Notes under the pieces: model-generated
Seen by the model: the letters and a program-made list of their open reading frames with translations, nothing else
Told to the model about the DNA's origin: nothing
Databases searched by the model: none
Shown: positions 1-64,000 of the stretch, piece by piece
Numbering within the stretch: position 1 is the stretch's first letter
How the letters are laid out: every line of letters begins with the position of its first letter
Translations under genes and position numbers: made by a program
Assembly (NCBI GenBank): GCA_965223665.1
Contig: OZ245011.1
Location: forward strand, 416,001-480,000
Direction of reading: 5' to 3'
From: Nitrospinaceae bacterium
GTDB taxonomy: Bacteria; Nitrospinota; Nitrospinia; Nitrospinales; Nitrospinaceae
DNA: 64,000 bases

Positions 1-1
1 T

Positions 2-370
2 AATGCTGGCTATATCGACACTCTTTCAGAAGTGTATTACTCAATGGGGAATGTGGATAGAGCCATTAAAAATATGGAAACCGCTTTAAGGATTTCACCA
101 GAAACAAGGTACTACAAACAACAAATGTGGAGATTCAAGCATATTAAACCAAAGCCTATAAAATCTAATAATACCCCCAAGCCTGTGGTAAAAACGGTAG
201 AAAATACTGCAATGCCAGATAAAGAAAGTGCATCTGAAACTTCTAATGTTAAAACCCCATCTCCCTCATCCGAAAATGAAGCCACTGTTACTCCCCAACC
301 AACCTCCAATACTCCCAATTTGACTGAAAAGGATTTACAAGAAACAGCCTCTGAAACGAGAATCAATTAA
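2..370 (+). CDS. TPR-containing protein, C-terminal part (5' truncated by window)
   Basis: Frame is open from base 2 and reads NAGYIDTLSEVYYSMGNVDRAIKNMETALRISP, a TPR pattern. A Pro/Thr/Ser/Glu-rich tail follows. Confidence 0.7.
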   Translation, partial: NAGYIDTLSEVYYSMGNVDRAIKNMETALRISPETRYYKQQMWRFKHIKPKPIKSNNTPKPVVKTVENTAMPDKESASETSNVKTPSPSSENEATVTPQPTSNTPNLTEKDLQETASETRIN

Positions 371-1308
371 TAGATTCCGCTTCCTTTAATTCCCATATAT
401 ACAAAATAGACTAACAAAAGGATAATCCCATCCAGTTTCATTAATGTGTGAGATCTCTTTATTTGTAAAATCAATAGACAGGTAAAACCGGTGGTAAATA
501 ATAAATCAAAATGAATTGGCTCTGTAATATTTAGAGGTTTATAGGCTGCTGTTGAACCAAGGACCATAAAAATATTAAAAATATTGCTTCCAAAAACATT
601 TCCTAATGCCATTTCTCCATGACCTTTTAAAGCCGTCATAGTTGAAGAAACTATTTCAGGTAAGCTTGTCCCTATGGCTAAAATTGAGATCCCAATCAAC
701 CATTCGCTTATTCCAAAATAGCGTGCAATATTTACACTTCCTTCTACCATTCCTTGAGCTCCGGTCACTAGAAGGACAAAACCAAATAAGACCAAAGTAA
801 ATTGATAAGCCATTCCTCTGTTTGCAAAAAGAGTTACTTCATCGTCGAATTCCAAATTTGAGTCTTCTTTATCTTGAAAAGCTCTCCAGACAAATATGGC
901 CAAACCTAGAATTAAACCTATCCCTTCCCAACGATTTAATTTTAGGTTCCAGATCAAAATTGTTATTAAAACCGTAGCAATTATTAGTGGAGGGGTTTCT
1001 AGTTTTAACCGATTTTGAGAAATTGATACTGGAGTAAGCAACGCTGTAATTCCTAGAACCAGTCCAACATTTGCGATATTACTTCCAATCACATTGCCTA
1101 AAGCCATTTCAGGAGAACCATTATAGGCAGCTAAAAGACTAACTGCGAGTTCAGGAGATGATGTTCCAAAACCCATCACAGTTGCACCAATAACGAATGG
1201 GCTCACTTTGTAATGCTTAGCGATACGAAGGCATCCAGTAATTAAAAATTCTCCGCCAAAATAAAGGGAGGCCAAACCAATTAAAATATATGCAATGTTA
1301 ATTAGCAT
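367..1308 (-). CDS. Calcium/sodium antiporter (YrbG/CaCA family)
   Basis: Two alpha repeats, GTSSPELAVS...GNVIGSNIAN and GTSLPEIVSS...GNVFGSNIFN; about 10 TM helices. Confidence 0.93.
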   Translation of the reverse strand: MLINIAYILIGLASLYFGGEFLITGCLRIAKHYKVSPFVIGATVMGFGTSSPELAVSLLAAYNGSPEMALGNVIGSNIANVGLVLGITALLTPVSISQNRLKLETPPLIIATVLITILIWNLKLNRWEGIGLILGLAIFVWRAFQDKEDSNLEFDDEVTLFANRGMAYQFTLVLFGFVLLVTGAQGMVEGSVNIARYFGISEWLIGISILAIGTSLPEIVSSTMTALKGHGEMALGNVFGSNIFNIFMVLGSTAAYKPLNITEPIHFDLLFTTGFTCLLILQIKRSHTLMKLDGIILLLVYFVYMGIKGSGIY

Positions 1309-1437
1309 GAAAAAAATTGGGATTCTTTAAAGTATTTTGAAGGTAAGAGCAAATTTAATCAGGAGGATAGTTAGCGAAATAAAGAAAATCAATCAATTTG
1401 ACTTGGAATATCTTAATGTAAATTTGGAAGTTTACAA

Positions 1438-1470
1438 AATAAAAAACCAGAGCCGTCTTCGACTCTGGCT
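1438..1470 (-). terminator. Rho-independent terminator of the 1494-1808 gene
   Basis: Minus strand reads AGCCAGAGTCG-AAGA-CGGCTCTGGTT followed by a T run. Confidence 0.8.
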
Positions 1471-1493
1471 AAGTATGTTGTATGTCTAAAAAA

Positions 1494-1808
1494 TTAATCT
1501 TTACTTCCTTCCATTTTTCTTTTCATTTCATGGGATTTTTCCATGCCTTTACTTTTGCTTTTTTCCATTGCTGCAGGGCTCATTTTTCCATGCTCATCTT
1601 TCATTCCCCCACTTCCTTCTTCATATTTTTCCTTCGCATGATCTCTATATTCTTTTCCCTCTTTCATTGCAGAAGAACCACTTCCTTCTTCCATCATTTC
1701 ATGTTTATCTTTTCCCTTATGCTCGCCGTCATGAGCAAATGAAGAAAAGGGTACGGTGAAGGTCATCATAAAACAAATGAAAGTTAATAACCCAAATATT
1801 CTTTGCAT
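1494..1808 (-). CDS. Small secreted Met/His/Glu/Lys-rich low-complexity protein
   Basis: SD GGAG upstream; signal peptide ending SSFA; mature region with repeated EEGSG; own terminator. Confidence 0.75.
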   Translation of the reverse strand: MQRIFGLLTFICFMMTFTVPFSSFAHDGEHKGKDKHEMMEEGSGSSAMKEGKEYRDHAKEKYEEGSGGMKDEHGKMSPAAMEKSKSKGMEKSHEMKRKMEGSKD

Positions 1809-1976
1809 AAAAAGCTCCTATAAAAAGTGTATTGAAGGTAAAAGCGGATTAATTATTATTACCGGGTAAAATCATAAAATGTGATTAGTAGCAACTTTAC
1901 CAATTATATTACAATAGGAAGTCAATTTTGGTAGGAATTTTGGTGAAACCCTTTGCGAGGTAACCTATTACTTTAA

Positions 1977-3098
1977 TTAAGCTTTCTTAGGTTTAATGGT
2001 AATAATACTTTGTTTAAACCCAAATCGTCTTAATTTTTTCTGTTCATTACGTGCGGTTTTTTTGCTCTCAAAACCTCCCACTTTAACTGTATAGATTTTT
2101 CGCTGAGAGGAAGTTTGACCCAGATTAGTAAGAATTCCATCTTCAATTAATTTGTTTTGAATCTTTTCGGCCTGACTTCTAGTAGAAGTTCGGCCCAGAA
2201 TTATCGAATATGTACCATCTGCTGATTTTTCTAATGCTGGTTTATGTCCTTTGTCTTTCAAACTTGTCAAAAGTGAACGTGTTTCATCCCTATTTAAGAA
2301 TCCCCCTATAAAAACGGTATGTTGGGAAATATTCCGTGTACTAACTTCTATAAAGGGCGAATAACCTTTAGAAATTAATTTTTCTGAAAGGCGATTTGAA
2401 TTAGCTTTATTTGCAAACGCACCAAGTTGAATAAAATATTTCCCAATTTTTGAAAAAGTATTTGAAGGTGTTTTAATAATTGGCTTAGCAGACTTAAAGT
2501 TTTTTTCTGGCTTCAAAGAGTTTGAAATCATTTTTGCGGGATCAAGAGCACTTTTAATGGACGAGGTTTTTGGTGATAATATTGCCGCGACTTTTTCAGT
2601 GGCTTTTTCAATATCACCAGCCAGAGTATCATTTTCAGAGGTTTTAGCTGTTTTTACAGGTTTGTTTATCGTATTGTCCGGGCTTCCAGGGTTTTCTTTA
2701 GTATTGGAATTAGGAATCGAGGGTGGCATGATTCTTTCACTTCTAAACGAAGAGCTTGCAGAATCAACATTTTTTCCAGAATTTAATGATTGCTGAGGAA
2801 GTAGGGGAAATGGAAGTGGTTTTGGGCCTTCCTCACCTTCCATTAATTCGGCCACCTGAGTATCACTTTCTGATCCAAAAAAATAAGGTTCATCCTGGAT
2901 AGCCACATAAAATGTAAAAAGTAAAATCAACCCTACCAAGGATATAAGAACGATCTTCGCATTTTTTCGACGAATATTTCTTTCAATCTCAATTTCTGCT
3001 TCAATTTCCGCATCTTCGATTAAGTCTTCTATTCTTTTTACATGATTTGGTTTAAACTCTTTTTTAGAAATTTTTTCGTCGATTTGATTGGTTAGCAT
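1977..3098 (-). CDS. SPOR-domain membrane-anchored protein
   Basis: Single TM, a low-complexity linker, then SPOR motifs YFIQLGAFANKANS and YTVKVGGFESKKTA. Confidence 0.85.
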   Translation of the reverse strand: MLTNQIDEKISKKEFKPNHVKRIEDLIEDAEIEAEIEIERNIRRKNAKIVLISLVGLILLFTFYVAIQDEPYFFGSESDTQVAELMEGEEGPKPLPFPLLPQQSLNSGKNVDSASSSFRSERIMPPSIPNSNTKENPGSPDNTINKPVKTAKTSENDTLAGDIEKATEKVAAILSPKTSSIKSALDPAKMISNSLKPEKNFKSAKPIIKTPSNTFSKIGKYFIQLGAFANKANSNRLSEKLISKGYSPFIEVSTRNISQHTVFIGGFLNRDETRSLLTSLKDKGHKPALEKSADGTYSIILGRTSTRSQAEKIQNKLIEDGILTNLGQTSSQRKIYTVKVGGFESKKTARNEQKKLRRFGFKQSIITIKPKKA

Positions 3099-3256
3099 GG
3101 CATTTTGTGGATTGAAATGTTATTGAAATAGAAGACGTGAGTTTTTTGAATTATTTCCCAGATTTTGATCGAAATATGAAAAAACCAGGTCAATTTGGCC
3201 AATAAAGAGAATATTTAGAAATTTTGAGCAAAATTCACATCCCCAAATCTGCTAAA

Positions 3257-3285
3257 AGTATATATATTACGGCTCTATGTGTCAA
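3257..3285 (-). promoter_or_regulatory. sigma70-type promoter of the SPOR gene
   Basis: Minus strand TTGACA (3285-3280), 17-nt spacer, TATACT (3262-3257). Confidence 0.7.
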
Positions 3286-3335
3286 GTAAAACTTCTTAAA
3301 GATCAATAAGTTATATAAAAAGTGACGACTTAATT

Positions 3336-4253
3336 ATGCCTTCCATTCCTGATCTTTCAGTTAAACTAGGTGATCTCAATTTTGCCAATCCCATTATTGC
3401 TGCTTCGGGTACTTTTGGGTATGGGTTAGAGTTCTCTCCATTTGTAGATCTTGATATTTTGGGAGGGTTTTGCACTAAGGGTCTTTCTTATCATCCAAAA
3501 ATAGGAAACCCTGCCCCCAGAGTTATTGAAACCAGTTCTGGGATGTTAAATTCTATTGGCTTAGAAAATATTGGGTTTGAGCAATTCAGGGATGAAAAGC
3601 TTCCTCTTCTTAGAAAGTTTTCAACCAGAATTATTTGTAATTTTTTCGGAAACACAGTTGAAGAATATGCTCATCTGGCTAAAGAATTGTCTGCTTTAGA
3701 AAGGGTGGATGCCTTGGAAATGAATATTTCATGTCCCAATGTTGAGGAGGGTGGGGTGTTATTTAGTTCAGACCCCACAATCGTTGAGCGGGTGGTAGGG
3801 GCAACTCGAAAATCTACTGATAAACTTTTAATTGTGAAACTGTCCCCCAATGTCACCGATATTACTCAAATTGCTCAAGCGGCTGAACGAGCAGGAGCGG
3901 ATGTGATTTCTTTGATTAATACTTGTATTGGAATGGTTATCGATACTAAAACCAGAAAACCCTATCTAGCTAATGAGACTGGAGGCCTTTCAGGCCCTGC
4001 GATTAAACCTATTGCGTTGAACATGGTTTATAAAACTGTTAAGGCCGTAAAAATTCCTGTGATTGGGATTGGTGGTATTCAAAGTGCTGAAGATGCTTTG
4101 GAGTTTTTAATGGCTGGAGCTAAAGCTATTCAGGTTGGTACAGCAAACTTCGTTGATCCCAGAATTACCATGAAGATTCTCAAGAATCTTCAAGATTGGT
4201 TGGTAAATAATGGAGTTTCTAGTTTAAAAGACCTAAAAGGAAAAGATAAATAA
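3336..4253 (+). CDS. pyrD: Dihydroorotate dehydrogenase, class 1 catalytic subunit
   Basis: NPIIAASGTFGYG, GMLNSIGLEN, LEMNISCPNV, VKLSPNV, GGLSGPAIKP. Confidence 0.95.
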   Translation: MPSIPDLSVKLGDLNFANPIIAASGTFGYGLEFSPFVDLDILGGFCTKGLSYHPKIGNPAPRVIETSSGMLNSIGLENIGFEQFRDEKLPLLRKFSTRIICNFFGNTVEEYAHLAKELSALERVDALEMNISCPNVEEGGVLFSSDPTIVERVVGATRKSTDKLLIVKLSPNVTDITQIAQAAERAGADVISLINTCIGMVIDTKTRKPYLANETGGLSGPAIKPIALNMVYKTVKAVKIPVIGIGGIQSAEDALEFLMAGAKAIQVGTANFVDPRITMKILKNLQDWLVNNGVSSLKDLKGKDK

Positions 4254-5402
4254 TTAAGGAATATAAACTCTAGGAATGCGCTTGCCCACGGCACATAGAA
4301 TTTCATAAGGAATGGTGCCAACTTTGTTAGCAAGTTCTTCAACAGAAATAAATTCTTCTCCTTGTCTACCAAAGATAACTACCGGGTCTCCTTCATTTGC
4401 GTTTGGTAAATCTGTTATATCAATCAAACACATGTCCATACAAATATTTCCTACCTGGGGAACTTTTTTTCCAGAAATAATTACTTCCATATTATTTGAA
4501 AGTGACCTAAATAATCCATCTCCATACCCTACGGGAATGGTTGCTATTCGACTGGGTTTTTGAGTTATGTGAGTGCGGCTATAACTTAATGGAGTTCCTT
4601 TATCGAAAGATTTAATTTGAATAATTTGGGTTTTTAGTTCCATAACCGGTTTTATGGCATCAAAAGAATTTGGACACTTAAGAATAGGTTTAATGCCATA
4701 GAGTAATAATCCTGGTCGAACTTGGTCTTGGTGACTTTGAGAGTACTTAATTAAAGCGGCGCTATTGGCACAATGAATTGTGGGTAAAGAAATGCCGGAA
4801 TTATTTAATAATTCTAATGATGAATTAAATTTCTTAATTTGATTAAGTGAATACTCTGAACATTCTTCGTCTGCTGAAGAAAAGTGAGTAAAGATTGAAT
4901 TAATAGTTAAATTTGGAAGTTTTTTAATATTCTGGATTAATGGTAAAAGGTTTTCTGGCAATACACCCAAACGCCCCATACCGGAATCTACTTTTATATG
5001 TACACCAACGTTTTTTCCAAAATGAGTAGCACGTTCGGAAATTTTCTTGGCCATATTTGAGGACCAAATAGATGTTGTTAGATTAAATTGGATTAAATCA
5101 TCCACTTCATCAGGAAACACCCCCATTAGAATATGAATAGGAACTTGAAAACCGTTATTTCTAAGTTCAATTCCTTCTGAAACTATACTTACACCCAATA
5201 TATCTGCTCCGGCGTCTACAAGAACCTGGGAACAGGGAATGGCTCCATGACCATAAGCATCTGCTTTTACAACGGCCATTATTTTAACTTCGGAAGATAA
5301 ATAGTTCCTAATACAATTTAGATTATTACGAAGGGCCGATAAACTTATCTCAGCTCTGGTGGCTCTATGAAGTGCTGAACTGTAAAGTTTCTGTTTATCC
5401 AT
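4254..5402 (-). CDS. alr: Alanine racemase
   Basis: PLP-lysine motif AVVKADAYGHG; HIKVDSGMGRLG; GYGDG; ICMD; TIPYEILC. Confidence 0.96.
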   Translation of the reverse strand: MDKQKLYSSALHRATRAEISLSALRNNLNCIRNYLSSEVKIMAVVKADAYGHGAIPCSQVLVDAGADILGVSIVSEGIELRNNGFQVPIHILMGVFPDEVDDLIQFNLTTSIWSSNMAKKISERATHFGKNVGVHIKVDSGMGRLGVLPENLLPLIQNIKKLPNLTINSIFTHFSSADEECSEYSLNQIKKFNSSLELLNNSGISLPTIHCANSAALIKYSQSHQDQVRPGLLLYGIKPILKCPNSFDAIKPVMELKTQIIQIKSFDKGTPLSYSRTHITQKPSRIATIPVGYGDGLFRSLSNNMEVIISGKKVPQVGNICMDMCLIDITDLPNANEGDPVVIFGRQGEEFISVEELANKVGTIPYEILCAVGKRIPRVYIP

Positions 5403-5457
5403 TATTACTTTATCTTTTATTTCTTTAAAGGAAGGGATGATTTTATTTCTGTGTTGT

Positions 5458-5937
5458 TTATTCCCGCCGTGTTCGACCAGTTAGAGAAACCCGACCCATT
5501 ACTTTTGCCTTTCCTGTTGTTCTTACGGGGCGACAGGACATGAAGGAATCTTCTTTTGCAGTTTTTCGAATTTGATAACCTCTGTCACTATAGAAATTAT
5601 AAGCCATGGCATTGGTACCGGTTTCTTCAGAACACCAAAAGTTAAATCCGCATCCTTCAGGGAAAATATAATCTATGTGAACAATATCACCATTAAAGTC
5701 AGAGTTTTTACTGTCATGATCATATAAGTTTCGACAATCTTGACTTTTGGGAAGCCGCCAATCATCAAACCCAGCGAACTTTTTTTCATTCATTAGTCCT
5801 ACATATTTATTGGCTCCTTTCCAGGTGCACCACTTCCCCTTTCTTTGATAGTAGTCCTCTTTTAACCACATTAATTTATATTTGTTATCTGTGACTGTTC
5901 CATCACCATTATCGGTAAAGCGTTCTTCATCTCCCAT
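5458..5937 (-). CDS. DUF1566 (Lcl C-terminal) domain protein
   Basis: RFTDNGDGTVTD..LMW and FAGFDDWRLP motifs. Confidence 0.85.
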   Translation of the reverse strand: MGDEERFTDNGDGTVTDNKYKLMWLKEDYYQRKGKWCTWKGANKYVGLMNEKKFAGFDDWRLPKSQDCRNLYDHDSKNSDFNGDIVHIDYIFPEGCGFNFWCSEETGTNAMAYNFYSDRGYQIRKTAKEDSFMSCRPVRTTGKAKVMGRVSLTGRTRRE

Positions 5938-6234
5938 AAGTAAGCATTTCTTAAAAAAGGTTAAACATTGATAATGATTATCAAGAGAAACGATAGGATA
6001 ATATTAAAATAGTTTATCTTGCAAACCAAACTATAAACGAATATTTCCTATACTATAATATTAAAAAATTTAATCTCATTTACAAAGTTATAAAAAATTT
6101 TGATATTAAAATATCGTTTGATTTTTTTTAGTCTATGCTTAAACTAACCTAAATAGACTGCTAGCGTGTATTGTAGCAGGAATGAAATATACAGCGCTCT
6201 AAAAATAATTTTTAAAAAATTTTAATATGCTTCA

Positions 6235-6957
6235 ATGAATAATAAGTTTGTAAACCATTACATTGCAAAAAGATTTTTACTATTTTTGTTTTTAGTATAT
6301 TTAACCGGGTGTGCCACACCCCCTGGAAAACATGAAGTTGATAAGCTCGAAAGGTTACAGGGGGTACCTAAGGTTCTGATTTTACCATTGGATGTAGAGC
6401 TATATGAAATTTCGGTTGGAGGGGTGTCCGAATTAAAACCAGAATGGACTACAACAGGGAAGGCTAATGCTCAGGCTGCAATAGAAGAATTCTTATCAAA
6501 AGATTCCGATATAATACTTGTTCCTTTTAATTCACAAAATCAAGAAACCGAATCCCATCGTAATTTTTATAATTTAATGAATGCAGTTGGTGATGCAATG
6601 TTGCTTCATTACCATAGTGTAAATCACCATTTGCCTACAAAAGAAAAACTTCAATGGTCAGTAGGAGATTCTACGAAAATATTTCGTGAAGAGTATGATG
6701 CAGATTACGCTCTCTATGTATATTTAAGAGACCATTTTTCTTCTTCCGGTCGAATTGCAATGGGAGTAGTTTCTGGTCTTCTTTTTGGGGCTGCCCCCGG
6801 AGCAGGGATGGAAATCGGTTTAGCTCAATTTATAAACTTAAAAACCGGTGATGTGGTGTGGTTTAATTTTATACGTTCTGAAGGGTTTGGAGATTTAAGA
6901 GAACCCGATTCTGCTAAAACTGCTATCGAAAACTTACTCAAAGAACTACCGAAATGA
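6235..6957 (+). CDS. Hypothetical lipoprotein
   Basis: Lipobox LTGC; stop overlaps the next start (ATGA). Confidence 0.75.
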   Translation: MNNKFVNHYIAKRFLLFLFLVYLTGCATPPGKHEVDKLERLQGVPKVLILPLDVELYEISVGGVSELKPEWTTTGKANAQAAIEEFLSKDSDIILVPFNSQNQETESHRNFYNLMNAVGDAMLLHYHSVNHHLPTKEKLQWSVGDSTKIFREEYDADYALYVYLRDHFSSSGRIAMGVVSGLLFGAAPGAGMEIGLAQFINLKTGDVVWFNFIRSEGFGDLREPDSAKTAIENLLKELPK

Positions 6958-8126
6958 ATAAAAATCTCATTTATTTTCTTAGTCTCATTTTCTTTTCGTC
7001 TACTGTGGGTTGCAGTACAGTAAATGAATCTTCTTCATTAGCACCGGGTCAACGGCCTGAGGTTAACGATTTAGAGGCTGGTTTGTGGATGCAAATGGAA
7101 AATGTTGAAAAAAGTATTCAAAGGTCTGGGCGATTGGAAAGGGATCCTAAACTTAATCAATATGTAAAAACAATAGTCTGTAGTTTGGCCGGGAAATATT
7201 GTCCGGATGTAAGGGTTTATGTGATAAAAGCAGACTCTTTTAATGCAGGTATGTATCCGAATGGTTTAATGGTTGTATATACGGGCTTGTTACTAAGAGT
7301 CCAAAATGAAGCTCAATTAGCTGCCGTTTTGGGTCACGAGATTACTCACTTTATAAAACGCCATAGCTTAAAAAGGCTTATAGATATACAAAATAAGGCC
7401 AATACTTTAGCGGTTATTGGAATTCCTTTAGCAGCAATTGGTTTAGGTCCTGTCAATACGGTTGCAGGCCTTGTAGCGATAGGTTCCATTGCAGCTTACA
7501 GTAGAGACCATGAGCGAGAGGCGGACAAAGGAGGCTTAGAATTTTTAGTAAATAGAGGATATTCGGCAATGAGCGCCTATCAGATTTGGGCAAATGTTTT
7601 AAGAGAACAGGAAGCCGATGATGAAGGATCTACGGCAGTCTTTTTTTCTTCTCATCCATTACCAGAAGAACGAATGGATAATATTAAAAAGCAAAGTGAA
7701 CAATATTCAATTCACGGTAATCCAGTAATAAAGGAGGATGAATATTTGCAAATTATTGCTCCTTTCAGGGACGATTGGTTTCATAGAGAATTACTAAGAG
7801 GCAAATATGAGCAAACTAAGGTAGTTATAGACAACTTGAAACCATCGAAAGCGTTTCCGGGGGAAAAATCATATTTTGAGGGTGAATTAATCCGAATGGA
7901 AAAAGAAAAAGATTTTCAAATGAATGCAATTCAAAAATATGAGGAAGCAATAAATCTAGACCCTAATGATCCAAGACCACAAAAGTCTGTTGGGTTGATG
8001 TATATGAAAATAGATAAAAAAAACCAGGCGGCGAAACATTTAAAAAAATATTTAGAATTGCAGCCAAAGGCCGAGGATGCGTTTATCATTAATGAATATA
8101 TTGTTCAACTAGAGAATGACTCATGA
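6954..8126 (+). CDS. M48-family Zn metalloprotease lipoprotein with C-terminal TPR
   Basis: Lipobox TVGC; FNAGMYPNG; HExxH motif LAAVLGHEITH; YSRDHEREAD; SSHP; TPR tail. Confidence 0.9.
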   Translation: MNKNLIYFLSLIFFSSTVGCSTVNESSSLAPGQRPEVNDLEAGLWMQMENVEKSIQRSGRLERDPKLNQYVKTIVCSLAGKYCPDVRVYVIKADSFNAGMYPNGLMVVYTGLLLRVQNEAQLAAVLGHEITHFIKRHSLKRLIDIQNKANTLAVIGIPLAAIGLGPVNTVAGLVAIGSIAAYSRDHEREADKGGLEFLVNRGYSAMSAYQIWANVLREQEADDEGSTAVFFSSHPLPEERMDNIKKQSEQYSIHGNPVIKEDEYLQIIAPFRDDWFHRELLRGKYEQTKVVIDNLKPSKAFPGEKSYFEGELIRMEKEKDFQMNAIQKYEEAINLDPNDPRPQKSVGLMYMKIDKKNQAAKHLKKYLELQPKAEDAFIINEYIVQLENDS

Positions 8127-8686
8127 TACGTTTTATTTGGGTATTTACATTAATAGGATTCTTATGGGTATCTGGTTGTACCCCCTTAAACTATCGGCTG
8201 GTTGAACCGGAAAAACGCGTAGATTTATTTGATACTTATAGCGTAGATCCCCAAATTCCATGGAGCGGAAAAATTCTTAGAGATGGAATTCTCTGGACCA
8301 TTGATGGTGCCAACTTAGAACAGATCGTATTTTCTGAAGCAGTAGAAGATGGCGAATCATTTTTAAATGATGAAAAGGCACCAAAGTTTAATAAAGAGAT
8401 GAATGTAATCGAATTGTCAGAGATGCTGACAGATTCATTGAAAATTAAAAATTGGTTTGAAATAAAAACATCTAATTTAAAGCCTGCTGATTTGGGGCCA
8501 TTTAAAGGTTTTAGGTTTGACGTAAAAATGGTAAATGCAAATGGATTGCCCTATAATGGTTCCATTGCTGGTGCGATAATAAATGAAAAGTTGTATTTAA
8601 TTTATTATTTGGGAGTCAGTTTGCATTATTATCCAAAGTACATCAACCATTTTAATGGCATTCTGAATTCAATTCAGAAACTATAA
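8123..8686 (+). CDS. Hypothetical lipoprotein
   Basis: Lipobox VSGC; ATGA overlap with the M48 gene. Confidence 0.75.
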   Translation: MIRFIWVFTLIGFLWVSGCTPLNYRLVEPEKRVDLFDTYSVDPQIPWSGKILRDGILWTIDGANLEQIVFSEAVEDGESFLNDEKAPKFNKEMNVIELSEMLTDSLKIKNWFEIKTSNLKPADLGPFKGFRFDVKMVNANGLPYNGSIAGAIINEKLYLIYYLGVSLHYYPKYINHFNGILNSIQKL

Positions 8687-8881
8687 AGCCTCTAAATTTT
8701 TATACACCCCTCTGCTTCCAATTACCTCCCAGGTTTTTCAAGAAAATCCATAGAAAATGCATATAATTATCCTCCTTAAAAAACTCCATATAATATGATA
8801 TTGTGTTTCATTCCTTAAAATTCGTAATTCAAGAATTGAATAATTTTTATGTCTCGAAATCTTTGAAAGTGAAGGAAGGGT

Positions 8882-9181
8882 ATGCCAAAAATCGAAATTC
8901 AAAGCTTTTTTTATGATTTAATTCATTGTAAAGATAAAATTTTGTCAACTTTTGATGAATTCGATGAAAAGTATGGTGAAGACGAACGCGGAGCCTTGGT
9001 TGCGGGTATTCGTGAACTAGGCGATGCGGATCTTGTTAATTTGTTAATTAACATTCAGCGTCTAGCCAGTGGTTATGAACAGATAAAAGAATTAATGGAC
9101 AACGCTGAAGAAGAAGAAATGAATGCCGCGTTAGAAGAATCAGATGAAGAGGAAGATGAGGATGACGATGATGAAATTTAA
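8882..9181 (+). CDS. Small acidic hypothetical protein
   Basis: Purine-rich SD (GAAGGAAGGG); helical body with a poly-Asp/Glu tail. Confidence 0.75.
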   Translation: MPKIEIQSFFYDLIHCKDKILSTFDEFDEKYGEDERGALVAGIRELGDADLVNLLINIQRLASGYEQIKELMDNAEEEEMNAALEESDEEEDEDDDDEI

Positions 9182-9213
9182 TTTTAAAACGCTGAAGCAA
9201 AGGAATAGTTAAA

Positions 9214-10071
9214 TTGATTTTCTTCAATAATTTGTCAATGAGTTTGGTCTTATTTTGTTTTTCAGTATTTATTTTTTCCTGTCAAAATAACTACTCATCA
9301 AATTCTTCCAAATTAAGTCCTTTTAAAATCTCACCTATGGACGGCAAAAAAATGGTTTTGATTCCAGAGGGTGAATTTATTATGGGTACGAATAAAATTG
9401 ATAAAGAAAACACTCATGTGAAAATTGGAACAGTTAAACCTTTATATTTAGATCAGCATCCAGAGAGAAAAATAAATTTAAAAGCCTTTTATATGGATCA
9501 GTATGAAGTTACCAATGCCGAATATGGTAGGTTTATTGAGGCCACTGAATTCAATGAATTGCCTGCACATTGGGAAAATGGAGTAATTCCCAATGGATTA
9601 GAAAATCACCCTGTAACCAATATTACCTGGAGAGAAGCTTTGGCATATTCTCTGTGGGCAGGAAAAATTTTACCCACTGAACAACAGTGGGAAAAAGCGG
9701 CAAGGGGATTGGATGGAAGGTTGTACCCGTGGGGAAATGATTACAAAAAGGGAATTGCTAATATTGGTTTAGATAGTATTCGCAAAACAGCCGCTGTTGG
9801 TAGTTTTCCTAAAGATATTAGTCCATATAATGTTTATGACTTGGCTGGAAATGTCATGGAATGGACTTTAAATTGGTATTTACCTTATCAGGGAAATGAC
9901 TATAAGAATTCTAAGTTCGGTAAAAAATTAAAAGTGCTTAGGGGGAACGGGTTTCAAAAAGGAGGGCATTACTTCTTGGATGCCTATCGGTATGCATTCT
10001 ATCGCACAGAAGTAGACCCTGATGAATATTTTGAGAATGTGGGTTTCCGATGTGTTCTTCCTTTAAATTAA
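9214..10071 (+). CDS. Formylglycine-generating-enzyme/SUMF1-fold domain protein (probable lipoprotein)
   Basis: MVLIPEGEFIMG, YEVTNAEY, LPTEQQWEKAARG, YDLAGNVMEW, VGFRCV. Confidence 0.92.
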   Translation: MIFFNNLSMSLVLFCFSVFIFSCQNNYSSNSSKLSPFKISPMDGKKMVLIPEGEFIMGTNKIDKENTHVKIGTVKPLYLDQHPERKINLKAFYMDQYEVTNAEYGRFIEATEFNELPAHWENGVIPNGLENHPVTNITWREALAYSLWAGKILPTEQQWEKAARGLDGRLYPWGNDYKKGIANIGLDSIRKTAAVGSFPKDISPYNVYDLAGNVMEWTLNWYLPYQGNDYKNSKFGKKLKVLRGNGFQKGGHYFLDAYRYAFYRTEVDPDEYFENVGFRCVLPLN

Positions 10072-10076
10072 TTCCA

Positions 10077-10928
10077 TTATTCTAAAATGGTATTATCAAG
10101 TATGGCATCTTTAAGCAGTGCTTTTGCAATATTAGCATCTACTAAATAAGCGTCCTTAAGATTAGTTCCATTTAAATTGGTTCCATGTAGATTGGCCTCT
10201 AATAAAAATGAATTTGCAAGGTTTGCATTTTCCAGATTGGCGTAAGTGAGGTCGGCCCCTTCCAGGTTGGATTCTTCCATATCCACTCCTTTACAAAATG
10301 AATCCTTAAATTCAACTCCGATTAAATTGGCGTAGGACAACCGGACTGCTCTCAACGTGCAAGAATTAAAGTCAGAGTATTTTAGTATGGAGGAACGAAG
10401 GTCAACATCCGACAATTTGGAAAAGGAGAAATCTGAACCGCGGATATTGGCCCCATTCATGCGGGTGGAGAAAATTTCTGTAGATTTCGCAAAGCAATAC
10501 ATAAGATTTGAAAAAGAAAAGTCGCAATTTTGAATTTTTGAGGAAGTAATATTACTGTGGTCTAAACGTGCGGCGCGAAATTCACACCCTCGGAATTGAG
10601 CAGATGCAAAATTTGCATTTTCAATTTTGGCATTTTTAAAATTACAATTTACAAGGGTTGCATTCTGAAAATTGGATTCGCTTAAATTAGCACCACTAAA
10701 ATTAACATTTTTTACCCGGGCATTTTGAAACTTTACTTTGGTTAGGTTTGCTTGAGAAAAATTGAGATCAATTAAATCGGAACCATCAAATATTGCTCCA
10801 GACAGTGTTCCATAAATAAATGAAACTCCATTGAGACTAATTCCTTTTAAGTCATAAGAGCTTAGATTGGTTCCATCCTGGCATTCATTATTTAAAATGA
10901 GTGATAAAACTTCTTCGACGTTTGACAT
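10077..10928 (-). CDS. Pentapeptide-repeat protein
   Basis: Nearly the whole chain is A(D/N)LxG-type pentapeptide repeats. The start overlaps the motA stop. Confidence 0.92.
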   Translation of the reverse strand: MSNVEEVLSLILNNECQDGTNLSSYDLKGISLNGVSFIYGTLSGAIFDGSDLIDLNFSQANLTKVKFQNARVKNVNFSGANLSESNFQNATLVNCNFKNAKIENANFASAQFRGCEFRAARLDHSNITSSKIQNCDFSFSNLMYCFAKSTEIFSTRMNGANIRGSDFSFSKLSDVDLRSSILKYSDFNSCTLRAVRLSYANLIGVEFKDSFCKGVDMEESNLEGADLTYANLENANLANSFLLEANLHGTNLNGTNLKDAYLVDANIAKALLKDAILDNTILE

Positions 10929-11755
10929 TATTTTTGCTGATCTGGAGGAAGCAGAGAATTCATATTTCTTTTAATTTTTTGGGGATTGATTCTGTCATGA
11001 ATTCCCTGGATCCCTACTCTAATAACTTTAAATAATGTAGCTTCATTTTCAGTACGGTTGCTAAGCTTTGCCACAATTGGCGTGATGATTAAATTTGCGA
11101 TAATAATTCCATAAAAAGTAGTGATTAAAGCTGTAGCTAAGGAAGGTCCAATGGTTTCAGGGTTGTCAATATGCATCAGCATTTGTACCAAGCCAATAAG
11201 TGTGCCTGCCATACCAAAAACAGGAGCCTGGACGGCCATGAACCTTAATATTCGCTGACCCGCATTGTGTCGATCCAGCATTGCACTTAATTCTCGCTCC
11301 AATATTTCATGAATTTCTCTTAATCCATAACCATCCACAATCATAGCAATTCCTTTTTTGAGGAATCTATTTTCTAAGTACTGTTCTTCCGCTTCTAATT
11401 TTTTTAAACCCCCAGTCCTATATTTGTGGGAAAGGCTCATAATCTCTTCAATATAATCAGAGGGACGTAGAGTGTCTGGTTTGTAGGCATTTATTATTAC
11501 AGGGAATAATCCCAGAATTTTTTTAGAGGAAAAGGCAATGAAAGTTGTAGCCAAAGTTCCGCCTATCACAATAAGTATGGCATTTAGATTAAAAAAGGTA
11601 GAAGCATCTCCACCTCTAAAAATTGCCCAGACTAACAGGCTAATGCCCAAAACAGTACCTGCTAGGGTCATAGCATCAAATCGGCTTTCAGGGGAAGAAT
11701 CGATTTCTGTAGAAAAGTTATGAACGTTTTCAGCTTGTCTTAACGGAATTTCCAT
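10928..11755 (-). CDS. motA: MotA/PomA-family stator A subunit
   Basis: IVIGGTLATT; YRTGGLKKLE; FLKKGIAMIVDG; APVFGMAGTLIGLVQML; GPSLATALITTFYG. Confidence 0.9.
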   Translation of the reverse strand: MEIPLRQAENVHNFSTEIDSSPESRFDAMTLAGTVLGISLLVWAIFRGGDASTFFNLNAILIVIGGTLATTFIAFSSKKILGLFPVIINAYKPDTLRPSDYIEEIMSLSHKYRTGGLKKLEAEEQYLENRFLKKGIAMIVDGYGLREIHEILERELSAMLDRHNAGQRILRFMAVQAPVFGMAGTLIGLVQMLMHIDNPETIGPSLATALITTFYGIIIANLIITPIVAKLSNRTENEATLFKVIRVGIQGIHDRINPQKIKRNMNSLLPPDQQK

Positions 11756-11756
11756 T

Positions 11757-13835
11757 CTAAATACTGATTAGTTTATTAGTATCTAAAGTCCTGGCTATTA
11801 GAGATTTATGTATATAACTGGGAACCCAGGCAAGGCTCTCTAAATCTAATCGGCTTCCGGGAATAAAAACCTTAAAAAATTCCGGATGATCCTCGCTGAA
11901 CGATAAAATTTGAGGTTGGAGTTCTGATAAACAACGGGAAAGACACATTAATCCAGAAAAAGTTTTACAAAAAAGTTCTCCCCATGAAGTCAAGTATATG
12001 GCTATGACACTACGCACTCTTTCAAGTCTCTTTTGGACAAACTGGGTATATTCCTCTAAAGTTCTACATTCCTTTATATTTCCAATTGTGACTTCTTTAG
12101 GGACGGGATTTCCGAAATCAATGATTAAATATAATTGCTTTACATAAGAATCATTCAGGAGCTCTTTATTGGAAATTTCTGCGACATTGGTTAAAGATAA
12201 AAATCCGGAAAGATCTTCGAGTAGTTTTCGTAGATCATTATCCTTAATTGAATGATCTTCCGATCGAAGTAACAAAAAGGTTTCCTCAGAATAAAGTCGA
12301 TTAAAGCAAGTAAACGCTATTAGAAATTGGAGTGTGGATGCTTTTTTAATGATTTTTGCTTTCGGAATTTGCTCAATAAAATCTAATGTTTTCCCGCGTA
12401 TAAGAAACCACTCACCCGGGTCCCGGGGTTGTGTTTTATGGTGAAGAAAGGTCAATTCCTTTTCACTAGTTTTACCGTCGACCAAGGCAAATAAGTTTTC
12501 GACTTTATTAACTGTTTTCCGATAGAAACTGAATAATTTTCTGCCGAGTAAATGCGTGTCTTTCTCAGTAATTAAACTTTCTCCCGGCGCTAATTTTTGA
12601 TTGGCTTCAGAAATATTTTTATATGAATTCATTAAAATTTTATTGACACGATTTCCCAACGCTACCTTTTCCATCATTTGCCAATTAAAATAATCATTTA
12701 AATAATCAGCTTTGGCCCGAGGCCAATTCCATGAATTTATTAAGTCAATTAATATGACTTTTTTGGGTTGTGAACTTCCATATTTTAATTCGTCAACTGT
12801 AAGTTTTTTTCCTACTTTTAAATAAAATGCGGTTCGTAATACTTCCAATTCGTCACTAGTTTTGTTGTTTTTAAAGAAATTTTCTACTCTTTCAAATAAA
12901 TTAATATAAGGATCGATTTGATCAAATGGAATGCCGCTATAAACTTTACTTTTAATTTCGTGGCAAAGTAAATTACTGGTTGTAGTATTAAACATATATT
13001 CTTCTAATAAAGCCATTTTGATGAGGGTCTTGAAGGGAGCCTTAAACGATTTAATTAATGCCCAAATGGAACCTCCGAAAAATTCACCTTGGGATATATC
13101 ATCTACATTTCCAATATCTAGAAAATCATTACTATTTAAAAGAGTCTGGTGTGTGTTAACCATTTGGTAAAGCTGCTCATACTGTTTGTCATCGGTTTTT
13201 AAAGGGACGACCCACCAAAAGGGGATTTTCCCAGCAGTGATGACGGCGGTTCTATACATTTCTTCTTTTAGCAATTTCGCTTGTGCCGATCCGGTACTTT
13301 CAGAGTCGCTTTCTCCAAAAATATTTTCCTTCACCTCATTAATATCATTACTAAAAAAGTGTATTTCCAATCCATAGGTTTTCCATGCCCATTCTTCAAT
13401 TATTTTTAATTTAAGATTAAAAAGGTCTAGATTTTCAGGAGACACACTATATTTGTTTATAAAAACTGTAAAATCTAAATCAGATTTTACGTTTTGAGCA
13501 ATGGAACCGGCACTCCCCATTAATAAAATACATTCAATAAAAGGATTCAGGTTTTCATTGGGCTGTGAATGAATATCAGGGAAGAGACTTTCTTGAGCAA
13601 AACGGCATTCATAACTTAATTTGAACCCTTGAATTCCACAGGGGACTTGATCAGTTATGAATCCGGGCAGACCTTTTTGATTTATATGTAATAATCGGGG
13701 AATTAAAGTGAAAACCTTCCGGTCTTCAGGGTTGAGGTTGCTAAAGATTTCATTTATTCGGTGCTGATTGTATCGCAGGAAAATTTGCCTATTATGGAAA
13801 AGTTCATTTGAAATGCTCTGTCCATTTGTTGTCAT
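11757..13835 (-). CDS. cyaA: Class I adenylate cyclase
   Basis: Nucleotidyltransferase motif MGSAGSIAQNVKSDLD; EIHFFS; LLKEEMYRTAVITAGKIPFWW; APFKTLIKMALLEEY; DPY; RTAFYLK. All match class I cyclase signatures. Confidence 0.85.
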   Translation of the reverse strand: MTTNGQSISNELFHNRQIFLRYNQHRINEIFSNLNPEDRKVFTLIPRLLHINQKGLPGFITDQVPCGIQGFKLSYECRFAQESLFPDIHSQPNENLNPFIECILLMGSAGSIAQNVKSDLDFTVFINKYSVSPENLDLFNLKLKIIEEWAWKTYGLEIHFFSNDINEVKENIFGESDSESTGSAQAKLLKEEMYRTAVITAGKIPFWWVVPLKTDDKQYEQLYQMVNTHQTLLNSNDFLDIGNVDDISQGEFFGGSIWALIKSFKAPFKTLIKMALLEEYMFNTTTSNLLCHEIKSKVYSGIPFDQIDPYINLFERVENFFKNNKTSDELEVLRTAFYLKVGKKLTVDELKYGSSQPKKVILIDLINSWNWPRAKADYLNDYFNWQMMEKVALGNRVNKILMNSYKNISEANQKLAPGESLITEKDTHLLGRKLFSFYRKTVNKVENLFALVDGKTSEKELTFLHHKTQPRDPGEWFLIRGKTLDFIEQIPKAKIIKKASTLQFLIAFTCFNRLYSEETFLLLRSEDHSIKDNDLRKLLEDLSGFLSLTNVAEISNKELLNDSYVKQLYLIIDFGNPVPKEVTIGNIKECRTLEEYTQFVQKRLERVRSVIAIYLTSWGELFCKTFSGLMCLSRCLSELQPQILSFSEDHPEFFKVFIPGSRLDLESLAWVPSYIHKSLIARTLDTNKLISI

Positions 13836-13942
13836 AAAAGAAAATTGTGTTTAGCTATGTATTTTGGTTATTAATTAATTATAAAACTATATTTTGAATA
13901 AAATTCATTCCTGGAGCGATTATCGGATTTATTTCTTCTAAC

Positions 13943-15475
13943 TTAGGGATTTAAAAGAACTTTGAAATTTTTCCCAGGCTGGTTTAGGGAGATTTTTTTA
14001 GTAGCAATTTCATCATCTAGTACATCCTTATCCTTTAAAATTTTGATTTCTACCCTTCGATTTAGAGCTCGGTTTTTATCGTTTGAATTGGGTTTTTGCG
14101 GCCTATATTTTCCAAAGCCTTTTACAACTATTCTATTTGGAGGAAAATTTAAGGATTCAGTTATAAATCTTGCAACTCTTGAGGCACGGGCTGTAGATAA
14201 TTCCCAGTTTGAGGGGAACTTTTCATTATGAATGGGAACATCATCAGTATGACCTTCTACATATATTTGTTTTACACCTTCTTTTAAATAATCATTCAAG
14301 GCTTGCTTTAAAAAGTCTCTTGCTTTGGGAAGCAGATCCGAATCTCCAGGAGAAAATAAATTATTACTTTGTAATCGAACAGAAAGAGTTTTAACATCGC
14401 TACGGATCAGGCTTTCGGGATCTACATTATCTTGAACTAATTCCTTAACCCTATTGAGCATAGTCACTTCTTGTTGGCTTAAATGTATATTGTCGTCATC
14501 CCAACGAAATTCTTTTTCTTGAAATGACGAGAATGCTTCTGCAAATCTATTTTGATCCACTTTAGAAATTGTAAATAGTAAAACAAAAATTACTAAAATT
14601 AATGTGATCATGTCACTATAAGTAACCAAAAAACTTTCAAGCCCTGAGGAAAACTCCGTTGAACCTTTAGCCCTACTGTCAATTTGAATATTGTTTTCAA
14701 AACGATCGATGTCTTTCTTTTCCTGTTCTTCAATGGCTTTTCTTTCTATATCTGAGATATATTCTTGCTGCTGTTCTAATTTTTCATTTAATTCATTGTT
14801 TTCATCAATTAGTTCACTAAGTTGATTTTTTAAATCATAACCGTATTCTGAAGATAAGAGACCTTTTTCCATGGATTGGGCTGATTCTTTGTAAAATTTC
14901 TCATAGTGTTCAATTAATTTTTCTTTTTCTTTTAATCGCTCTTGTAAATCCTCATTGGTTAAGGTAGGGCGTTTTTTTAGCTCGGTTTTTAATCTAATTA
15001 TTTGTTGATTTAAATCATCAATTGAGTTTATTTTTTCACGAAATCGGCGTAATTCTCTAAGTAGGTAAGATTTTTCCCGGTTACTTTTGTCCAAGGCTTT
15101 TTGTTCCTTAACAAGTCTTTTCCTTATGGCCTTTTCTTTTATGGTTAGCTCATCCAGTTTTTGTTTCCATTCATTTTTTAGATCCGGTACATTGACTCCA
15201 AAATCAGGCTTTCGAGTTTCTTTGTTTTCTTGGGAAGAACTTTGTTTAACTGTTATATGCCGTGATATCCTAGCAACCGAAGCCATTTGCTTGGCTTCTT
15301 GTATTTCCTTATCCTTCTGCTTTAACAGCAGATGCAGTTCGCGAATTTTATCTTTGTTGAGCTGAGTAACCTGAGAAACTTTGCGGTGCAATCTTGAGGC
15401 TTCTCTTTCCTGTTTTTTAAGCTCACTGCTTTTTATTTTTAACTGTTCTTTTACTGTTTGGAGAGAATGATTCAT
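13943..15475 (-). CDS. motB: MotB-family stator B subunit with long N-terminal coiled coil
   Basis: TM motif FLVTYSDMITLILVIFVLLF with the conserved Asp at ~aa 288. OmpA-like domain VEGHTDDVPI..FPSNWELSTARA..NRALNRRVEI. Residues ~1-260 are K/E/Q/L heptad-rich. Confidence 0.85.
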   Translation of the reverse strand: MNHSLQTVKEQLKIKSSELKKQEREASRLHRKVSQVTQLNKDKIRELHLLLKQKDKEIQEAKQMASVARISRHITVKQSSSQENKETRKPDFGVNVPDLKNEWKQKLDELTIKEKAIRKRLVKEQKALDKSNREKSYLLRELRRFREKINSIDDLNQQIIRLKTELKKRPTLTNEDLQERLKEKEKLIEHYEKFYKESAQSMEKGLLSSEYGYDLKNQLSELIDENNELNEKLEQQQEYISDIERKAIEEQEKKDIDRFENNIQIDSRAKGSTEFSSGLESFLVTYSDMITLILVIFVLLFTISKVDQNRFAEAFSSFQEKEFRWDDDNIHLSQQEVTMLNRVKELVQDNVDPESLIRSDVKTLSVRLQSNNLFSPGDSDLLPKARDFLKQALNDYLKEGVKQIYVEGHTDDVPIHNEKFPSNWELSTARASRVARFITESLNFPPNRIVVKGFGKYRPQKPNSNDKNRALNRRVEIKILKDKDVLDDEIATKKISLNQPGKNFKVLLNP

Positions 15476-15680
15476 AGTATTGTCTATTTCTAGTAGTATC
15501 TTATCGGAATTTAAGCGAAAATAAGTAATAACAAAGTTGGTCTCTTTGCTGAGCCCTTTGAATAGTTTTCCACGCTTTATTTAATAAACCACAGGCTTTC
15601 CTTACCCAAATCTCCCTGGATCTATTAGGGAATTGGTGAATTTTCAATCATTTTGCACACGATTCATTTTCAACTTCCTA

Positions 15681-17147
15681 ATGGAAAAAAAATCTAATTT
15701 ATTAAAATCAAAACTATTTTGGGTAGGAATTTTATATTTTGCCGAGGGATTTCCCTTAGGAGTTTTTTATGATGTATTTCCAGTCCATTTTAGAAAACAA
15801 GGGGTCGATCTTTGGCAAATAGGATTTATGAGTCTCCTGGGATTGGCTTGGACGTTGAAATTTCTTTGGGCTCCTGCAGTGGATTATTATCGCCAGCACA
15901 GAAAATGGATTTTCTTAATGGATTCATTGATGGCTTTTATCATGATTGTATTTGCCATTTATGTGGATTTTGGACCTTGGGTTTGGTTTGCCATTGGTTT
16001 GTTTACTATTTTTTCAGCGACCAGTGATATTGCGATTGATGGGTACACGATAGAAATGTTGGAAAAAAATGAGCTAGGGATAGCAAATGGGATTAGAAAC
16101 GGAATGTATCGTGTGGGAATGTTGGCATCGGGATTTATTTTAATTTTAAGTGACTGGTTATCCTGGAGTGCAACTTATGCTGCTGGAGGTTTGATTCTTG
16201 GATTATGCGCAATTGTGGTTTTAATGGCTCCTAAAGAAAAAATCTTAAACTCAAAATCAAACAGGTCTCTCATTTCAGAATTTTCACTTCTAATTAAACA
16301 TCCACTTGCCACTACAGGTGTATATTTGTTTTTGCTGGGTTGCGCACGATTAATTGATATGAAAATTCACTTTTCTAAGGATCAAAATTACATTTGGCCA
16401 TCCCTACTGCTGTCTGTAGTAATCGTGTATTTAATCAGTTTTGTTTTTGCTAATAATTCAAAGTCTTCAAATAAAACATTACGGGATGAACTAAATGAAG
16501 GACCTATGTTTGGTGCTCTTTTTGAGTTGTTGCAGAGACCTCTAATTATTCCAATAATAATCTTTATATTGATTTATAAATTAGCAGATACCTCCATGGG
16601 CTTTATGGTAAAGCCGTTTTGGGTGGATAAGGGATTTACTTCAACCGAAATTGGTCTGGTATCAGTTAATATAGGCTTGGGATTATCAATTGCTGGTGGC
16701 TTAGTGGGGGGATGGTTTACTGACCGTTTTGGAATTTTTAAAGGAATTTGGGTTTTAGGGTTATTACAAGCATTATCCAATCTGGGTTATGCCTGGGTAG
16801 CCTGGATTATTCCGGATCCCGTCGAGGGGATTCCCATGGCTTTAAATTATAAAATTTGGATGTATGGGGCCAGTGTGGTTGAGTCATTTACTGGGGGTTT
16901 AGGTTCCGCAGCTTTTCTAGCATTTCTTATGGCCATTGTAAATAAGAAACGAACAGCTTCTGAGTATGCACTGCTGTCTTCAATTTTTGCTTTAAGCCGA
17001 TCTGTAGCCGGTTGGGCAGGAGGTTTTGGAGCAGAGGCAATGGGTTATTCTTCTTACTTCACTTTGACGTTTTTTTTAGCTTTTCCTGCTTATTTTCTTC
17101 TTCCCTGGGTTAGAAAAATGCTTGATTACACTAAAGATTGGAAATAA
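15681..17147 (+). CDS. ampG: AmpG-like MFS muropeptide permease
   Basis: LYFAEGFPLG, WTLKFLWAPAVD, SATSDIAIDGY, YKLAD, TASEYALLSS. ATG at 15681 preferred over the upstream TTG. Confidence 0.8.
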   Translation: MEKKSNLLKSKLFWVGILYFAEGFPLGVFYDVFPVHFRKQGVDLWQIGFMSLLGLAWTLKFLWAPAVDYYRQHRKWIFLMDSLMAFIMIVFAIYVDFGPWVWFAIGLFTIFSATSDIAIDGYTIEMLEKNELGIANGIRNGMYRVGMLASGFILILSDWLSWSATYAAGGLILGLCAIVVLMAPKEKILNSKSNRSLISEFSLLIKHPLATTGVYLFLLGCARLIDMKIHFSKDQNYIWPSLLLSVVIVYLISFVFANNSKSSNKTLRDELNEGPMFGALFELLQRPLIIPIIIFILIYKLADTSMGFMVKPFWVDKGFTSTEIGLVSVNIGLGLSIAGGLVGGWFTDRFGIFKGIWVLGLLQALSNLGYAWVAWIIPDPVEGIPMALNYKIWMYGASVVESFTGGLGSAAFLAFLMAIVNKKRTASEYALLSSIFALSRSVAGWAGGFGAEAMGYSSYFTLTFFLAFPAYFLLPWVRKMLDYTKDWK

Positions 17148-17837
17148 ATGATCAAAAGTAATCTACGTTTTATCTATTTACATGGTTTTGCATCGAGTCC
17201 TCAATCCCAAAAGGCGTCTATATTTAAGGCTAAACTAAAGGAAATCGGAGTAAATTTAATTATTCCAGATCTGGAAGCAGGAGACTTTAAATACATAACC
17301 ATTTCCAAACAAATGAAGGTCATAGAAAAAACAATAAATCAGGTGAAAGGTGGACCCGTTGTTCTGGTAGGAAGCAGTATGGGAGGTTATTTGGCAATAT
17401 TGGCTTCTCAAATTCATTCAAACGTAAAAGGACTTTATTTAATGTGCCCGGGTTTAAACTTTTTGAAACGATGGCGACAAAAGCTGTTGGATCAGAATCC
17501 TAAAATAAATGATTTTCCGCACTTGATAAGAGTTTTTCATTACCGTTACAATAAAGAGGTAGACTTGGATAAAGGATTATTTGAGGATGCTCTGCAATGG
17601 GAACAATTATTAATAGATAAAAAGCTTCCCATTCGAATTGTTCATGGGATAAATGATGAAACCGTGCCCATAGAAGTTTCCAGAAAATTTTCTAACAAAC
17701 GACCTTGGGTTAGTTTAAAAGAGTTAGAATCGGATCATTCGCTTCTTTCTCATATTTCCTGGATAATTGAAGATTGCATTCTATACTTTTGCCGGAATAA
17801 CTTTCTCAAAAATGGACCTACAAAGGAAAAATACTAA
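17148..17837 (+). CDS. YqiA/YcfP-family alpha/beta hydrolase (esterase)
   Basis: YLHGFASSPQSQKA; nucleophile motif GSSMGGY; HGINDETVP; SDH. Confidence 0.88.
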   Translation: MIKSNLRFIYLHGFASSPQSQKASIFKAKLKEIGVNLIIPDLEAGDFKYITISKQMKVIEKTINQVKGGPVVLVGSSMGGYLAILASQIHSNVKGLYLMCPGLNFLKRWRQKLLDQNPKINDFPHLIRVFHYRYNKEVDLDKGLFEDALQWEQLLIDKKLPIRIVHGINDETVPIEVSRKFSNKRPWVSLKELESDHSLLSHISWIIEDCILYFCRNNFLKNGPTKEKY

Positions 17838-18381
17838 AATCGAAAAATATCAAGGCTTAAAAAAAGCTGTCTGTTTATCAAAAATGGGTCATTTGGGGCA
17901 ATTAAGAAAAGGTCCCTTGAAGGAGCCTTTTTATAATCATCCCAGAAGGGTGTGTAAATCTTATTTAAAGTTTAAACATAAAACTCATGCAGGAGTATTA
18001 GCTGCTCTATGTCATGATTTGGTGGAAGATACTTTTGTCACTACTAATGAGATTGAAAATAACTTTGGAGTTGATGTCGCTATTTTAGTTAACGACTTAA
18101 CAAAACCAAAAAATGTTTCTTCTGAAGATTACGCGAGAAGCATCTACCAATGGCAATGGGAATCTAAAAAGCTTAAATTATGTGATATTGAGGACAATAT
18201 TTTGAGTTCTAAATTAATTAATACACATGATAGAAAAAGAATGCTTAATAAATGGAATAATTACTTAGAAAAACTTTTCCATTCAGCTAAAGGATCATTG
18301 GATGAATTGATGGAGTTTTATAAGAAATGGAATTTTGTTTACAATTTACTCCAAAATAGTTTGGCAGAATGTGCTGCTTAA
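17812..18381 (+). CDS. Stand-alone RelA/SpoT-type HD hydrolase (small alarmone hydrolase/MESH1-like)
   Basis: GQLRK, PFYNHP, AALCHDLVEDT, FGVDVAILVNDLTK, KLCDIEDN. Confidence 0.8.
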   Translation: MDLQRKNTKIEKYQGLKKAVCLSKMGHLGQLRKGPLKEPFYNHPRRVCKSYLKFKHKTHAGVLAALCHDLVEDTFVTTNEIENNFGVDVAILVNDLTKPKNVSSEDYARSIYQWQWESKKLKLCDIEDNILSSKLINTHDRKRMLNKWNNYLEKLFHSAKGSLDELMEFYKKWNFVYNLLQNSLAECAA

Positions 18382-18410
18382 AAATAATTATAATGAAGGT
18401 AAAAAAATAG

Positions 18411-19103
18411 ATGATTGGAAAATTTACAATTTTAATTGTCGATGATGATGAAGAAATTTTAAAACTTCTTCAGCATAAATTAGGGAAAGAAGAGAAAGAT
18501 AAGTTTAAGGTCATTGTTGCGACGGATGGTGAGTTGGCTTTGGATATAGTAACAAATAAAAAACCTGATTTGGTGATATTAGATGTAAATATGCCACTAG
18601 TAAATGGACTAGAAGTATGTCGGACAATAAGAGCTGATCCTCAAACCAAGGAAATTCCAATAATCTTTTTATCTGCGAGAAAAGATGAGGTAGATAGGAT
18701 TCTAGGCCTGGAATTTGGGGCGGACGACTATATAACAAAACCCTTCAACCCTAAAGAGCTATTGCTTAGAATTAATAATGTTTTGAAAAGAGTATATGGA
18801 GATGGAAATAAAACTGAAAACTTAACTCATGGTTTATTAAGCATTGATTTTGCGAAACATGAAGTAATAGTAAATAATCAATCCATAAAGCTGACTTTAA
18901 CAGAATTCAAATTACTTTCCTGTCTTTTGGAAAATATTGGTCAGGTTAAATCAAGAGATTATTTATTAGAACAAATTTGGGAACATGGAGACGGTGTGTT
19001 TTCACGTACTATTGACACGCATATCCAAAGACTCAGAACAAAATTAAATGAAGCAGGAGATTATATTGAGACAGTTAGGGGCGTCGGATATCGGTTTCAG
19101 TAA
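18411..19103 (+). CDS. OmpR/PhoB-family response regulator
   Basis: Receiver domain (DDD, LDVNMP, GADDYITKPF) plus winged helix (LTLTEFKLL, SRTIDTHIQRLRTKL, IETVRGVGYRF). Confidence 0.95.
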   Translation: MIGKFTILIVDDDEEILKLLQHKLGKEEKDKFKVIVATDGELALDIVTNKKPDLVILDVNMPLVNGLEVCRTIRADPQTKEIPIIFLSARKDEVDRILGLEFGADDYITKPFNPKELLLRINNVLKRVYGDGNKTENLTHGLLSIDFAKHEVIVNNQSIKLTLTEFKLLSCLLENIGQVKSRDYLLEQIWEHGDGVFSRTIDTHIQRLRTKLNEAGDYIETVRGVGYRFQ

Positions 19104-19190
19104 ATTTTATTTTTCTGCTCCTAATAAACACTACCTTTTTAATATAGGTTTTCCTTCCTGGGGATTGATCTGGTTATCCCGTACCGAATT

Positions 19191-19230
19191 TTGTTACAAA
19201 ATTGTAGCTTCCTTGTAATTCGATTTTAAC
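19191..19230 (+). promoter_or_regulatory. 11-bp-periodic direct repeats (OmpR/PhoB-type operator candidate)
   Basis: TTGTTAC (19191), TTGTAGC (19202), TTGTAAT (19213), TTTTAAC (19224). Confidence 0.5.
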
Positions 19231-19284
19231 CTTTGTTATCTACCCTGAACATGGCATTGGTTAATTAATTTTTATGAGGGAGTC

Positions 19285-19707
19285 ATGTCTAATAACAATT
19301 TAATTACTTCAGAAGTACCAATAACTGTAGGTGGACGCTTACGATATTGGAGAAAGTTTTCAGCGCTTCGGTTAGTCGATTTAGCGGCACTGATTAGCGT
19401 ATCCCAAGGGTCTTTATCGGATTTAGAAAACGATAAGTCTCTTCCATCAGCCACAACTTTAACAGGTTTATGTAAAAAAACCGATATGAATATTTGTTGG
19501 CTCTTGACCGGGGAGGGTGATATTACCCGTGAACCTGATCGAGGAGATGCCGAAATTTCTGCATTTCAAGATTTTATGAGATTAATGCAAGATCGAGAAT
19601 TCAGAAAAACTGCAATTAAGTTAATGAATATTTTTGAAAAAGGCTCATTAACGCAAAAAGCCCAAATAAAAGGGTTTTTGGCAGGTGTCGAAGCTGAAAG
19701 CATTTAA
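19285..19707 (+). CDS. XRE-family HTH transcriptional regulator
   Basis: VGGRLRYWR..LAALISVSQGSLSDLENDKSLPS..WLLTGEG; SD GAGGGAG. Confidence 0.9.
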   Translation: MSNNNLITSEVPITVGGRLRYWRKFSALRLVDLAALISVSQGSLSDLENDKSLPSATTLTGLCKKTDMNICWLLTGEGDITREPDRGDAEISAFQDFMRLMQDREFRKTAIKLMNIFEKGSLTQKAQIKGFLAGVEAESI

Positions 19708-19732
19708 GGTTGAAATTATGATTTCGACCTTT

Positions 19733-20491
19733 TTAAGCCCCAATGGAACTTTTATTAATCCAGCCTTTTTGACCATCGGCTAATTGAATATTAACCCATT
19801 GGGGCGTTTCATCTTTTATAAAAATAATTGCCCCTTCGTGGAGAATAAATAGAGTTGTTTGTTTTTCACCAATATCTGAATAAACATTCACCTGAGGATC
19901 CATTATTACTCCATAGTTCCATTCTGAATTATATTTCCAACGTAAAGCCGTAGAAATTATTACAAACAAGAAAATTCCCGCTATCAAATTCCGAAATATT
20001 CGAAGTGTATGGGATTTATTAACAAATCCTATTCCCCAAAAAAGCCAAAATAACAAATTCAAAATCACCAAAAGCCAAATATGTTCTCTTAAAGTAAAAT
20101 CCTGAATCCAAAATAATACTGACCAAATACTTTCGGGGGATTCCCAATCCAGCATGTCCTCTGTATTTTTAACTGCAAACTTAAGGTTAGCTTCTACATC
20201 TTCATTTCGAGGAAGAAAAAAAGAAGCTTTTAAGTAGTTTAGAATAGCTGGTCCGGTCTTACCAATTTTTATATATGCGTTTCCTAAATTATAGTAAAGA
20301 TGTCCGCTTTCCCACCCCTCAGTAACTAAATTTTTATAAACCAATACCGCTTTATTAAAATTCCCTTGCCTATATAAAGTATTAGCTTTTTGTAACTGTT
20401 CAAGATTTAATCCAAAACCATTCTGAATCCAGATCGTTTGAGAGAAAAGGATGATTAGCGTTGTATATTTCAGCCTTTTTAAAAATGGCAT
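19733..20491 (-). CDS. batE: BatE-like TPR + SH3 membrane protein
   Basis: TPR LYYNLGNAY..G.AILNY; two TMs; SH3-like LHEGA..W..IQLADGQKGWI. Confidence 0.85.
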   Translation of the reverse strand: MPFLKRLKYTTLIILFSQTIWIQNGFGLNLEQLQKANTLYRQGNFNKAVLVYKNLVTEGWESGHLYYNLGNAYIKIGKTGPAILNYLKASFFLPRNEDVEANLKFAVKNTEDMLDWESPESIWSVLFWIQDFTLREHIWLLVILNLLFWLFWGIGFVNKSHTLRIFRNLIAGIFLFVIISTALRWKYNSEWNYGVIMDPQVNVYSDIGEKQTTLFILHEGAIIFIKDETPQWVNIQLADGQKGWINKSSIGA

Positions 20492-20493
20492 AA

Positions 20494-22281
20494 TTATTTC
20501 TCCAGGCTGCTAATAACTTTTTTAGATTCTTCAAATAAATCTTGCATCTTGAGATTGGATCCATTTGCATATTGAAGTAGCTCAAGTTTATCGAGTAGCT
20601 CTCTTGTCTGGATAATCTGTTCTTGAGGATAACCTCTTTGCTGAAGTTGTTCAGTAACTTCTAAAGATGTAAATGCAGTACCAATAAGATTTAATTTGTT
20701 TCCAATATATTCCCGGACAATAAGAGAAAGTCTTTTACCCATATCTTTTAAATTTGTGCTTTGGGAAATTTTGTCTAATTGGGTTTTGGCTTGTTTGAAT
20801 GCCAATTTGTTTCTAGAAAAAGCGATGTCATGTTTTAATTGATACTGATGCTTTGAGTAAAAAACAAATCCCCAAAATAGGATAGGAGGAAGGAATATTC
20901 CTAAGCCAAAAAATATATATTCATTAGTGGAAAACCGTTGATTGGAGAATAGGGTTAAATTGGTATGAATTGGTAAAATATCTTGTCCTAAGGTATTTAC
21001 AGAAGACCGACTTTTTCCCAAATTATTTTTGGAAGATTCTACCACTTTCATTGATCCGGACTGTGATGAAGGAGTTACATTTAAAAAAATAGGCTTTGTT
21101 TGAATCGTTTGGTATTTGGCTTTTGAAACATCAAAATATGATAGAGAAATTGGTGAAATAGTTAAATCTCCAGAAACCATAGGGACCAAGGCAAATTTAT
21201 ATATTTTGGTTCCGGATATTTTTTTGTCTATTACAGTCTGCATAAATTCTGGTTGATCTTTATATATTTTAAAATCGTTTCCCAAATCAGGGATAGCTAT
21301 GTTAATAGCTTGTGCATTTCCTTTTCCTGAAGCAGTCAGTGTTAATGTAGTGGTTTCTCCTACTTCTAATTCCTTTCTACTAATATTTGCGGAAATATTA
21401 AACTGCCCAACCAGGTTAGAAAAGTTTTTGGGACGATTCTTCTTGGGTAAAGGTTTAACTTTAAGACTAATTGGATTAGTAAGGAGATTTTTATGGTCAG
21501 TCTTTACAACATTCGTAAAAAAGGGATCGGAAAAAAATGAATCTAAATTTCCAAAACCTCTTTTACGTTTATTTCTATAAACAATATCAACACCCAACGT
21601 AGCGGATGGAATTTCTATGGAACCGGATTTTAGAGGAAATAATACGGTTTGAATTTCGTAAACCTGATAACGGAGTCCATTAATTACTCTGGTGTATTTT
21701 TTTGGCTCTCCATAATCTTCTTCTCGAAATGTATCTAATTTAATATCTAAAGACAAATTTCGGATCTCGACTTTATAATACAATTTAACAGTGAAAATTA
21801 TTTGCTCATTAATAAATGGCTGATTATTTGAAATGTATGCTTCTGCAAATATATCGGATTGAGTTCCAGGTTGATAAACTTGTTTTTTAACGTTAATGGT
21901 AATCGGAGCGGTTAAGTAGGGATTGCCGTCAATTTCCATTGTTATTGGAGCAATGGTAAAAGTTCCAACAGATTTTGGTATTAATTGATAGTTAAATGTT
22001 ACCGAGGAAGCTTTTTTACCATTTACAATTTGGATGGAAGAAGAGGATCCTTGCGATTTGACTTGAAAGTTTGGAAGTGAGGGAAGAGTTGGGGGAAGAG
22101 AATCCCCCTTGCCCTGAATTGTTACAGAAAAATTTAGAGTATCTTCAAGGGTGATTTCTGTGTTATCAGTGCTTGCTGAAATTTGAATTTCTTCTGCAAG
22201 GGCACTTTCTGCAAGTAAAAAATAAAATGATAAAAGTATTAAGAAAAAAAAATTAGAAAAATATGAAATTTTATTATTCAT
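20494..22281 (-). CDS. batD: BatD-family protein
   Basis: Signal peptide, tandem Ig-like BatD domains (SSSIQIVNG, VGQFNISA), C-terminal TM; position in the Bat cluster. Confidence 0.88.
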   Translation of the reverse strand: MNNKISYFSNFFFLILLSFYFLLAESALAEEIQISASTDNTEITLEDTLNFSVTIQGKGDSLPPTLPSLPNFQVKSQGSSSSIQIVNGKKASSVTFNYQLIPKSVGTFTIAPITMEIDGNPYLTAPITINVKKQVYQPGTQSDIFAEAYISNNQPFINEQIIFTVKLYYKVEIRNLSLDIKLDTFREEDYGEPKKYTRVINGLRYQVYEIQTVLFPLKSGSIEIPSATLGVDIVYRNKRKRGFGNLDSFFSDPFFTNVVKTDHKNLLTNPISLKVKPLPKKNRPKNFSNLVGQFNISANISRKELEVGETTTLTLTASGKGNAQAINIAIPDLGNDFKIYKDQPEFMQTVIDKKISGTKIYKFALVPMVSGDLTISPISLSYFDVSKAKYQTIQTKPIFLNVTPSSQSGSMKVVESSKNNLGKSRSSVNTLGQDILPIHTNLTLFSNQRFSTNEYIFFGLGIFLPPILFWGFVFYSKHQYQLKHDIAFSRNKLAFKQAKTQLDKISQSTNLKDMGKRLSLIVREYIGNKLNLIGTAFTSLEVTEQLQQRGYPQEQIIQTRELLDKLELLQYANGSNLKMQDLFEESKKVISSLEK

Positions 22282-22293
22282 TAATAATTTAAT

Positions 22294-23163
22294 TTACCAA
22301 TCCTTGCCATTATTAACAAAAACATCTTTCATTTCACCTTGCATTTGCCGTCGGTTGAATTTTTTAATATCTTCGTTTAAAGAATCCAGCCATTGCTCCG
22401 CTTCTTCTTTTGACATCGAAGTGATTTGCTCAATAGCCTCTTCTGTGGTTTGTTGGTCTAATTGATTAGATTGGCTTGAAGAGTTTTTATTTTCTGCTTT
22501 TTTAGGAGATTTAGGAACTTCCCCATCCAAATGGTTTTTATCAGAGTTTTGCTGAGCTTGATTTTCTTCATCAGATTCATCTGAACTTGGGGCATTAGAA
22601 TCGCTTTGATTTTCGTTATTAGCCTTAGAGTCAGCAGGATTATTGGCATTTTCGGTAGGGTTTTGTTTTTGAGATTTATCTCTCGGTCCTATATTCCCTG
22701 TTCTTTGAGCTTTTTCCAATTGCTTTCTTGCAAACTCCAAATTGAACTTACTATCTTTATCGTTCGAGTCCAACTCTAAAGCTTTTTTATAGGATTGGAT
22801 AGCTTTGTCCAGATACCCCAACCTGTAATAAGCGTTTCCCTGGTTGTAATAAGATTTTTGTTTTAATTTAGGATCATTGGAGTTTTTCAAAGCCTTATCA
22901 TATTCTTCCACGGATTGTTCGTAGCGACCAACACGAAAATTACTGTTTGCTAAATTATAAGCTAAATTCGGGTTCTCCGGATCTTCTGCTTGAGCTTCAA
23001 TGAATTTGTCGGTTGCTTCTTTATATTTTTCTTGATTATAAAATGTAATGCCCTCGTTGAGAGCCGAAGAGGATGAGTTCGCAGAGGTTTGATTCAGGAA
23101 AAATGTAAAAGAAGTAATGAAAACTATAAAAACCGTGGTAACTACGCGTGAAAACATAACCAT
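22294..23163 (-). CDS. batC: BatC-like TPR protein
   Basis: Three TPRs, a Q/N/S/E-rich linker, MSKEEAEQWL, and C-terminal KDW. Confidence 0.85.
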   Translation of the reverse strand: MVMFSRVVTTVFIVFITSFTFFLNQTSANSSSSALNEGITFYNQEKYKEATDKFIEAQAEDPENPNLAYNLANSNFRVGRYEQSVEEYDKALKNSNDPKLKQKSYYNQGNAYYRLGYLDKAIQSYKKALELDSNDKDSKFNLEFARKQLEKAQRTGNIGPRDKSQKQNPTENANNPADSKANNENQSDSNAPSSDESDEENQAQQNSDKNHLDGEVPKSPKKAENKNSSSQSNQLDQQTTEEAIEQITSMSKEEAEQWLDSLNEDIKKFNRRQMQGEMKDVFVNNGKDW

Positions 23164-23185
23164 TACTATTTAAATTACTCATCTC

Positions 23186-23220
23186 AAAAACTAATAGTTG
23201 ACCCAATGGCCAACTATTAG
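23186..23220 (-). terminator. Rho-independent terminator downstream of yccA
   Basis: Minus strand CTAATAGTTGGCC-ATTG-GGTCAACTATTAG-TTTTT. Confidence 0.75.
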
Positions 23221-23246
23221 CGGTAACCAATAAGATTTAATTTATC

Positions 23247-23951
23247 CTATCTTCGATCACCCATGATTCTGAGAAGCATTAGAAACAAGTTTATGAAATC
23301 CAAATAAAGGGTCAAAGCCCCGCTAATTGCTTCTTTTGTATCTTCATCGGTGCCTTCGTTACCTAGAATATTCATTTCTTTTATTTTTTGGGTGTCGTAA
23401 GCGGTAAGCCCTACAAAGATCAAAACTCCGGCATAAGTTACTACCCAATATACGGTTTCATTATTTAGAAACATGTTTACGATGGAAGCAATGATGATTC
23501 CAATAAGCCCCATAAATAAAAAACTTCCCCAAGAGGTAAGGTCTTTCTTTGTGGTGTAACCGTAAAAACTCATTGCGGCAAAAGTGCCTGCAGTGACAAG
23601 AAAAGTAGAAGTAATAGAAGATGCTGTATAAACAATAAAGATGGATGAGAAGGTTAATCCAGTAAGGCCTGCATATAATAGGAAAACACCTGTTGCTTGA
23701 CTGGCAGACATTTTTTTTACGGCCATTGCTAAATATACAACAAGACCTAATTGTGCAATTACTAGGACAATGGGTACAATTGGATTGCCAAAAATTAACT
23801 TTAATAGAGTTGGACTATTTGCGACCATATAAGCAGTTCCCCCGGTCATGCCCAAACCTACAGTCATCCAGTTATAGACGCGCACCATAAAACGTTGTTG
23901 TTCTTCTGCGGCTGCTTGGGGACTTGCATACACTTGTTGTCGGTATTCCAT
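23247..23951 (-). CDS. Bax inhibitor-1/YccA-family membrane protein
   Basis: FMVRVYNWM, YGYTTKKDLT, LTAYDTQKIK, GALTLYLDFINLFL; 7 TMs; SD AAGGAG. Confidence 0.93.
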   Translation of the reverse strand: MEYRQQVYASPQAAAEEQQRFMVRVYNWMTVGLGMTGGTAYMVANSPTLLKLIFGNPIVPIVLVIAQLGLVVYLAMAVKKMSASQATGVFLLYAGLTGLTFSSIFIVYTASSITSTFLVTAGTFAAMSFYGYTTKKDLTSWGSFLFMGLIGIIIASIVNMFLNNETVYWVVTYAGVLIFVGLTAYDTQKIKEMNILGNEGTDEDTKEAISGALTLYLDFINLFLMLLRIMGDRR

Positions 23952-24011
23952 TATTTAAAACTCCTTGATCATTATTTAAGTAGAGGTTTACAAATTCAAC
24001 GGGTCACTAGT

Positions 24012-24042
24012 AGCATATAAAATTTACCCTATGCTTTGTCAA
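24012..24042 (-). promoter_or_regulatory. Putative sigma70 promoter for the yccA-like gene
   Basis: Minus strand TTGACA (24042-24037); -10 is either TATATG (17-nt spacer) or TATGCT (19-nt spacer). Confidence 0.45.
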
Positions 24043-24102
24043 GCCCTATGAGGGTAAAAGCCCATTATACAGGAATTTCGTAAGGCTTTGTAAAACAATA
24101 TC

Positions 24103-25101
24103 TTATTTTGTTGTTCGCTCCCGCAAAGCTTGTTCACTCATTAATAGAACAAGGGCAAAACCCAATATCCATTGAAACCGATGGGTCCAACGTTTTCTAT
24201 GAGAGGATTTTAAGGCTTTTTTTTCAATTTTTTGTTTAATGTCTTCTAAATATATTTTTTCCAAATCCATGTTTCCCATCACTGATCGGACATAAGTTCC
24301 ACCCGTTTTTAATGCAATTTGTTGTAAGGTGGATTCGTCAATTTTTGACAGAATTACTTCCCCCTTGGAATCTTTAATGAATCCACCTCCTGAATCCAAA
24401 TCTGGAATGGGTGCGCCTGTAGGTTGCCCGATGCCAATAACAAATACGCGCACCTTTTCATTTTTGGCCAATTCGGCAGATTTTATAGCTGCTCCTTCAT
24501 GATCTTCTCCATCGGTGATAAGAATTATGGATCGGGATTTTTTCTCGATTTGGCTAAACCCTTTGATTGCAGTTTGAATTGCGTGACCAATTGCGGTCCC
24601 TTGAAGGGGAATTATATCTGTGTCTAATGAATTTAAAAATATTTCTGCTGCCTGGTAGTCTAATGTAAGAGGGCATTGTAAGAAACTTGTTCCTGCAAAA
24701 GCGACAATTCCAACTCGATCTCCATCCAGCATCCTTAATAGATCAATAACTTTATATTTAGCTCGTTCTAAACGATTGGGCTTTATATCACTGGCAAGCA
24801 TGCTTTTTGAAACATCTAAAACAATCATGATGTCTACCCCTTCTTGAGTTAAGTCCTCCCACTTAAATCCAAGTTGAGGTTGTGAAAGTGCAAAAATCAA
24901 TAAGGCAAAGGCAATAACCCAAAGAGATCCCTTGCTATGCCTTTTTTTCCAAAGTAAAGGATTTGTCAATCTAGAAATTAGTGGAGATTGAATAAATTTT
25001 TGAGCCAATCGTTTTCTTTTTTTTTCAGCCCAAATTAAAAAAAAGATAATAGGGATCAAAAGAAATAAAAAAATTAGATATTGGGGATTTCCAAATTGCA
25101 T
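24103..25101 (-). CDS. batB: BatB VWA-domain protein
   Basis: MIDAS LDVSKSM; DIKPNRLERAK; CPLTLDY; ITDGEDHE. Confidence 0.9.
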   Translation of the reverse strand: MQFGNPQYLIFLFLLIPIIFFLIWAEKKRKRLAQKFIQSPLISRLTNPLLWKKRHSKGSLWVIAFALLIFALSQPQLGFKWEDLTQEGVDIMIVLDVSKSMLASDIKPNRLERAKYKVIDLLRMLDGDRVGIVAFAGTSFLQCPLTLDYQAAEIFLNSLDTDIIPLQGTAIGHAIQTAIKGFSQIEKKSRSIILITDGEDHEGAAIKSAELAKNEKVRVFVIGIGQPTGAPIPDLDSGGGFIKDSKGEVILSKIDESTLQQIALKTGGTYVRSVMGNMDLEKIYLEDIKQKIEKKALKSSHRKRWTHRFQWILGFALVLLMSEQALRERTTK

Positions 25102-25102
25102 A

Positions 25103-26101
25103 TTAGGGAATCCTCCGCATTTGGGTTTGGCTTAGTAAGGCTTCTAAAAGCAAAAGAAATATTCCGGGAATTAAAAACAATGGAAACAATTCATTGAATT
25201 CACTATGGTCAATCCATTTTACTTCTGATTTTTCCAAACTATCAATTTGCTCATAAATCTTTTTTAAAGAGTCTGAATCTGTGGCTCTGAAATATTTCCC
25301 ACCAGTTAAATTGGATATTTTTTTCAAGGTTACTTCGTCTAACGCAACTTCTTGATAGACAACCTGTGTGCCAAAAGGAGTGTCTACCATAAAAGGTGCT
25401 TTACCTTGGGTTCCTACACCTACTGTATATATTTTAATCCCTAGCGCATTTGCTATTTTTGCGGCTTGGAAGGGTAGAATTTTCCCTGCATTATTTTGTC
25501 CGTCTGTTAAAAGTATGATTAACTTGGATTTTGATTTTAAATCCTTCAATCGTTTGGTAGAAATTCCAATGGCAGAACCAATAGCAGTGGAATCGCCTGC
25601 TATCCCAATTTTTAGTTTATCCAGGAAAGAGAAAAGGATGTCATGGTCTAAAGTGAGAGGACATTGAGTGAATGCCTCATTTCCAAAAACAACCATTCCC
25701 ACTCGGTCGAATTCACGTCCTTCAATAAAGTCGTTTACTACCTGTTTCACTATAGTAAGTCGATCCACCTGTTTATCATTTTTAATAAAGTCCATGGCTC
25801 GCATACTACCCGATGTGTCGATGGCAAGCATAATATCCACACCCGCAGAGAGGATTTCTGTGCTTTTTCTACCTTCCTGGGGTCGAGCTATTGAAATGAT
25901 AATGAGAATTACTGCGATGCATCGCAAAATAAAGGGGATATGACTTATATAGAAAAGTTTTTTAGGATTTAGTTTTTTTAATCCAGCCAATCCTGAAAAA
26001 TTAAAGGTAGCAGGTTTAGTTTTCCAGTTGTTAATTATCATCCATGGAATAATAACAAGTAATGAAAAAAACAATGGATCTTCAAATCGAAAATAACTCA
26101 T
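25103..26101 (-). CDS. batA: BatA VWA-domain protein
   Basis: MIDAS IDTSGSMRAMDF; CPLTLDH; TAIGSAIG; LLTDGQNNAG; GGKYFRATD. Confidence 0.92.
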   Translation of the reverse strand: MSYFRFEDPLFFSLLVIIPWMIINNWKTKPATFNFSGLAGLKKLNPKKLFYISHIPFILRCIAVILIIISIARPQEGRKSTEILSAGVDIMLAIDTSGSMRAMDFIKNDKQVDRLTIVKQVVNDFIEGREFDRVGMVVFGNEAFTQCPLTLDHDILFSFLDKLKIGIAGDSTAIGSAIGISTKRLKDLKSKSKLIILLTDGQNNAGKILPFQAAKIANALGIKIYTVGVGTQGKAPFMVDTPFGTQVVYQEVALDEVTLKKISNLTGGKYFRATDSDSLKKIYEQIDSLEKSEVKWIDHSEFNELFPLFLIPGIFLLLLEALLSQTQMRRIP

Positions 26102-26105
26102 TCAA

Positions 26106-27107
26106 TTATTTGTTCGTTAAAGCAGTTTCTTGTTTATGTTGATTCTGGTGAGTGGTCATTAAAACAAAGTCATTTATAGACTCTATATCATCCAAAGATG
26201 TTTGGGTGTTTATGGGTGCTTTAGCAAACTTTACCTGGTCCGTTTTTTGTAAAAGTTGAATTGCATTTTCCTGAATTTCAAAAGGAATATTTTTTTTCTC
26301 GAAATAGAACTTAATTTCTTCAGTCGTCCAATCTAGTGCCGGTATGTTAAATATTGCTCCCAAATAACGTCTAAATATTTCAGATAGTTCAAAGTAGTGA
26401 TCCTGAAAAAAACCCTGTTGAATTAAATTTTTTTGTAATAAACCCTGGAGTTCAATTTTAATTAATTCTTGGGCTGATGGGGTTTGATTATCCAAGGGAG
26501 CATTGTTTTCGTGCTTCGGTTGACTGGCCCATTTAAAAAACACAATTAGAATGGCCAGTCCAGCAAGTATAGACCCTATAACTAATAACCATTTTTCCCA
26601 AGCCGGTCTTGCCCCAATAATAGGTTTAATGTCCTTTATGTCTGTTGGTTCACCGTCTTCATAAAGAACTGATCTAACCACAATAGAATTTTTTGGGGCA
26701 AAAATTTGCCCTGGGATTAGAGTGTTAGGATTTTTAGGATTAGGGATCGTGAAATTGACCTGGATTTTTGGAAATGTGAAATTTCCCACTTTATCTGCAC
26801 GTAACTGGAACCAAAAGTTTTCTATTATTTGTCCTTCTTTTTTTTGAGAGGGAAGGCTTCCTTGATCTACAAATTCAAAGTCAGAAAAAACCATAGAAGG
26901 ATTGGGAGGAGCAATTTTAATTTCCGGATCATGTTGAATCGATATTGAGTATGTAAATTTATCTCCTACAGTCACTTCTTTTTTATCTATGTTTGAGGTT
27001 GTTGATATAGGCGATTTCGAATTTTTTGCATCCCCAAATACTGGGGATTTTTGTTGGATAATTAAACTGAAGCTGGTTAGAAATAAAATAATTAATATTT
27101 TTTTCAT
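26106..27107 (-). CDS. Bat-cluster membrane protein (Ig-like N-terminal domain, TM, helical C-terminus)
   Basis: Signal peptide from MKKILII; DIKDIKP before the TM; ELSEIFRRYL..TTEE..DQVKFAK, typical of the gene between DUF58 and batA. Confidence 0.75.
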   Translation of the reverse strand: MKKILIILFLTSFSLIIQQKSPVFGDAKNSKSPISTTSNIDKKEVTVGDKFTYSISIQHDPEIKIAPPNPSMVFSDFEFVDQGSLPSQKKEGQIIENFWFQLRADKVGNFTFPKIQVNFTIPNPKNPNTLIPGQIFAPKNSIVVRSVLYEDGEPTDIKDIKPIIGARPAWEKWLLVIGSILAGLAILIVFFKWASQPKHENNAPLDNQTPSAQELIKIELQGLLQKNLIQQGFFQDHYFELSEIFRRYLGAIFNIPALDWTTEEIKFYFEKKNIPFEIQENAIQLLQKTDQVKFAKAPINTQTSLDDIESINDFVLMTTHQNQHKQETALTNK

Positions 27108-27112
27108 TATTT

Positions 27113-27583
27113 TTATTTTAAATACTGATTGATTTGGCTCTGACATTTTTGAATATTGTTTTGGACTTCAGAATTCCAATCGGCTTCTTGATAATATGCT
27201 TCTGAATAAAAAAACCAAACAAGCGCTTCAGAACAATCCTTTTTCTTAACAAAAAGATTTCCAAGAGAATAGGAAATTTTTGATTTAGTTTTTGGGCTAA
27301 CCTCCGGTTGAATAAATATTTTTTTGTATTCTTGAATTGCTTTATCTATCAATCCCACTTCCTCAAGTTTTTTGGCGACTTGGATTGTTGGTGAACTGGT
27401 TGAAATATTTTCTGGAGAGGGGAAAGCAAATCGTTTTATGAGTAATGCCGTAAAAGTTCCAAAAGCAATAATCGTGACTAGGGTCAGAAAAATAACAAAA
27501 TATTTTACCCCTGAGCTTACCCCTGCTGAGGGTAAAAGTGTGGATTCACTTGGTTCATACCTTCCTGTATTTTTTTCATTCAT
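27113..27583 (-). CDS. Membrane-anchored TPR-like hypothetical protein
   Basis: Single TM followed by TPR-like helices (AIQEYKK, YSLGNLF). Confidence 0.65.
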   Translation of the reverse strand: MNEKNTGRYEPSESTLLPSAGVSSGVKYFVIFLTLVTIIAFGTFTALLIKRFAFPSPENISTSSPTIQVAKKLEEVGLIDKAIQEYKKIFIQPEVSPKTKSKISYSLGNLFVKKKDCSEALVWFFYSEAYYQEADWNSEVQNNIQKCQSQINQYLK

Positions 27584-27600
27584 TCTTCTTTACTTTTTAT

Positions 27601-28554
27601 TTAATGTTTTTTCTCTCGGAACTTGAAATATTGAATAATCGGCTTAATTAGAGGTTTATCTGTTTGGATTTCAATTAAGTCAATCCCAAAGGAATGGAAC
27701 CTGCTTTTCAAATGGTTCCTCTCTTTTTCAGCCCATTGCGAATAACTTTTAACAAAATCTTTATCACCCGTATCAATTACTAGAGTTTCTCCCGTTTCTG
27801 AATCCTCCAAATGGACCCACCCGACATTTGGTAAAATAGATTCTCTGGGGTCTTTAATGGAAATGGCAATTAGATCATGTTTTTGTCTAGCTAGCTTTAG
27901 GTTCTGGTCGTATCCTTCTGCTTGAAAATCTGAAATTAAAAAAGCCACTGATTTTCTTTTTTGTACCTTCAGTAAAAATTCCAATGGAAGGTTTATGTCA
28001 GTTTTTTTACCTTCCGGAGTAAAGTTCAGGATGGTCTTTATAACATTCCAAATATGGGCGCGGCCCTTTTGAGGGAGAATATAATGTTCGATTTGATCTG
28101 AAAAAATGATGAGTCCTACCTTGTCGTTATTTTTTATTGCTGCAAAAGCAAGGATAGAAGCAATTTCCACTGAAACTTCATTTTTTAATTTTTCTGCGGA
28201 TCCAAAATGACCTGAAGAACTTACATCAACTAGAAGCATTACGGTTAATTCACGTTCTTCACGAAATTCCTTAATATAAGGGTGTCCCATTCTTGCCGTA
28301 ACATTCCAGTCAATAAGACGAATGTCGTCACCTGGTTGATATTCCCGGACTTCACGAAATTCCATCCCTGAACCTTTAAATGCCGAAACATATTCACCTG
28401 CCATCATATGATTTACCAAATGATTAGTTTTTATCTGGATATCTCTAATTTTTTTTATCATTTCAGGTGAAATTGATTTTTCAAAAATATCTTGAGGTGG
28501 CAGGGGGGTAGCACCGAAGGGTGAAGTGATTTTTTCTAAAAGACGGGTAAACAT
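27601..28554 (-). CDS. DUF58-domain protein
   Basis: GMEFREVREYQPGDDIRLIDWNVTAR; LLVDVSSS; ISDF. Confidence 0.93.
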   Translation of the reverse strand: MFTRLLEKITSPFGATPLPPQDIFEKSISPEMIKKIRDIQIKTNHLVNHMMAGEYVSAFKGSGMEFREVREYQPGDDIRLIDWNVTARMGHPYIKEFREERELTVMLLVDVSSSGHFGSAEKLKNEVSVEIASILAFAAIKNNDKVGLIIFSDQIEHYILPQKGRAHIWNVIKTILNFTPEGKKTDINLPLEFLLKVQKRKSVAFLISDFQAEGYDQNLKLARQKHDLIAISIKDPRESILPNVGWVHLEDSETGETLVIDTGDKDFVKSYSQWAEKERNHLKSRFHSFGIDLIEIQTDKPLIKPIIQYFKFREKKH

Positions 28555-28559
28555 ATTTT

Positions 28560-29549
28560 TTATGGAACCTCAACGGTGTCAAAAATTTTCTTTAAAACAT
28601 CATCCGTTTCGATATTTTCCGCCTCCGCTTCATAGCTCAAAATAATTCTATGACGAAGAATATCCAGGCCTATTGTTTTAATATCATGAGGGACTACGTA
28701 ACCTCTTCCTTGCATAAAGGCAAATGCTTTAGAAACCCGGTTCAAGAAGATCGAAGCCCTTGGAGAAGCTCCAAATTGAATCATATTCTCCAGAGACTTT
28801 AAGTTATACTCTTGAGGTTCTCGTGTGGCTGAAACCAAGTTTACTATGTAGTCCTGGAGGTTTTCATCAATGTAAATAGTGTCAAATACGTTTCTTGCTT
28901 CTAAAATATCTTTTGGATGGACCACCGCTTTAATTCCATGATTGTTTTTAGTGGTAGACATTTTTTGTAAAATTGTTTTTTCCTCATCTTTAGTGGGATA
29001 TTTTATTTTTAATTTAAAAGCAAAACGGTCAACTTGTGCTTCAGGTAAAGGATAGGTTCCTTCCTGTTCAATAGGATTTTGTGTAGCCATTACCATAAAC
29101 GGCTCTTCCAAACTAAAAGTTTCCCCACCTATTGTAATTTGACGTTCTTCCATTGCTTCTAATAGCGCGCTTTGGACTTTCGCAGGAGCACGATTAATTT
29201 CGTCAGCTAGAATAATATTGGCAAATAGAGGACCTTTCTTAATGATAAATTCTTCTGTCCTGGGTTGATAAACCTGGGTTCCAATTAAATCGGCAGGTAA
29301 TAAGTCTGGTGTGAATTGAATCCTCTTAAAACTGGCTTCGATGGTTTGGGCCAAAGTTTTTACTGCAGTAGTTTTAGCTAAACCAGGAACACCCTCAACC
29401 AGAATATGTTCTCCAGTGAGAAGCCCTAAAATTAAACGCTCGACCAAATATTTTTGGCCAACCATTATTTGTTCCATTTCTTTTGTGATTTCACTAACAA
29501 ATCCACTAGATTGCTTTACTTTTTGAGTAATTTCTTCAATAGGAGTCAT
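28560..29549 (-). CDS. moxR: MoxR-family AAA+ ATPase
   Basis: EGVPGLAKT, RIQFTPDLLPAD, LADEINRAPAKVQSALLE, NPIEQEGTYPLPEAQVDRF. Confidence 0.96.
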   Translation of the reverse strand: MTPIEEITQKVKQSSGFVSEITKEMEQIMVGQKYLVERLILGLLTGEHILVEGVPGLAKTTAVKTLAQTIEASFKRIQFTPDLLPADLIGTQVYQPRTEEFIIKKGPLFANIILADEINRAPAKVQSALLEAMEERQITIGGETFSLEEPFMVMATQNPIEQEGTYPLPEAQVDRFAFKLKIKYPTKDEEKTILQKMSTTKNNHGIKAVVHPKDILEARNVFDTIYIDENLQDYIVNLVSATREPQEYNLKSLENMIQFGASPRASIFLNRVSKAFAFMQGRGYVVPHDIKTIGLDILRHRIILSYEAEAENIETDDVLKKIFDTVEVP

Positions 29550-29912
29550 AAATTTTAATTTGTAAGAATAGGAATATTTAATGAATTTCTGGTAGTTCCT
29601 TTAAATTTAAATTCGTGATCGGATATAAAAAAGATCAATTTAACAAAATTGAACTTGATTCATTGGCCTTAATTTTAATATTTGATTGGCAAATAAAGGA
29701 TTAAAAATGAATTTTAAGAGTTATTTTATATATTTTTTAAGCCACTTTTAGTCAAATAAATACATACAATATAACAATTCTGTGGATAATGGCTCAAGAA
29801 AGTGTTTATTTTTGATTTTTTAGGGCAAATTATGTCTTTACAAAAACTGTGGTTTTTTTAAAATATGCGGTTTGAACTTGAATTCCCACAACCATTGAAC
29901 CGGGATTAAATT

Positions 29913-30806
29913 ATGGTAGATACCCAGGAATTAATAAAAGAAAGTTTGGATATTGAAAATAGCCAATTAGACTTGCGTGAAAAAGAGTTAAAGGACGAAT
30001 CACTCATCGAAATAATGAAAAGTGATCAGATAAAAGGAGTCACTGCGCTATTTTTAGAATTTAATGAAATAGGAGATGAGGGAATTCAAGCTATCTTAGA
30101 TTGTCCTCAAATGAAAAATTTGACAGTTTTGAATTTATTTAAAAACAATGTTTCAGATGACGGCTTAAAAGCCCTGGTAAATTCCAAATCCATGTTGAAT
30201 TTATCTGAACTCATTTTGAGTGACAATAATATTACGGTTGAAGGGGCTAAAGCATTAGCTCAATCTCCAATAATGGGTAACCTGGTTTCGCTATGGATTG
30301 GGGATTCATTAGGTGACGAGGGTGTTGAAGCCATTTCCGCATCTGAAACTTTAACTCGATTAAACTTATTGTCCCTATATCGCAACAATATAGGAAATGA
30401 GGGAGCCAAGGCCATTGCTCAATCAAAAAACCTATCAAAACTTACTGAGTTGAATTTGAATTGGAATTATTTAGAAGGTGAGGGTGTGGAAGCGCTGTCT
30501 AACTCTGAAACTTTAAAAAATTTAAAACAATTGACTCTTACTTACAATCCTATTGGAGATCAAGGGGCAAAGGCAATTGCTAACTCAGAAACCTTGAAAA
30601 ACCTAACTCTATTAGATTTATATGAAACTGAGATTGGAGATGAAGGAGCCAAGGCCATTGCTCAATCAAAAAACTTGTCAAAATTAGAATCCTTAGTTCT
30701 AATTCATAATGATATAAGTGAAGATGTTCAAGAAATGATTAAAAACTCCGAAAATCTTCCTAATTTGAAGAATGTAATCTTTCGCATTGCCCCTTCTGAA
30801 GAATAA
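29913..30806 (+). CDS. Leucine-rich repeat protein (27-aa RI/GALA-like repeats), no signal peptide
   Basis: Repeated LxxLxLxxNxIGDEGAKAIAxS. Confidence 0.9.
   Translation: MVDTQELIKESLDIENSQLDLREKELKDESLIEIMKSDQIKGVTALFLEFNEIGDEGIQAILDCPQMKNLTVLNLFKNNVSDDGLKALVNSKSMLNLSELILSDNNITVEGAKALAQSPIMGNLVSLWIGDSLGDEGVEAISASETLTRLNLLSLYRNNIGNEGAKAIAQSKNLSKLTELNLNWNYLEGEGVEALSNSETLKNLKQLTLTYNPIGDQGAKAIANSETLKNLTLLDLYETEIGDEGAKAIAQSKNLSKLESLVLIHNDISEDVQEMIKNSENLPNLKNVIFRIAPSEE
30402..30674 (+). repeat. Exact 30-bp direct repeat within the LRR gene
   Basis: GGAGCCAAGGCCATTGCTCAATCAAAAAAC at 30402-30431 and 30645-30674; offset 243 bp = 3 x 27 aa. Confidence 0.85.
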
Positions 30807-30860
30807 AGAATAGAATGGTCCCTTCCTAGCATTTTTTCGGTTTAATGGAGTTTTGATCCT

Positions 30861-31697
30861 ATGTTTACTGGCGAAAAACCTGATTTAATGGATATTTGGG
30901 CATTCGGCCCTGACAATATTTATGTTGTGGGAAAGGATGGAATCCCTCAGCACTATGATGGGGAGTTTTGGACACCCGTTCGCACTAACAATACAAATCC
31001 TTTAATGGGTATTTGGGCGGCGCATGAAAAGTGTATTTATGCGGTGGGTATTGGTGGTGTGGTTCTCCATTATAACGGAAAAGAATGGGTTCAAATTGAT
31101 ACAGGTAATTATGATTCCCTTAATTCTGTTTATGGTTACCATGAGAATGAAATGTTTATTTTCGGAGTGGGAGGAAGAGTATTATTTTGGAATGGAAAAA
31201 GTTGGGAATACCGGGAGCCTAATACAATCCACGATTTATTTGGATTTTGGGGGGAAGACATCAATCGAATCTACGCAGTTGGCGGGGAGGGAATTTTTAG
31301 ATTCTATAACGGAAAAACCTTTGAACGCCGAGAAGAATTGACCGATGAGCAAATTTCTCTTTATGGAGTATGGGGATCACATACAAACAGTGTTTATGTG
31401 GTAGGGTCTAGTGGAACCATTCTTCATTTTAATGGTGAAGAATGGGAAACAATGGATTCTGGAACTGAGGAATACCTACTCAGTATTTGGGGAATCACTG
31501 ATGATAATATTTATGCTGTTGGTGATGAATGCACTCTTCTCCATTATGATGGAAATAAATGGAATTCTATTGAGCCTATTTGTAAAGAATACTTTACTAA
31601 GGTAAGAGGTTTGGGTCCGGATCAAATTTATGTGTGTGGAGAAAATGGTTGTGTTATGCGTTTTGACGGTAAGGAATGGATTGATGTTTCAATATAA
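30861..31697 (+). CDS. Beta-propeller repeat protein (~7 x 39-aa blades)
   Basis: Repeat LxxIWGxxxxxIYAVGxxGxILHYdGxxW; SD GGAG. Confidence 0.8.
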   Translation: MFTGEKPDLMDIWAFGPDNIYVVGKDGIPQHYDGEFWTPVRTNNTNPLMGIWAAHEKCIYAVGIGGVVLHYNGKEWVQIDTGNYDSLNSVYGYHENEMFIFGVGGRVLFWNGKSWEYREPNTIHDLFGFWGEDINRIYAVGGEGIFRFYNGKTFERREELTDEQISLYGVWGSHTNSVYVVGSSGTILHFNGEEWETMDSGTEEYLLSIWGITDDNIYAVGDECTLLHYDGNKWNSIEPICKEYFTKVRGLGPDQIYVCGENGCVMRFDGKEWIDVSI

Positions 31698-31741
31698 TTA
31701 TTTTCTTGGTTTAGGTCCGATATAAGATAAAAGGAATATTC

Positions 31742-32575
31742 ATGGAGCGTTTAACTAGTAGTCATTTATTGTCCATATATGGTTTTAATGAAAACGATGT
31801 GTTTGTAGGTGGAGCGGAAGGCACCATTCTTCACTTTGATGGAAAGTCATGGTCATCAATGGATTCCGGTGGGCGCTGGACAGTAAAAAGAATGTGGGGA
31901 ACCTCCCATGACAATTTATATGGTGTATGCACTGACGGAAAAATTTTAAAATATGATGGGGAAAAATGGACTCCTGAAGATACAGAGAGTTTTCCTCCCA
32001 TGTCCGGTATTTGGGGTTTAGGTCCTGATGAAATTTATGTGTGCACTCGTTTGGGTAAAATTTCACGGTTTGATGGTACTAAATGGAAGTTTATGCAATC
32101 TGGAACCAATAATGATGTTGCGGCGCTTTGGGGAAGTCAGGAGGCAGGTCTCTACGCAGTAGGATTTGATGGTTTGTTCCTTCGTTATTTAAAGGAGGAA
32201 GATCGTTGGATGAGATTAACATTTAATTCAAATGCTGAATTGTACAGCATCTATGGATTTAGCCCTGATAAAATTTACTTTTGTGGATCTGATGGTGTTT
32301 TAGTTCATTTTAATGGATCGGAATTTAAAGAGTTGCCTTCTCCAAGTCAGGATTTTTTTCTCGATATCTGGGGACCGAATGAAGAATTTTTATTTGCAGT
32401 AGGTGACGAGGGAATGATCCTCATGTTAGATGGTGATCAATGGACACGGATTGAATCCAATACTCAGGAATACCTAACTGCCATTTGGGGAACTTCAGAA
32501 GAGAATATGTACGCCGTAGGAGATAATGGCCTTATCCTTCATTTTAATGGGGAGGATTGGAAAGAGGTGAATTGA
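31742..32575 (+). CDS. Beta-propeller repeat protein, paralog of 30861-31697
   Basis: Same ~39-aa repeat and similar length (277 aa). Confidence 0.8.
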   Translation: MERLTSSHLLSIYGFNENDVFVGGAEGTILHFDGKSWSSMDSGGRWTVKRMWGTSHDNLYGVCTDGKILKYDGEKWTPEDTESFPPMSGIWGLGPDEIYVCTRLGKISRFDGTKWKFMQSGTNNDVAALWGSQEAGLYAVGFDGLFLRYLKEEDRWMRLTFNSNAELYSIYGFSPDKIYFCGSDGVLVHFNGSEFKELPSPSQDFFLDIWGPNEEFLFAVGDEGMILMLDGDQWTRIESNTQEYLTAIWGTSEENMYAVGDNGLILHFNGEDWKEVN

Positions 32576-32737
32576 GAGTTTTTCGGTTCCGAATTACTAA
32601 GTATTAGCTTCCCTTTTTATATCAAATCCTATTCAAATTTAATCCTTCCAAAAAACGTCCTTCCAATAATTTTTGGTGCCATTTTTTTTGTTTTTGCCGA
32701 GCTTTATTAATAGGGTTTTCCTTAATATTCAATCTCC

Positions 32738-32767
32738 TTGACACCTTGCAAAACAAAATGTTAATGT
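32738..32767 (+). promoter_or_regulatory. Putative sigma70 promoter of the trp operon
   Basis: TTGACA at 32738-32743 followed by TG-T-TAATGT at 32759-32767. Confidence 0.5.
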
Positions 32768-32845
32768 CCTAAAATTAGGCACAAAATGAATAATTTTTCT
32801 ATTTAAGGTTGCCCAGCTAGTTTGTTTTTTCTGGGCTTTTTTTCT

Positions 32846-34342
32846 ATGGTTTATAAACCCAACTTTGAAGACTTTAAAGCAAAAGTTAAAGAAGGAAACC
32901 TGATTCCTGTTTATAAGGAAATTTTAGCTGATTTAGATACTCCTGTTTCTGCTTATATGAAAATTGCCAATCAAGGTTTCTCCTTTCTTCTGGAAAGTAT
33001 TGAAGGTGGGGACAAATGGGCCAGGTATTGTTTTTTGGGTTGCGGTCCTTCAACCGTAATAAGTACCAAAGGTAATACCGTTACTATTGATACCAGGGGA
33101 AAAAGCAGAACTGAGCCATTAAAAGATAAGAATCCTTTAAAAGTTTTAAAGAAACTATTATCCGAATATCAGCCGGTACAGGACGAGGGTTTACCAAGAT
33201 TCTCTGGAGGGGCAGTGGGATATATTGGTTATGATATGGTTCGCTACTTTGAGGATTTGCCAGAGGATACAGAGGATGATTTAGACCTGCCTGAATCCAT
33301 TTTTGTTATCACCGACACAATTTTAATTTTTGATAATGTGACTCATAAAATCAAAATTGTTTCTAATGCTCATGTTAAAGGAGAGGATTTAGAAAAAACT
33401 TATAAAGAAACCATTTCCAAAATTGAAGCTTTAGAGCAGAAACTTAAACAAGGGTTACCAAAATCTGAATTTTCGGATTCAAGTGACAATGCGGGTGACT
33501 CTCCTCCTATGACCTCAAATTTTGAAGAAGAAAAATTTAAGGAAGCAGTACTGAAGGCAAAGGAATATATTTTAGAGGGAGATGCAATTCAAATTGTTTT
33601 GTCTCAGAGATTAAAATTCCAGGTGAATCAGGACCCTTTTACAATTTATCGGGCGCTTAGAACTATTAATCCGTCCCCTTATATGTATTTTTTAAATTTT
33701 GGGGAATTGCAAGTTGTGGGGTCTTCACCTGAAGTATTGGTTCGCTTGGAAGGTGAAGAAGTTCAAGTGAGACCAATTGCTGGTACTAGAAAGCGTGGGC
33801 AAAATGAGGAAGAAGATGTCGCATTAGAACAGGACCTTCTTGGGGATGAAAAAGAGTTGTCCGAGCATATTATGTTGGTCGATTTAGGGCGCAATGATTT
33901 AGGCCGTATTTCACAGGTAGGTTCAGTTAATGTTAATGAGCAATTCACAATAGAAAGGTATTCCCATGTAATGCATATTGTTTCTAATGTGAAGGGAGTT
34001 TTAAAAGAAGGGTTGGATTGCTTTGATGTTTTGGAGGCTGCATTTCCTGCGGGAACAGTATCGGGTGCTCCTAAAATTCGTGCGATGGAGATCATTGAGG
34101 AATTGGAGCCTACACGTAGGGGGCTTTACGCCGGGTCGGTTGGTTATATTAGTTTTAATGGAAATATGGATACTGCTATTGCAATTCGAACTTTGTTGGT
34201 TAAAGGGAATACGGCTTATTTAGGGGTAGGAGCGGGAATTGTAGCAGATTCAATTCCTCAAAACGAGTTTGAGGAAACTATGAATAAAGGAAAAGCATTA
34301 TTAAAAGCGATTGATTTGGCAGAAAAGGGATTAATCGAATGA
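32846..34342 (+). CDS. trpE: Anthranilate synthase component I
   Basis: [53 protein letters not shown]. Confidence 0.96.
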
Positions 34343-34947
34343 TTTTGATGGTCGACAATTATGATTCGTTTACCTATAACCTGGTTCAATATTTAGGTGA
34401 ATTAGGCGCAGATATCCAAGTATATAGAAACGATAAAATTTCCGTGGAGGAAATCGAAAAACTCAGTCCTCAAAAAATTGTCATTTCCCCGGGCCCATGT
34501 ACACCCGTTAAGGCTGGAATTTCTAAAGAAGTTGTTAAGCATTTTTCAGGGAAGATTCCTATTTTAGGAGTTTGTCTTGGTCATCAATCTGTGGTGGAAT
34601 CTTTTGGTGGGGAAATAATTAAGGCGGATAAATTAATGCACGGTAAAACTTCGATGATATACCACGATGGTAAAACTCTTTTTAAAGGACTTCCCAACCC
34701 ATTTGAAGCGACGCGTTATCATTCATTAATAGTTAATAGAGATAACCTGCCGGACTGTTTTGAAATATCCGCAGAAACAAAAGAAAAAGAAATTATGGGT
34801 GTTCGTCATAAAGAGGTTATGGTTGAGGGAGTTCAATTTCACCCTGAATCCATATTGACTTCAGAAGGAAAAAATTTGTTAAAAAACTTTTTAGATTTAC
34901 CAATACAACCGGTAATGGCTCATGACAGCTCAGAAATATCTTCATAA
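34339..34947 (+). CDS. trpG: Anthranilate synthase component II (glutamine amidotransferase)
   Basis: [35 protein letters not shown]. Confidence 0.95.
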
Positions 34948-35935
34948 AGTAGTTGAGGGCTGCGATCTTTCTGAAAATGAAATGGTTGAAATCATGACTT
35001 TGATTATGGAAGGAAAAGTAGACCGTACTTTGCTCGGCGCGTTTTTAACTGCTCTTTCTATTAAAGGAGAATCAGTGGAAGAGATTTCGGGTGCAGCAAA
35101 AGTGATGCGAAAAAAAGCAGAAACTTTGAAAGCTCCTGAAGGTTGTGTCATCGATACTTGTGGAACCGGTGGGGATGGGGCAAATACCTTTAATATATCT
35201 ACCACTGTGGCTTTTGTGGTAGCCGGTGCTGAAATAACGGTTGCCAAGCATGGGAATCGTGCCATATCCAGTAAATCTGGGAGTGCGGATGTCTTAAAAA
35301 GTTTAGGGGTCAATATTGAAGCGGATAAATCCATTGTAGAAAAATGTTTGAATCAAATTGGAATTGGTTTTCTTTTTGCCCCAGCTATGCATAAAGCTAT
35401 GAAACATGCGGCGGATGTTCGACGTGAGTTGGGTTTTCGCACAATTTTTAATTTGCTGGGTCCGTTAACGAACCCGGCTAAGGTAAAGAATCAGGTTATT
35501 GGAGTATTTGACAAAAAATGGACGTTTCCTGTAGCGAAAGTTCTGAAAAACTTAGGAAGTCAAAGAGCTTATGTTGTTCATGGGGAGGATGGGTTAGATG
35601 AAATTACATTAACAACTAAAACAAAAGTTTGTTATTTAAATAATAATGAAATAAAAGAGTTTTATTTAGACCCGGAGAAAGAGAAATTTCCCCTATGTGA
35701 CCCTGAGGACTTAAAAGGTGGAACTGCTGAAGAGAATGCCGAAATAATAAAAGAGATTTTACAAGGGAGAGAAGGTCCAAAAGCAGATATTGTTTTATTA
35801 AATGCTGGAGCTGCTATCGAGGTTGCTGGTAAGGCGGATTCGCTATCTGATGGAATTATGGTTGCTAGAAAATCTATTAATACCGGAGCAGCAATGCAAA
35901 AATTAAATGACCTTTGTCGATTGAGTCATTCATAG
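34922..35935 (+). CDS. trpD: Anthranilate phosphoribosyltransferase
   Basis: [38 protein letters not shown]. Confidence 0.96.
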
Positions 35936-35944
35936 GAAATTATT

Positions 35945-36757
35945 ATGGCAAATATATTAGATCAAATTTTTGAATATAAAGTAGAGGAAGTTTCAACCTC
36001 GAAAAGGACAGTTCCACTTGTCGAATTGAAAGATAAAATTGAATCACAAAGACCCCCTCTTGATGTAATTGAAACGTTAAGGGACGAGAAAAAAGGTTCG
36101 CGAATAATTGCTGAAATTAAACGGAGAACTCCTTTTAAGGGAGAATTAATTAAGGAGTTCGATGCTGAATCCATTGCACGGACATACATGGAGCATGGAG
36201 CTTCTGCTATATCCATATTGACAGATTCCAAGTTTTTTGGGGGAAGCTTGCAGGACTTTGAAAACATTTCAAAAGAAACTTCTGTTCCATTATTAAGAAA
36301 AGATTTCATCCTCTCTGAGTATCAGGTTTACGAATCCCGAGCTTCCGGGGCAGATTTTTTTCTTTTAATTGCCACTTCATTAGAAAAAAACCATTTGTCT
36401 GATTTGCTTGCGTTAGGAAAAGAATTGGGGCTGGTTGCCTTAATAGAAACACACAACGAAAAGGATGTTGAAAAAGCATTTTATGCTGGAGCAACATTAT
36501 TGGGTATCAATAACAGGGATCTGACATCAGGTAAAACCAACTTGGATGTTTCGCGCAGGTTATTGAAAATGGTCAGTCAAGTTGAAGGTTTGCTGTTAGT
36601 ATGTGAGAGTGGAATTAAATCTAAATCTGAGATAGAAGAATTTGAAGGACTTGGAATGGATGCCTTTCTCATTGGAGAAAGTTTGATGACGGCAGAGAAT
36701 CGCTCCGAAAAATTAAAGGAATTAGTTGGAAATGCCAAAAAGCCAACCGTCAGTTAG
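35945..36757 (+). CDS. trpC: Indole-3-glycerol phosphate synthase
   Basis: IIAEIKRRTP, ISILTD, LRKDFI, GINNRDL, ESGI, LIGESLM. Confidence 0.95.
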   Translation: MANILDQIFEYKVEEVSTSKRTVPLVELKDKIESQRPPLDVIETLRDEKKGSRIIAEIKRRTPFKGELIKEFDAESIARTYMEHGASAISILTDSKFFGGSLQDFENISKETSVPLLRKDFILSEYQVYESRASGADFFLLIATSLEKNHLSDLLALGKELGLVALIETHNEKDVEKAFYAGATLLGINNRDLTSGKTNLDVSRRLLKMVSQVEGLLLVCESGIKSKSEIEEFEGLGMDAFLIGESLMTAENRSEKLKELVGNAKKPTVS

Positions 36758-37364
36758 GGTCAAAGTTTGTGGTATGACAAACCTTGAAGATACTTTGCAG
36801 GCAGTTCAATTAGGAGTCGATGCCGTTGGATTTATTTTCTATAAAAAGAGTCCTCGTTACGTTTCCGACCGGATAGTAAAAAAAATTGTCAATGTACTGC
36901 CCCCTTTTGTAATGAAGGTGGGAGTATTTGTAAATGAATCATTGGAGCAAATAAATAAAAGGATAGAATCTTGTGGGTTGAATTTGGTTCAATTGCATGG
37001 AGATGAACCTCCAGGATTTTCTAAAAAGATTAATAGCCAGGTAATTAAGTCTTTTCGTGTGCAAAATACTGATTCTCTGACCGGATTATCCAAATATCCA
37101 GTGCAAGGATACTTATTGGATTCTTTTAAAGAGGGACAGTGGGGTGGAACCGGTAAAACATTTAATTGGAACTTAGCTAAAAAAGCCAAAAAATATGGAT
37201 CAATTATTTTAGCGGGTGGGCTTGACCCCTCCAATGTTCAAGAAGCTATTAAAAAAGTTCAACCCTATGGTGTGGACGTTTGCTCTGGTGTTGAGAAATC
37301 GCCAGGCAAGAAGGATTTTAAAAAAGTCCAACAGTTTATTGAAGCGGTACGTAAAGTTTCATAA
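36732..37364 (+). CDS. trpF: Phosphoribosylanthranilate isomerase
   Basis: [40 protein letters not shown]. Confidence 0.95.
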
Positions 37365-37374
37365 GGAGAAATAT

Positions 37375-38577
37375 ATGCAACAAACAACAATGCTTCCAGA
37401 CTCATCAGGGCACTTTGGCCAGTTTGGGGGGAAGTATGTCATAGAAACTTTAATGCCTGCTTTAAAGGAGTTAGAGCGGATTTATTATGAAGCGAAGCAG
37501 GATCCAAAATTTCAAGAGCAAGTAAAGTTTTATTGGAAGCAATATGTAGGTAGGCCTTCTCCTTTATATTTTGCTAAGAACTTAACCCAACAACTTGGTG
37601 GTGCTCAAATCTACCTCAAACGAGAAGATTTGAATCATACGGGTGCTCATAAGATTAATCAAACCATTGGCGGAGCATTATTGGCATTACGAATGGGCAA
37701 AAAACGGGTGATTGCCGAAACGGGTGCGGGTCAGCATGGTGTTGCTACGGCCACGGCGGCTGCATTGTTTGATTTAGAATGCGATGTTTTTATGGGGGAA
37801 GAAGATATTCGCCGACAGGCTTTAAATGTTTTTCGTATGAAATTATTAGGAGCAAATGTTATTCCGGTTTCTTCCGGAACCCGCACTCTTAAGGACGCCA
37901 CCAGTGAGGCCATTAGAAATTGGATCACTACCGTAGAAACTACTCATTATATTATTGGTTCAGTGGTGGGACCTCATCCCTATCCCATGATGGTAAGAGA
38001 CTTTCAAAGAATTATTGGAGATGAGGCCAGGGACCAGATTTTGGAATTAGCTGGTAAACTTCCGGATGCCTGTGTGGCATGTGTCGGGGGAGGAAGTAAT
38101 TCCATGGGATTATTCTATCCATTTATAAAAGATGAAGAAGTGAAATTAGTTGGTGTGGAGGCCGCTGGCCTTGGTATTGAAACTGGAAAACACGGAGCCA
38201 CTTTAAGTCATGGAACCGTAGGGGTTTTACATGGGATGAAAAGTTATTTACTCCATAATGACGACGGACAAATTTGGGAAGCGCATTCAATTTCTGCAGG
38301 ATTGGATTACCCAGGAGTTGGGTGTGAGCATAGCTATTTAAGAGAAACTAATCGCGCAGAGTATGTTGCAATTACGGATGAGGAGGCGTTAGAGGGTTTT
38401 AAATTGCTTTCTCGATCAGAAGGGATAATTCCTGCTTTGGAATCTGCACATGCAATTGCTCATATTGTAAAAATGGCACCCAAAATGAAAAAAAATGAGA
38501 TAGTTATTGTATGTTTATCGGGTCGAGGGGATAAAGATGTGAATCAGGTTGCAGAGCGAATTGGAGATGAATTGTGA
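37375..38577 (+). CDS. trpB: Tryptophan synthase beta chain
   Basis: [49 protein letters not shown] supports ATG 37375. Confidence 0.97.
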
Positions 38578-39377
38578 GTCGTATTAAAAAACGATTTGAT
38601 TGGTTGGGTTCAAAAAATGAAAAGGCCTTGGTGGCTTTTATTACGGCAGGGGACCCTGATTTGCCCTCTACTCAAGAAATATTCTCGATAATTGAAGAAA
38701 ATGGTGCCGATATCATTGAACTAGGTGTCCCTTTTTCGGACCCATTAGCTGATGGTCCGGTAATTCAGGCTTCTTCTCAAAGATCATTAAAAGAAGGGAC
38801 GACATTAAAAAAAATTATCCAATTGGTAAGAGATATTCGAAAGGGTTCCCAGTTACCCATTGTATTGATGACTAGCTTTAATCCGGTGTTTGTATATGGT
38901 CAGCAGGAGTTTGTCGATGATGCTGTAGAGGCTGGCGTAGATGGTGTGATTGTCCCTGATTTACCCCCGGAAGAAGCTGCAGAATTTCAGAATAAAGCAG
39001 AAGCCAAGGGGTTAGATATGATTTATTTATTGGCCCCAACTAGCACAACAGAACGAATTGATATTATTTCAAAAAAGAGTAAAGGATTTATTTATTATAT
39101 CTCTGTTACAGGTGTCACAGGGATGAGAGATGGGCTTGCAACCAACTTGGAGAAAAAAGTAGATGGTGTTAAAAACGTTACCTCTCTTCCAATTTTAATT
39201 GGTTTTGGTATTTCTGGTCCCCAGCAGGCAAAAGAAGCCGCAAAAATTTCGGATGGCGTTATCGTTGGTAGTGCAATTGTAAAAATTATTGAACAAAATT
39301 CCGATCCAAAGATACGTTTAGAAAAATTGGGGAAATTTGTCAGACAAATAAAACAAGCTCTGATTGAGGGCAAGTGA
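38574..39377 (+). CDS. trpA: Tryptophan synthase alpha chain
   Basis: [42 protein letters not shown]. Confidence 0.97.
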
Positions 39378-39394
39378 AAAGGGGCTAAAATAAC

Positions 39395-40078
39395 ATGGCC
39401 CCAAAGATTTCAGTAATCATTCCTGCATATAATGAAGAGGCCTCGCTACCTCTAGTTCTAAAAGACCTTCCTTGGAATATTCTTCACGAAGTCATTGTTG
39501 TTGATAATAACTCTTCTGATAAAACGTCACAGGTTGCTAAAGCAAATGGAGCCAAAGTTTTTTTGGAGAAAAGGCAGGGGTATGGTAGCGCATGCTTAAA
39601 AGGAATTTCCCAATTGGATTCTCCAAATATTGTGGTTTTTCTGGATGGTGATTTTAGTGATTATCCAGATGATATGGAAGAAATATTGAAACCAATTATT
39701 TCAGACCAAATGGATTTTGTTGTGGGAAGTCGAATGATTTTAAGAGAAAGCCGGAAAGCTTTACTTCCGCAAGCTCGGTATGGAAACTTACTGGCTGTGT
39801 TTCTTATACAACTATTTTTTGGCCACAAGTATACCGACTTGGGTCCTTTTCGTGCAATTCGATATGAGTCATTAATGAAAATTGGAATGCGGGATACCGA
39901 CTTTGGTTGGACTGTGGAAATGCAAATAAAAGCGGTTAAACAAAAATTGAAAATTACTGAAGTTCCAGTCCGGTATCGAACACGTATCGGTGTTTCCAAA
40001 ATAACTGGAACCTTAAAGGGGACTATATTGGCAGGTACAAAAATAATATACACCATTCTAAAATATTTGATAATCTAA
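39395..40078 (+). CDS. Glycosyltransferase family 2
   Basis: VIIPAYNEE, VVDNNSSD, GYGSAC, FLDGD, TDLGPFRAI. Confidence 0.92.
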   Translation: MAPKISVIIPAYNEEASLPLVLKDLPWNILHEVIVVDNNSSDKTSQVAKANGAKVFLEKRQGYGSACLKGISQLDSPNIVVFLDGDFSDYPDDMEEILKPIISDQMDFVVGSRMILRESRKALLPQARYGNLLAVFLIQLFFGHKYTDLGPFRAIRYESLMKIGMRDTDFGWTVEMQIKAVKQKLKITEVPVRYRTRIGVSKITGTLKGTILAGTKIIYTILKYLII

Positions 40079-40114
40079 CCCCTAATTTTTAAGGTTTTCC
40101 AAAGGTTGAATTTA

Positions 40115-40900
40115 ATGAAGAAATTTTTTGCATTTTTTCTCATTTTTGGGTTTGCAGCAATTGTGGGTTTTAACTCATCTGTTTATGCAGATGACTTGAA
40201 AAATTTAATTTTGGGTCGTTTGAGTGAGGATGGGACCACTTTGGATCTTAGTGGAAAGAGAATTAAAACCTCAGGCGCAATTCAACTTGCAAAAATGGAA
40301 GAATTGAAAAATGTGAAAATTTTGCTGCTTCAAGGAAACCAGATAAAACCTAAGGGGATGGAAGCTTTGGCTCAATCACCCTATCTTTCCAAAGTCGAGC
40401 AATTAGATTTGTGGGGAAATTTATTAGGAGACCTGGGGGTTCTGGCTTTAGTTGAATCAAAGCATCTTAACTCATTGAAAATATTAAAGATTTGGAAGAA
40501 TGAAATTAGTGAAGATGGAATCAGGTTATTGGCAGATTCACAACAGTTTCAAAAGTTAACCACTCTACTTTTGAATGACAATTTGATTACTCCCGAGGGA
40601 ATTAAATCTTTATCCCAATCAAAAGGATTTCCTAGTCTCAAAGTTTTAAGTATTTTTAGAAATGAAATTGGAGATGAAGGGGCTAGGCTTTTATCCGATT
40701 CTTCGAATTTCCAAAATTTGACCCACCTTTTTTTAGGCTTAAATAATATTACTGATAAGGGAGCTGTTGCTCTAATAAGTTCAAAAAATTTTCCTAACCT
40801 ACAAGTATTAGATTTAATTCAAAATTCTCTGGGTGAACCTACAATTAAAGCTATGTTCCAATTTAATCGGGACCGAAAAGTCCAAATTGTTATCCGTTAA
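40115..40900 (+). CDS. Secreted leucine-rich repeat protein
   Basis: Signal peptide ending VYA; 27-aa LRRs. Confidence 0.85.
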   Translation: MKKFFAFFLIFGFAAIVGFNSSVYADDLKNLILGRLSEDGTTLDLSGKRIKTSGAIQLAKMEELKNVKILLLQGNQIKPKGMEALAQSPYLSKVEQLDLWGNLLGDLGVLALVESKHLNSLKILKIWKNEISEDGIRLLADSQQFQKLTTLLLNDNLITPEGIKSLSQSKGFPSLKVLSIFRNEIGDEGARLLSDSSNFQNLTHLFLGLNNITDKGAVALISSKNFPNLQVLDLIQNSLGEPTIKAMFQFNRDRKVQIVIR

Positions 40901-40910
40901 CGAGGATCTC

Positions 40911-43100
40911 TTGGCAAATTTGGTTATCAAAAAACAAAAAATAAAGATTAGCCTGTTTTGGGTTGGGTTTGTGTATTTGAAAGTAATTGGAGTTTTTTTA
41001 TTCATTCCCACTTTATTGGTTGCATCTCAGAAAAAATTTCCTTTTCCGAGTATTGGTGATGGAAAAGAAGCTACAGAAGTAATTTTAACCCTGGTAGATG
41101 GAATAGAGGTTGATTCTGAAGGAAATATTTATTTATCTCATCGTTCAAAAAATCGGATTCGAAAAGTAAGTAAAGATGGAATCATTACAACCATTGCGGG
41201 AGATGGGAAGGTTGGCTTTCAAGGAGACGGTGGTCCCGCTTTAAAGGCATCTTTAAACTTTCCTGCCGGATTATGTCGGGATGGCAAGGGTAATTTATTT
41301 GTGGCTGACCGAAATAATCATAGGGTTCGAAAGATTGACTCTCACGGAATTATTTCCACCATAGCTGGAACAGGGGACCCGGATTGGGATGGGGATGATG
41401 GACCTGCAACCGAGGCAAAATTAAATTTCCCTTCGGATGTGGCCTGTGGAAAAGATGGAACTCTTTACATTTCTGACCGGTCTAACAACCGAATTCGTAA
41501 AGTAGATACTAGTGGAATTATTACTACTATTGCGGGTTTAGGGCCTGCAGATTTTGGGGGTGACTTTGGACCTGCTGAGGATGCTTTGCTAAAGTATCCT
41601 TTTGGAATTGAGTTGGATTTGAATGGGAATTTGTATATAGCGGACCGAGGGAATAATCGGATAAGAAAAATTAATTCCAGGGGAATCATTACTACCGTAG
41701 CGGGGGATGGAACCCATTTCTTCTCAGGAGATTATGGGCCAGCCACCCGGGCAAGTTTGGCTTACCCTACTGATGTTGCCTCTGACAAAAAGGGAAATAT
41801 TTTCATTGCAGACCGTAATAATAATCGGATTCGAAAGGTGGATAACCTTGGGATTATTACTACCGTAATGGGTTTAGGGAGGTATGAATATAATGGTGAT
41901 AATGAAATTGCTTCTGAAACCACTTTGCACCTTCCTTTTGCTTTGACGGTAAGCTCTGAGAATGAATTGATTGTAGTTGACCGGAATCATTTTCGAGTCA
42001 GGAGCATGCATTTAAATACCCATTCAGTAACCCCTGTTGCCGGAAACGGTCAGTCACTATTTCGTGGAGATGGAGGCCCAGGCTCTGGAGCCACTCTTGA
42101 ATCTCCATCTGGCATAGTAGTTCAACCCAATGGAACAGTGATATTTGCGGATAAAATGGCTAATCGACTTCGATATATAAACTCTAAAGGATTCATTTTT
42201 ACTTTTGCAGGTAATGGTAAGCAGGGGAATGAGGGAGATGGAGGGCAAGCGCGGTTAGCAGCTTTGTTTCTTCCTGATGGAATGACCAATGACAAAGAAG
42301 GAAATCTATATTTTATTTCCAATCAGGGTAATAGTTATTTGATCAGAAAAATTGACACTAATGGAAAAATAACCAAATTTGCTGGAAACGGGCGACAGGG
42401 ATATTCTGGGGATGGAGGACCGGCTTTACAAGCTTCCTTTGCTGTCATAAAAGATTTAACCACGGATGATTTAGGTAATGTTTATTTAGCTGATTCTATT
42501 AATCGAAATATTCGAAAAATTGATCCTGATGGAATAGTCTCAACAGTTGCATTGGAAAACTGGAAACTGATAAAAGACGAAGAAATTCATCCAAATGGTA
42601 TTGCAATTAATAAGGTTGGAGAAATTTTTATCTCTGATTCTGGAAGCAGTAAGATTCGAAAAATTGATAAAGAGGGTAATGTCACAACTTTTGCCGGAAA
42701 CGGTGATTTTTCAGATTCGGGTGATGGGGGACCAGCACTGGACGCAGGGATTCGGTCTCCAGGAGGTTTGGCATTTTCGCCTAACGGTGATTTATATATT
42801 GCTGAAGAAACGAGCCACCTAATTCGAAAAATAAATAAAGTGGGTATCATAAATCATGTGGCGGGTATAGGCCAAGCAGGATTTAGTGGTGACGGGGGTT
42901 CTGCAAAAGAGGCGATGCTTAAAAGCCCTTATCGTTTGGCCTTTGATGCTCAAGGAAACCTTTATTTCTCTGACCGTGACAATAACCGTATTCGAAAAAT
43001 TGATACGGAAGGTATTATTTCCACTGTTGCTGGAAACCAGAATATTGGATGGCTACAAGATGGTTTGGAAGTTCGGATTACAGTTCATAATTTCCCATGA
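40911..43100 (+). CDS. NHL-repeat (tandem beta-propeller) exported protein
   Basis: About 12 repeats of G.LYIADRxNNRIRKI..GIITT.AG.G..GF.GDGGPA. Start uncertain; TTG 40911 follows GAGGA. Confidence 0.88.
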   Translation: MANLVIKKQKIKISLFWVGFVYLKVIGVFLFIPTLLVASQKKFPFPSIGDGKEATEVILTLVDGIEVDSEGNIYLSHRSKNRIRKVSKDGIITTIAGDGKVGFQGDGGPALKASLNFPAGLCRDGKGNLFVADRNNHRVRKIDSHGIISTIAGTGDPDWDGDDGPATEAKLNFPSDVACGKDGTLYISDRSNNRIRKVDTSGIITTIAGLGPADFGGDFGPAEDALLKYPFGIELDLNGNLYIADRGNNRIRKINSRGIITTVAGDGTHFFSGDYGPATRASLAYPTDVASDKKGNIFIADRNNNRIRKVDNLGIITTVMGLGRYEYNGDNEIASETTLHLPFALTVSSENELIVVDRNHFRVRSMHLNTHSVTPVAGNGQSLFRGDGGPGSGATLESPSGIVVQPNGTVIFADKMANRLRYINSKGFIFTFAGNGKQGNEGDGGQARLAALFLPDGMTNDKEGNLYFISNQGNSYLIRKIDTNGKITKFAGNGRQGYSGDGGPALQASFAVIKDLTTDDLGNVYLADSINRNIRKIDPDGIVSTVALENWKLIKDEEIHPNGIAINKVGEIFISDSGSSKIRKIDKEGNVTTFAGNGDFSDSGDGGPALDAGIRSPGGLAFSPNGDLYIAEETSHLIRKINKVGIINHVAGIGQAGFSGDGGSAKEAMLKSPYRLAFDAQGNLYFSDRDNNRIRKIDTEGIISTVAGNQNIGWLQDGLEVRITVHNFP

Positions 43101-44071
43101 CATATATACAATTACGCCTTGGATTTTTATTTGGTCTATTTTTCTTTTGTGTGAACTTTGTTTTTGTTTTAGGTTCATGGGGTTTTGATGTGAATTCCAT
43201 GATCCTTAAGGAACTTAAAAAGAGCGGGACTTATTTAAAACTCAATTATAGCGGGATGCTATATGATAAAGGAATAAAACAACTTTCAAAATCAAGGTTA
43301 TTAAGAAAAGTGAAAGTATTAGATTTAAATACCCATGAAATTAGTGATGAAGGGGCAAAAGCTTTAGCTCAATCTAAATATTTAAAAAATTTAAGATCAT
43401 TAAACTTATTTAATAATCATATTAAAGCTCCAGGTGCTAAAGCTTTATTTGAATCTGATGCATATCCTGAATTGTTAGTTTTGAATTTATGGGGAAACGA
43501 AATTGGTGCTGAAGGAGTAAGGGAGTTAGCAAATTCGGATACGATAACCCACCTTGAAATCTTAGATTTAAATGGAAATCAAATAGGAGACAAGGGGTTA
43601 GAATACTTATCCCAATCAAAAAACTTAACGAATTTAAGAGAACTAAAGTTAGGTAACAACAAGATAAGTGATGCCGGTATTAAGGCAATCGCAGATTCCC
43701 CCTTTTTAGACCGTTTAGAAGTGCTTGAGTTGGCTGATAATCAAATTGGCCCCGAAGGAATAAAAGCATTAATAGAATCGGGTCGTTTGAAAAAAATCAG
43801 ATCCCTTCTTTTAAAGAAAAATAAAATAGGAAATGAAGGTTTAAGAGTTATTTCTAAATTCGAAGGCCCTCATTTAATGGAATTAGATATCCAATGGAAT
43901 GAAATAAATAATGAAGGTTTTATTTTTTTGAGCAAAGCTCAAAAATTAAATAACCTTCAATTTTTGCGAACTTGGGGAAATGAAATTGGAGATGGGGGAG
44001 TCAAAGCGCTTCAACAATCCAAATACTTTAAAATTAAAAATCCCATTTATCCTTCAGAATCTAATGAATGA
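43097..44071 (+). CDS. Exported leucine-rich repeat protein
   Basis: N-terminal hydrophobic segment; 27-aa LRRs; ATGA overlap with the NHL gene. Confidence 0.87.
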   Translation: MTYIQLRLGFLFGLFFFCVNFVFVLGSWGFDVNSMILKELKKSGTYLKLNYSGMLYDKGIKQLSKSRLLRKVKVLDLNTHEISDEGAKALAQSKYLKNLRSLNLFNNHIKAPGAKALFESDAYPELLVLNLWGNEIGAEGVRELANSDTITHLEILDLNGNQIGDKGLEYLSQSKNLTNLRELKLGNNKISDAGIKAIADSPFLDRLEVLELADNQIGPEGIKALIESGRLKKIRSLLLKKNKIGNEGLRVISKFEGPHLMELDIQWNEINNEGFIFLSKAQKLNNLQFLRTWGNEIGDGGVKALQQSKYFKIKNPIYPSESNE

Positions 44072-45389
44072 TTTGAACCACAATAATATTTCTCAGATGG
44101 CTAAGGATGCGAAAAATGCTGCATTGGTTCTAGCGGGTTTATCTGTTGAAATCAAGAACACTGCCTTAGAAAATATTGCTTCTACTATTGAAGCTAATAT
44201 GGATTCTTTATTGCAGGCTAATCAAAAGGATTTGGAATATGCTAAAAACGAAAATATTCCAGGTCCTTTGATAGCCAGATTAGCCTTGGATAAACCTAAG
44301 ATTTTGGGAATGGTAAAAGGAATTCGTAGTGTTTCCAAATTGCCTGACCCTGTTGGTAAATCAATGGGAGCCATTAAAATGGATGAAGGGCTTGTATTAC
44401 GAAGGGTTGCTTGTCCTATTGGAGTAATTGGAGCTATTTTTGAGTCACGTCCTGATGCAGTTCCACAAATTTCCTCCCTTTGTTTAAAGTCGGGTAACGC
44501 GGTCATTCTTAAGGGGGGGACTGAAGCTCAAAACTCAAATAAACTTCTAGTGGAATTAATTCGTAAAGGAATAATGAAATCCGGGGAAATTCCCGTTTGT
44601 GTAGTGCAGTTGATTGAAAGTAGGGCCGAGGTTGCGGAAATGCTGAAGCAGGACCAGTATATTAATCTAGTTGTCCCGCGAGGAAGCAACTCTTTTGTTC
44701 GCTATGTTCAAGAAAATACAAAGATTCCTGTGTTAGGTCATTCGGAGGGAATTTGTCATGTATATATTGATGATAAGGCGGAAATAAAAAAAGCAATAGA
44801 TATAACCTTAGATTCTAAGCTCCAATATCCGGCAGCCTGTAATGCTGTAGAGTCTTTACTAATTCATGAAAAAATTGCTTCCGAAGTACTTCCTACCCTG
44901 GCGAATCAATTAAAAGAAAAAGGGGTGGACTTAGTAGGTGATATGAGAGCCTGTAGTTTATTTCCAGAATTAAAACGTGCCAAAGAGGAAGATTGGGACA
45001 CAGAGTACAATGATTTAAAGTTATCGATCAAAATAGTAGAAACTCTGGGAGAAGCTATTAACCATATTAATCTGCATGGTTCTGGACATACAGATACCAT
45101 TGTAACTGAAGATCGAAATAACGCTGAAAACTTCATGAATGAAATTGATTCAGCAAGTGTGATGTGGAATGCTTCCACTCGTTTTGCAGATGGATTTCGG
45201 TTTGGATTGGGTGCTGAAATTGGAATTAGCACTAATAAAACCCATGCTCGTGGCCCCGTAGGATTAGAAGGTTTAGTGATTTACAAATTCAAACTTTATG
45301 GAAATGGACAAGTGGTTAAAGACTACTCAGGGCAAAACGCAAAAGAGTTTCTGCATGAAAAAATTGAAGAAGATGGGTTAGTGGATTGA
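44064..45389 (+). CDS. proA: Gamma-glutamyl phosphate reductase
   Basis: PIGVIGAIFESRP, KSGNAVILKGG, GICHVY, ACNAVE, NASTRFADG, HARGPVGL. Confidence 0.95.
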   Translation: MNDLNHNNISQMAKDAKNAALVLAGLSVEIKNTALENIASTIEANMDSLLQANQKDLEYAKNENIPGPLIARLALDKPKILGMVKGIRSVSKLPDPVGKSMGAIKMDEGLVLRRVACPIGVIGAIFESRPDAVPQISSLCLKSGNAVILKGGTEAQNSNKLLVELIRKGIMKSGEIPVCVVQLIESRAEVAEMLKQDQYINLVVPRGSNSFVRYVQENTKIPVLGHSEGICHVYIDDKAEIKKAIDITLDSKLQYPAACNAVESLLIHEKIASEVLPTLANQLKEKGVDLVGDMRACSLFPELKRAKEEDWDTEYNDLKLSIKIVETLGEAINHINLHGSGHTDTIVTEDRNNAENFMNEIDSASVMWNASTRFADGFRFGLGAEIGISTNKTHARGPVGLEGLVIYKFKLYGNGQVVKDYSGQNAKEFLHEKIEEDGLVD

Positions 45390-45456
45390 AGAAAACCAAC
45401 TCTTAAATCTAAAAACTGGATCTTCAAATTAAATATTATTTATCTCGGACAGAAAA

Positions 45457-46389
45457 ATGGAATTTCCCCCCGGGAATCGCTCAGATACATCTGAAAGCAA
45501 CTTATATTCTCCAAAAATTTCACCAAAAGTAGGGCAATTCCCTCCCCGTTTTGTAATCACCCCAAAAGTAATAATTATTTTCTTTTTACTTCTAGCCGGA
45601 ACCATTTATACAACCACCCTTACAAATGGTTTTTTATATTCGATGGCATTGTTAGCTATATTGGGCACTCATGAATTTGGCCATTACTGGGCTTGTCGGC
45701 GAAATAATGTGAATGCATCCCTTCCAAATTTTTTACCAGCTCCACCATTTTTCATGATAGGTACATTTGGAGCATTTATTATGATAAAAGAACCTATCCC
45801 AAATCGGAGGGCCTTAATAGAAATAGGTGCCTCGGGACCCATCGCAGGATTTGCTGTTGCCATCCCTGTGTTAATTATAGGGTTGATAAATTCTAAAGTT
45901 TCTGCGGTTCCAGTGGCAGACCCTAATTTGGGAATTTCTTTTGGTTCTTCTTTGATTTTAATTGCGTTTACTAAATTAACATTAGGCGTAAACGCTATGG
46001 CAACCGATATGACAATCCATCTTCATCCTGTTGCTTATGCAGGTTGGGTAGGGATGTTTTTTACTGGTTTAAATTTACTACCGATTGGACAATTAGATGG
46101 AGGACATATAACTTATTCCTTATTTGGGAAAAGACATAAGCTGATAGCTAAGATATTTTTTCTTCTTTTTATTCCTTTAGGTATTTATTGTTGGGGTTGG
46201 TATGTGTGGGCACTTCTAATTTTATTGATGGGATTGAGGCATCCTCCCCTTATGGAAGAATCGATATCTCTTAGTGAGGGGCATAAAAAAATTGGCTATT
46301 TATCAATTATTATTTTCATATTGACTTTTGTCCCAATTCCTATAGGATTTCCGCTCCTTGATTTCTTAAAAGTAATTGGATTATTGTGA
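45457..46389 (+). CDS. Site-2 protease (M50 family)
   Basis: HEFGH; IGASGPIAG; NLLPIGQLDGGH; multiple TMs. Confidence 0.92.
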   Translation: MEFPPGNRSDTSESNLYSPKISPKVGQFPPRFVITPKVIIIFFLLLAGTIYTTTLTNGFLYSMALLAILGTHEFGHYWACRRNNVNASLPNFLPAPPFFMIGTFGAFIMIKEPIPNRRALIEIGASGPIAGFAVAIPVLIIGLINSKVSAVPVADPNLGISFGSSLILIAFTKLTLGVNAMATDMTIHLHPVAYAGWVGMFFTGLNLLPIGQLDGGHITYSLFGKRHKLIAKIFFLLFIPLGIYCWGWYVWALLILLMGLRHPPLMEESISLSEGHKKIGYLSIIIFILTFVPIPIGFPLLDFLKVIGLL

Positions 46390-46599
46390 TCCAATTAGCT
46401 TTAAGGGCCAGTTTTATATCGGTTTTTCTAGAGCATCCCCGTGATGAGAGATTTCCTAAGTTAAGAAATTACAATAGTTTGCAGTTGCTAAGGGCATAAT
46501 TAAGAAATTAAATTCAAAAATATATTGTAACTATTTGTTTTTTTAAAGAAAAAAAATAGATTTTGTTAAATTTGGTTGGTTCTTTTAATGAAAATCGAG

Positions 46600-46627
46600 T
46601 TGACAAGAAGGCCTATTCCATGATACT
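46600..46627 (+). promoter_or_regulatory. Putative sigma70 promoter
   Basis: TTGACA (46600-46605), 16-nt spacer, GATACT (46622-46627). Confidence 0.55.
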
Positions 46628-46632
46628 TTTTC

Positions 46633-46779
46633 GATCGATACATTTGGGGTGCTGAACTTCAAATGCCTAATTTTTAGGCACTTTATATCGAGAGAGTTTA
46701 AAAAGATAGCCTTGTCTATCTTCTTGGTTGCCGTCAAGACCTCTTTTCGAAAGTTCAGTATCCCATTTGTTTTATGATC
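46633..46779 (+). ncRNA. Candidate structured RNA (unassigned family)
   Basis: 15-bp closing stem TGGGGTGCTGAACTT/AAGTTCAGTATCCCA enclosing four further helices; starts just after a promoter. Confidence 0.5.
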
Positions 46780-46830
46780 CCTCTTTGATAAGCTTACCTT
46801 TTATCCATATCCTGTAATTTTTATTCGAGG

Positions 46831-47721
46831 TTGTCTGTGTTCTTGCGTATTTTATTAATGGAGATTAACGTTCTCTGGTGGTCTCTAATCGGGTGTTTGG
46901 GAATAAGTTTAACTTTTCCATCTTTTGTGATTTCTCAGGAAATCGAATGTGATTCCTTGAAAGAACTCCCAGGTTTAGAGAAAACAGTTGGTTTAGCTCT
47001 AAAATATTCCTTAAAACCCTCAGAAAAAATGCAAAGGGATAGCTTAGAAGGAAAAAAGGTTATTCTTTTAGTTAAAAAAAATTACTATGAAATTCTTGCC
47101 CGGGAAGAACAGTTGTTAATTTCTGAAGAGGTGCAGGGTCACTTTGAAAAAGCAATTAAAAAGGCAGAAGAAAAATATGAGAATGAGGATGAGGAGGTTA
47201 CTCAATCAGCCATAACAAAATTAAAGCTGGGTTTGTCTGGAGCTAGAAATGATATAAGTGAATTCAATTATAAAAAAGATTTAGCACTAATTAATTTAAG
47301 TAAATTCTTAGGTTGTAAAAGTAAGTTGAGACCTATAAAGAGTAATATTAAATTTAAGCCTGTTGAATTTAAATACACTTCACTTGGTGCGGTTTTAAAG
47401 TCGAATTATGGGAAAAAAGCTATCGGGAAAACTAAAAATAAACCCAAAAAAATTTCATTAGAAGAAACTTTTGAGCTAGAAAGTTTGATAAGTAAAGTAA
47501 AGAGGGCGCGGAGCCAATTAGAATTGGCCAAGGAAAATCGCAAAATGACAAGGGCCTTATTGGTAACTGAAGTCGCTAATTACGATTTTGGAATAGGTAA
47601 TGAAGGCGACTTGTTTGAAGCTTTGATGATTTACACCCGAGTTTTGGTAGGTTATTATCAATCCATTTACGAATTCAACCTAGCAGTTGCTAAATTCGAT
47701 AAAGTATACCAAAGGCCTTAA
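46831..47721 (+). CDS. Hypothetical exported helical protein, outer-membrane-efflux (TolC)-like
   Basis: Signal-like N-terminus; VKKNYYEIL, NYDFGIG..DLFEAL and YEFNLAVAK resemble OEP helices; short (<300 aa). Start may be GTG 46837 or ATG 46858. Confidence 0.5.
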   Translation: MSVFLRILLMEINVLWWSLIGCLGISLTFPSFVISQEIECDSLKELPGLEKTVGLALKYSLKPSEKMQRDSLEGKKVILLVKKNYYEILAREEQLLISEEVQGHFEKAIKKAEEKYENEDEEVTQSAITKLKLGLSGARNDISEFNYKKDLALINLSKFLGCKSKLRPIKSNIKFKPVEFKYTSLGAVLKSNYGKKAIGKTKNKPKKISLEETFELESLISKVKRARSQLELAKENRKMTRALLVTEVANYDFGIGNEGDLFEALMIYTRVLVGYYQSIYEFNLAVAKFDKVYQRP

Positions 47722-47731
47722 GAGCGTATAA

Positions 47732-48832
47732 ATGGATTGGGAAGAGAAAAAGTATTGGATTGGTCTAAATATGGTAGATGGGGTTGGGAAAACCACCTTT
47801 TATAGGCTGATTCGTGCCTTGGGTTGTCCAGAAGCCGTTTTTTCTGCCTCTTATTCTGATCTAATTCAAATTGATTTTGTTGGGAAAAAAACAGCCGATC
47901 AAATTTTAAACTTTGATTTTGAAAGAAATGTAGAGTGGGAAATACGTCGAATTCAAACCAAGGGAGTTGAGGTTGTTACAAGGGATTGCCCTAATTACCC
48001 CAAATTACTGAATGAAATTTACGATCCCCCTCCTGTTTTATACTGTATTGGCAAAAATTTAGGGGAAATTCCTTTGCCTTTAGCTGTAGTTGGTACTCGG
48101 ATGGCCTCCAATTACGGAAAAAATATTACCAAGATTTTGTGTAAGGAGTTAGCCTCCTACGGATTTTGTATTATAAGTGGAATGGCGAGGGGGATCGATT
48201 CATTTGCTCACCAGGCAGCACTTGAGGCAAAAGGGAATACCATTGCTGTATTGGGTTGTGGTTTAGAATATACCTATCCTCCTGAAAACCGTCATTTGAA
48301 AAATCAAATTGCTGCAAATGGGACTGTGATCTCAGAATTTCCTATGATGACCGGGCCTGACCGTGGTAACTTTCCGGCTCGAAATAGAATTATTAGTGGA
48401 CTTTCTATTGGAACCTTGATAATAGAAGCGGGACATAAAAGCGGTGCTTTGATCACGGGGCAATTTGCTTTAGAGCAAGGTCGTGAAGTATTAGCAGTTC
48501 CCGGAAATATAAACTCAAGAAATAGTTGGGGAACCAACAGAATAATTAAGCTGGGAGCCAAATTAGTTGATGGGATTGATTCCATAATTGAAGAGCTTCC
48601 CTCGCATTTTAGAGAACAGTTATTAAATCCTAAAAATGATAAGATTGAAAAAAAAGATTTATCTTCAAACGAAAAACATTTAATCTCCTTAATGAGTGAT
48701 GGAGAATGTCATATTGATGATCTCATCCAAAACAGCAATTTGTCTCCTGCGGAAGTTTCCGCTACACTGATACAATTAGAGCTAAAGGGAATCATTCAGC
48801 AAGCCGAAGGGAAAATGTTTTCTACTTCTTAA
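47732..48832 (+). CDS. dprA: DNA-processing protein DprA
   Basis: AVVGTR, ISGMARGIDS.AH, FPARNRIISG, SGALITG, C-terminal winged helix. Confidence 0.95.
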   Translation: MDWEEKKYWIGLNMVDGVGKTTFYRLIRALGCPEAVFSASYSDLIQIDFVGKKTADQILNFDFERNVEWEIRRIQTKGVEVVTRDCPNYPKLLNEIYDPPPVLYCIGKNLGEIPLPLAVVGTRMASNYGKNITKILCKELASYGFCIISGMARGIDSFAHQAALEAKGNTIAVLGCGLEYTYPPENRHLKNQIAANGTVISEFPMMTGPDRGNFPARNRIISGLSIGTLIIEAGHKSGALITGQFALEQGREVLAVPGNINSRNSWGTNRIIKLGAKLVDGIDSIIEELPSHFREQLLNPKNDKIEKKDLSSNEKHLISLMSDGECHIDDLIQNSNLSPAEVSATLIQLELKGIIQQAEGKMFSTS

Positions 48833-48858
48833 TATTTTGTGGAATAGGGCATTAATGT

Positions 48859-51105
48859 ATGGGTAAGTCGCTATTAATAGTTGAGTCGCCTACCAAAGTT
48901 GAGACTCTTAAGAAAATTGTAGGAAAAAACTTTATCATTAAAGCCTCTGTTGGGCACATTAAGGATTTACCGAAGAAAAAACTTGGGGTGGATGTCGACA
49001 ATGATTTTCAACCCGAATATATTACCATTCGGGGAAAAGGAAAAGTTTTAAGTGCTCTCAAGGCAGCCGCCAAAAAGGCTGATAATATATATTTAGCCCC
49101 TGATCCGGATCGCGAGGGGGAAGCCATAGCATTTCACATAAATAATGAAATTTCGAAATTAACTAAAGGTAAAGTCTTTCGTGTCATGTTCAATGAAATT
49201 ACAAAACGGGCTGTCACGGAAGCTTTAGAGCATCCTACAGAATTAAATTCAAATAAAGTAAATGCTCAGCAGGCTCGACGAATTTTAGATCGATTAGTCG
49301 GATATAAAATCAGCCCTTTGTTATGGAAAAAAGTCCAAAGGGGTTTGAGTGCTGGACGAGTTCAATCCGTGGCTTTAAAGATTATTTGTGAACGCGAGCG
49401 TGAAATCCAGGATTTTAAACAAGAGGAATACTGGAGTATTACCATCGACCTTAAGGGAAGTAAGGCTCCCGATTTTTCAGCAAAACTCTTAAAAGTGGAT
49501 GGTAAAAAAACCGAAATTCCCAATGAGGAAATTGCCACTTCAATTGTTAAAGCAGTTGAAAATGATAAATTTTTGCTCAAGGATATTGTTAAGAAGGAAA
49601 AAAAACGAAACCCCTCCGCTCCTTTTATTACAAGCACATTACAGCAAGAAGCTTCTCGTAAATTAAACTTTTCTCCTAAAAAGACCATGATGTTAGCCCA
49701 AAGACTTTACGAAGGTCAACCTTTGGGTGACAGGGGAACGGTAGGTTTAATTACCTATATGCGTACGGACGCAACCAGGCTGGCAAACGAAGCCTTGGAT
49801 GACATCCGTGGATTTATCAAGGAAAAATATGGAGAGAAGTTCTTGCCTGAATCACCTAATGTATATAAAAGCAAAAAATCCGCACAAGAAGCCCACGAAG
49901 CTATTCGTCCTACCGACATCACTATTGAACCGAAATCTATAAAAAGTTTTTTAGAAAAAGATTTGTTTAAGTTGTACGAATTGATCTGGTTGAGAACTCT
50001 TTCCTGCCAGATGGTTCCTGCAATTATGGATACGACTCAATTTGATATTCATGCGAGTAATCATCTTTTTCGGGCGAACGGTTCCGTTATAAAATTTGAT
50101 GGTTTTATGAAAGTGTATGTTGAAGATACCGATGAAGACTCTCCTTCAGGACTTAAGAGTAATGAAAAAATTCTTCCTGATTTGGATAAAGGAGAAGAAT
50201 TGAGTCTTCTTAAAATATTGCCGGAACAGCATTTCACTCAACCACCTCCACGTTATACAGAAGCAATGTTAGTTAAGGCGTTGGAAGAAAAAGGAATAGG
50301 GAGGCCAAGTACCTATGCCGCAATTATAAGTGTTATTCGTGATCGTGATTATGTGAGATCAGAAGAAAAACGATTGGCTCCATCTGAATTAGGGTTTTTA
50401 GTTTCCGATTTACTGGTAGAAAATTTCCCGGATATTGTGAATGAAGAATTCACCGCTCAAATGGAAAATAAATTGGATGATATTGAGGATGGAAAATCGG
50501 TATGGGTGGATGCTCTTAAATCGTTTTACACCCCCTTCGAAAAGGATTTGATCGAAGCAGAAAAGAAAATGAAGGATATTAAGAAGCAGGTTGAGGAAAC
50601 GGATGAAGTATGTGAAAAGTGTTCTAGCCCAATGATAATTAAATGGGGCAGATTTGGGAAATTTATGGCTTGCTCGGCTTATCCTGAATGTAAGAATACA
50701 AAAGAAATCAGCAAGGACGGAGATGGGAAGTCATCTGTTGAAGAAAAAGTGGAAGGCGAATGTGATAAATGTAATGCTCCTCTAGTTATGAAAATGGGTA
50801 GATTTGGAAAATTTTTGGCTTGTTCCAAATACCCTGATTGTAAATTTACCAAACCTATTAGTCTTGGTGTATCATGTCCCGAAAAGGATTGCAAAGGATA
50901 CGTTTCTACCCGACGATCTAAAAAAGGGAGAACCTTTTATGGTTGTAGTGAATATCCCAATTGTAAGTTTGTTTCTTGGGATAAACCAGTGGGAGAGGCT
51001 TGCCCAAAATGCAACAATCCTTACATGGTACAAAAATGGAAAAAGAATGAGGGGGAAAGTATTGTCTGCCCCAACTGCAAGTATAAAAAAGAAGAAGCAG
51101 CTTAA
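48859..51105 (+). CDS. topA: DNA topoisomerase I
   Basis: IVESPTK, DPDREGEAI, SAGRVQS, ITYMRTD, GIGRPSTY, C-terminal Zn ribbons. Confidence 0.97.
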   Translation: MGKSLLIVESPTKVETLKKIVGKNFIIKASVGHIKDLPKKKLGVDVDNDFQPEYITIRGKGKVLSALKAAAKKADNIYLAPDPDREGEAIAFHINNEISKLTKGKVFRVMFNEITKRAVTEALEHPTELNSNKVNAQQARRILDRLVGYKISPLLWKKVQRGLSAGRVQSVALKIICEREREIQDFKQEEYWSITIDLKGSKAPDFSAKLLKVDGKKTEIPNEEIATSIVKAVENDKFLLKDIVKKEKKRNPSAPFITSTLQQEASRKLNFSPKKTMMLAQRLYEGQPLGDRGTVGLITYMRTDATRLANEALDDIRGFIKEKYGEKFLPESPNVYKSKKSAQEAHEAIRPTDITIEPKSIKSFLEKDLFKLYELIWLRTLSCQMVPAIMDTTQFDIHASNHLFRANGSVIKFDGFMKVYVEDTDEDSPSGLKSNEKILPDLDKGEELSLLKILPEQHFTQPPPRYTEAMLVKALEEKGIGRPSTYAAIISVIRDRDYVRSEEKRLAPSELGFLVSDLLVENFPDIVNEEFTAQMENKLDDIEDGKSVWVDALKSFYTPFEKDLIEAEKKMKDIKKQVEETDEVCEKCSSPMIIKWGRFGKFMACSAYPECKNTKEISKDGDGKSSVEEKVEGECDKCNAPLVMKMGRFGKFLACSKYPDCKFTKPISLGVSCPEKDCKGYVSTRRSKKGRTFYGCSEYPNCKFVSWDKPVGEACPKCNNPYMVQKWKKNEGESIVCPNCKYKKEEAA

Positions 51106-51123
51106 CTCCAATTTTAAAATAAC

Positions 51124-52440
51124 ATGAACCCCAACATTACCGTTATTGGTGCGGGTTTAGCTGGATCCGAGGCGGCTTGGCAAGCTGCCGAGCGCGGGTA
51201 TTCCGTCCATCTTTATGAAATGCGTCCCCATCATCCAACTCCCGTTCATAAAACCGATTATTGCGCAGAATTGGTTTGTAGTAATTCCCTAGGCTCCAAG
51301 ATGGAAACTACTGCTCCTTTTCTTTTAAAAGAGGAATTACGGAATTTAAATTCTTTGATTATTCAATCGGCTGATAAGCATGCCGTTCCAGCCGGTGGAG
51401 CCCTCGCGGTAGACAGAAATTTGTTTTCTCAGGAAATTACCCAAGCAATTTCTACCCACCCAAATATAAAGTTACTAAGGCAGGAAATTATTGATATTCC
51501 TTTGGACGGGATAGTAATCATTGCTACTGGCCCATTAACTTCCCCCAGGCTTTCTGAAAAAATTTCTGAATTGATCGGTCAAGAGTATTTATATTTTTAC
51601 GATGCTTTGTCTCCTATTGTGGACGCAAACACGATCAATTACGAAAAGACTTTCTTTGCCTCAAGGTATGATAAAGGAGATGCAGATTATTTAAATTGCG
51701 GTATGAATGAAAAAGAATACTTTGAATTTGTAAGGGAGCTAAACTCTGGTGAAAAAGTCCCTCTCAAAGAATTTGAAAAGCCAGTGTACTTTGAGGGTTG
51801 TATGCCAATTGAAGAGTTGGCTGAAAGAGGACCGCAGACTTTAGCATTTGGTCCTATGAAACCGGTTGGTTTAAGGCATCCAAAGACCCAGGAACAATTT
51901 CATGCTGTAGTTCAATTGCGAAAAGAAAATAAGGAAGGTACTGCATTTAATTTAGTGGGGTTCCAAACTAAGTTAACTTATCCAGAGCAAAAAAGAATAT
52001 TTAAAATGATTCCAGGTTTAGAACATGCGGAATTTTTTCGTTTTGGATCTATCCACCGTAATACGTTTATAAATGCTCCAGAATTATTGTCTTATGATTT
52101 AAGTTTAAAAAGTCATAAAAATATATTATTTGCTGGTCAAATAATTGGTGTAGAGGGTTATGTGGAATCCTGTGCCTTTGGTCTTTTAGCATGTTTGAGT
52201 TCAATTCAAAAACTAAAAGGAATGGATTTCGTTCCTCCACCGCCAGAAACGGCTTTGGGCTCTCTTTTGAACCATGTGACTAAGAAAAGAACAAAAAATT
52301 ATCAACCTATGAATGTAAATTTTGGACTTTTCGAGGGGGTTGAAATGAGGATCCGTGATAAAAAGGTGAGAAATCGAAATGTTATTGATAAAGCCTTAAA
52401 TTGTCAAAAGGAGTGGATTGAAACTTTGCAGACAGACTAA
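51124..52440 (+). CDS. trmFO: tRNA (uracil-54) folate/FAD-dependent methyltransferase
   Basis: GAGLAGSEAAWQ, AELVCSNS, FGPMKPVGL, VGFQT, HRNTF, GVEGYVES. Confidence 0.95.
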   Translation: MNPNITVIGAGLAGSEAAWQAAERGYSVHLYEMRPHHPTPVHKTDYCAELVCSNSLGSKMETTAPFLLKEELRNLNSLIIQSADKHAVPAGGALAVDRNLFSQEITQAISTHPNIKLLRQEIIDIPLDGIVIIATGPLTSPRLSEKISELIGQEYLYFYDALSPIVDANTINYEKTFFASRYDKGDADYLNCGMNEKEYFEFVRELNSGEKVPLKEFEKPVYFEGCMPIEELAERGPQTLAFGPMKPVGLRHPKTQEQFHAVVQLRKENKEGTAFNLVGFQTKLTYPEQKRIFKMIPGLEHAEFFRFGSIHRNTFINAPELLSYDLSLKSHKNILFAGQIIGVEGYVESCAFGLLACLSSIQKLKGMDFVPPPPETALGSLLNHVTKKRTKNYQPMNVNFGLFEGVEMRIRDKKVRNRNVIDKALNCQKEWIETLQTD

Positions 52441-52523
52441 ATCACTAAAAAATAAAAGAATTTTAAATTCTTTTAGAATGAGAATTTTTAAGGCTTGCTT
52501 GATGAAAAGAAAAAGAAGATAAC

Positions 52524-54818
52524 TTAAACTATACAAACTGCCAAAACTTGTTTGAGATCACAATCTCCTTGAAAAATCTTTCTTATTCCATCTTGTTTTA
52601 AAGTTCTCATTTTATCCTTAATTGCCTGTTCACGTAGGGCTTCCACTAATGCTTGCTTCATTATCATACGCTTAATATCGTCAGTGCCTTCTAATACTTC
52701 GTGGAGGCCCATTCTCCCAGAGTATCCCGAGTTATTGCAATAGTCGCAACCCTTAGCACGAAAAAGTTTTAGTTCTTTGGAATATTGAATTTTTAATTCA
52801 GGGAAATCATCTTTTCCATATTCCAAAACCAATTGCTCAAATTCATCTTTAGATGGATTGTAAGATTCCTTGCATTTTTTGCATAAAGTTCTTACTAACC
52901 TTTGGGCAACAATTAGGAGTAAAGCATCAGCAAAATTTAAAGGATTCATACCCATATCCAGCAGTCTGGTAATGGTCTCCGGAGCGGAGTTGGTATGAAG
53001 GGTGCTGAGAACCAAATGACCCGTTAAAGAAGCCTCTAAGCCTATGGAACAGGTTTCTGCATCCCGCATTTCACCAACCATAATTACATCGGGGTCTCCG
53101 CGTAAGAAAGACTTCATACATCGAGCAAAGTCTAATCCAATTTTATTAATAACTTGAACTTGCCTCAGCCCTTTTTGCGTTATTTCCACAGGGTCTTCTG
53201 CGGTCCATATTTTTTTGTCGGGGGTGTTGATATGCCCTAAAGTGGAATGCAGGGTTGTGGTTTTTCCTGAGCCCGTTGGACCTACAACTAAAATTAATCC
53301 ATAGGGCTTTTTGGCAGTTTTTTTAATTAACTCAAGATTTCGATTCGAAAATTGCATTTTCTCTAAAGGGATGGGCTTGCTTGCTGCTAATATTCTTAAT
53401 ACCGCATCTTCGTTTCCCCCAACTGTCGGACAAGTGGCAACCCGGTATTCAATTTCTTTTGTACCGTATTTCATTTTTATTTTGCCGTCTTGGGGAAGTC
53501 TCCTCTCGGCAATGTCTAAACGAGCCATGATTTTTATTCTAGATAACATGGCCTGCTTATACATAGGGGGAATTTCCTGGTAGATTCGGCAAGCGCCATC
53601 TTTTCGAAATCGGACTTGCATGGTATCTCTGCCAATACCAGGTTCAACATGAATATCAGAGATTCCCTGATCATAGGCATCGGTTAAAATTTTGTTTACT
53701 AATTTTACAATCGTGCTATCAGTTTCGCTAATGGCATTAAATTCGTCTTCACCCGAGGGTTCATCAACAGATTCAACTTCTCTCTCTACTTTTAATGCGT
53801 CCAATAAGGTGGACATTTCCTCGGTCTTGGGAAGTGGCTGGGATGGGCCTTCTGTAATTGAGCCATTAAGGAAATCCCGAATATCGGACTTTAAACTCAG
53901 TCGAAACTCAACCTCTCTTTTTGAAAAGATATGTTTTATATTTTGAATTTTTTGTTGATTAAATGGATTGTCGATTAGTATAACGACTTTGTTATTTTCT
54001 TTTTGAATTGGAACCCAAAAATTTTTCTGAAGAAAACTAATATTTAATCCTTCAAATAATGAAGAAGGTAATACAATAGAGGGGTCATAACCTGAATAAG
54101 GAATTTTGTAAAAGTTTTCAAAGGATTTTCCTAAGTCCTTCCTTGATACTTTAAGCTCTTCCAGTATAAGGGTCTCGATATCTAATTGATTTCTACGCGC
54201 TTTACTAATCGCATTATTTAATTCTTGTTCATTAATAATTCCATTATAAATTAGATAAGTAAATTTCGTGGGTTTTTGAGCCACAAACTTAGTTTGATTA
54301 AAAAAGGCTAAAGCTAAAGTTTCCCCAATAAGCTTTGCATTCTTTTCATCTTTAAAGTTAAAGGGTGCTGCATTTTTTTTGTTTACCAATTGAAGAACAC
54401 CCATTAGTTTTCCCCTATATTGAAAAGGAGAAACCAACATATTTTTTGTTTGAAATCCGGATTTTTTATCCCAGGAACTATCAAAGTTTAAATTTGGGTG
54501 ATACTTGGCGAGTTCTTTTTTTTCATAAACATTATGGATAATGATTGGCCGTTGTTCCAAAGCAACACAACCGGCTATGCTCTCAGAGGAAATAGGAAGG
54601 CGAATTTCATTAATTGTTTTCCCTGACTTCACTTTCGAGTAGATTTCGTTTTTTGATGAATCAACCGCATAAATAGTAATTAAACTCGAATTAAATAAAT
54701 CTAATATTTTAGATTTTAAATCGGTTAAGATTTGATCCACATTTTTTGCAGAATGAATTGAGTTAACAATTCGAACTAAATTATCCTGACCTTCTGTAGT
54801 TGAGCTTGAGATATCCAT
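52524..54818 (-). CDS. GAF-domain PilB/GspE-family secretion/pilus ATPase (1 GAF)
   Basis: GAF with LVNKK..F..KDE; Walker A GPTGSGKTTT; TAEDPVE; DPDVIMVGEMRD; STLHTN; CxxC..CxxC. ATG 54818 preferred. Confidence 0.9.
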   Translation of the reverse strand: MDISSSTTEGQDNLVRIVNSIHSAKNVDQILTDLKSKILDLFNSSLITIYAVDSSKNEIYSKVKSGKTINEIRLPISSESIAGCVALEQRPIIIHNVYEKKELAKYHPNLNFDSSWDKKSGFQTKNMLVSPFQYRGKLMGVLQLVNKKNAAPFNFKDEKNAKLIGETLALAFFNQTKFVAQKPTKFTYLIYNGIINEQELNNAISKARRNQLDIETLILEELKVSRKDLGKSFENFYKIPYSGYDPSIVLPSSLFEGLNISFLQKNFWVPIQKENNKVVILIDNPFNQQKIQNIKHIFSKREVEFRLSLKSDIRDFLNGSITEGPSQPLPKTEEMSTLLDALKVEREVESVDEPSGEDEFNAISETDSTIVKLVNKILTDAYDQGISDIHVEPGIGRDTMQVRFRKDGACRIYQEIPPMYKQAMLSRIKIMARLDIAERRLPQDGKIKMKYGTKEIEYRVATCPTVGGNEDAVLRILAASKPIPLEKMQFSNRNLELIKKTAKKPYGLILVVGPTGSGKTTTLHSTLGHINTPDKKIWTAEDPVEITQKGLRQVQVINKIGLDFARCMKSFLRGDPDVIMVGEMRDAETCSIGLEASLTGHLVLSTLHTNSAPETITRLLDMGMNPLNFADALLLIVAQRLVRTLCKKCKESYNPSKDEFEQLVLEYGKDDFPELKIQYSKELKLFRAKGCDYCNNSGYSGRMGLHEVLEGTDDIKRMIMKQALVEALREQAIKDKMRTLKQDGIRKIFQGDCDLKQVLAVCIV

Positions 54819-54837
54819 ATTTTCAAAATTCTGACAT

Positions 54838-57705
54838 TTATACAATACAAACGGCAAGTACTTGTTTTAAGTCACAGTCGCCTTTAAAGATTTTCCAAAT
54901 TCCATCCTGTTTCAGGGTTCTCATTCCATCCGCAACAGCTTGTACTCTTAATTTTTCTACCAATGCTTCTTTCATAATCATTCTTTTGATTTCATCCGTT
55001 GCTTCTAAGGCTTCATGTAACCCTGTTCTGCCTGCATATCCGGTATCATTGCATTTATCGCATCCCACGGGTTTATAAAGCATTAATTTTTCATTATATT
55101 TGATGTTCAGTTCGCTAAACTCATCTGGCCCATATTCATTGACAAGTTTTTCAAATTCTTCTTTTGAGGGATGATATTCTTCTTTGCAATTCTTGCAGAG
55201 AGTTTTAACTAATCGTTGGGCGACGATGAGCAGGAGTGCGTCGGCAAAATTGAGAGGATTCATGCCCATATCTAATAACCTGGTTATGGTTTCTGGAGCA
55301 GAGTTAGTGTGCAAAGTGCTGAAAACTAAATGTCCAGTTAATGATGCCTCTAGTCCAATTGAACATGTTTCGGCATCCCGCATTTCACCAACCATAATTA
55401 CATCTGGATCCCCTCGTAAAAATGACTTCATGCAGCGTGCGAAATCCAGTCCAATTTTGTTTAGTATCTGAACTTGGCGTAAACCCTCCTGTGTGATTTC
55501 GACGGGATCCTCTGCGGTCCATATTTTTTTATCAGGTGTGTTAATAAATCCCAAGGTGGAATGAAGTGTTGTTGTTTTACCTGAACCGGTCGGTCCGACT
55601 ACTAATATTAAACCATAGGGCTTTGTGGCCATATTTTTAACTAGATTAATATTTCTTTCTGAGAAGTTCATTTTGTCAAGTGGGATTGGCTTGCTTGCAG
55701 CTAAAATACGAAGGACGGCATCCTCGTTTCCCCCTACCGTTGGACAGGTGGCTACCCTATATTCGATTTCTTTCCTACCGTATTTCATTTTGATTTTACC
55801 GTCTTGAGGAAGCCTTCTCTCAGCAATATCCAAGCGAGCCATAATTTTTAATCTGGAAAGGAATGCTTGTTTATACATTGGAGGTATTTCTTGATAAACA
55901 CGACAGGTTCCATCTTTTCTGAAACGAACTTTCATTATTTTTTTTCCTATGCCAGGTTCAATGTGAATATCGGATATTCCCTGATCATAGGCATCGATTA
56001 AAATTTTGTTTACGAGCCTTACAATAGTGCTATCAGTCTCACTGATGGCATTGAAATCTTCTTCTTCAGTTGTAGTTTCTATTTCGGCTTCATCAGTTTC
56101 GCTTTGAAGAGCATCCAGTAAATCTGATACTTGAGTAGAATCTTGATCCACAGGTTCTTCTTCATAATCTTCTTCAGGAGTTACTTTTAAAAAGTCTTGA
56201 ATGTCAGCTTTTAGGCCAACCTTGAACTCTAATTCCTTTTTAGCGAAAATGAGCTTTATATTTTGAATTTTGTCTGGGTTGAGGGGGTTGTCGACAAGAA
56301 CAGTAATTTTATTTCCTTCCTTCTGAATGGGTAACCAAAAGTTCTTGGCCAAAAAATTGGTATTTAATCCAGTGAATAAAGATTGAGGAAGGACGATAGA
56401 ATCTTTATACCCAAAATAAGGAACACGATAAAACATTTCCAGAGATTTGCCCAAATCTGCACGGTTTATTTTTATGTCTTTTAATAAAATGGTTTCAATA
56501 TCCAATCCACTAATACGTGCTTTGGAAATAGCTTTTGTGAGTTCTTGTTGGGTCAATAGAGAATTGTCGATTAAATAGCTAAACTTTGTGGGTTTTGATT
56601 TATTGGGTTTGCTTTGATTATATATAGCAAGACCCAAAGAATCGGAGATGATTTCGATGCTACGCTCGTCTTGTTCAGAAAAAAAGCTTTCATTGTTTTT
56701 ATTAACTAACTGCAATACCCCCATTAATTTGTCATTGTAAATTAATGGAGAAACCAGCATGCATCGTGTTTTTTCACCTGATACCTGGTCCCAGGATTTA
56801 TCGAAAATTAAATCTGGATGGTATTTTATTAATTCGACTGGATCATTTACATTTTTAATATTTAATAGTCGCTTTTCTAAAGCAACGCATCCAGCCACAC
56901 TATTGGGAGAAATAGGTAAGCGAATTTCTTCAATGGTGTCTCCCGGTCGAATTTGGGAATAGATTTCCTTTTTGGCATTATCCACAGCATAAATTGTGGC
57001 CATCTTGGTATCAAACAATTGATAAATAGGTGCCCGTAAATCGATTAAAATTTCCTGAAGGGTTCCTGCGGAGTGAATAATATTTGATGTGGCCCGAATT
57101 TTTTCATCGATGATTTCTGCCTGCATTTTAACAATAGCGTGACCTAGACTCACTGCTAATTCTTTGGCAAGTTTTAAATCGTGATCTGAAAAGTAATTGT
57201 CGGTAGTCTTGTTAATTATTTGCAGGACTCCGACCATTCTCTTGTTGTAGGGTAGGGCGACGACCAAGACAGACTTTGTTCTATAATCCAGTTTATTATC
57301 CCAAGTTTTATCTAAACTTAAATCTGGATGGATATTTTCTAATTCTGATTGATTGTAGGCATCTTCAATATTTATGGCTTTTCCTGTTGCTGCCACATAA
57401 CCTGAAAGACTTTTTTGATTAATTTCTATTCTAATTTCTTCAACTTCGTCATTTTCTGATTTGAAATTTCTTGAGAAAAGTTGTCTTTTAGGTCTATCAA
57501 TGGCGTAAATGGTGACCTTGTCAGCTTTAAACAATTTTTTAAAATCATCGGTTAGGTCAAAAAGGGTTCTGGTTACGCTTTTAGCGGATAAAATCTTATT
57601 TATGATGGGCTTTAGTTTGTCACTTGCCCTTCGATCATAATGAGAATGAGCCGTAAAAGGTAAATTTTCAGTAGTTTTTGCTGAGGTAGGTTTGGAAGAA
57701 CGCAA
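54838..57705 (-). CDS. GAF-domain PilB/GspE-family ATPase (2 GAFs)
   Basis: Two GAF domains, then an ATPase nearly identical to the downstream paralog. Confidence 0.9.
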   Translation of the reverse strand: MRSSKPTSAKTTENLPFTAHSHYDRRASDKLKPIINKILSAKSVTRTLFDLTDDFKKLFKADKVTIYAIDRPKRQLFSRNFKSENDEVEEIRIEINQKSLSGYVAATGKAINIEDAYNQSELENIHPDLSLDKTWDNKLDYRTKSVLVVALPYNKRMVGVLQIINKTTDNYFSDHDLKLAKELAVSLGHAIVKMQAEIIDEKIRATSNIIHSAGTLQEILIDLRAPIYQLFDTKMATIYAVDNAKKEIYSQIRPGDTIEEIRLPISPNSVAGCVALEKRLLNIKNVNDPVELIKYHPDLIFDKSWDQVSGEKTRCMLVSPLIYNDKLMGVLQLVNKNNESFFSEQDERSIEIISDSLGLAIYNQSKPNKSKPTKFSYLIDNSLLTQQELTKAISKARISGLDIETILLKDIKINRADLGKSLEMFYRVPYFGYKDSIVLPQSLFTGLNTNFLAKNFWLPIQKEGNKITVLVDNPLNPDKIQNIKLIFAKKELEFKVGLKADIQDFLKVTPEEDYEEEPVDQDSTQVSDLLDALQSETDEAEIETTTEEEDFNAISETDSTIVRLVNKILIDAYDQGISDIHIEPGIGKKIMKVRFRKDGTCRVYQEIPPMYKQAFLSRLKIMARLDIAERRLPQDGKIKMKYGRKEIEYRVATCPTVGGNEDAVLRILAASKPIPLDKMNFSERNINLVKNMATKPYGLILVVGPTGSGKTTTLHSTLGFINTPDKKIWTAEDPVEITQEGLRQVQILNKIGLDFARCMKSFLRGDPDVIMVGEMRDAETCSIGLEASLTGHLVFSTLHTNSAPETITRLLDMGMNPLNFADALLLIVAQRLVKTLCKNCKEEYHPSKEEFEKLVNEYGPDEFSELNIKYNEKLMLYKPVGCDKCNDTGYAGRTGLHEALEATDEIKRMIMKEALVEKLRVQAVADGMRTLKQDGIWKIFKGDCDLKQVLAVCIV

Positions 57706-57861
57706 GTTGTGCCCTAAATAAAGTTATGAATAATTCAAATAAACTATTAATGTAATTCTACTATTATGCGGATAAAATTTCAAGCTAAAACGAATAAATT
57801 AAAGGAGTTAGTGGTTTGATTTCTTGAACTTTGGAAGCAAGAAAAAAAAAGAGATTTGGAG

Positions 57862-59751
57862 TTAAATATCCAAATCGGAACAAAATGCAGCTCGCTCTTT
57901 AATAAATTGAAAACGAGTTTGAGCATCTTTGCCCATTAAACGATCCACAGTGTGGTTAGAATTTTCTAAATCATCAATTTCGACACGAATCAAGGTTCGG
58001 TTTTTTTTATCCATAGTAGTGGCTTTTAAATCAGAAGAGGGCATTTCACCAAGTCCTTTAAATCGGCCTACTTCATAACGAGTTCCATTAAGCTTGGAGA
58101 TTATTTGATCCTTTTCGTTATCGTCAATTGCATAAAATAGTTTTTTTCCTGCATCGATCCTGTATAAAGGCGGTTGGGCAATAAATAAGTTTCCATTTTG
58201 GATTAGTTGGGGCATGTATCTGTAAAAAAATGTTAAAAGCAAAGTACAAATATGCGCTCCATCCACATCCGCATCGGTCATTAAAATTATTTTTCCATAA
58301 CGAAGTTTGTTGTATTCGAATTTGGGTTCAATTCCAGTACCGATAGCAGAAATAATATTTTTTATTTCGGAGTTCGCTAAGATTTTTTCCATGGTGGCAG
58401 TTTCTACATTTAGGATTTTTCCTCTCAAAGGAAGAATCGCTTGAGTTTTTCTGTCTCGAGCTTGTTTACTTGACCCGCCTGCGGATTCTCCTTCACAAAT
58501 AAATAATTCGGATTCTTCTCGATGGGTGGAAGCACAATCCGATAGTTTGCCCGGTAAATTAAGGCGGTGAGAGATATTGGTTTTCCGGTGAACAGATTCC
58601 TTAGCTTGGCGTGATGCAATCCGAGCTTGGGCTGCTAAAATTACTCTATTTGCAATTAAATCCCCTGTGGTTTGATGATCATGTAAAAAATGTTCAAGAG
58701 AATGTTTAACTACAGAGTCTACCTGAGAAGTGATATCTGAATTTAACCTCCCCTTGGTTTGACCTTGAAACTCTAAGTCGCCCTGGAGGTAAATGTTTAT
58801 AATAGCTATTAAACCTTCCTTAACATCATCTCCCGTTAGGTTAGTTACCCCTTTGGGTAAAAGGTTTCTTCTGTCAATATAACTTCTTAGAGCTTTTGTG
58901 ATACCGTTTCTAAAACCGTTTTCGTGGGTTCCCCCGTCAATAGTTTTAATTGCGTTTGCGTAAGAATGGATAATGGTATCGGTATTTGAGGTCCAGAGAA
59001 AAGCGACTTCTAATCGCAATTGTTTATCTTCCTTCTCTATATAAAAAGGATTATCCATGAGGGTAGGTCGGCCTTCAGTTATTTTACCAATGTAATCTTT
59101 GATTCCTTCAGGATATTGAAATGTATGAGTTTTTTTGTTCTCCTTAACTATGATTTTGAGCCCTTTATTAAGAAATGCTTTAGATTCCGCTTGCTCTAAA
59201 ATTAATTTGGAATTGAATTGGATTTTAGGAAAAATCTTTGAGTCTGGAGTGAATGTAATCTCAGTACCTTTACTTCTGATGGGCTTTCCCTTCTTTAATT
59301 TAGTTTTAACCTTTCCCCTTGAAAAACTTTGGGTCCATTCAAATCCATCTCGCTTCGAAGTTGCAGTTAAGGATTCTGACAGGGCACACACCACAGCCAT
59401 ACCAACTCCATGTAAGCCACCAGCTACTTTATAGGACCCTTCATCAAATTTTCCTCCAGAATGCAGAGTCGTAAACAAAATTTCCAGGGCACTTTTTTTT
59501 GTGTTTCGAAATTTGTCTATGGGAATGCCACGGCCATTATCTCGGATTGTGATTTCTTTTTCACTTTTCAAAAATATTTCGATAGTATTGCAGTGACCAT
59601 TGAGGGCTTCATCTACTGCATTATCCAAAATTTCCCAAATTAGATGGTGTAGTCCTGTGGAAGAAGTGGATCCGATATACATTCCGGGACGGCGTCTAAC
59701 GGGTTCCAAACCTTCTAAAACCTGAATATCTTTTGCTTTGTAACTACTCAT
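57862..59751 (-). CDS. parE: Type IIA topoisomerase B subunit (ParE-like)
   Basis: GHKL motifs EILDNAVDE, DNGRGIP, GGLHGVG; toprim EGESAGG, PLRGK, MTDADVDG; RFKGLGEM. Confidence 0.85.
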   Translation of the reverse strand: MSSYKAKDIQVLEGLEPVRRRPGMYIGSTSSTGLHHLIWEILDNAVDEALNGHCNTIEIFLKSEKEITIRDNGRGIPIDKFRNTKKSALEILFTTLHSGGKFDEGSYKVAGGLHGVGMAVVCALSESLTATSKRDGFEWTQSFSRGKVKTKLKKGKPIRSKGTEITFTPDSKIFPKIQFNSKLILEQAESKAFLNKGLKIIVKENKKTHTFQYPEGIKDYIGKITEGRPTLMDNPFYIEKEDKQLRLEVAFLWTSNTDTIIHSYANAIKTIDGGTHENGFRNGITKALRSYIDRRNLLPKGVTNLTGDDVKEGLIAIINIYLQGDLEFQGQTKGRLNSDITSQVDSVVKHSLEHFLHDHQTTGDLIANRVILAAQARIASRQAKESVHRKTNISHRLNLPGKLSDCASTHREESELFICEGESAGGSSKQARDRKTQAILPLRGKILNVETATMEKILANSEIKNIISAIGTGIEPKFEYNKLRYGKIILMTDADVDGAHICTLLLTFFYRYMPQLIQNGNLFIAQPPLYRIDAGKKLFYAIDDNEKDQIISKLNGTRYEVGRFKGLGEMPSSDLKATTMDKKNRTLIRVEIDDLENSNHTVDRLMGKDAQTRFQFIKERAAFCSDLDI

Positions 59752-59761
59752 AATTTTTCAA

Positions 59762-62038
59762 TTATAAAATGTTAATGATTTTTGTACGCTTTCCGACACT
59801 AATTCCCTGGCTTCCACGATTGTATACAGGAACTCCTGTCATTTTTAACGATTTGGTTTTTCCATTTTCAAATACAAGTTCCACCGTTTCCTTTTGGTTT
59901 ACGCATTTCCCAATTGCCACCTTACTTTTTCCCACGTTCATTAATTTGATGCCCACTCCTGGGCCACTTAGTTGAGTAATTTGATCCAATTTCAGCATCA
60001 GTCCCTTACCAATTTCAGAAATCAGAAAAGCATATTTTCCTTTTACAGGGGTTACCACAACCATTCTGTGATCTTTTTTAAGAGTCATGACTTTTTTTCC
60101 TGAACGGCTGGTTTCTGAAATTAAAGAATATGGAATTCTATAACCGTAACCTCCATCGTTTACCAATAGAAGCTCTTCAATTTCCTCTGAGTACTCCTCA
60201 AAATGGAAAGCACTCTGTTCCCCTTTTTGTGGAGCAAGATCCTGATCTTTGGGTTGGTCCTTGTCGAAAAGTGGGAACATTTTTAAAACTTTTTCGCCAT
60301 CTTTAAATTTGAAAAGATTTTGAATAGGTTCTCCAAAACCACTTCTGGTATAGGGTAAATTATAAACTTTATGCACATAGACCATTCCAAATGAAGTGAA
60401 AATAGCGATAAAGTTTTTAGTGTTTGTCCGAGTAATTCCTAGGAGAGAATCACCTTCCTTGAATTTTAATGTTGAAGGGTCGGGGAGGGTTTTTATTTTA
60501 CGGATCCATCCATTACGGCTTAAAACTAAAACGACATTTTCATGTTCGATAAAATCTTCTGCATTATATTCAACGGCTTCAACCGTTTTTATGAGGGTTT
60601 TGCGTTTGTCACCAAATTTGTTTTCAATTTCTTTTAGCTCTCTTGAAACTTCGGTCCAAATTTTCTTAGAAGACTTCAATATGCTTTGAATTCTTTTTTG
60701 CTCTTTTTGTTTTTCCTTTTGTTCCTGCAGAATTTTTTCGATTTCCAGGGAAACTAATCGATAAAGAGGGATTTCTAAAATTGCGTTTGCTTGATCGTCA
60801 TCTAAACGAAAAGTTTTTTTAAGTTTTCCGTTGGCCTCACTTTTTGATTTCGAAGATCTAATTAATTTTAAAGCCTTGTCTAAATTTTTAAATATGGCCG
60901 CAAAACCCGCTAGAATATGGAGTCTCTTTTCAATAATTGATAATTCGTATTTGAGGCGACGTGTGACGACTTCTTTTCTAAAATCCAAAAAGAAAACACA
61001 TATTTCTTTTAAAGATAATCGGGAGGGCTCACCGGAAGGAGTCAAGCAATTAAAGTTTAATTGGAAATTATTTTCTAATTCTGTGTGTTTGAATAAATAA
61101 GTCATTATTTTATCTGGGTCACTACCGCTTTTTATTTCTAAGACCACTCGAATCTTTTCATCGCTTTCATCACGTACATCCAGCAAAGGAGCAAGTTTTT
61201 TGGCGATGATGATGTCAGCGATTTTTTCAATGAGTCTTGACTTATTTACTCCATAAGGAATTGAAGTAATAATAATTTGATTTTTTCCACGCGGGAGTTG
61301 TTCTAAATTCCATTGGCCTCGAGTTTTTATTAGTCCCTGTCCCTTCTCATAGGCTTGGCGGATTTCAGTCTTTGAATTAAGTATGATTCCACCAGTTGGG
61401 AAATCCGGTCCCTTGATGAATTTCATAATTTGGGCTGTCGTTAAATTCCGGTTTCCTATCAGAGCAGTTAAAGCTTTTATCACTTCTGAGAGATTATGAC
61501 TGGGAAAAGAACAGGCCATACCAACAGCAATTCCTGAGGATCCGTTAATTAATAAATTGGGGATCCTCGATGGAAGAACCACTGGTTCTTTTAGAGTGTT
61601 GTCATAATTTGCACGAAATTCAATTGTATCTTTTTTTATATCACTCAACATGAAGGTGGTGATAGGGGTTAGCCGACCTTCAGTGTAACGATAGGCAGCC
61701 GGAGCATCTCCATCTAAAGAACCAAAATTTCCCTTACCATCAACAAGTGGATAACGCATTGAAAAGTCTTGAGCCATCCGAACCATAGATTCGTAGGTAG
61801 AGGCATCACCATGCGGGTGAAATTTACCCAATACTTCTCCTATTATTTTTGCAGATTTTACGGGTTTGCTATCTGATTGCATCCCCATAGAATTCATTGC
61901 AAATAAGATTCTACGGTGAATAGGCTTTAAACCGTCTCTTACATCCGGCAGAGAACGAGAGACTATGGTGGATAAAGCATAAGTTAGAAAACGATTTTCT
62001 AATTCATCTGTAATGTTTGAAACTTTTTCTTTTGCCAT
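59762..62038 (-). CDS. parC: Type IIA topoisomerase A subunit (ParC-like)
   Basis: LPDVRDGLKP, HPHGD, catalytic AAYRYTE, GPDFPTGG; no GyrA box; shortened CTD. Confidence 0.85.
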   Translation of the reverse strand: MAKEKVSNITDELENRFLTYALSTIVSRSLPDVRDGLKPIHRRILFAMNSMGMQSDSKPVKSAKIIGEVLGKFHPHGDASTYESMVRMAQDFSMRYPLVDGKGNFGSLDGDAPAAYRYTEGRLTPITTFMLSDIKKDTIEFRANYDNTLKEPVVLPSRIPNLLINGSSGIAVGMACSFPSHNLSEVIKALTALIGNRNLTTAQIMKFIKGPDFPTGGIILNSKTEIRQAYEKGQGLIKTRGQWNLEQLPRGKNQIIITSIPYGVNKSRLIEKIADIIIAKKLAPLLDVRDESDEKIRVVLEIKSGSDPDKIMTYLFKHTELENNFQLNFNCLTPSGEPSRLSLKEICVFFLDFRKEVVTRRLKYELSIIEKRLHILAGFAAIFKNLDKALKLIRSSKSKSEANGKLKKTFRLDDDQANAILEIPLYRLVSLEIEKILQEQKEKQKEQKRIQSILKSSKKIWTEVSRELKEIENKFGDKRKTLIKTVEAVEYNAEDFIEHENVVLVLSRNGWIRKIKTLPDPSTLKFKEGDSLLGITRTNTKNFIAIFTSFGMVYVHKVYNLPYTRSGFGEPIQNLFKFKDGEKVLKMFPLFDKDQPKDQDLAPQKGEQSAFHFEEYSEEIEELLLVNDGGYGYRIPYSLISETSRSGKKVMTLKKDHRMVVVTPVKGKYAFLISEIGKGLMLKLDQITQLSGPGVGIKLMNVGKSKVAIGKCVNQKETVELVFENGKTKSLKMTGVPVYNRGSQGISVGKRTKIINIL

Positions 62039-62243
62039 AAAAAGTTTAGTAAGGATTTTTTGACAAGGAGTTAAATACGCTATTTATTGGATTGGTCTTT
62101 TGAAAAATCAAAAATGGTTTGAAAAGCTATGATTTTAATAAGAGTAAGGCTTTTGTCTATTGAGGTCTAATAAACTTACCCCTTTAGTTTTAATTACTTA
62201 TCTATATGAATTATCATAGGTAAGCCTTCATGTAAAGTATAAA

Positions 62244-62290
62244 ATACCTTATATAGTGTGGTAATAAGCGAGTAATACTATATATTGAAA
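62244..62290. promoter_or_regulatory. Tandem NrdR-box-like palindromes
   Basis: ATACCTTATATAGTGT (62244-62259) and ATACTATATATTGAAA (62275-62290), 31 bp apart; consensus acaCwAtATaTwGtg. Confidence 0.6.
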
Positions 62291-62512
62291 CTTACTTTTC
62301 CATCCATTTATTGGTTTTGCGAGACTTTAAGACAAAATAAATTAAAACTCTTTTGCTTAGAGGTCATCCTATAAATTGACCCATCTCTTAATAAACGAGG
62401 GGATCATTTCAAATTCTCCTAAGGGTTACAGATAAATATTGTCATGTTAATATAAAATTTTTTTAGTCATTTAATTTCCCTTTTCGGGGTTAAAAATAAT
62501 TTGGAGAAATCG

Positions 62513-63610
62513 ATGTCTGATCAAGATTTACAAGTAAAAGTAATGAGTGCTTTGAAAACTGTAATGGATCCTGATTTACATAAAAATATTGTCGATTTGG
62601 GTTTTGTAAAAAATATGGAAATAAAAAATGGAGTGGTTAAGTTTGATGTCGAGTTGACCACCCCTGCCTGTCCGGTTAAAGAACAATTAAAAAATGAATG
62701 CTCCGAAAAGGTGGGAGAGATCGAAGGTGTTCAATCAGTCGATGTGAATATGACTGCCACTGTGCGTCCTTCAGAACACACAAAACCCATTTTAACTGGT
62801 GTTAAAAATATTATTGCCGTTGCCAGCGGAAAAGGCGGTGTGGGTAAGTCAACAGTCAGCACTAACCTGGCTATGGCGTTAGGATTAACGGGAGCAACAG
62901 TAGGGTTGATGGATGGAGATGTTTATGGGCCGAGCATCCCAAAAATGTTGGGAATCCCAATTACTCCTCCTAAAGGCGGACCGGATAATAAGTTTTTCCC
63001 ACATGAGAAATATGGGCTCAAAGTGGTATCCGCCGGTTTTTTGACTGAAGAAGGCCAACCACTCATGTTGAGAGGGCCTATGTTAGGTGGAATTATTCAA
63101 CAATTTTTACAAAATGTTGAATGGGGAGAATTGGATTATTTGGTGATCGATTTGCCCCCTGGAACTGGAGATGTCCAATTGACTTTAACTCAACGAGCCC
63201 CTTTGTCGGGTGGAGTAATTGTTACTACGCCTCAGCAAATAAGTCTGATTGATGCTGAGAAAGGAGTAAAGATGTTCCAGCAAGTCAAAGTTCCGGTACT
63301 TGGGGTTGTAGAAAATATGAGCTACTTTTTATGCGATGGTTGCGATAAGAAACATCAAATATTTCAAAGTGGAGCGGGTCAACAGTTAGCCGATCAATTT
63401 AAAATTCCTTTATTAGGTGAAGTCCCTTTAGTTCCGGAAGTTGTGCAGGGAGGAGATACCGGAGTTCCTATCATTTTAGAAAACCCGGACTCTCCAGCAT
63501 CTTTGGCCTATAAGCAATTAGCGGGTCAAGTGGCCGCGCAAATTAGTATTAATCAATCCAAAGAGGAAGGAAAAATTGATTCCAGTTTTGAATTGGCTTG
63601 GAAAAGCTAG
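62513..63610 (+). CDS. mrp: Mrp/ApbC/NBP35 Fe-S cluster carrier ATPase with N-terminal DUF59-like domain
   Basis: VMDPDL..IVDLG, TTPACP, ASGKGGVGKST, DVYGPS, DLPPGTGD, ENMSYFLCDGC. Confidence 0.93.
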   Translation: MSDQDLQVKVMSALKTVMDPDLHKNIVDLGFVKNMEIKNGVVKFDVELTTPACPVKEQLKNECSEKVGEIEGVQSVDVNMTATVRPSEHTKPILTGVKNIIAVASGKGGVGKSTVSTNLAMALGLTGATVGLMDGDVYGPSIPKMLGIPITPPKGGPDNKFFPHEKYGLKVVSAGFLTEEGQPLMLRGPMLGGIIQQFLQNVEWGELDYLVIDLPPGTGDVQLTLTQRAPLSGGVIVTTPQQISLIDAEKGVKMFQQVKVPVLGVVENMSYFLCDGCDKKHQIFQSGAGQQLADQFKIPLLGEVPLVPEVVQGGDTGVPIILENPDSPASLAYKQLAGQVAAQISINQSKEEGKIDSSFELAWKS

Positions 63611-63662
63611 TTTCAGAAAGACTGGATTGAATTTTTTTAGTAAATAGAGAAAGAAAAATTAA

Positions 63663-64000
63663 ATGAATGATAATAATGCAGAAAATCCCACTCCAAAGGA
63701 CATTAAACAAATTGATGAGATGACTTTGGGTATTACCTGGTTAGATGGACACGAATCCACTTACCCGGTAAAACTTCTTAGAGAAAAGTGTCCTTGTGCA
63801 AATTGTATTGACGAATGGACGGGGGAAAAAAAAATTCTTCCTGGTACTATTCCTGATTCCATAAAACCTTTAAAACTAAAAGCGGTTGGATTGTATGCCA
63901 TTCAAATAGACTGGAATGATGGCCATAGTACAGGTCTATACCCTCATGAGCTTCTTCGAAGTTTATGCCAATGTGGAGAGTGCACTTCAATACCATCTGA
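63663..64000 (+). CDS. DUF971 (GBBH-like N-terminal) protein, 3' end truncated by window; not in the ORF track
   Basis: Manual translation from ATG 63663 gives ..ITWLDGHESTY..LREKCPCANCIDEWTG..VGLYAIQIDWNDGHSTGLY..CQCGEC, still open at the window end. Confidence 0.88.
   Translation, partial: MNDNNAENPTPKDIKQIDEMTLGITWLDGHESTYPVKLLREKCPCANCIDEWTGEKKILPGTIPDSIKPLKLKAVGLYAIQIDWNDGHSTGLYPHELLRSLCQCGECTSIPS

Follow-up and report, generated by a model that had tools for sequence, protein, structure and literature searches.

A short class I adenylate cyclase and its predicted pentapeptide-repeat partner are encoded with a putative accessory flagellar stator in Nitrospinales

In the 64-kb window (the whole stretch of Nitrospinaceae DNA that was analysed), the ORF map revealed four genes on the minus strand in the order motB-long, cyaA, motA and PRP. 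The gene motB-long (13943..15475) encodes a 510-aa protein with the Pfam domains MotB_plug and OmpA, cyaA (11757..13835) a 692-aa short class I adenylate cyclase recognized by Pfam, motA (10928..11755) a 275-aa PomA/MotP-like stator A subunit of the Pfam family MotA_ExbB, and PRP (10077..10928) a 283-aa pentapeptide-repeat protein of the Pfam family Pentapeptide. The ORFs and Pfam matches thus bear out the initial annotation, which had described four co-directional genes in this order, and re-reading of the sequence gave the same junctions: the TAG stop codon of cyaA is followed after 1 base by the ATG of motA, and the motA stop and PRP start overlap in TAATG. Between motB and cyaA lies an AT-rich spacer of 107 nt read from the sequence (13836..13942, minus strand), corresponding to spacers of about 110-430 nt in relatives, which could be the site of an internal promoter before cyaA; a consensus scan found no terminator-like site on its minus strand. 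A further 157 nt (15476..15632), delimited from the ORF map and sequence, separate motB from a divergent MFS transporter gene and are presumed to hold the promoter region. Overall, the consensus promoter/terminator scan of the region was uninformative. Neither a tRNA nor an Rfam family was found in the window. As had been claimed, no flagellar or chemotaxis genes lie nearby, none being present among the 48 window ORFs scanned against Pfam, a set that covers all of the window but some 10 small ORFs in its 35-64 kb part.

The MotB protein carries MotB_plug at residues 279-320 (E 2.7e-13) and OmpA at residues 373-473 (E 9.9e-18), and its first ~275 residues match no Pfam family. In an AF2 model of this protein (pLDDT 70, pTM 0.31), helices span residues 2-78, 99-168, 174-203 and 209-264, followed by a transmembrane helix at residues 277-305, and the N-terminal extension is predicted to be a cytoplasmic coiled coil of about 275 residues with four long helices. 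Motifs in this extension (K9, E10 and L12; L138; K184, I188 and E192) do not vary across 20 sequences, one of which is the paralogue from the third stator pair. One other stator pair of the same genome also has the long MotB N-terminus, indicating that it is neither a cyclase-specific adaptor nor specific to this operon. A word-based search for the long N-terminus returned 7 proteins, all with MotB_plug and OmpA, of which the single one bearing an organism name is from Nitrospinae; the matching clusters in the Atlas are mostly from Nitrospinota, and neither search uncovered a relative outside the phylum. Residue D288, previously singled out as the conserved aspartate, matches D32 of E. coli MotB in the alignment of orthologues (20/20). 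With the ion-binding aspartate and the peptidoglycan-binding domain both kept, the proposed features of a peptidoglycan-anchored, ion-driven motor are indeed present. The MotB score against NCBIfam MotS (139.8 bits) is below the cut-off of 264.

The MotA protein matches MotA_ExbB with an E value of 2.3e-27 and likewise scores below the NCBIfam cut-offs for PomA (194.1 bits against 341) and MotP (194 bits against 394). Its identity is 41% to the third-pair MotA and 36% to canonical MotA. In the orthologue alignment, the equivalents of E. coli R90 (19/19), E98 (18/19), P173 (19/19) and P222 (19/19) are kept; R90 and E98 are the rotor-facing charges of the cytoplasmic loop, and P173 and P222 are the channel prolines. 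Because these residues are kept, the stator looks, at the level of sequence, like one of the flagellar type rather than a repurposed one.

The genome, which is that of a flagellated bacterium, also holds FliG and two further MotA/MotB pairs, making three stator pairs in total, and the other two are arranged A-then-B, in contrast to the motB-cyaA-motA order of the cluster. The stator had been called an orphan, a label to be qualified: with FliG and two more pairs in the genome, it is not the sole stator, the case raised in the initial annotation, but one of three. The check for a separate motAB suggested earlier thus found two such pairs, and flagellar genes were seen next to neither of these nor to the cluster stator.

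In the cyclase, Pfam recognizes Adenyl_cycl_N (E 1e-48) together with Adenylate_cycl (E 4.7e-69), although only positions 1-407 of the 601 in the latter profile are covered, the last third being absent. Its best NCBIfam match, NF006981, scores 446.6 bits where the cut-off is 802. The G-S...S-D-L-D motif (equivalents of G102, S103, S113, D114 and D116) is present in 26/26 orthologues, and the residue aligned with W118 of E. coli CyaA is L, V or I in all 26. The product is presumably cAMP. An AF2 model (pLDDT 81, pTM 0.73) gave no Foldseek match at E <= 0.001, the weak rows all being pol-beta-fold nucleotidyltransferases, and a PDB sequence search matched no solved structure. A search for Rosetta-stone fusions, a weak kind of evidence, looked for CyaA relatives 1212-3460 aa long and detected none at E <= 1e-10. 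Cultured species have the cluster too: Nitrospina gracilis and N. watsonii encode CyaA proteins with 62% and 61% identity, respectively.

The fourth protein, PRP, matches Pfam Pentapeptide with an E value of 3.2e-48, is always 283-285 aa long and is acidic (pI 4.9). An alignment of 24 orthologues has a mean column identity of 66%. Against the named NCBIfam subfamilies all scores are below cut-off, for example 73 bits against 240 for Qnr and 106.5 against 260 for HetL, and judged by these profiles PRP is a generic pentapeptide-repeat protein and not Qnr. CyaA is predicted to bind PRP: the modelled complex has an ipSAE of 0.66 (runs of 0.60, 0.67 and 0.66), compared with 0.01 for the best of 3 controls, a mark reached by 58/80 solved complexes and 2/110 mismatched pairs. 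The runs, based on custom 24-row alignments, have at least 91% of contacts in common and a partner pLDDT of at least 90. In the model, CyaA places its first helix alongside one face of the PRP beta-helix. The cyclase residues in contact are largely shared by PRP-linked cyclases (R16 in 25/26, Q17 and F13 each in 22/26, R21 and F25 each in 21/26, and further along E76 in 24/26 and L232 in 21/26), and these positions vary or are gapped in E. coli CyaA and in 15 PRP-less cyclases from other Nitrospinota orders. On the PRP side, invariant residues make up 5/19 of the predicted interface versus 34/283 overall, a difference that is not significant (p = 0.06). PRP would most likely be a regulatory or adaptor subunit that replaces the C-terminal regulatory region missing from CyaA.

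The synteny check proposed in the initial annotation showed that the gene set and its order are conserved in relatives across Nitrospinales. The full order motB-cyaA-motA-PRP occurs in 16/20 relatives' loci (3 others have cyaA-PRP only, and 1 is cut by a contig end) and in 2/5 further Nitrospinales loci. A MotA orthologue is encoded in 67/102 genomes of the order; where the coordinates of both genes are listed (58 genomes), motA comes immediately after cyaA in 54. The metagenome scan kept PRPs with an identity of 51% or more. With B, C, A and R standing for the four genes, the contigs that extend 5 kb or more upstream from the PRP gene (n=26) carry B-C-A-R in 16 cases, C-R in 5, C-truncated A-R in 3 and B-A-C-R in 2. 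In a rearranged variant, motB-motB'-motA-cyaA-PRP, the stator still adjoins the cyclase. The cluster recurs through the whole order at 50-95% protein identity, which places the arrangement far beyond chance, and identity tracks relatedness (95% within the genus, 60-66% within the family and 52-57% within the order). MotA is usually single-copy: of the 35 relatives' genomes that have any match, 30 have just 1. Since gene order is conserved across the order, as are the flanks, which consist of housekeeping genes, the cluster is, by its genomic context, part of the vertically inherited core genome and not of a defence island.

The two parts of the cluster differ in their persistence. No MotA orthologue was found in the genomes of genera g2 (0/11), g5 (0/1) and g20 (0/2), which keep CyaA-PRP and also retain FliG and two other stator pairs. 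In the truncated motA copies, nearly all nucleotide differences alter the amino acid, and one copy contains stops, indicating that they are drifting. CyaA and PRP are therefore the invariant core, and the stator pair is accessory, being lost or decaying in several lineages; since CyaA and PRP persist in lineages whose motA and motB have been deleted or are degenerating, the cyclase is independent of this stator. In other orders of the class, none of 15 CyaA loci has a MotA, MotB or PRP neighbour by tblastn. The scan of genome contigs for the cluster returned a single locus, and with this one locus and PRPs of at least 51% identity only, the sampling outside the order is thin and scarcely covers other phyla.

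The presence of the cyclase largely follows that of the flagellum. Among 51 genomes of the order with at least 90% completeness, CyaA is encoded in 41/43 FliG-positive genomes and in 1/8 FliG-less ones, although 6/8 of the latter come from one genus and are not independent. The MotA orthologue is absent from the listed non-flagellate genomes of the order, and one of these (G024) has no MotB_plug protein of any kind. Two non-flagellate genomes (G024 and G039) also encode no class III cyclase, and their cNMP-binding matches number 4 and 0, respectively, compared with 10 in the source genome; genome streamlining alone may be the cause of the association between CyaA and flagella.

Stator units of the PomAB, MotPS and MotAB types are 5:2 ion-driven rotary motors. 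The cluster stator resembles them in the MotA_ExbB domain, the channel prolines, the equivalents of R90 and E98, the MotB aspartate, the plug and the OmpA-like anchor, and its best NCBIfam matches are PomA, MotP, MotS and MotD; it was not found in the relatives without flagella that were checked, and its role at the flagellum is putative. Different from these stators, whose genes run A-B, the cluster genes are split by a cyclase in a B...A order, and its MotB has a cytoplasmic N-terminus of about 275 residues and scores below all equivalog cut-offs. The cluster CyaA and that of E. coli have the two class I domains of Pfam in common, along with the nucleotidyltransferase motif G-S...D-x-D, but the cluster protein is 692 rather than 848 aa long, does not extend over the final third of the Adenylate_cycl profile and has a changed W118 equivalent. 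E. coli CyaA is controlled via its C-terminal domain by EIIA-Glc, whereas in the cluster CyaA the PRP is predicted to sit on the N-terminal helix. Like Qnr, MfpA, HetL and PipB2, the cluster PRP consists of pentapeptide repeats throughout, and it is acidic as are the DNA-mimic members; unlike them, it falls below the named cut-offs and has an adenylate cyclase as its predicted partner.

For the link between stator and cyclase, a precedent is found in Pseudomonas, where motor-to-second-messenger signalling has been established by genetic and protein-interaction experiments and where the genes for MotCD and SadC are not known to be linked. In P. aeruginosa, the diguanylate cyclase SadC is reported to be bound by MotC and stimulated by it (10.1101/483339). 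The cluster may work in a like manner, with a stator subunit acting on a second-messenger cyclase so that the state of the motor enters nucleotide signalling. The Pseudomonas system uses c-di-GMP and a membrane GGDEF cyclase, whereas the cluster encodes a soluble class I cyclase with a predicted PRP partner in the stator operon.

Based on these data, we tentatively propose, with a probability of about 0.45, that the locus ties an accessory stator of the flagellum to a cyclase-PRP module for cAMP, the coupling between motor and cyclase being the inferred element. One module would consist of the short class I cyclase and its dedicated acidic PRP as a complex, and the other of a paralogous flagellar-type MotA and a MotB extended at its N-terminus by a long cytoplasmic coiled coil. 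The cyclase-PRP complex would be co-produced with the stator and would dock on it or be controlled by it, via the MotB coiled coil or the cytoplasmic domain of MotA, so that the state of the stator (engaged or idle, ion flow, load) would tune cAMP synthesis and the cAMP output would serve as a motility or surface-state signal. Both the contact between stator and cyclase and the direction of signalling are presumed here. In stator-less lineages, CyaA-PRP might be served by the paralogous long-MotB stator, which has the same N-terminal motifs. A bolder version, which we regard as unlikely, treats the stator as a mechanosensor hard-wired to cAMP: CyaA-PRP would be held between the coiled coil of the stationary, peptidoglycan-anchored MotB dimer and the rotating MotA ring, ion-driven MotA rotation or stalling would switch the cyclase on or off, and the DNA-mimic-like PRP would act on the pol-beta-fold cyclase in the way in which enzymes of the cGAS/OAS type are activated by nucleic acid.

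The repeated loss of the stator part while CyaA-PRP stays is also what would be expected if the genes were merely co-regulated, in an operon of convenience whose stator drives the flagellum and whose cyclase serves general cAMP regulation, without contact or signal between them. This explanation, doubtful in our view yet a serious competitor, fits the retention of the residues of a working flagellar stator, the separate cyaA promoter that the 107-nt AT-rich gap could carry, and the other cyclases and about ten cNMP-binding matches in the genome, which make cAMP signalling general there. Co-expression, however, hardly explains why motB and motA are kept split by the cyclase across families at ~50-55% CyaA identity, nor does it readily fit the tight packing of cyaA-motA-PRP for translation or a stator that adjoins cyaA even after rearrangement. 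A non-flagellar 5:2 ion-driven motor, acting as a free sensor of the envelope or ion-motive force with the MotB coiled coil holding cyclase-PRP as its output, seems improbable: the 275-residue coiled coil is unusual among flagellar stators and confined to Nitrospinota in the searches made, the stator equivalog cut-offs are missed and flagellar genes are missing near the cluster, but the R90 and E98 equivalents are kept in 19/19 and 18/19 orthologues, and the non-flagellate genomes have neither the MotA orthologue (those listed) nor, in G024, any MotB_plug.

The initial annotation had also raised a Zorya-like anti-phage module. Zorya likewise joins a MotAB-like pair to non-motor proteins, nucleotide cyclases are known in defence systems, and the cluster MotB matches the PADLOC ZorB models (best 78 bits). 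These matches are confined to the generic MotB part, however, and the other three proteins have no ZorA, ZorC, ZorD or other PADLOC match. Unlike Zorya, the cluster is without ZorC-G and without a ZorA tail, its MotA of 275 aa having no long tail and usually being single-copy; identity tracks relatedness, and the flanks are conserved housekeeping genes. A Zorya-like or cyclic-nucleotide defence system is therefore highly improbable, and we rejected it on the PADLOC result and the conserved synteny.

The gene set had been thought undescribed, and in the literature searched we found no published account of a motB-cyaA-motA-PRP cluster, nor of a pairing of an adenylate cyclase with a pentapeptide-repeat protein. 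In the paper on the N. gracilis genome, 'flagell', 'cyclase' and 'chemotaxis' occur 0 times in the main text, though its supplement may list such genes. Among the nitrite oxidisers of the sea, those of the Nitrospina type are the main group (PMC3578206). The long-MotB stator form, phylum-specific in our searches and present in two paralogous pairs, is expected to be visible in cryo-ET of the Nitrospina motor. The predicted cyclase-PRP complex would give a pentapeptide-repeat protein a concrete role, as a candidate regulator of a class I cyclase. If the mechanosensor version were true, the cluster would be the first motor-to-second-messenger transducer encoded in an operon, and it would include the first known protein regulator of the catalytic domain of a class I cyclase. 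With a putative cAMP cyclase genetically tied to a stator paralogue, and in cultured species, motor-to-second-messenger signalling becomes directly testable, and the cluster hints at an undescribed link from the motor to cell signalling in the marine nitrite-oxidising Nitrospinales.

Four genes on the minus strand form a conserved operon in which a flagellar-type stator paralogue is interleaved with a short class I adenylate cyclase and a pentapeptide-repeat protein (PRP). They comprise motB (13943-15475; 510 aa), encoding Pfam domains MotB_plug (residues 279-320) and OmpA (373-473), cyaA (11757-13835; 692 aa, both class I adenylate cyclase domains), motA (10928-11755; 275 aa, MotA_ExbB) and the PRP gene (10077-10928; 283 aa, pentapeptide repeats over the whole length). 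The junctions described in the initial annotation were confirmed: one base separates the cyaA stop TAG from the motA ATG, and the PRP gene begins within the stop of motA (TAATG). An AT-rich spacer of 107 nt lies between motB and cyaA, in a genome of low GC content (about 35%). The closest NCBIfam models, PomA and MotP for MotA, MotS and MotD for MotB, and a class I model of 638 positions for the cyclase, all scored below their curated cut-offs, and the cyclase covers only positions 1-407 of the 601-position Pfam Adenylate_cycl profile. Likewise as annotated, a Pfam scan of 48 ORFs of the window found no flagellar or chemotaxis gene among them. Our literature search found no description of the cluster, and neither flagella nor a cyclase nor chemotaxis comes up in the main text of the N. 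gracilis genome paper. Stator paralogues and stator-linked second-messenger signalling are known kinds of finding; the points found here are an accessory, decaying stator, a paralogous long-MotB pair, variant gene orders and lineage-specific predicted interface residues.

The gene arrangement, whose conservation had been left to a synteny search, was found at 16 of 20 relatives' loci, the other four showing cyaA-PRP only (three) or a contig end (one). Five further Nitrospinales loci carried all four genes (two), cyaA-PRP only (two) or a variant order (one). CyaA is present in 35/41 relatives and in 77/92 phylum genomes at least 80% complete; its close homologues include those of N. gracilis (62% identity), N. 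watsonii and Candidatus Nitrohelix vancouverensis, and a 95%-identical relative is recorded as a Nitrospinaceae MAG. These matches place the window in a low-GC member of the nitrite-oxidising order Nitrospinales. A MotA orthologue was detected in 67/102 Nitrospinales genomes, and where both coordinates are known (58 genomes) this motA immediately follows cyaA in 54 (exceptions: two contig breaks, one variant order, one other paralogue). Cyclases from other orders of the class share 30-37% identity, and none of their 15 loci has MotA, MotB or PRP neighbours. The cluster is flanked on one side by genes for an Lcl_C protein, a 99-aa ORF and an FGE-sulfatase-like protein, and on the other by MFS, UPF0227, HD, OmpR-type regulator and 140-aa ORF genes. 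Because gene order and flanks are conserved and identity tracks relatedness (95, then 60-66, then 52-57%), the cluster belongs to the core genome and is vertically inherited; a genomic island was ruled out by the same flanks and identities.

Across the order, the UPF0227 hydrolase, a small HD_4-domain protein, the OmpR-type response regulator and the 140-aa ORF (17148-19707) adjoin the cluster, and the FGE-sulfatase-like gene (9214-10071) abuts the PRP gene. Elsewhere in the window, a Bat-type (aerotolerance-like) operon (20494-29549, minus) encodes a MoxR AAA ATPase, DUF58, two VWA/BatA-like proteins, a TPR protein and BatD. Two tandem T2SSE/MshE-type ATPases (52524-57705, minus) each contain an MshEN domain, to which the larger protein (955 aa) adds N-terminal GAF domains, suggesting nucleotide-regulated pilus or secretion ATPases.

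Within the cluster, cyaA and the PRP gene are the core and the stator is accessory. The MotA orthologue is absent from three genera (0/11, 0/1 and 0/2 genomes), which retain cyaA-PRP inside the same flanks and also FliG. Two genomes, G002 and G078, keep two other MotB genes, and in another lineage (locus L060) only a MotB remnant is left. Among 80 metagenome contigs recovered with a PRP alignment, 72 had at least 300 bp upstream, where the immediate neighbour of the PRP gene was MotA (49), truncated MotA (6) or CyaA (17); the contigs derive partly from genomes already counted, so that the metagenome set is not independent of the genome set. The 26 contigs with at least 5 kb upstream showed the orders motB-cyaA-motA-PRP (16), cyaA-PRP (5), cyaA-truncated motA-PRP (3) and motB-motA-cyaA-PRP (2). 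Differences between the truncated motA copies are nearly all amino-acid-changing (for example, 14 nucleotide and 14 residue differences) and one copy contains stop codons, so these copies are decaying, and stator decay is under way in a pelagic lineage. In six contigs (L085, L088, L089, L095, L102 and L111) the motA that separates cyaA from the PRP gene is truncated or broken, and no motB lies upstream. Part of one genus has the rearranged order motB-motB'-motA-cyaA-PRP, in which the stator still adjoins the cyclase. At one such locus (L059:8995-13253; G056:C44), two long MotB genes in tandem, of 530 and 500 aa, precede motA, cyaA and the PRP gene, and the second MotB has a plug and no Pfam OmpA domain.

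The stator retains key positions. MotB D288, the counterpart of E. coli MotB D32 in the alignment, is conserved in 20/20 orthologues, and the equivalents of MotA R90 (19/19), E98 (18/19), P173 (19/19) and P222 (19/19) are kept, the roles of these residues being presumed from E. coli. The studied genome has FliG and three MotB_plug genes, including the cluster motB. The initial annotation had asked whether a separate canonical motAB lies with the flagellar genes; a separate canonical pair does exist (motA 260 aa, motB 268 aa), and none of the three pairs was seen next to flagellar genes. The canonical pair directly follows a response-regulator gene (L054:5833-7188) whose product carries an HD-GYP-type (HD_5) domain and might connect c-di-GMP to the main stator; two genes upstream of the pair is an 801-aa protein with NACHT NTPase and FGE-sulfatase-like domains (L054:3140-5545; G000:C1:259139-261544). 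A third pair, motA-motB, lies outside the window on the minus strand (G000:C1:620468-622769; L055:7468-9769; MotA 261 aa, MotB 499 aa). Its MotB has the same architecture, with the long coiled-coil N-terminus, and aligns end to end with the cluster MotB at 28% identity, N-terminus included; the cluster MotA shares 41% identity with the third-pair MotA and 36% with the canonical MotA. The MotB N-terminus, of about 275 residues, is modelled as four long helices with motifs invariant in 20 sequences, the third-pair paralogue included, and within the searches run the long form was seen only in Nitrospinota. Two ORFs of 131 and 212 aa, neither with a Pfam family, come after the third pair, which is retained in flagellate relatives lacking the cyclase-linked stator (G002, G078).

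Cyclase and PRP are predicted to bind each other. The highest-scoring of three controls gave an ipSAE of 0.01, and the modelled complex one of 0.66 (runs 0.60, 0.67 and 0.66), a mark reached by 58/80 solved complexes and 2/110 mismatched pairs; these counts apply only approximately here because our own 24-row alignments were used. Runs shared at least 91% of contacts, with partner pLDDT of at least 90. The predicted interface involves the first CyaA helix (residues 13-32), 74-79 and 232, and on one beta-helix face of the PRP a stripe of residues about 20 apart (109 to 269). CyaA contacts F13, R16, Q17, R21, F25, E76 and L232 are kept in 21-25 of 26 Nitrospinales cyclases, and these positions are varied or gapped in 15 PRP-less cyclases from other orders and in E. 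coli. Invariant PRP residues were not significantly enriched at the predicted interface (p = 0.06). With a pI of 4.9 (median of the orthologues 4.85) the PRP is acidic, and its length is constant among orthologues (283-285 aa). The CyaA model is confident (pLDDT 81, pTM 0.73); sequence and structure searches found no close solved relative, giving weak matches to pol-beta-fold nucleotidyltransferases. The cyclase G-S...S-D-L-D motif occurs in 26/26 orthologues, and the equivalent of E. coli W118 is not conserved, residue numbers and roles again following E. coli.

When the 51 Nitrospinales genomes with a completeness of at least 90% are compared, the cyclase occurs in 41/43 with FliG and 1/8 without, six of these eight being one genus. 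The two FliG-less genomes examined, the non-flagellate G024 and G039, also have no class III cyclase, and their cNMP-binding matches number 4 and 0, versus 10 in the studied genome; G024 has no MotB_plug gene of any kind. Since the FliG-less genomes are mostly one genus and these two have so few such genes, the co-loss may reflect general streamlining.

What the stator does beside the cyclase admits several readings. The initial annotation had considered a Zorya-like anti-phage system, which we reject: PADLOC returned only generic ZorB matches. A non-flagellar sensor motor, set against the rotor-facing stator residues kept and the absence of MotB_plug genes from non-flagellate G024, seems improbable. 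The main rival, somewhat less probable than the favoured reading, is plain co-expression of the stator with cyclase-PRP; the genomes that keep cyaA-PRP alone speak for it, and the tight gene junctions against it. A functional precedent for signalling comes from P. aeruginosa, where MotC is reported to stimulate the diguanylate cyclase SadC (10.1101/483339). The reading we favour, with a rough probability of 0.45, gives the stator the part of an input or anchor for the cyclase-PRP module, through which the state of the motor or of ion flow would tune cAMP.

Follow-up and report, generated by a model that had tools for sequence, protein, structure and literature searches.

A long-tail MotB paralogue in a cyclase-linked cassette of Nitrospinaceae and its possible role as the stalk of an auxiliary flagellar stator

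The long-tail motB gene and its cassette

We analysed a window of 64,000 nucleotides from a Nitrospinaceae bacterium (contig OZ245011.1 of assembly GCA_965223665.1). It carries a cassette, called type A here, in the order longMotB, class I adenylate cyclase, MotA and pentapeptide protein (Table 1). The longMotB frame opens at ATG 15475, the earliest start codon past the upstream stop.

Table 1. Features of the type-A cassette, in window coordinates.
Feature	Position	Strand	Basis
Sigma-28-like promoter (putative), TTAC-N16-TCCGATAA, -10 element starting 32 nt before the ATG	15501..15528	(-)	sequence reading
Long-tail MotB paralogue (type A), 510 aa	13943..15475	(-)	ORF list; Pfam MotB_plug and OmpA
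Predicted cytoplasmic N-terminal tail, residues 1-278	14642..15475	(-)	no Pfam match; conserved in relatives
Predicted helix 1, residues 2-77, motif VKEQLKxK..ELKK	15245..15472	(-)	AF2 pLDDT ~90; period-3.5 z 4.0
Variable linker, probably disordered, residues 78-98	15182..15244	(-)	pLDDT <50
Predicted helix 2, residues 99-168	14972..15181	(-)	AF2; strongest heptad signal, z 10.7
Predicted helix 3, residues 174-203, motif EKDxLIxxYEK	14867..14956	(-)	AF2; conserved residues
Predicted helix 4, residues 209-269	14669..14851	(-)	AF2; period-3.5 z 6.5 (family profile)
Predicted transmembrane helix, residues 279-305, channel D288 (codon 14612-14614)	14561..14641	(-)	AF2 helix; MotB_plug
OmpA-like peptidoglycan-binding domain, residues 373-473	14057..14359	(-)	Pfam OmpA; Foldseek
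Predicted class I adenylate cyclase, 692 aa, between motB and motA	11757..13835	(-)	Pfam
MotA/PomA-like A subunit (MotA_A), 275 aa, cognate	10928..11755	(-)	Pfam MotA_ExbB 2.3e-27
Pentapeptide-repeat protein, 283 aa, last gene of the cassette	10077..10928	(-)	Pfam Pentapeptide 3.2e-48

Pfam assigned residues 279–320 of longMotB to MotB_plug (E = 2.7e-13) and residues 373–473 to OmpA (E = 9.9e-18), and the scan gave no match to residues 1–278. The MotB_plug alignment takes in positions 15–56 of the 58 in the profile, so that the plug segment directly after the transmembrane helix is present. The channel Asp of the TYSDMITL motif is D288, as the first-pass annotation had it (~aa 288); it does not vary among the 48 aligned family members, nor do the peptidoglycan-binding residues. 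For the periplasmic domain, Foldseek returned MotS (9ljl, E = 3e-11) and also PomB (3wpw) and H. pylori MotB. The best NCBIfam matches, all below their cut-offs, were MotS (139.8 bits against 264), MotD (125.4 against 283) and the MotB family (116.2 against 300), and the PADLOC ZorB profiles matched the MotB part with E = 1.6e-22. Judged by its transmembrane Asp, plug and peptidoglycan anchor, longMotB is a genuine MotB-type B subunit of a flagellar-type stator, and homology with MotB would place its N-terminus inside the cell.

With MotB, PomB and MotS, longMotB shares one transmembrane helix with the channel Asp, the plug, the C-terminal OmpA-like domain and a cognate MotA in the operon. It differs from them in having 278 predicted cytoplasmic N-terminal residues where they have tens, in scoring below every NCBIfam equivalog cut-off and in the type-A gene order motB, cyaA, motA, the usual order being motA, motB. 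The long form of T6SS TssL/DotU has a similar layout, in which a single transmembrane helix joins an extensive N-terminal domain in the cytoplasm to an OmpA-like anchor, but the NCBIfam DotU and TssL models align only to the transmembrane and OmpA part of longMotB (residues 290–487). An identity with TssL/DotU was rejected: Pfam finds no DotU domain, or anything else, on residues 1–278, the N-terminal domain is coiled-coil-like with no DotU fold, and the transmembrane segment has the MotB Asp and plug.

The gene between motB and motA has the Pfam domains of a class I adenylate cyclase (Adenyl_cycl_N, 1e-48; Adenylate_cycl, 4.7e-69; profile positions 1–407 of 601 covered) and, at residue 107, the nucleotidyltransferase motif GSAGSIAQNVKSDLD, which fits G[SG]-x9-13-DxD; on this basis we predict that it encodes the enzyme. 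Its NCBIfam score is 446.6 bits, under the cut-off of 802, and a search against PDB sequences gave no match. MotA_A aligns end to end with flagellar MotA and PomA in the PDB (MotA 8ucs/6ysf, E ~8e-44; PomA, E = 1.2e-42).

All 13 complete loci, which come from four families, have the type-A order with its cyclase between the two motor genes, and each includes MotA_A and the pentapeptide protein. The cyclase, MotA and pentapeptide genes of the window are separated by a 1 nt gap or overlap by 1 nt. In two genera (4/4 loci) the cyclase and pentapeptide genes are kept at the locus and motB_A and motA_A are both absent. Since MotA_A and longMotB occur together in 13/13 loci and are lost together in 4/4, although the cyclase lies between them, their gene distribution marks them as a pair.

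Besides the type-A cassette, the genome contains an ordinary MotAB set and a second long-tail cassette, which has no cyclase and consists of MotA, longMotB and a PilZ-like protein. The PilZ-like gene directly follows motB; its Pfam PilZ match (E = 0.016) is under the cut-off, and no significant match was found in the PDB. The tails of the two long-tail paralogues are equal in length and share the conserved residues E10, L12, K184 and E192. The ordinary MotB has ~26 aa ahead of the transmembrane motif and is 65–75% identical across the order; since almost every flagellated relative retains it, the long-tail units do not have to serve as sole stators.

The arrangement of these genes bears on a reading in which MotA_A and MotB_A would act as a sensor of ion flux or of the envelope, not as a torque generator, and the tail would dock the cyclase (and the pentapeptide protein) and control cAMP. 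The order constant across four families and the near-abutting genes speak for it, the loss of the motor genes with retention of the cyclase and pentapeptide genes fits a dispensable input module, and a link between flagellar load, stator and cAMP is described for P. aeruginosa in the available text of PMC6855561. The same motor-less loci can also be held against it, as can the cyclase-less cassette with its matching tail and the resemblance of MotA_A to a normal rotor-engaging MotA. A comparison of 14 motor-linked with 4 motor-less cyclases revealed no position that is invariant in the former yet different in all of the latter, and no relaxed region. We consider this reading unlikely, and the earlier idea of the tail as a docking rod for the cyclase is weakened by the cyclase-less paralogue with the same tail, the motor-less cyclase loci and the lack of motor-specific cyclase residues.

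Structure and conservation of the tail

The N-terminal part of longMotB is hydrophilic (K 14.7%, E 13.7%, L 11.2%, Q 7.9%), and its placement at 14642–15475 agrees with the span of 14630–15475 given in the first-pass annotation. AF2 models on two alignments predict tail helices at residues 2–77/78, 99–168, 174–203 and 209–269. Between the first two lies a low-confidence linker (73/75–97) that contains P90, G93 and P97, and the shorter breaks fall at 169–173 (P170) and 204–208 (G205, with G212 just beyond). In the family hydrophobicity profile, the power at period 3.5 gave z = 4.0, 10.7, 4.2 and 6.5 for helices 1–4, and z = 21 over residues 2–269. The best period was 3.45–3.55, and 0 to 0.6% of 2000 shuffles reached the observed value. 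In the single sequence, helix 4 on its own is not significant (z = 0.2). By periodicity and models, the tail is a series of four amphipathic helices with heptad periodicity, coiled-coil-like in character.

The basic claim of a MotB-type subunit with a ~280-residue cytoplasmic coiled-coil-like N-terminal domain is supported. The heptad sequence had been described as uninterrupted, which is not borne out, and because three breaks separate the four helices, the proposed length of 35–40 nm stands only as an upper bound for the fully stretched tail and not as an expectation. The pTM of the AF2 monomer models is 0.29–0.33, so the relative packing of the four helices is not readable from them, and a homodimer prediction for the tail (2 x 278 aa) scored 0.13 against a mark of 0.42, with controls not folded, and so speaks neither for nor against pairing. 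Given that MotB is known to occur as a pair (MotB2), the tail would be expected to dimerise.

Within the tail, conservation is highest at the very N-terminus, in the motif x5-8 [VLIF]KEQL[KR]xK, and this applies to both paralogue families. In helix 1, all of 48 members share E10, and 90% or more of them have Q11 and L12. L117 and E141 of helix 2 are nearly invariant in the same 48, and L138 in a 23-member alignment; in those 23 members, drawn from both paralogue families, helix 3 has invariant K184 and E192 and nearly invariant E183, I188 and Y191. Helix lengths are kept among the 48 members while the loop varies: the stretch 64–100, slightly wider than the linker, ranges from 22 to 80 aa. The tail measures 274–290 aa in 22 of the 23 aligned members. 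A short-tail subgroup, ~19 of 112 close homologues, has only ~175–185 tail residues, which suggests that helix 1 is dispensable in some lineages.

Searched against PDB sequences, the tail profile gave nothing beyond weak similarity to short, coiled-coil-like helical chains (PKG I-alpha N-terminal fragment, E = 4e-4; T7 gp5.9, E = 7e-3), and Foldseek with the full longMotB model matched the periplasmic domain only, with none for the tail, which is thus left without a fold assignment. An ESM Atlas search with the tail gave no usable match. A domain of this kind could conceivably connect one stator unit with another, or units with a polar landmark or a cytoskeletal element, and so hold a reserve pool near the motor, with no part in gating and no role for the neighbouring genes. 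The coiled-coil character, the conserved helix lengths and the restriction of PDB matches to weak, short helical chains are consistent with such a tether, and the tip motif common to both paralogues suggests a single shared partner. However, no candidate partner was identified, and strict synteny with the cyclase or the PilZ-like gene would be left unexplained, so that we regard this possibility as very doubtful.

The same fusion recurs in homologues. Of 41 relatives searched, 34 gave a tail match, as did 76 of the 120 Nitrospinota genomes, and within these the tail is confined to one order. The best matches lie in open frames of ~490–590 aa without stops, and a minority are fragments or stop-bearing. 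A profile search of 1.84 billion proteins returned just 113 representatives; MotB_plug is present in 34 of the 40 longest ones scanned, and a KEQLK-like opening motif in 25 of the 26 top full-length members listed, one being without it. The motif also opens the ORFs at the loci. A word-based tail search found three proteins, fewer than the profile searches, and a whole-protein scan of genome contigs gave one full-length relative plus generic MotBs. The cultured Nitrospina gracilis has a member, annotated in its record merely as 'OmpA family protein'.

The dN/dS ratio of the tail is 0.03 (83 synonymous versus 17 non-synonymous differences), with 0.02–0.03 in helices 1 and 2 and 0.44 in residues 64–98, values that place the tail under strong purifying selection. 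Contigs of four DNA runs equal the window with 0 differences; all are from one study, which is possibly the source of the assembly. A search for RNA evidence found no RNA run with the stretch, which is contained in these four DNA runs only.

A frameshift, a mis-assembly or a wrong start, the true MotB beginning near the transmembrane helix, could in principle have produced the tail. No Shine-Dalgarno-like sequence is evident ahead of ATG 15475, Met codons occur inside the tail at residues 64 and 202, and shorter tails are called in the short-tail subgroup, all of which could favour such an origin. Against it, the conserved KEQLK motif stands right at the ORF start in both paralogue families, which argues against the internal start that the first-pass annotation had named as a possible refutation. 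The artefact of assembly or frameshift that it had also named is countered by the open frame in relatives, the purifying selection, seen also in helices 1 and 2, and the identical run contigs (with the reservation on their source). Finally, the sigma-28-like -10 element lies ~25–32 nt before the ATG and leaves no space for a start further upstream, which supports ATG 15475. We regard an artefact as effectively refuted.

Links to the flagellum

The putative promoter ahead of longMotB has a weak -35 element (TTAC) in the window. Nine of the 15 orthologous loci, from three families, have CCGATA at -23 to -32; the sigma-28-like motif was not found at 6 of 15, including all three of family f3. In the control region upstream of the cyclase, the motif was found in 1 of 15 loci. 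This single occurrence, just upstream of the window cyclase, was rejected as a chance match because it is missing from the other 14 type-A loci, including a 93%-identical relative. A loose sigma-28-like pattern has 89 matches genome-wide. The same type of promoter motif stands ahead of fliD and flgM in this genome, which encodes FliA.

The R-x7-E charged pair is kept in MotA_A, as in ordinary MotA, and in the second-cassette MotA its Glu is replaced by Ser. According to the available text of PMC7564593, the FliG contacts of MotA are Arg-90 and Glu-98, onto which our own alignment maps the pair. By these features, MotA_A looks like a normal rotor-engaging MotA.

The high-quality genomes without FliG (G021, G024, G027, G036, G039, G075 and G048) are also without the tail. 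Searches of five high-quality genomes found neither the tail nor FliG nor the cyclase, a joint absence that would also suit a sensor coupled to the cyclase. Flagellated genomes without the tail are G061, G080 and all 12 FliG-positive ones among 18 from other orders, and in G006 (97% complete) the tail is present and FliG was not found. The co-distribution of tail and FliG is based on few independent losses. Overall, the R-x7-E pair, the sigma-28-like promoter and the co-distribution with FliG point indirectly to the flagellum and would be consistent with rotor drive via a MotA–FliG contact.

A possible stalk on the stator axle

Our preferred explanation, to which we give a probability of roughly 0.55, is that longMotB is the B subunit of a flagellar-type 5:2 ion-driven stator and that its tail is the built-in accessory stalk of an auxiliary stator. 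Two longMotB chains would form the fixed axle within the MotA pentamer, and the conserved juxtamembrane linker of 20–30 residues would pass out through the cytoplasmic mouth of the MotA ring. Beyond it, the paired tails would make a coiled-coil stalk, segmented and possibly folded back on itself, that takes no part in the rotation of MotA. Such a stalk may provide a fixed platform below the rotating ring, which keeps the unit stable, sets its position or gates it, and to which soluble partners are recruited. The KEQLK tip and the EKDxLIxxYEK motif, being common to both paralogues, are candidate contact sites, either for a common partner or for intramolecular packing. With or without contact to the tail, the presumably co-transcribed class I cyclase and pentapeptide protein would link the unit to cAMP signalling. 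Unmodelled density of the MotB N-terminus inside the MotA ring is described in the available part of 10.1101/2020.05.12.089201, and a GFP fusion to the MotB N-terminus was studied earlier, as the accessible text of PMC7564593 indicates. Dimerisation of the tail, partner binding and assembly into the flagellar motor are put forward here as parts of the proposal.

The tail could also be a non-rotating extension of the axle and the fixed reference against which rotation or ion flux is sensed, with stalk-held cyclase, pentapeptide and PilZ-like proteins switched by the state of the motor; this seems to us quite improbable. If it were true, the stator would directly convert load or sodium/proton flux into a cAMP or cyclic-di-GMP response. 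A hard-wired motor mechanosensor of this kind has reportedly been inferred genetically in Pseudomonas, and to our knowledge a hard-wired motor-to-cAMP mechanosensor has never been seen as one operon.

In the solved 5:2 motors that we know of, the B subunit hardly extends into the cytoplasm, and the stator base is regulated by separate proteins (FlgX, FapA) or, in Zorya, by the tail of the rotating A subunit. Like the stalk proposed for longMotB, Zorya ZorA5B2 combines a peptidoglycan-anchored 5:2-type unit with a long cytoplasmic coiled-coil tail. The available text of PMC11946911 describes the Zorya tail as a pentameric bundle of ~70 nm on the rotating A subunit. In contrast, the longMotB tail is on the B subunit, where by MotB precedent it would be dimeric and fixed, and it is shorter and segmented; MotA_A, at 275 aa and of flagellar type, is without the long tail of ZorA. 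PADLOC gave no match for MotA_A, the cyclase or the pentapeptide protein, and ZorC and ZorD are absent from the cassette. For these reasons, the suggestion that the protein mirrors Zorya survives as an architectural analogy only.

FlgX of C. jejuni (PMC11725899) and FapA of B. burgdorferi (10.64898/2026.10.14.759253) are, in the available text of these sources, cytoplasmic proteins bound at the stator base. The likeness lies in a mass that sits below the MotA ring, on its cytoplasmic side, and stabilises or gates stators, as we propose for longMotB, and in the small PilZ-like gene right behind motB in the second long-tail cassette. As described there, FlgX and FapA are separate soluble MotA binders, whereas in longMotB the mass is part of the MotB chain; a sequence relationship was not found, the PilZ-like protein having no significant PDB match.

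In the open full-text literature searched, we found no description of an N-terminal extension of MotB or of an association between MotB and a cyclase, and a search of the Nitrospina literature found no stalked MotB. Within that literature, a conserved 280-residue MotB stalk would have no precedent as a cytoplasmic domain of the fixed axle. It would be a built-in handle that stays still as MotA turns, attractive for structural work on how stators are held, gated and read out, and a natural scaffold where experiments need a reference point within the MotA ring. Together with the flagellar-type promoter, the strict linkage to a class I cyclase would suggest how, in marine nitrite oxidisers, the state of the motor might be passed on to cAMP, a route open to experiment.

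The long MotB and the reality of its tail

The long MotB is the first of four minus-strand genes of the window cassette (type A), forms an operon with a class I adenylate cyclase and is paired with the MotA of the cassette, MotA_A. Pfam finds no domain in its residues 1-278, the tail; the MotB_plug and OmpA domains and the channel Asp288 in the motif TYSDMITL bear out the first-pass annotation of a MotB-type protein whose Asp near residue 288 follows a long tail. The best-scoring NCBIfam models are MotS, a MotB-family model, MotD and MotB, each far under its cut-off. In the cassette, PADLOC matches only the MotB part of this protein, by ZorB profiles, and gives no match for the cyclase, MotA_A or the pentapeptide-repeat protein.

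Features of the cassette, the long MotB and the other stator genes of the same genome
Feature	Position	Strand	Basis or remark
Promoter-like element, TTAC-N16-TCCGATAA	15528-15501	minus	
Long MotB, 510 aa	13943-15475	minus	ORF + Pfam
Class I adenylate cyclase, 692 aa	13835-11757	minus	Pfam
MotA/PomA-like protein (MotA_A), 275 aa	11755-10928	minus	Pfam
Pentapeptide-repeat protein, 283 aa	10928-10077	minus	Pfam
Tail helices	residues 2-77/78, 99-168, 174-203, 209-269		AlphaFold2
Low-confidence linker	about residues 75-97		AlphaFold2
Short breaks	residues 169-173 and 204-208		AlphaFold2
Low-confidence juxtamembrane stretch	residues 266-280		AlphaFold2
Transmembrane helix	residues 279-305		AlphaFold2
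MotB_plug	residues 279-320		Pfam
OmpA	residues 373-473		Pfam
Ordinary MotA (260 aa) + MotB (268 aa)	C1:263194-264789		near FlhA and FliA
Type B cassette	C1:619449-622768		outside the window; loci L015, L089

The tail is genuine. A sequence search matched residues 1-278 in 34 of 41 related genomes, and the best matches are stop-free open frames of about 490-590 aa, so the same fusion is present in relatives. The closest named record, from a Nitrospinaceae MAG, is 93% identical to the long MotB; of the differences between the two in the tail, 83 are synonymous and 17 non-synonymous (dN/dS 0.03, versus 0.07 outside the tail), and only the linker at 64-98 is relaxed (0.44). The interval 13800-15700 is identical in contigs from four public runs of one study, from which the assembly itself may derive. 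These open frames, the low dN/dS and the contigs speak against an assembly or frameshift artefact. The extreme N-terminus is the best-conserved stretch (x5-8 [VLIF]KEQL[KR]xK..EL[KR]K), which places the start codon at 15475 and speaks against an internal start near the transmembrane segment.

With a profile built from 23 tails, the domain was detected in 76 of 120 Nitrospinota genomes, all in four families (f1-f4) of one order, and in none of the 18 genomes of other Nitrospinota orders. Among 1.84 billion representative proteins the profile gave only 113 matches; the full-length ones span 480-560 aa with the tail as residues 1-280, and MotB_plug occurs in 34 of the 40 longest tail-profile matches scanned, the other six being low-scoring coiled-coil proteins. 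The members that bear names all belong to Nitrospina or Nitrospinota records, N. gracilis among them, and are called 'OmpA family protein', 'chemotaxis protein MotB' or 'hypothetical protein'. Full-text searches of the main text of openly accessible papers turned up neither a MotB that bears a long coiled-coil domain in the cytoplasm nor a motB-cyaA-motA arrangement.

Three f3 genomes carry an additional tail-bearing MotB (G031:C1:174995-176059, G034:C25:654927-655991 and G025:C7:12056-13126; open frames of 570-572 aa), to which the profile aligns in two pieces; it may represent either a third lineage with a long tail or a type B form that has diverged.

Anatomy of the tail and a proposed arrangement

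AlphaFold2 runs on 23- and 48-sequence alignments agree on helices and breaks; with a pTM of 0.29-0.33, the models tell helix positions, not the mutual arrangement of helices. The hydrophobicity spectrum of the family-wide profile peaks at 3.45-3.55 residues in each of the four helices (z 4.0 to 10.7 per helix, 21 for the whole tail), which is the period of a coiled coil and not of a simple amphipathic helix (3.6). On this profile the coiled-coil character proposed earlier holds in every helix, but the run is not uninterrupted, being divided by the linker and the two short breaks.

Across 48 members, helices 1 to 4 have median lengths of 65, 68, 28 and 53 aa, the juxtamembrane linker measures 20-30 aa, and the loop joining helices 1 and 2 ranges from 22 to 80 aa. 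Two helices of equal length with a connecting loop of free length suggest that helices 1 and 2 may fold as a hairpin, so the length of the stalk could lie between about 13 nm and the 35-40 nm first proposed, the latter being the fully stretched maximum. Both paralogue families share K9, E10, Q11 and L12 at the tip, L117, L138 and E141 in helix 2, and E183, K184, I188, Y191 and E192 in helix 3. A short-tail subgroup, about 19 of 112 close homologues (Asp at 167-186, total 384-396 aa), seems to be missing helix 1 together with the variable loop; since several members lie on long contigs, it is probably not a gene-calling artefact. Its N-terminus (proteins P0138-P0212, with the Asp at about 173-186) reads MDxFQNQ...NEQLRKEN.

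By analogy with established 5:2 structures, in which the MotB N-termini are located within the MotA ring, in its cytoplasmic portion (10.1101/2020.05.12.089201), the two MotB chains would form a fixed axle. The juxtamembrane linker of conserved length would lead both chains out of the ring, beneath which the two tails would pair; belonging to the peptidoglycan-anchored subunit, they would stay stationary while MotA turns. The supposed mirroring of Zorya fails on this point: in Zorya the tail is on ZorA, pentameric and about 70 nm long (PMC11946911), whereas here it is borne by the anchored, non-rotating MotB. FlgX (PMC11725899) and FapA (10.64898/2026.10.14.759253), the nearest functional analogues, are separate stator-base-binding proteins.

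Stator sets and relation to the flagellum

The genome of the window has three MotB_plug genes. In the ordinary MotB, about 26 residues precede the transmembrane motif. The type B cassette encodes, in order, a MotA (MotA_B, 261 aa), a long MotB of 499 aa with its plug at 279-319, a PilZ-like protein (131 aa; Pfam PilZ E 0.016, under the cut-off) and a 212-aa protein that matches no Pfam family. This order is kept in 7 further loci, and MotA_B is about 70-87% identical between genera. The type A gene order, set between an MFS gene and an FGE-sulfatase gene, is kept in full at 13 loci, and a contig end cuts off a 14th.

Several side observations were made. A conserved element, ATGAAAAnATTGCAGAAA or GGAAAnTATTGCAnAAA, lies about 80-100 nt upstream of type B motA in 7/7 loci of relatives (L076-L082), with none recognisable at the type B locus of the window's own genome; its spacing does not fit sigma-54. 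The type B long MotB of genome G011 (C1:1957359-1958163) is seemingly split over three reading frames (open 102, 231 and 305 aa) and could be a pseudogene or reflect sequencing errors. At C1:1067618 and C1:1124306 of the window's own genome, two ORFs of more than 1000 aa share identical upstream sequences and identical starts (VVDAERDAGNAEIT...); a gene for a giant repetitive protein seems to have undergone a large duplication recently.

Over its full length, MotA_A aligns with flagellar MotA of known structure (8ucs, 6ysf; E about 8e-44) and with PomA. The R-x7-E pair of MotA_A and ordinary MotA would correspond, by our own mapping, to the rotor-contact pair Arg-90/Glu-98 of E. coli (PMC7564593). 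In MotA_B, Ser replaces its Glu. A TAAx-N15/16-xCCGATAx element, which we take to be the sigma-28 consensus, is found 23-32 nt upstream of the start codon in 9/15 type A loci (families f1, f2 and f4), compared with 1/15 in the control region upstream of the cyclase, and also upstream of the FliD and FlgM genes (Pfam identities) of the window's own genome. In the window, the long MotB has TTAC-N16-TCCGATAA at 15528-15501 as its copy. A further candidate, TAAG-N15-TCCGATAA (13919-13945, minus; motB end and motB-cyclase gap, 84 nt before the cyclase start), is probably due to chance and recurs in 0/14 other type A loci.

Of the 120 genomes searched, none of the high-quality ones without FliG (six of genus g6 and one of g16) has the tail; in the 41-genome set, the class I cyclase is likewise missing from the five g6 genomes that have no FliG. 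Against a flagellar role stand the flagellated genomes without the tail (G061, G080 and all 12 FliG-positive genomes of other orders), the 97%-complete G006 with a tail and no FliG match, and losses that are few and phylogenetically clustered. Ordinary MotB is also kept in nearly all flagellated relatives (65-75% identity; exception G022). From the evidence on both sides, including this retention, we regard the long-tail units as auxiliary components of the flagellar regulon that are specific to this lineage, and not as the primary stator. The FliG-less genome G021 holds a 91-aa remnant (C5:309400-309645), 63% identical to the ordinary MotB C-terminus, which suggests that its lineage lost the flagellum recently.

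The proposed link to the cyclase

In genera g2 and g5, the MFS/FGE-flanked locus consists of the cyclase and pentapeptide genes only (4/4 loci, L083-L086). The joint absence of motB_A and motA_A, although the cyclase separates them elsewhere, marks their products as one functional unit, and retention of the cyclase-pentapeptide pair alone indicates that this pair works without it. The first-pass annotation had proposed the tail as a docking rod for the cyclase. We consider such direct docking less likely, because the type B cassette shares the tail motifs but lacks a cyclase, and no specific change is seen in the cyclases of the motor-less loci. It is still the most interesting reading, given that in P. 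aeruginosa flagellar load, stators and cAMP are reportedly linked (PMC6855561).
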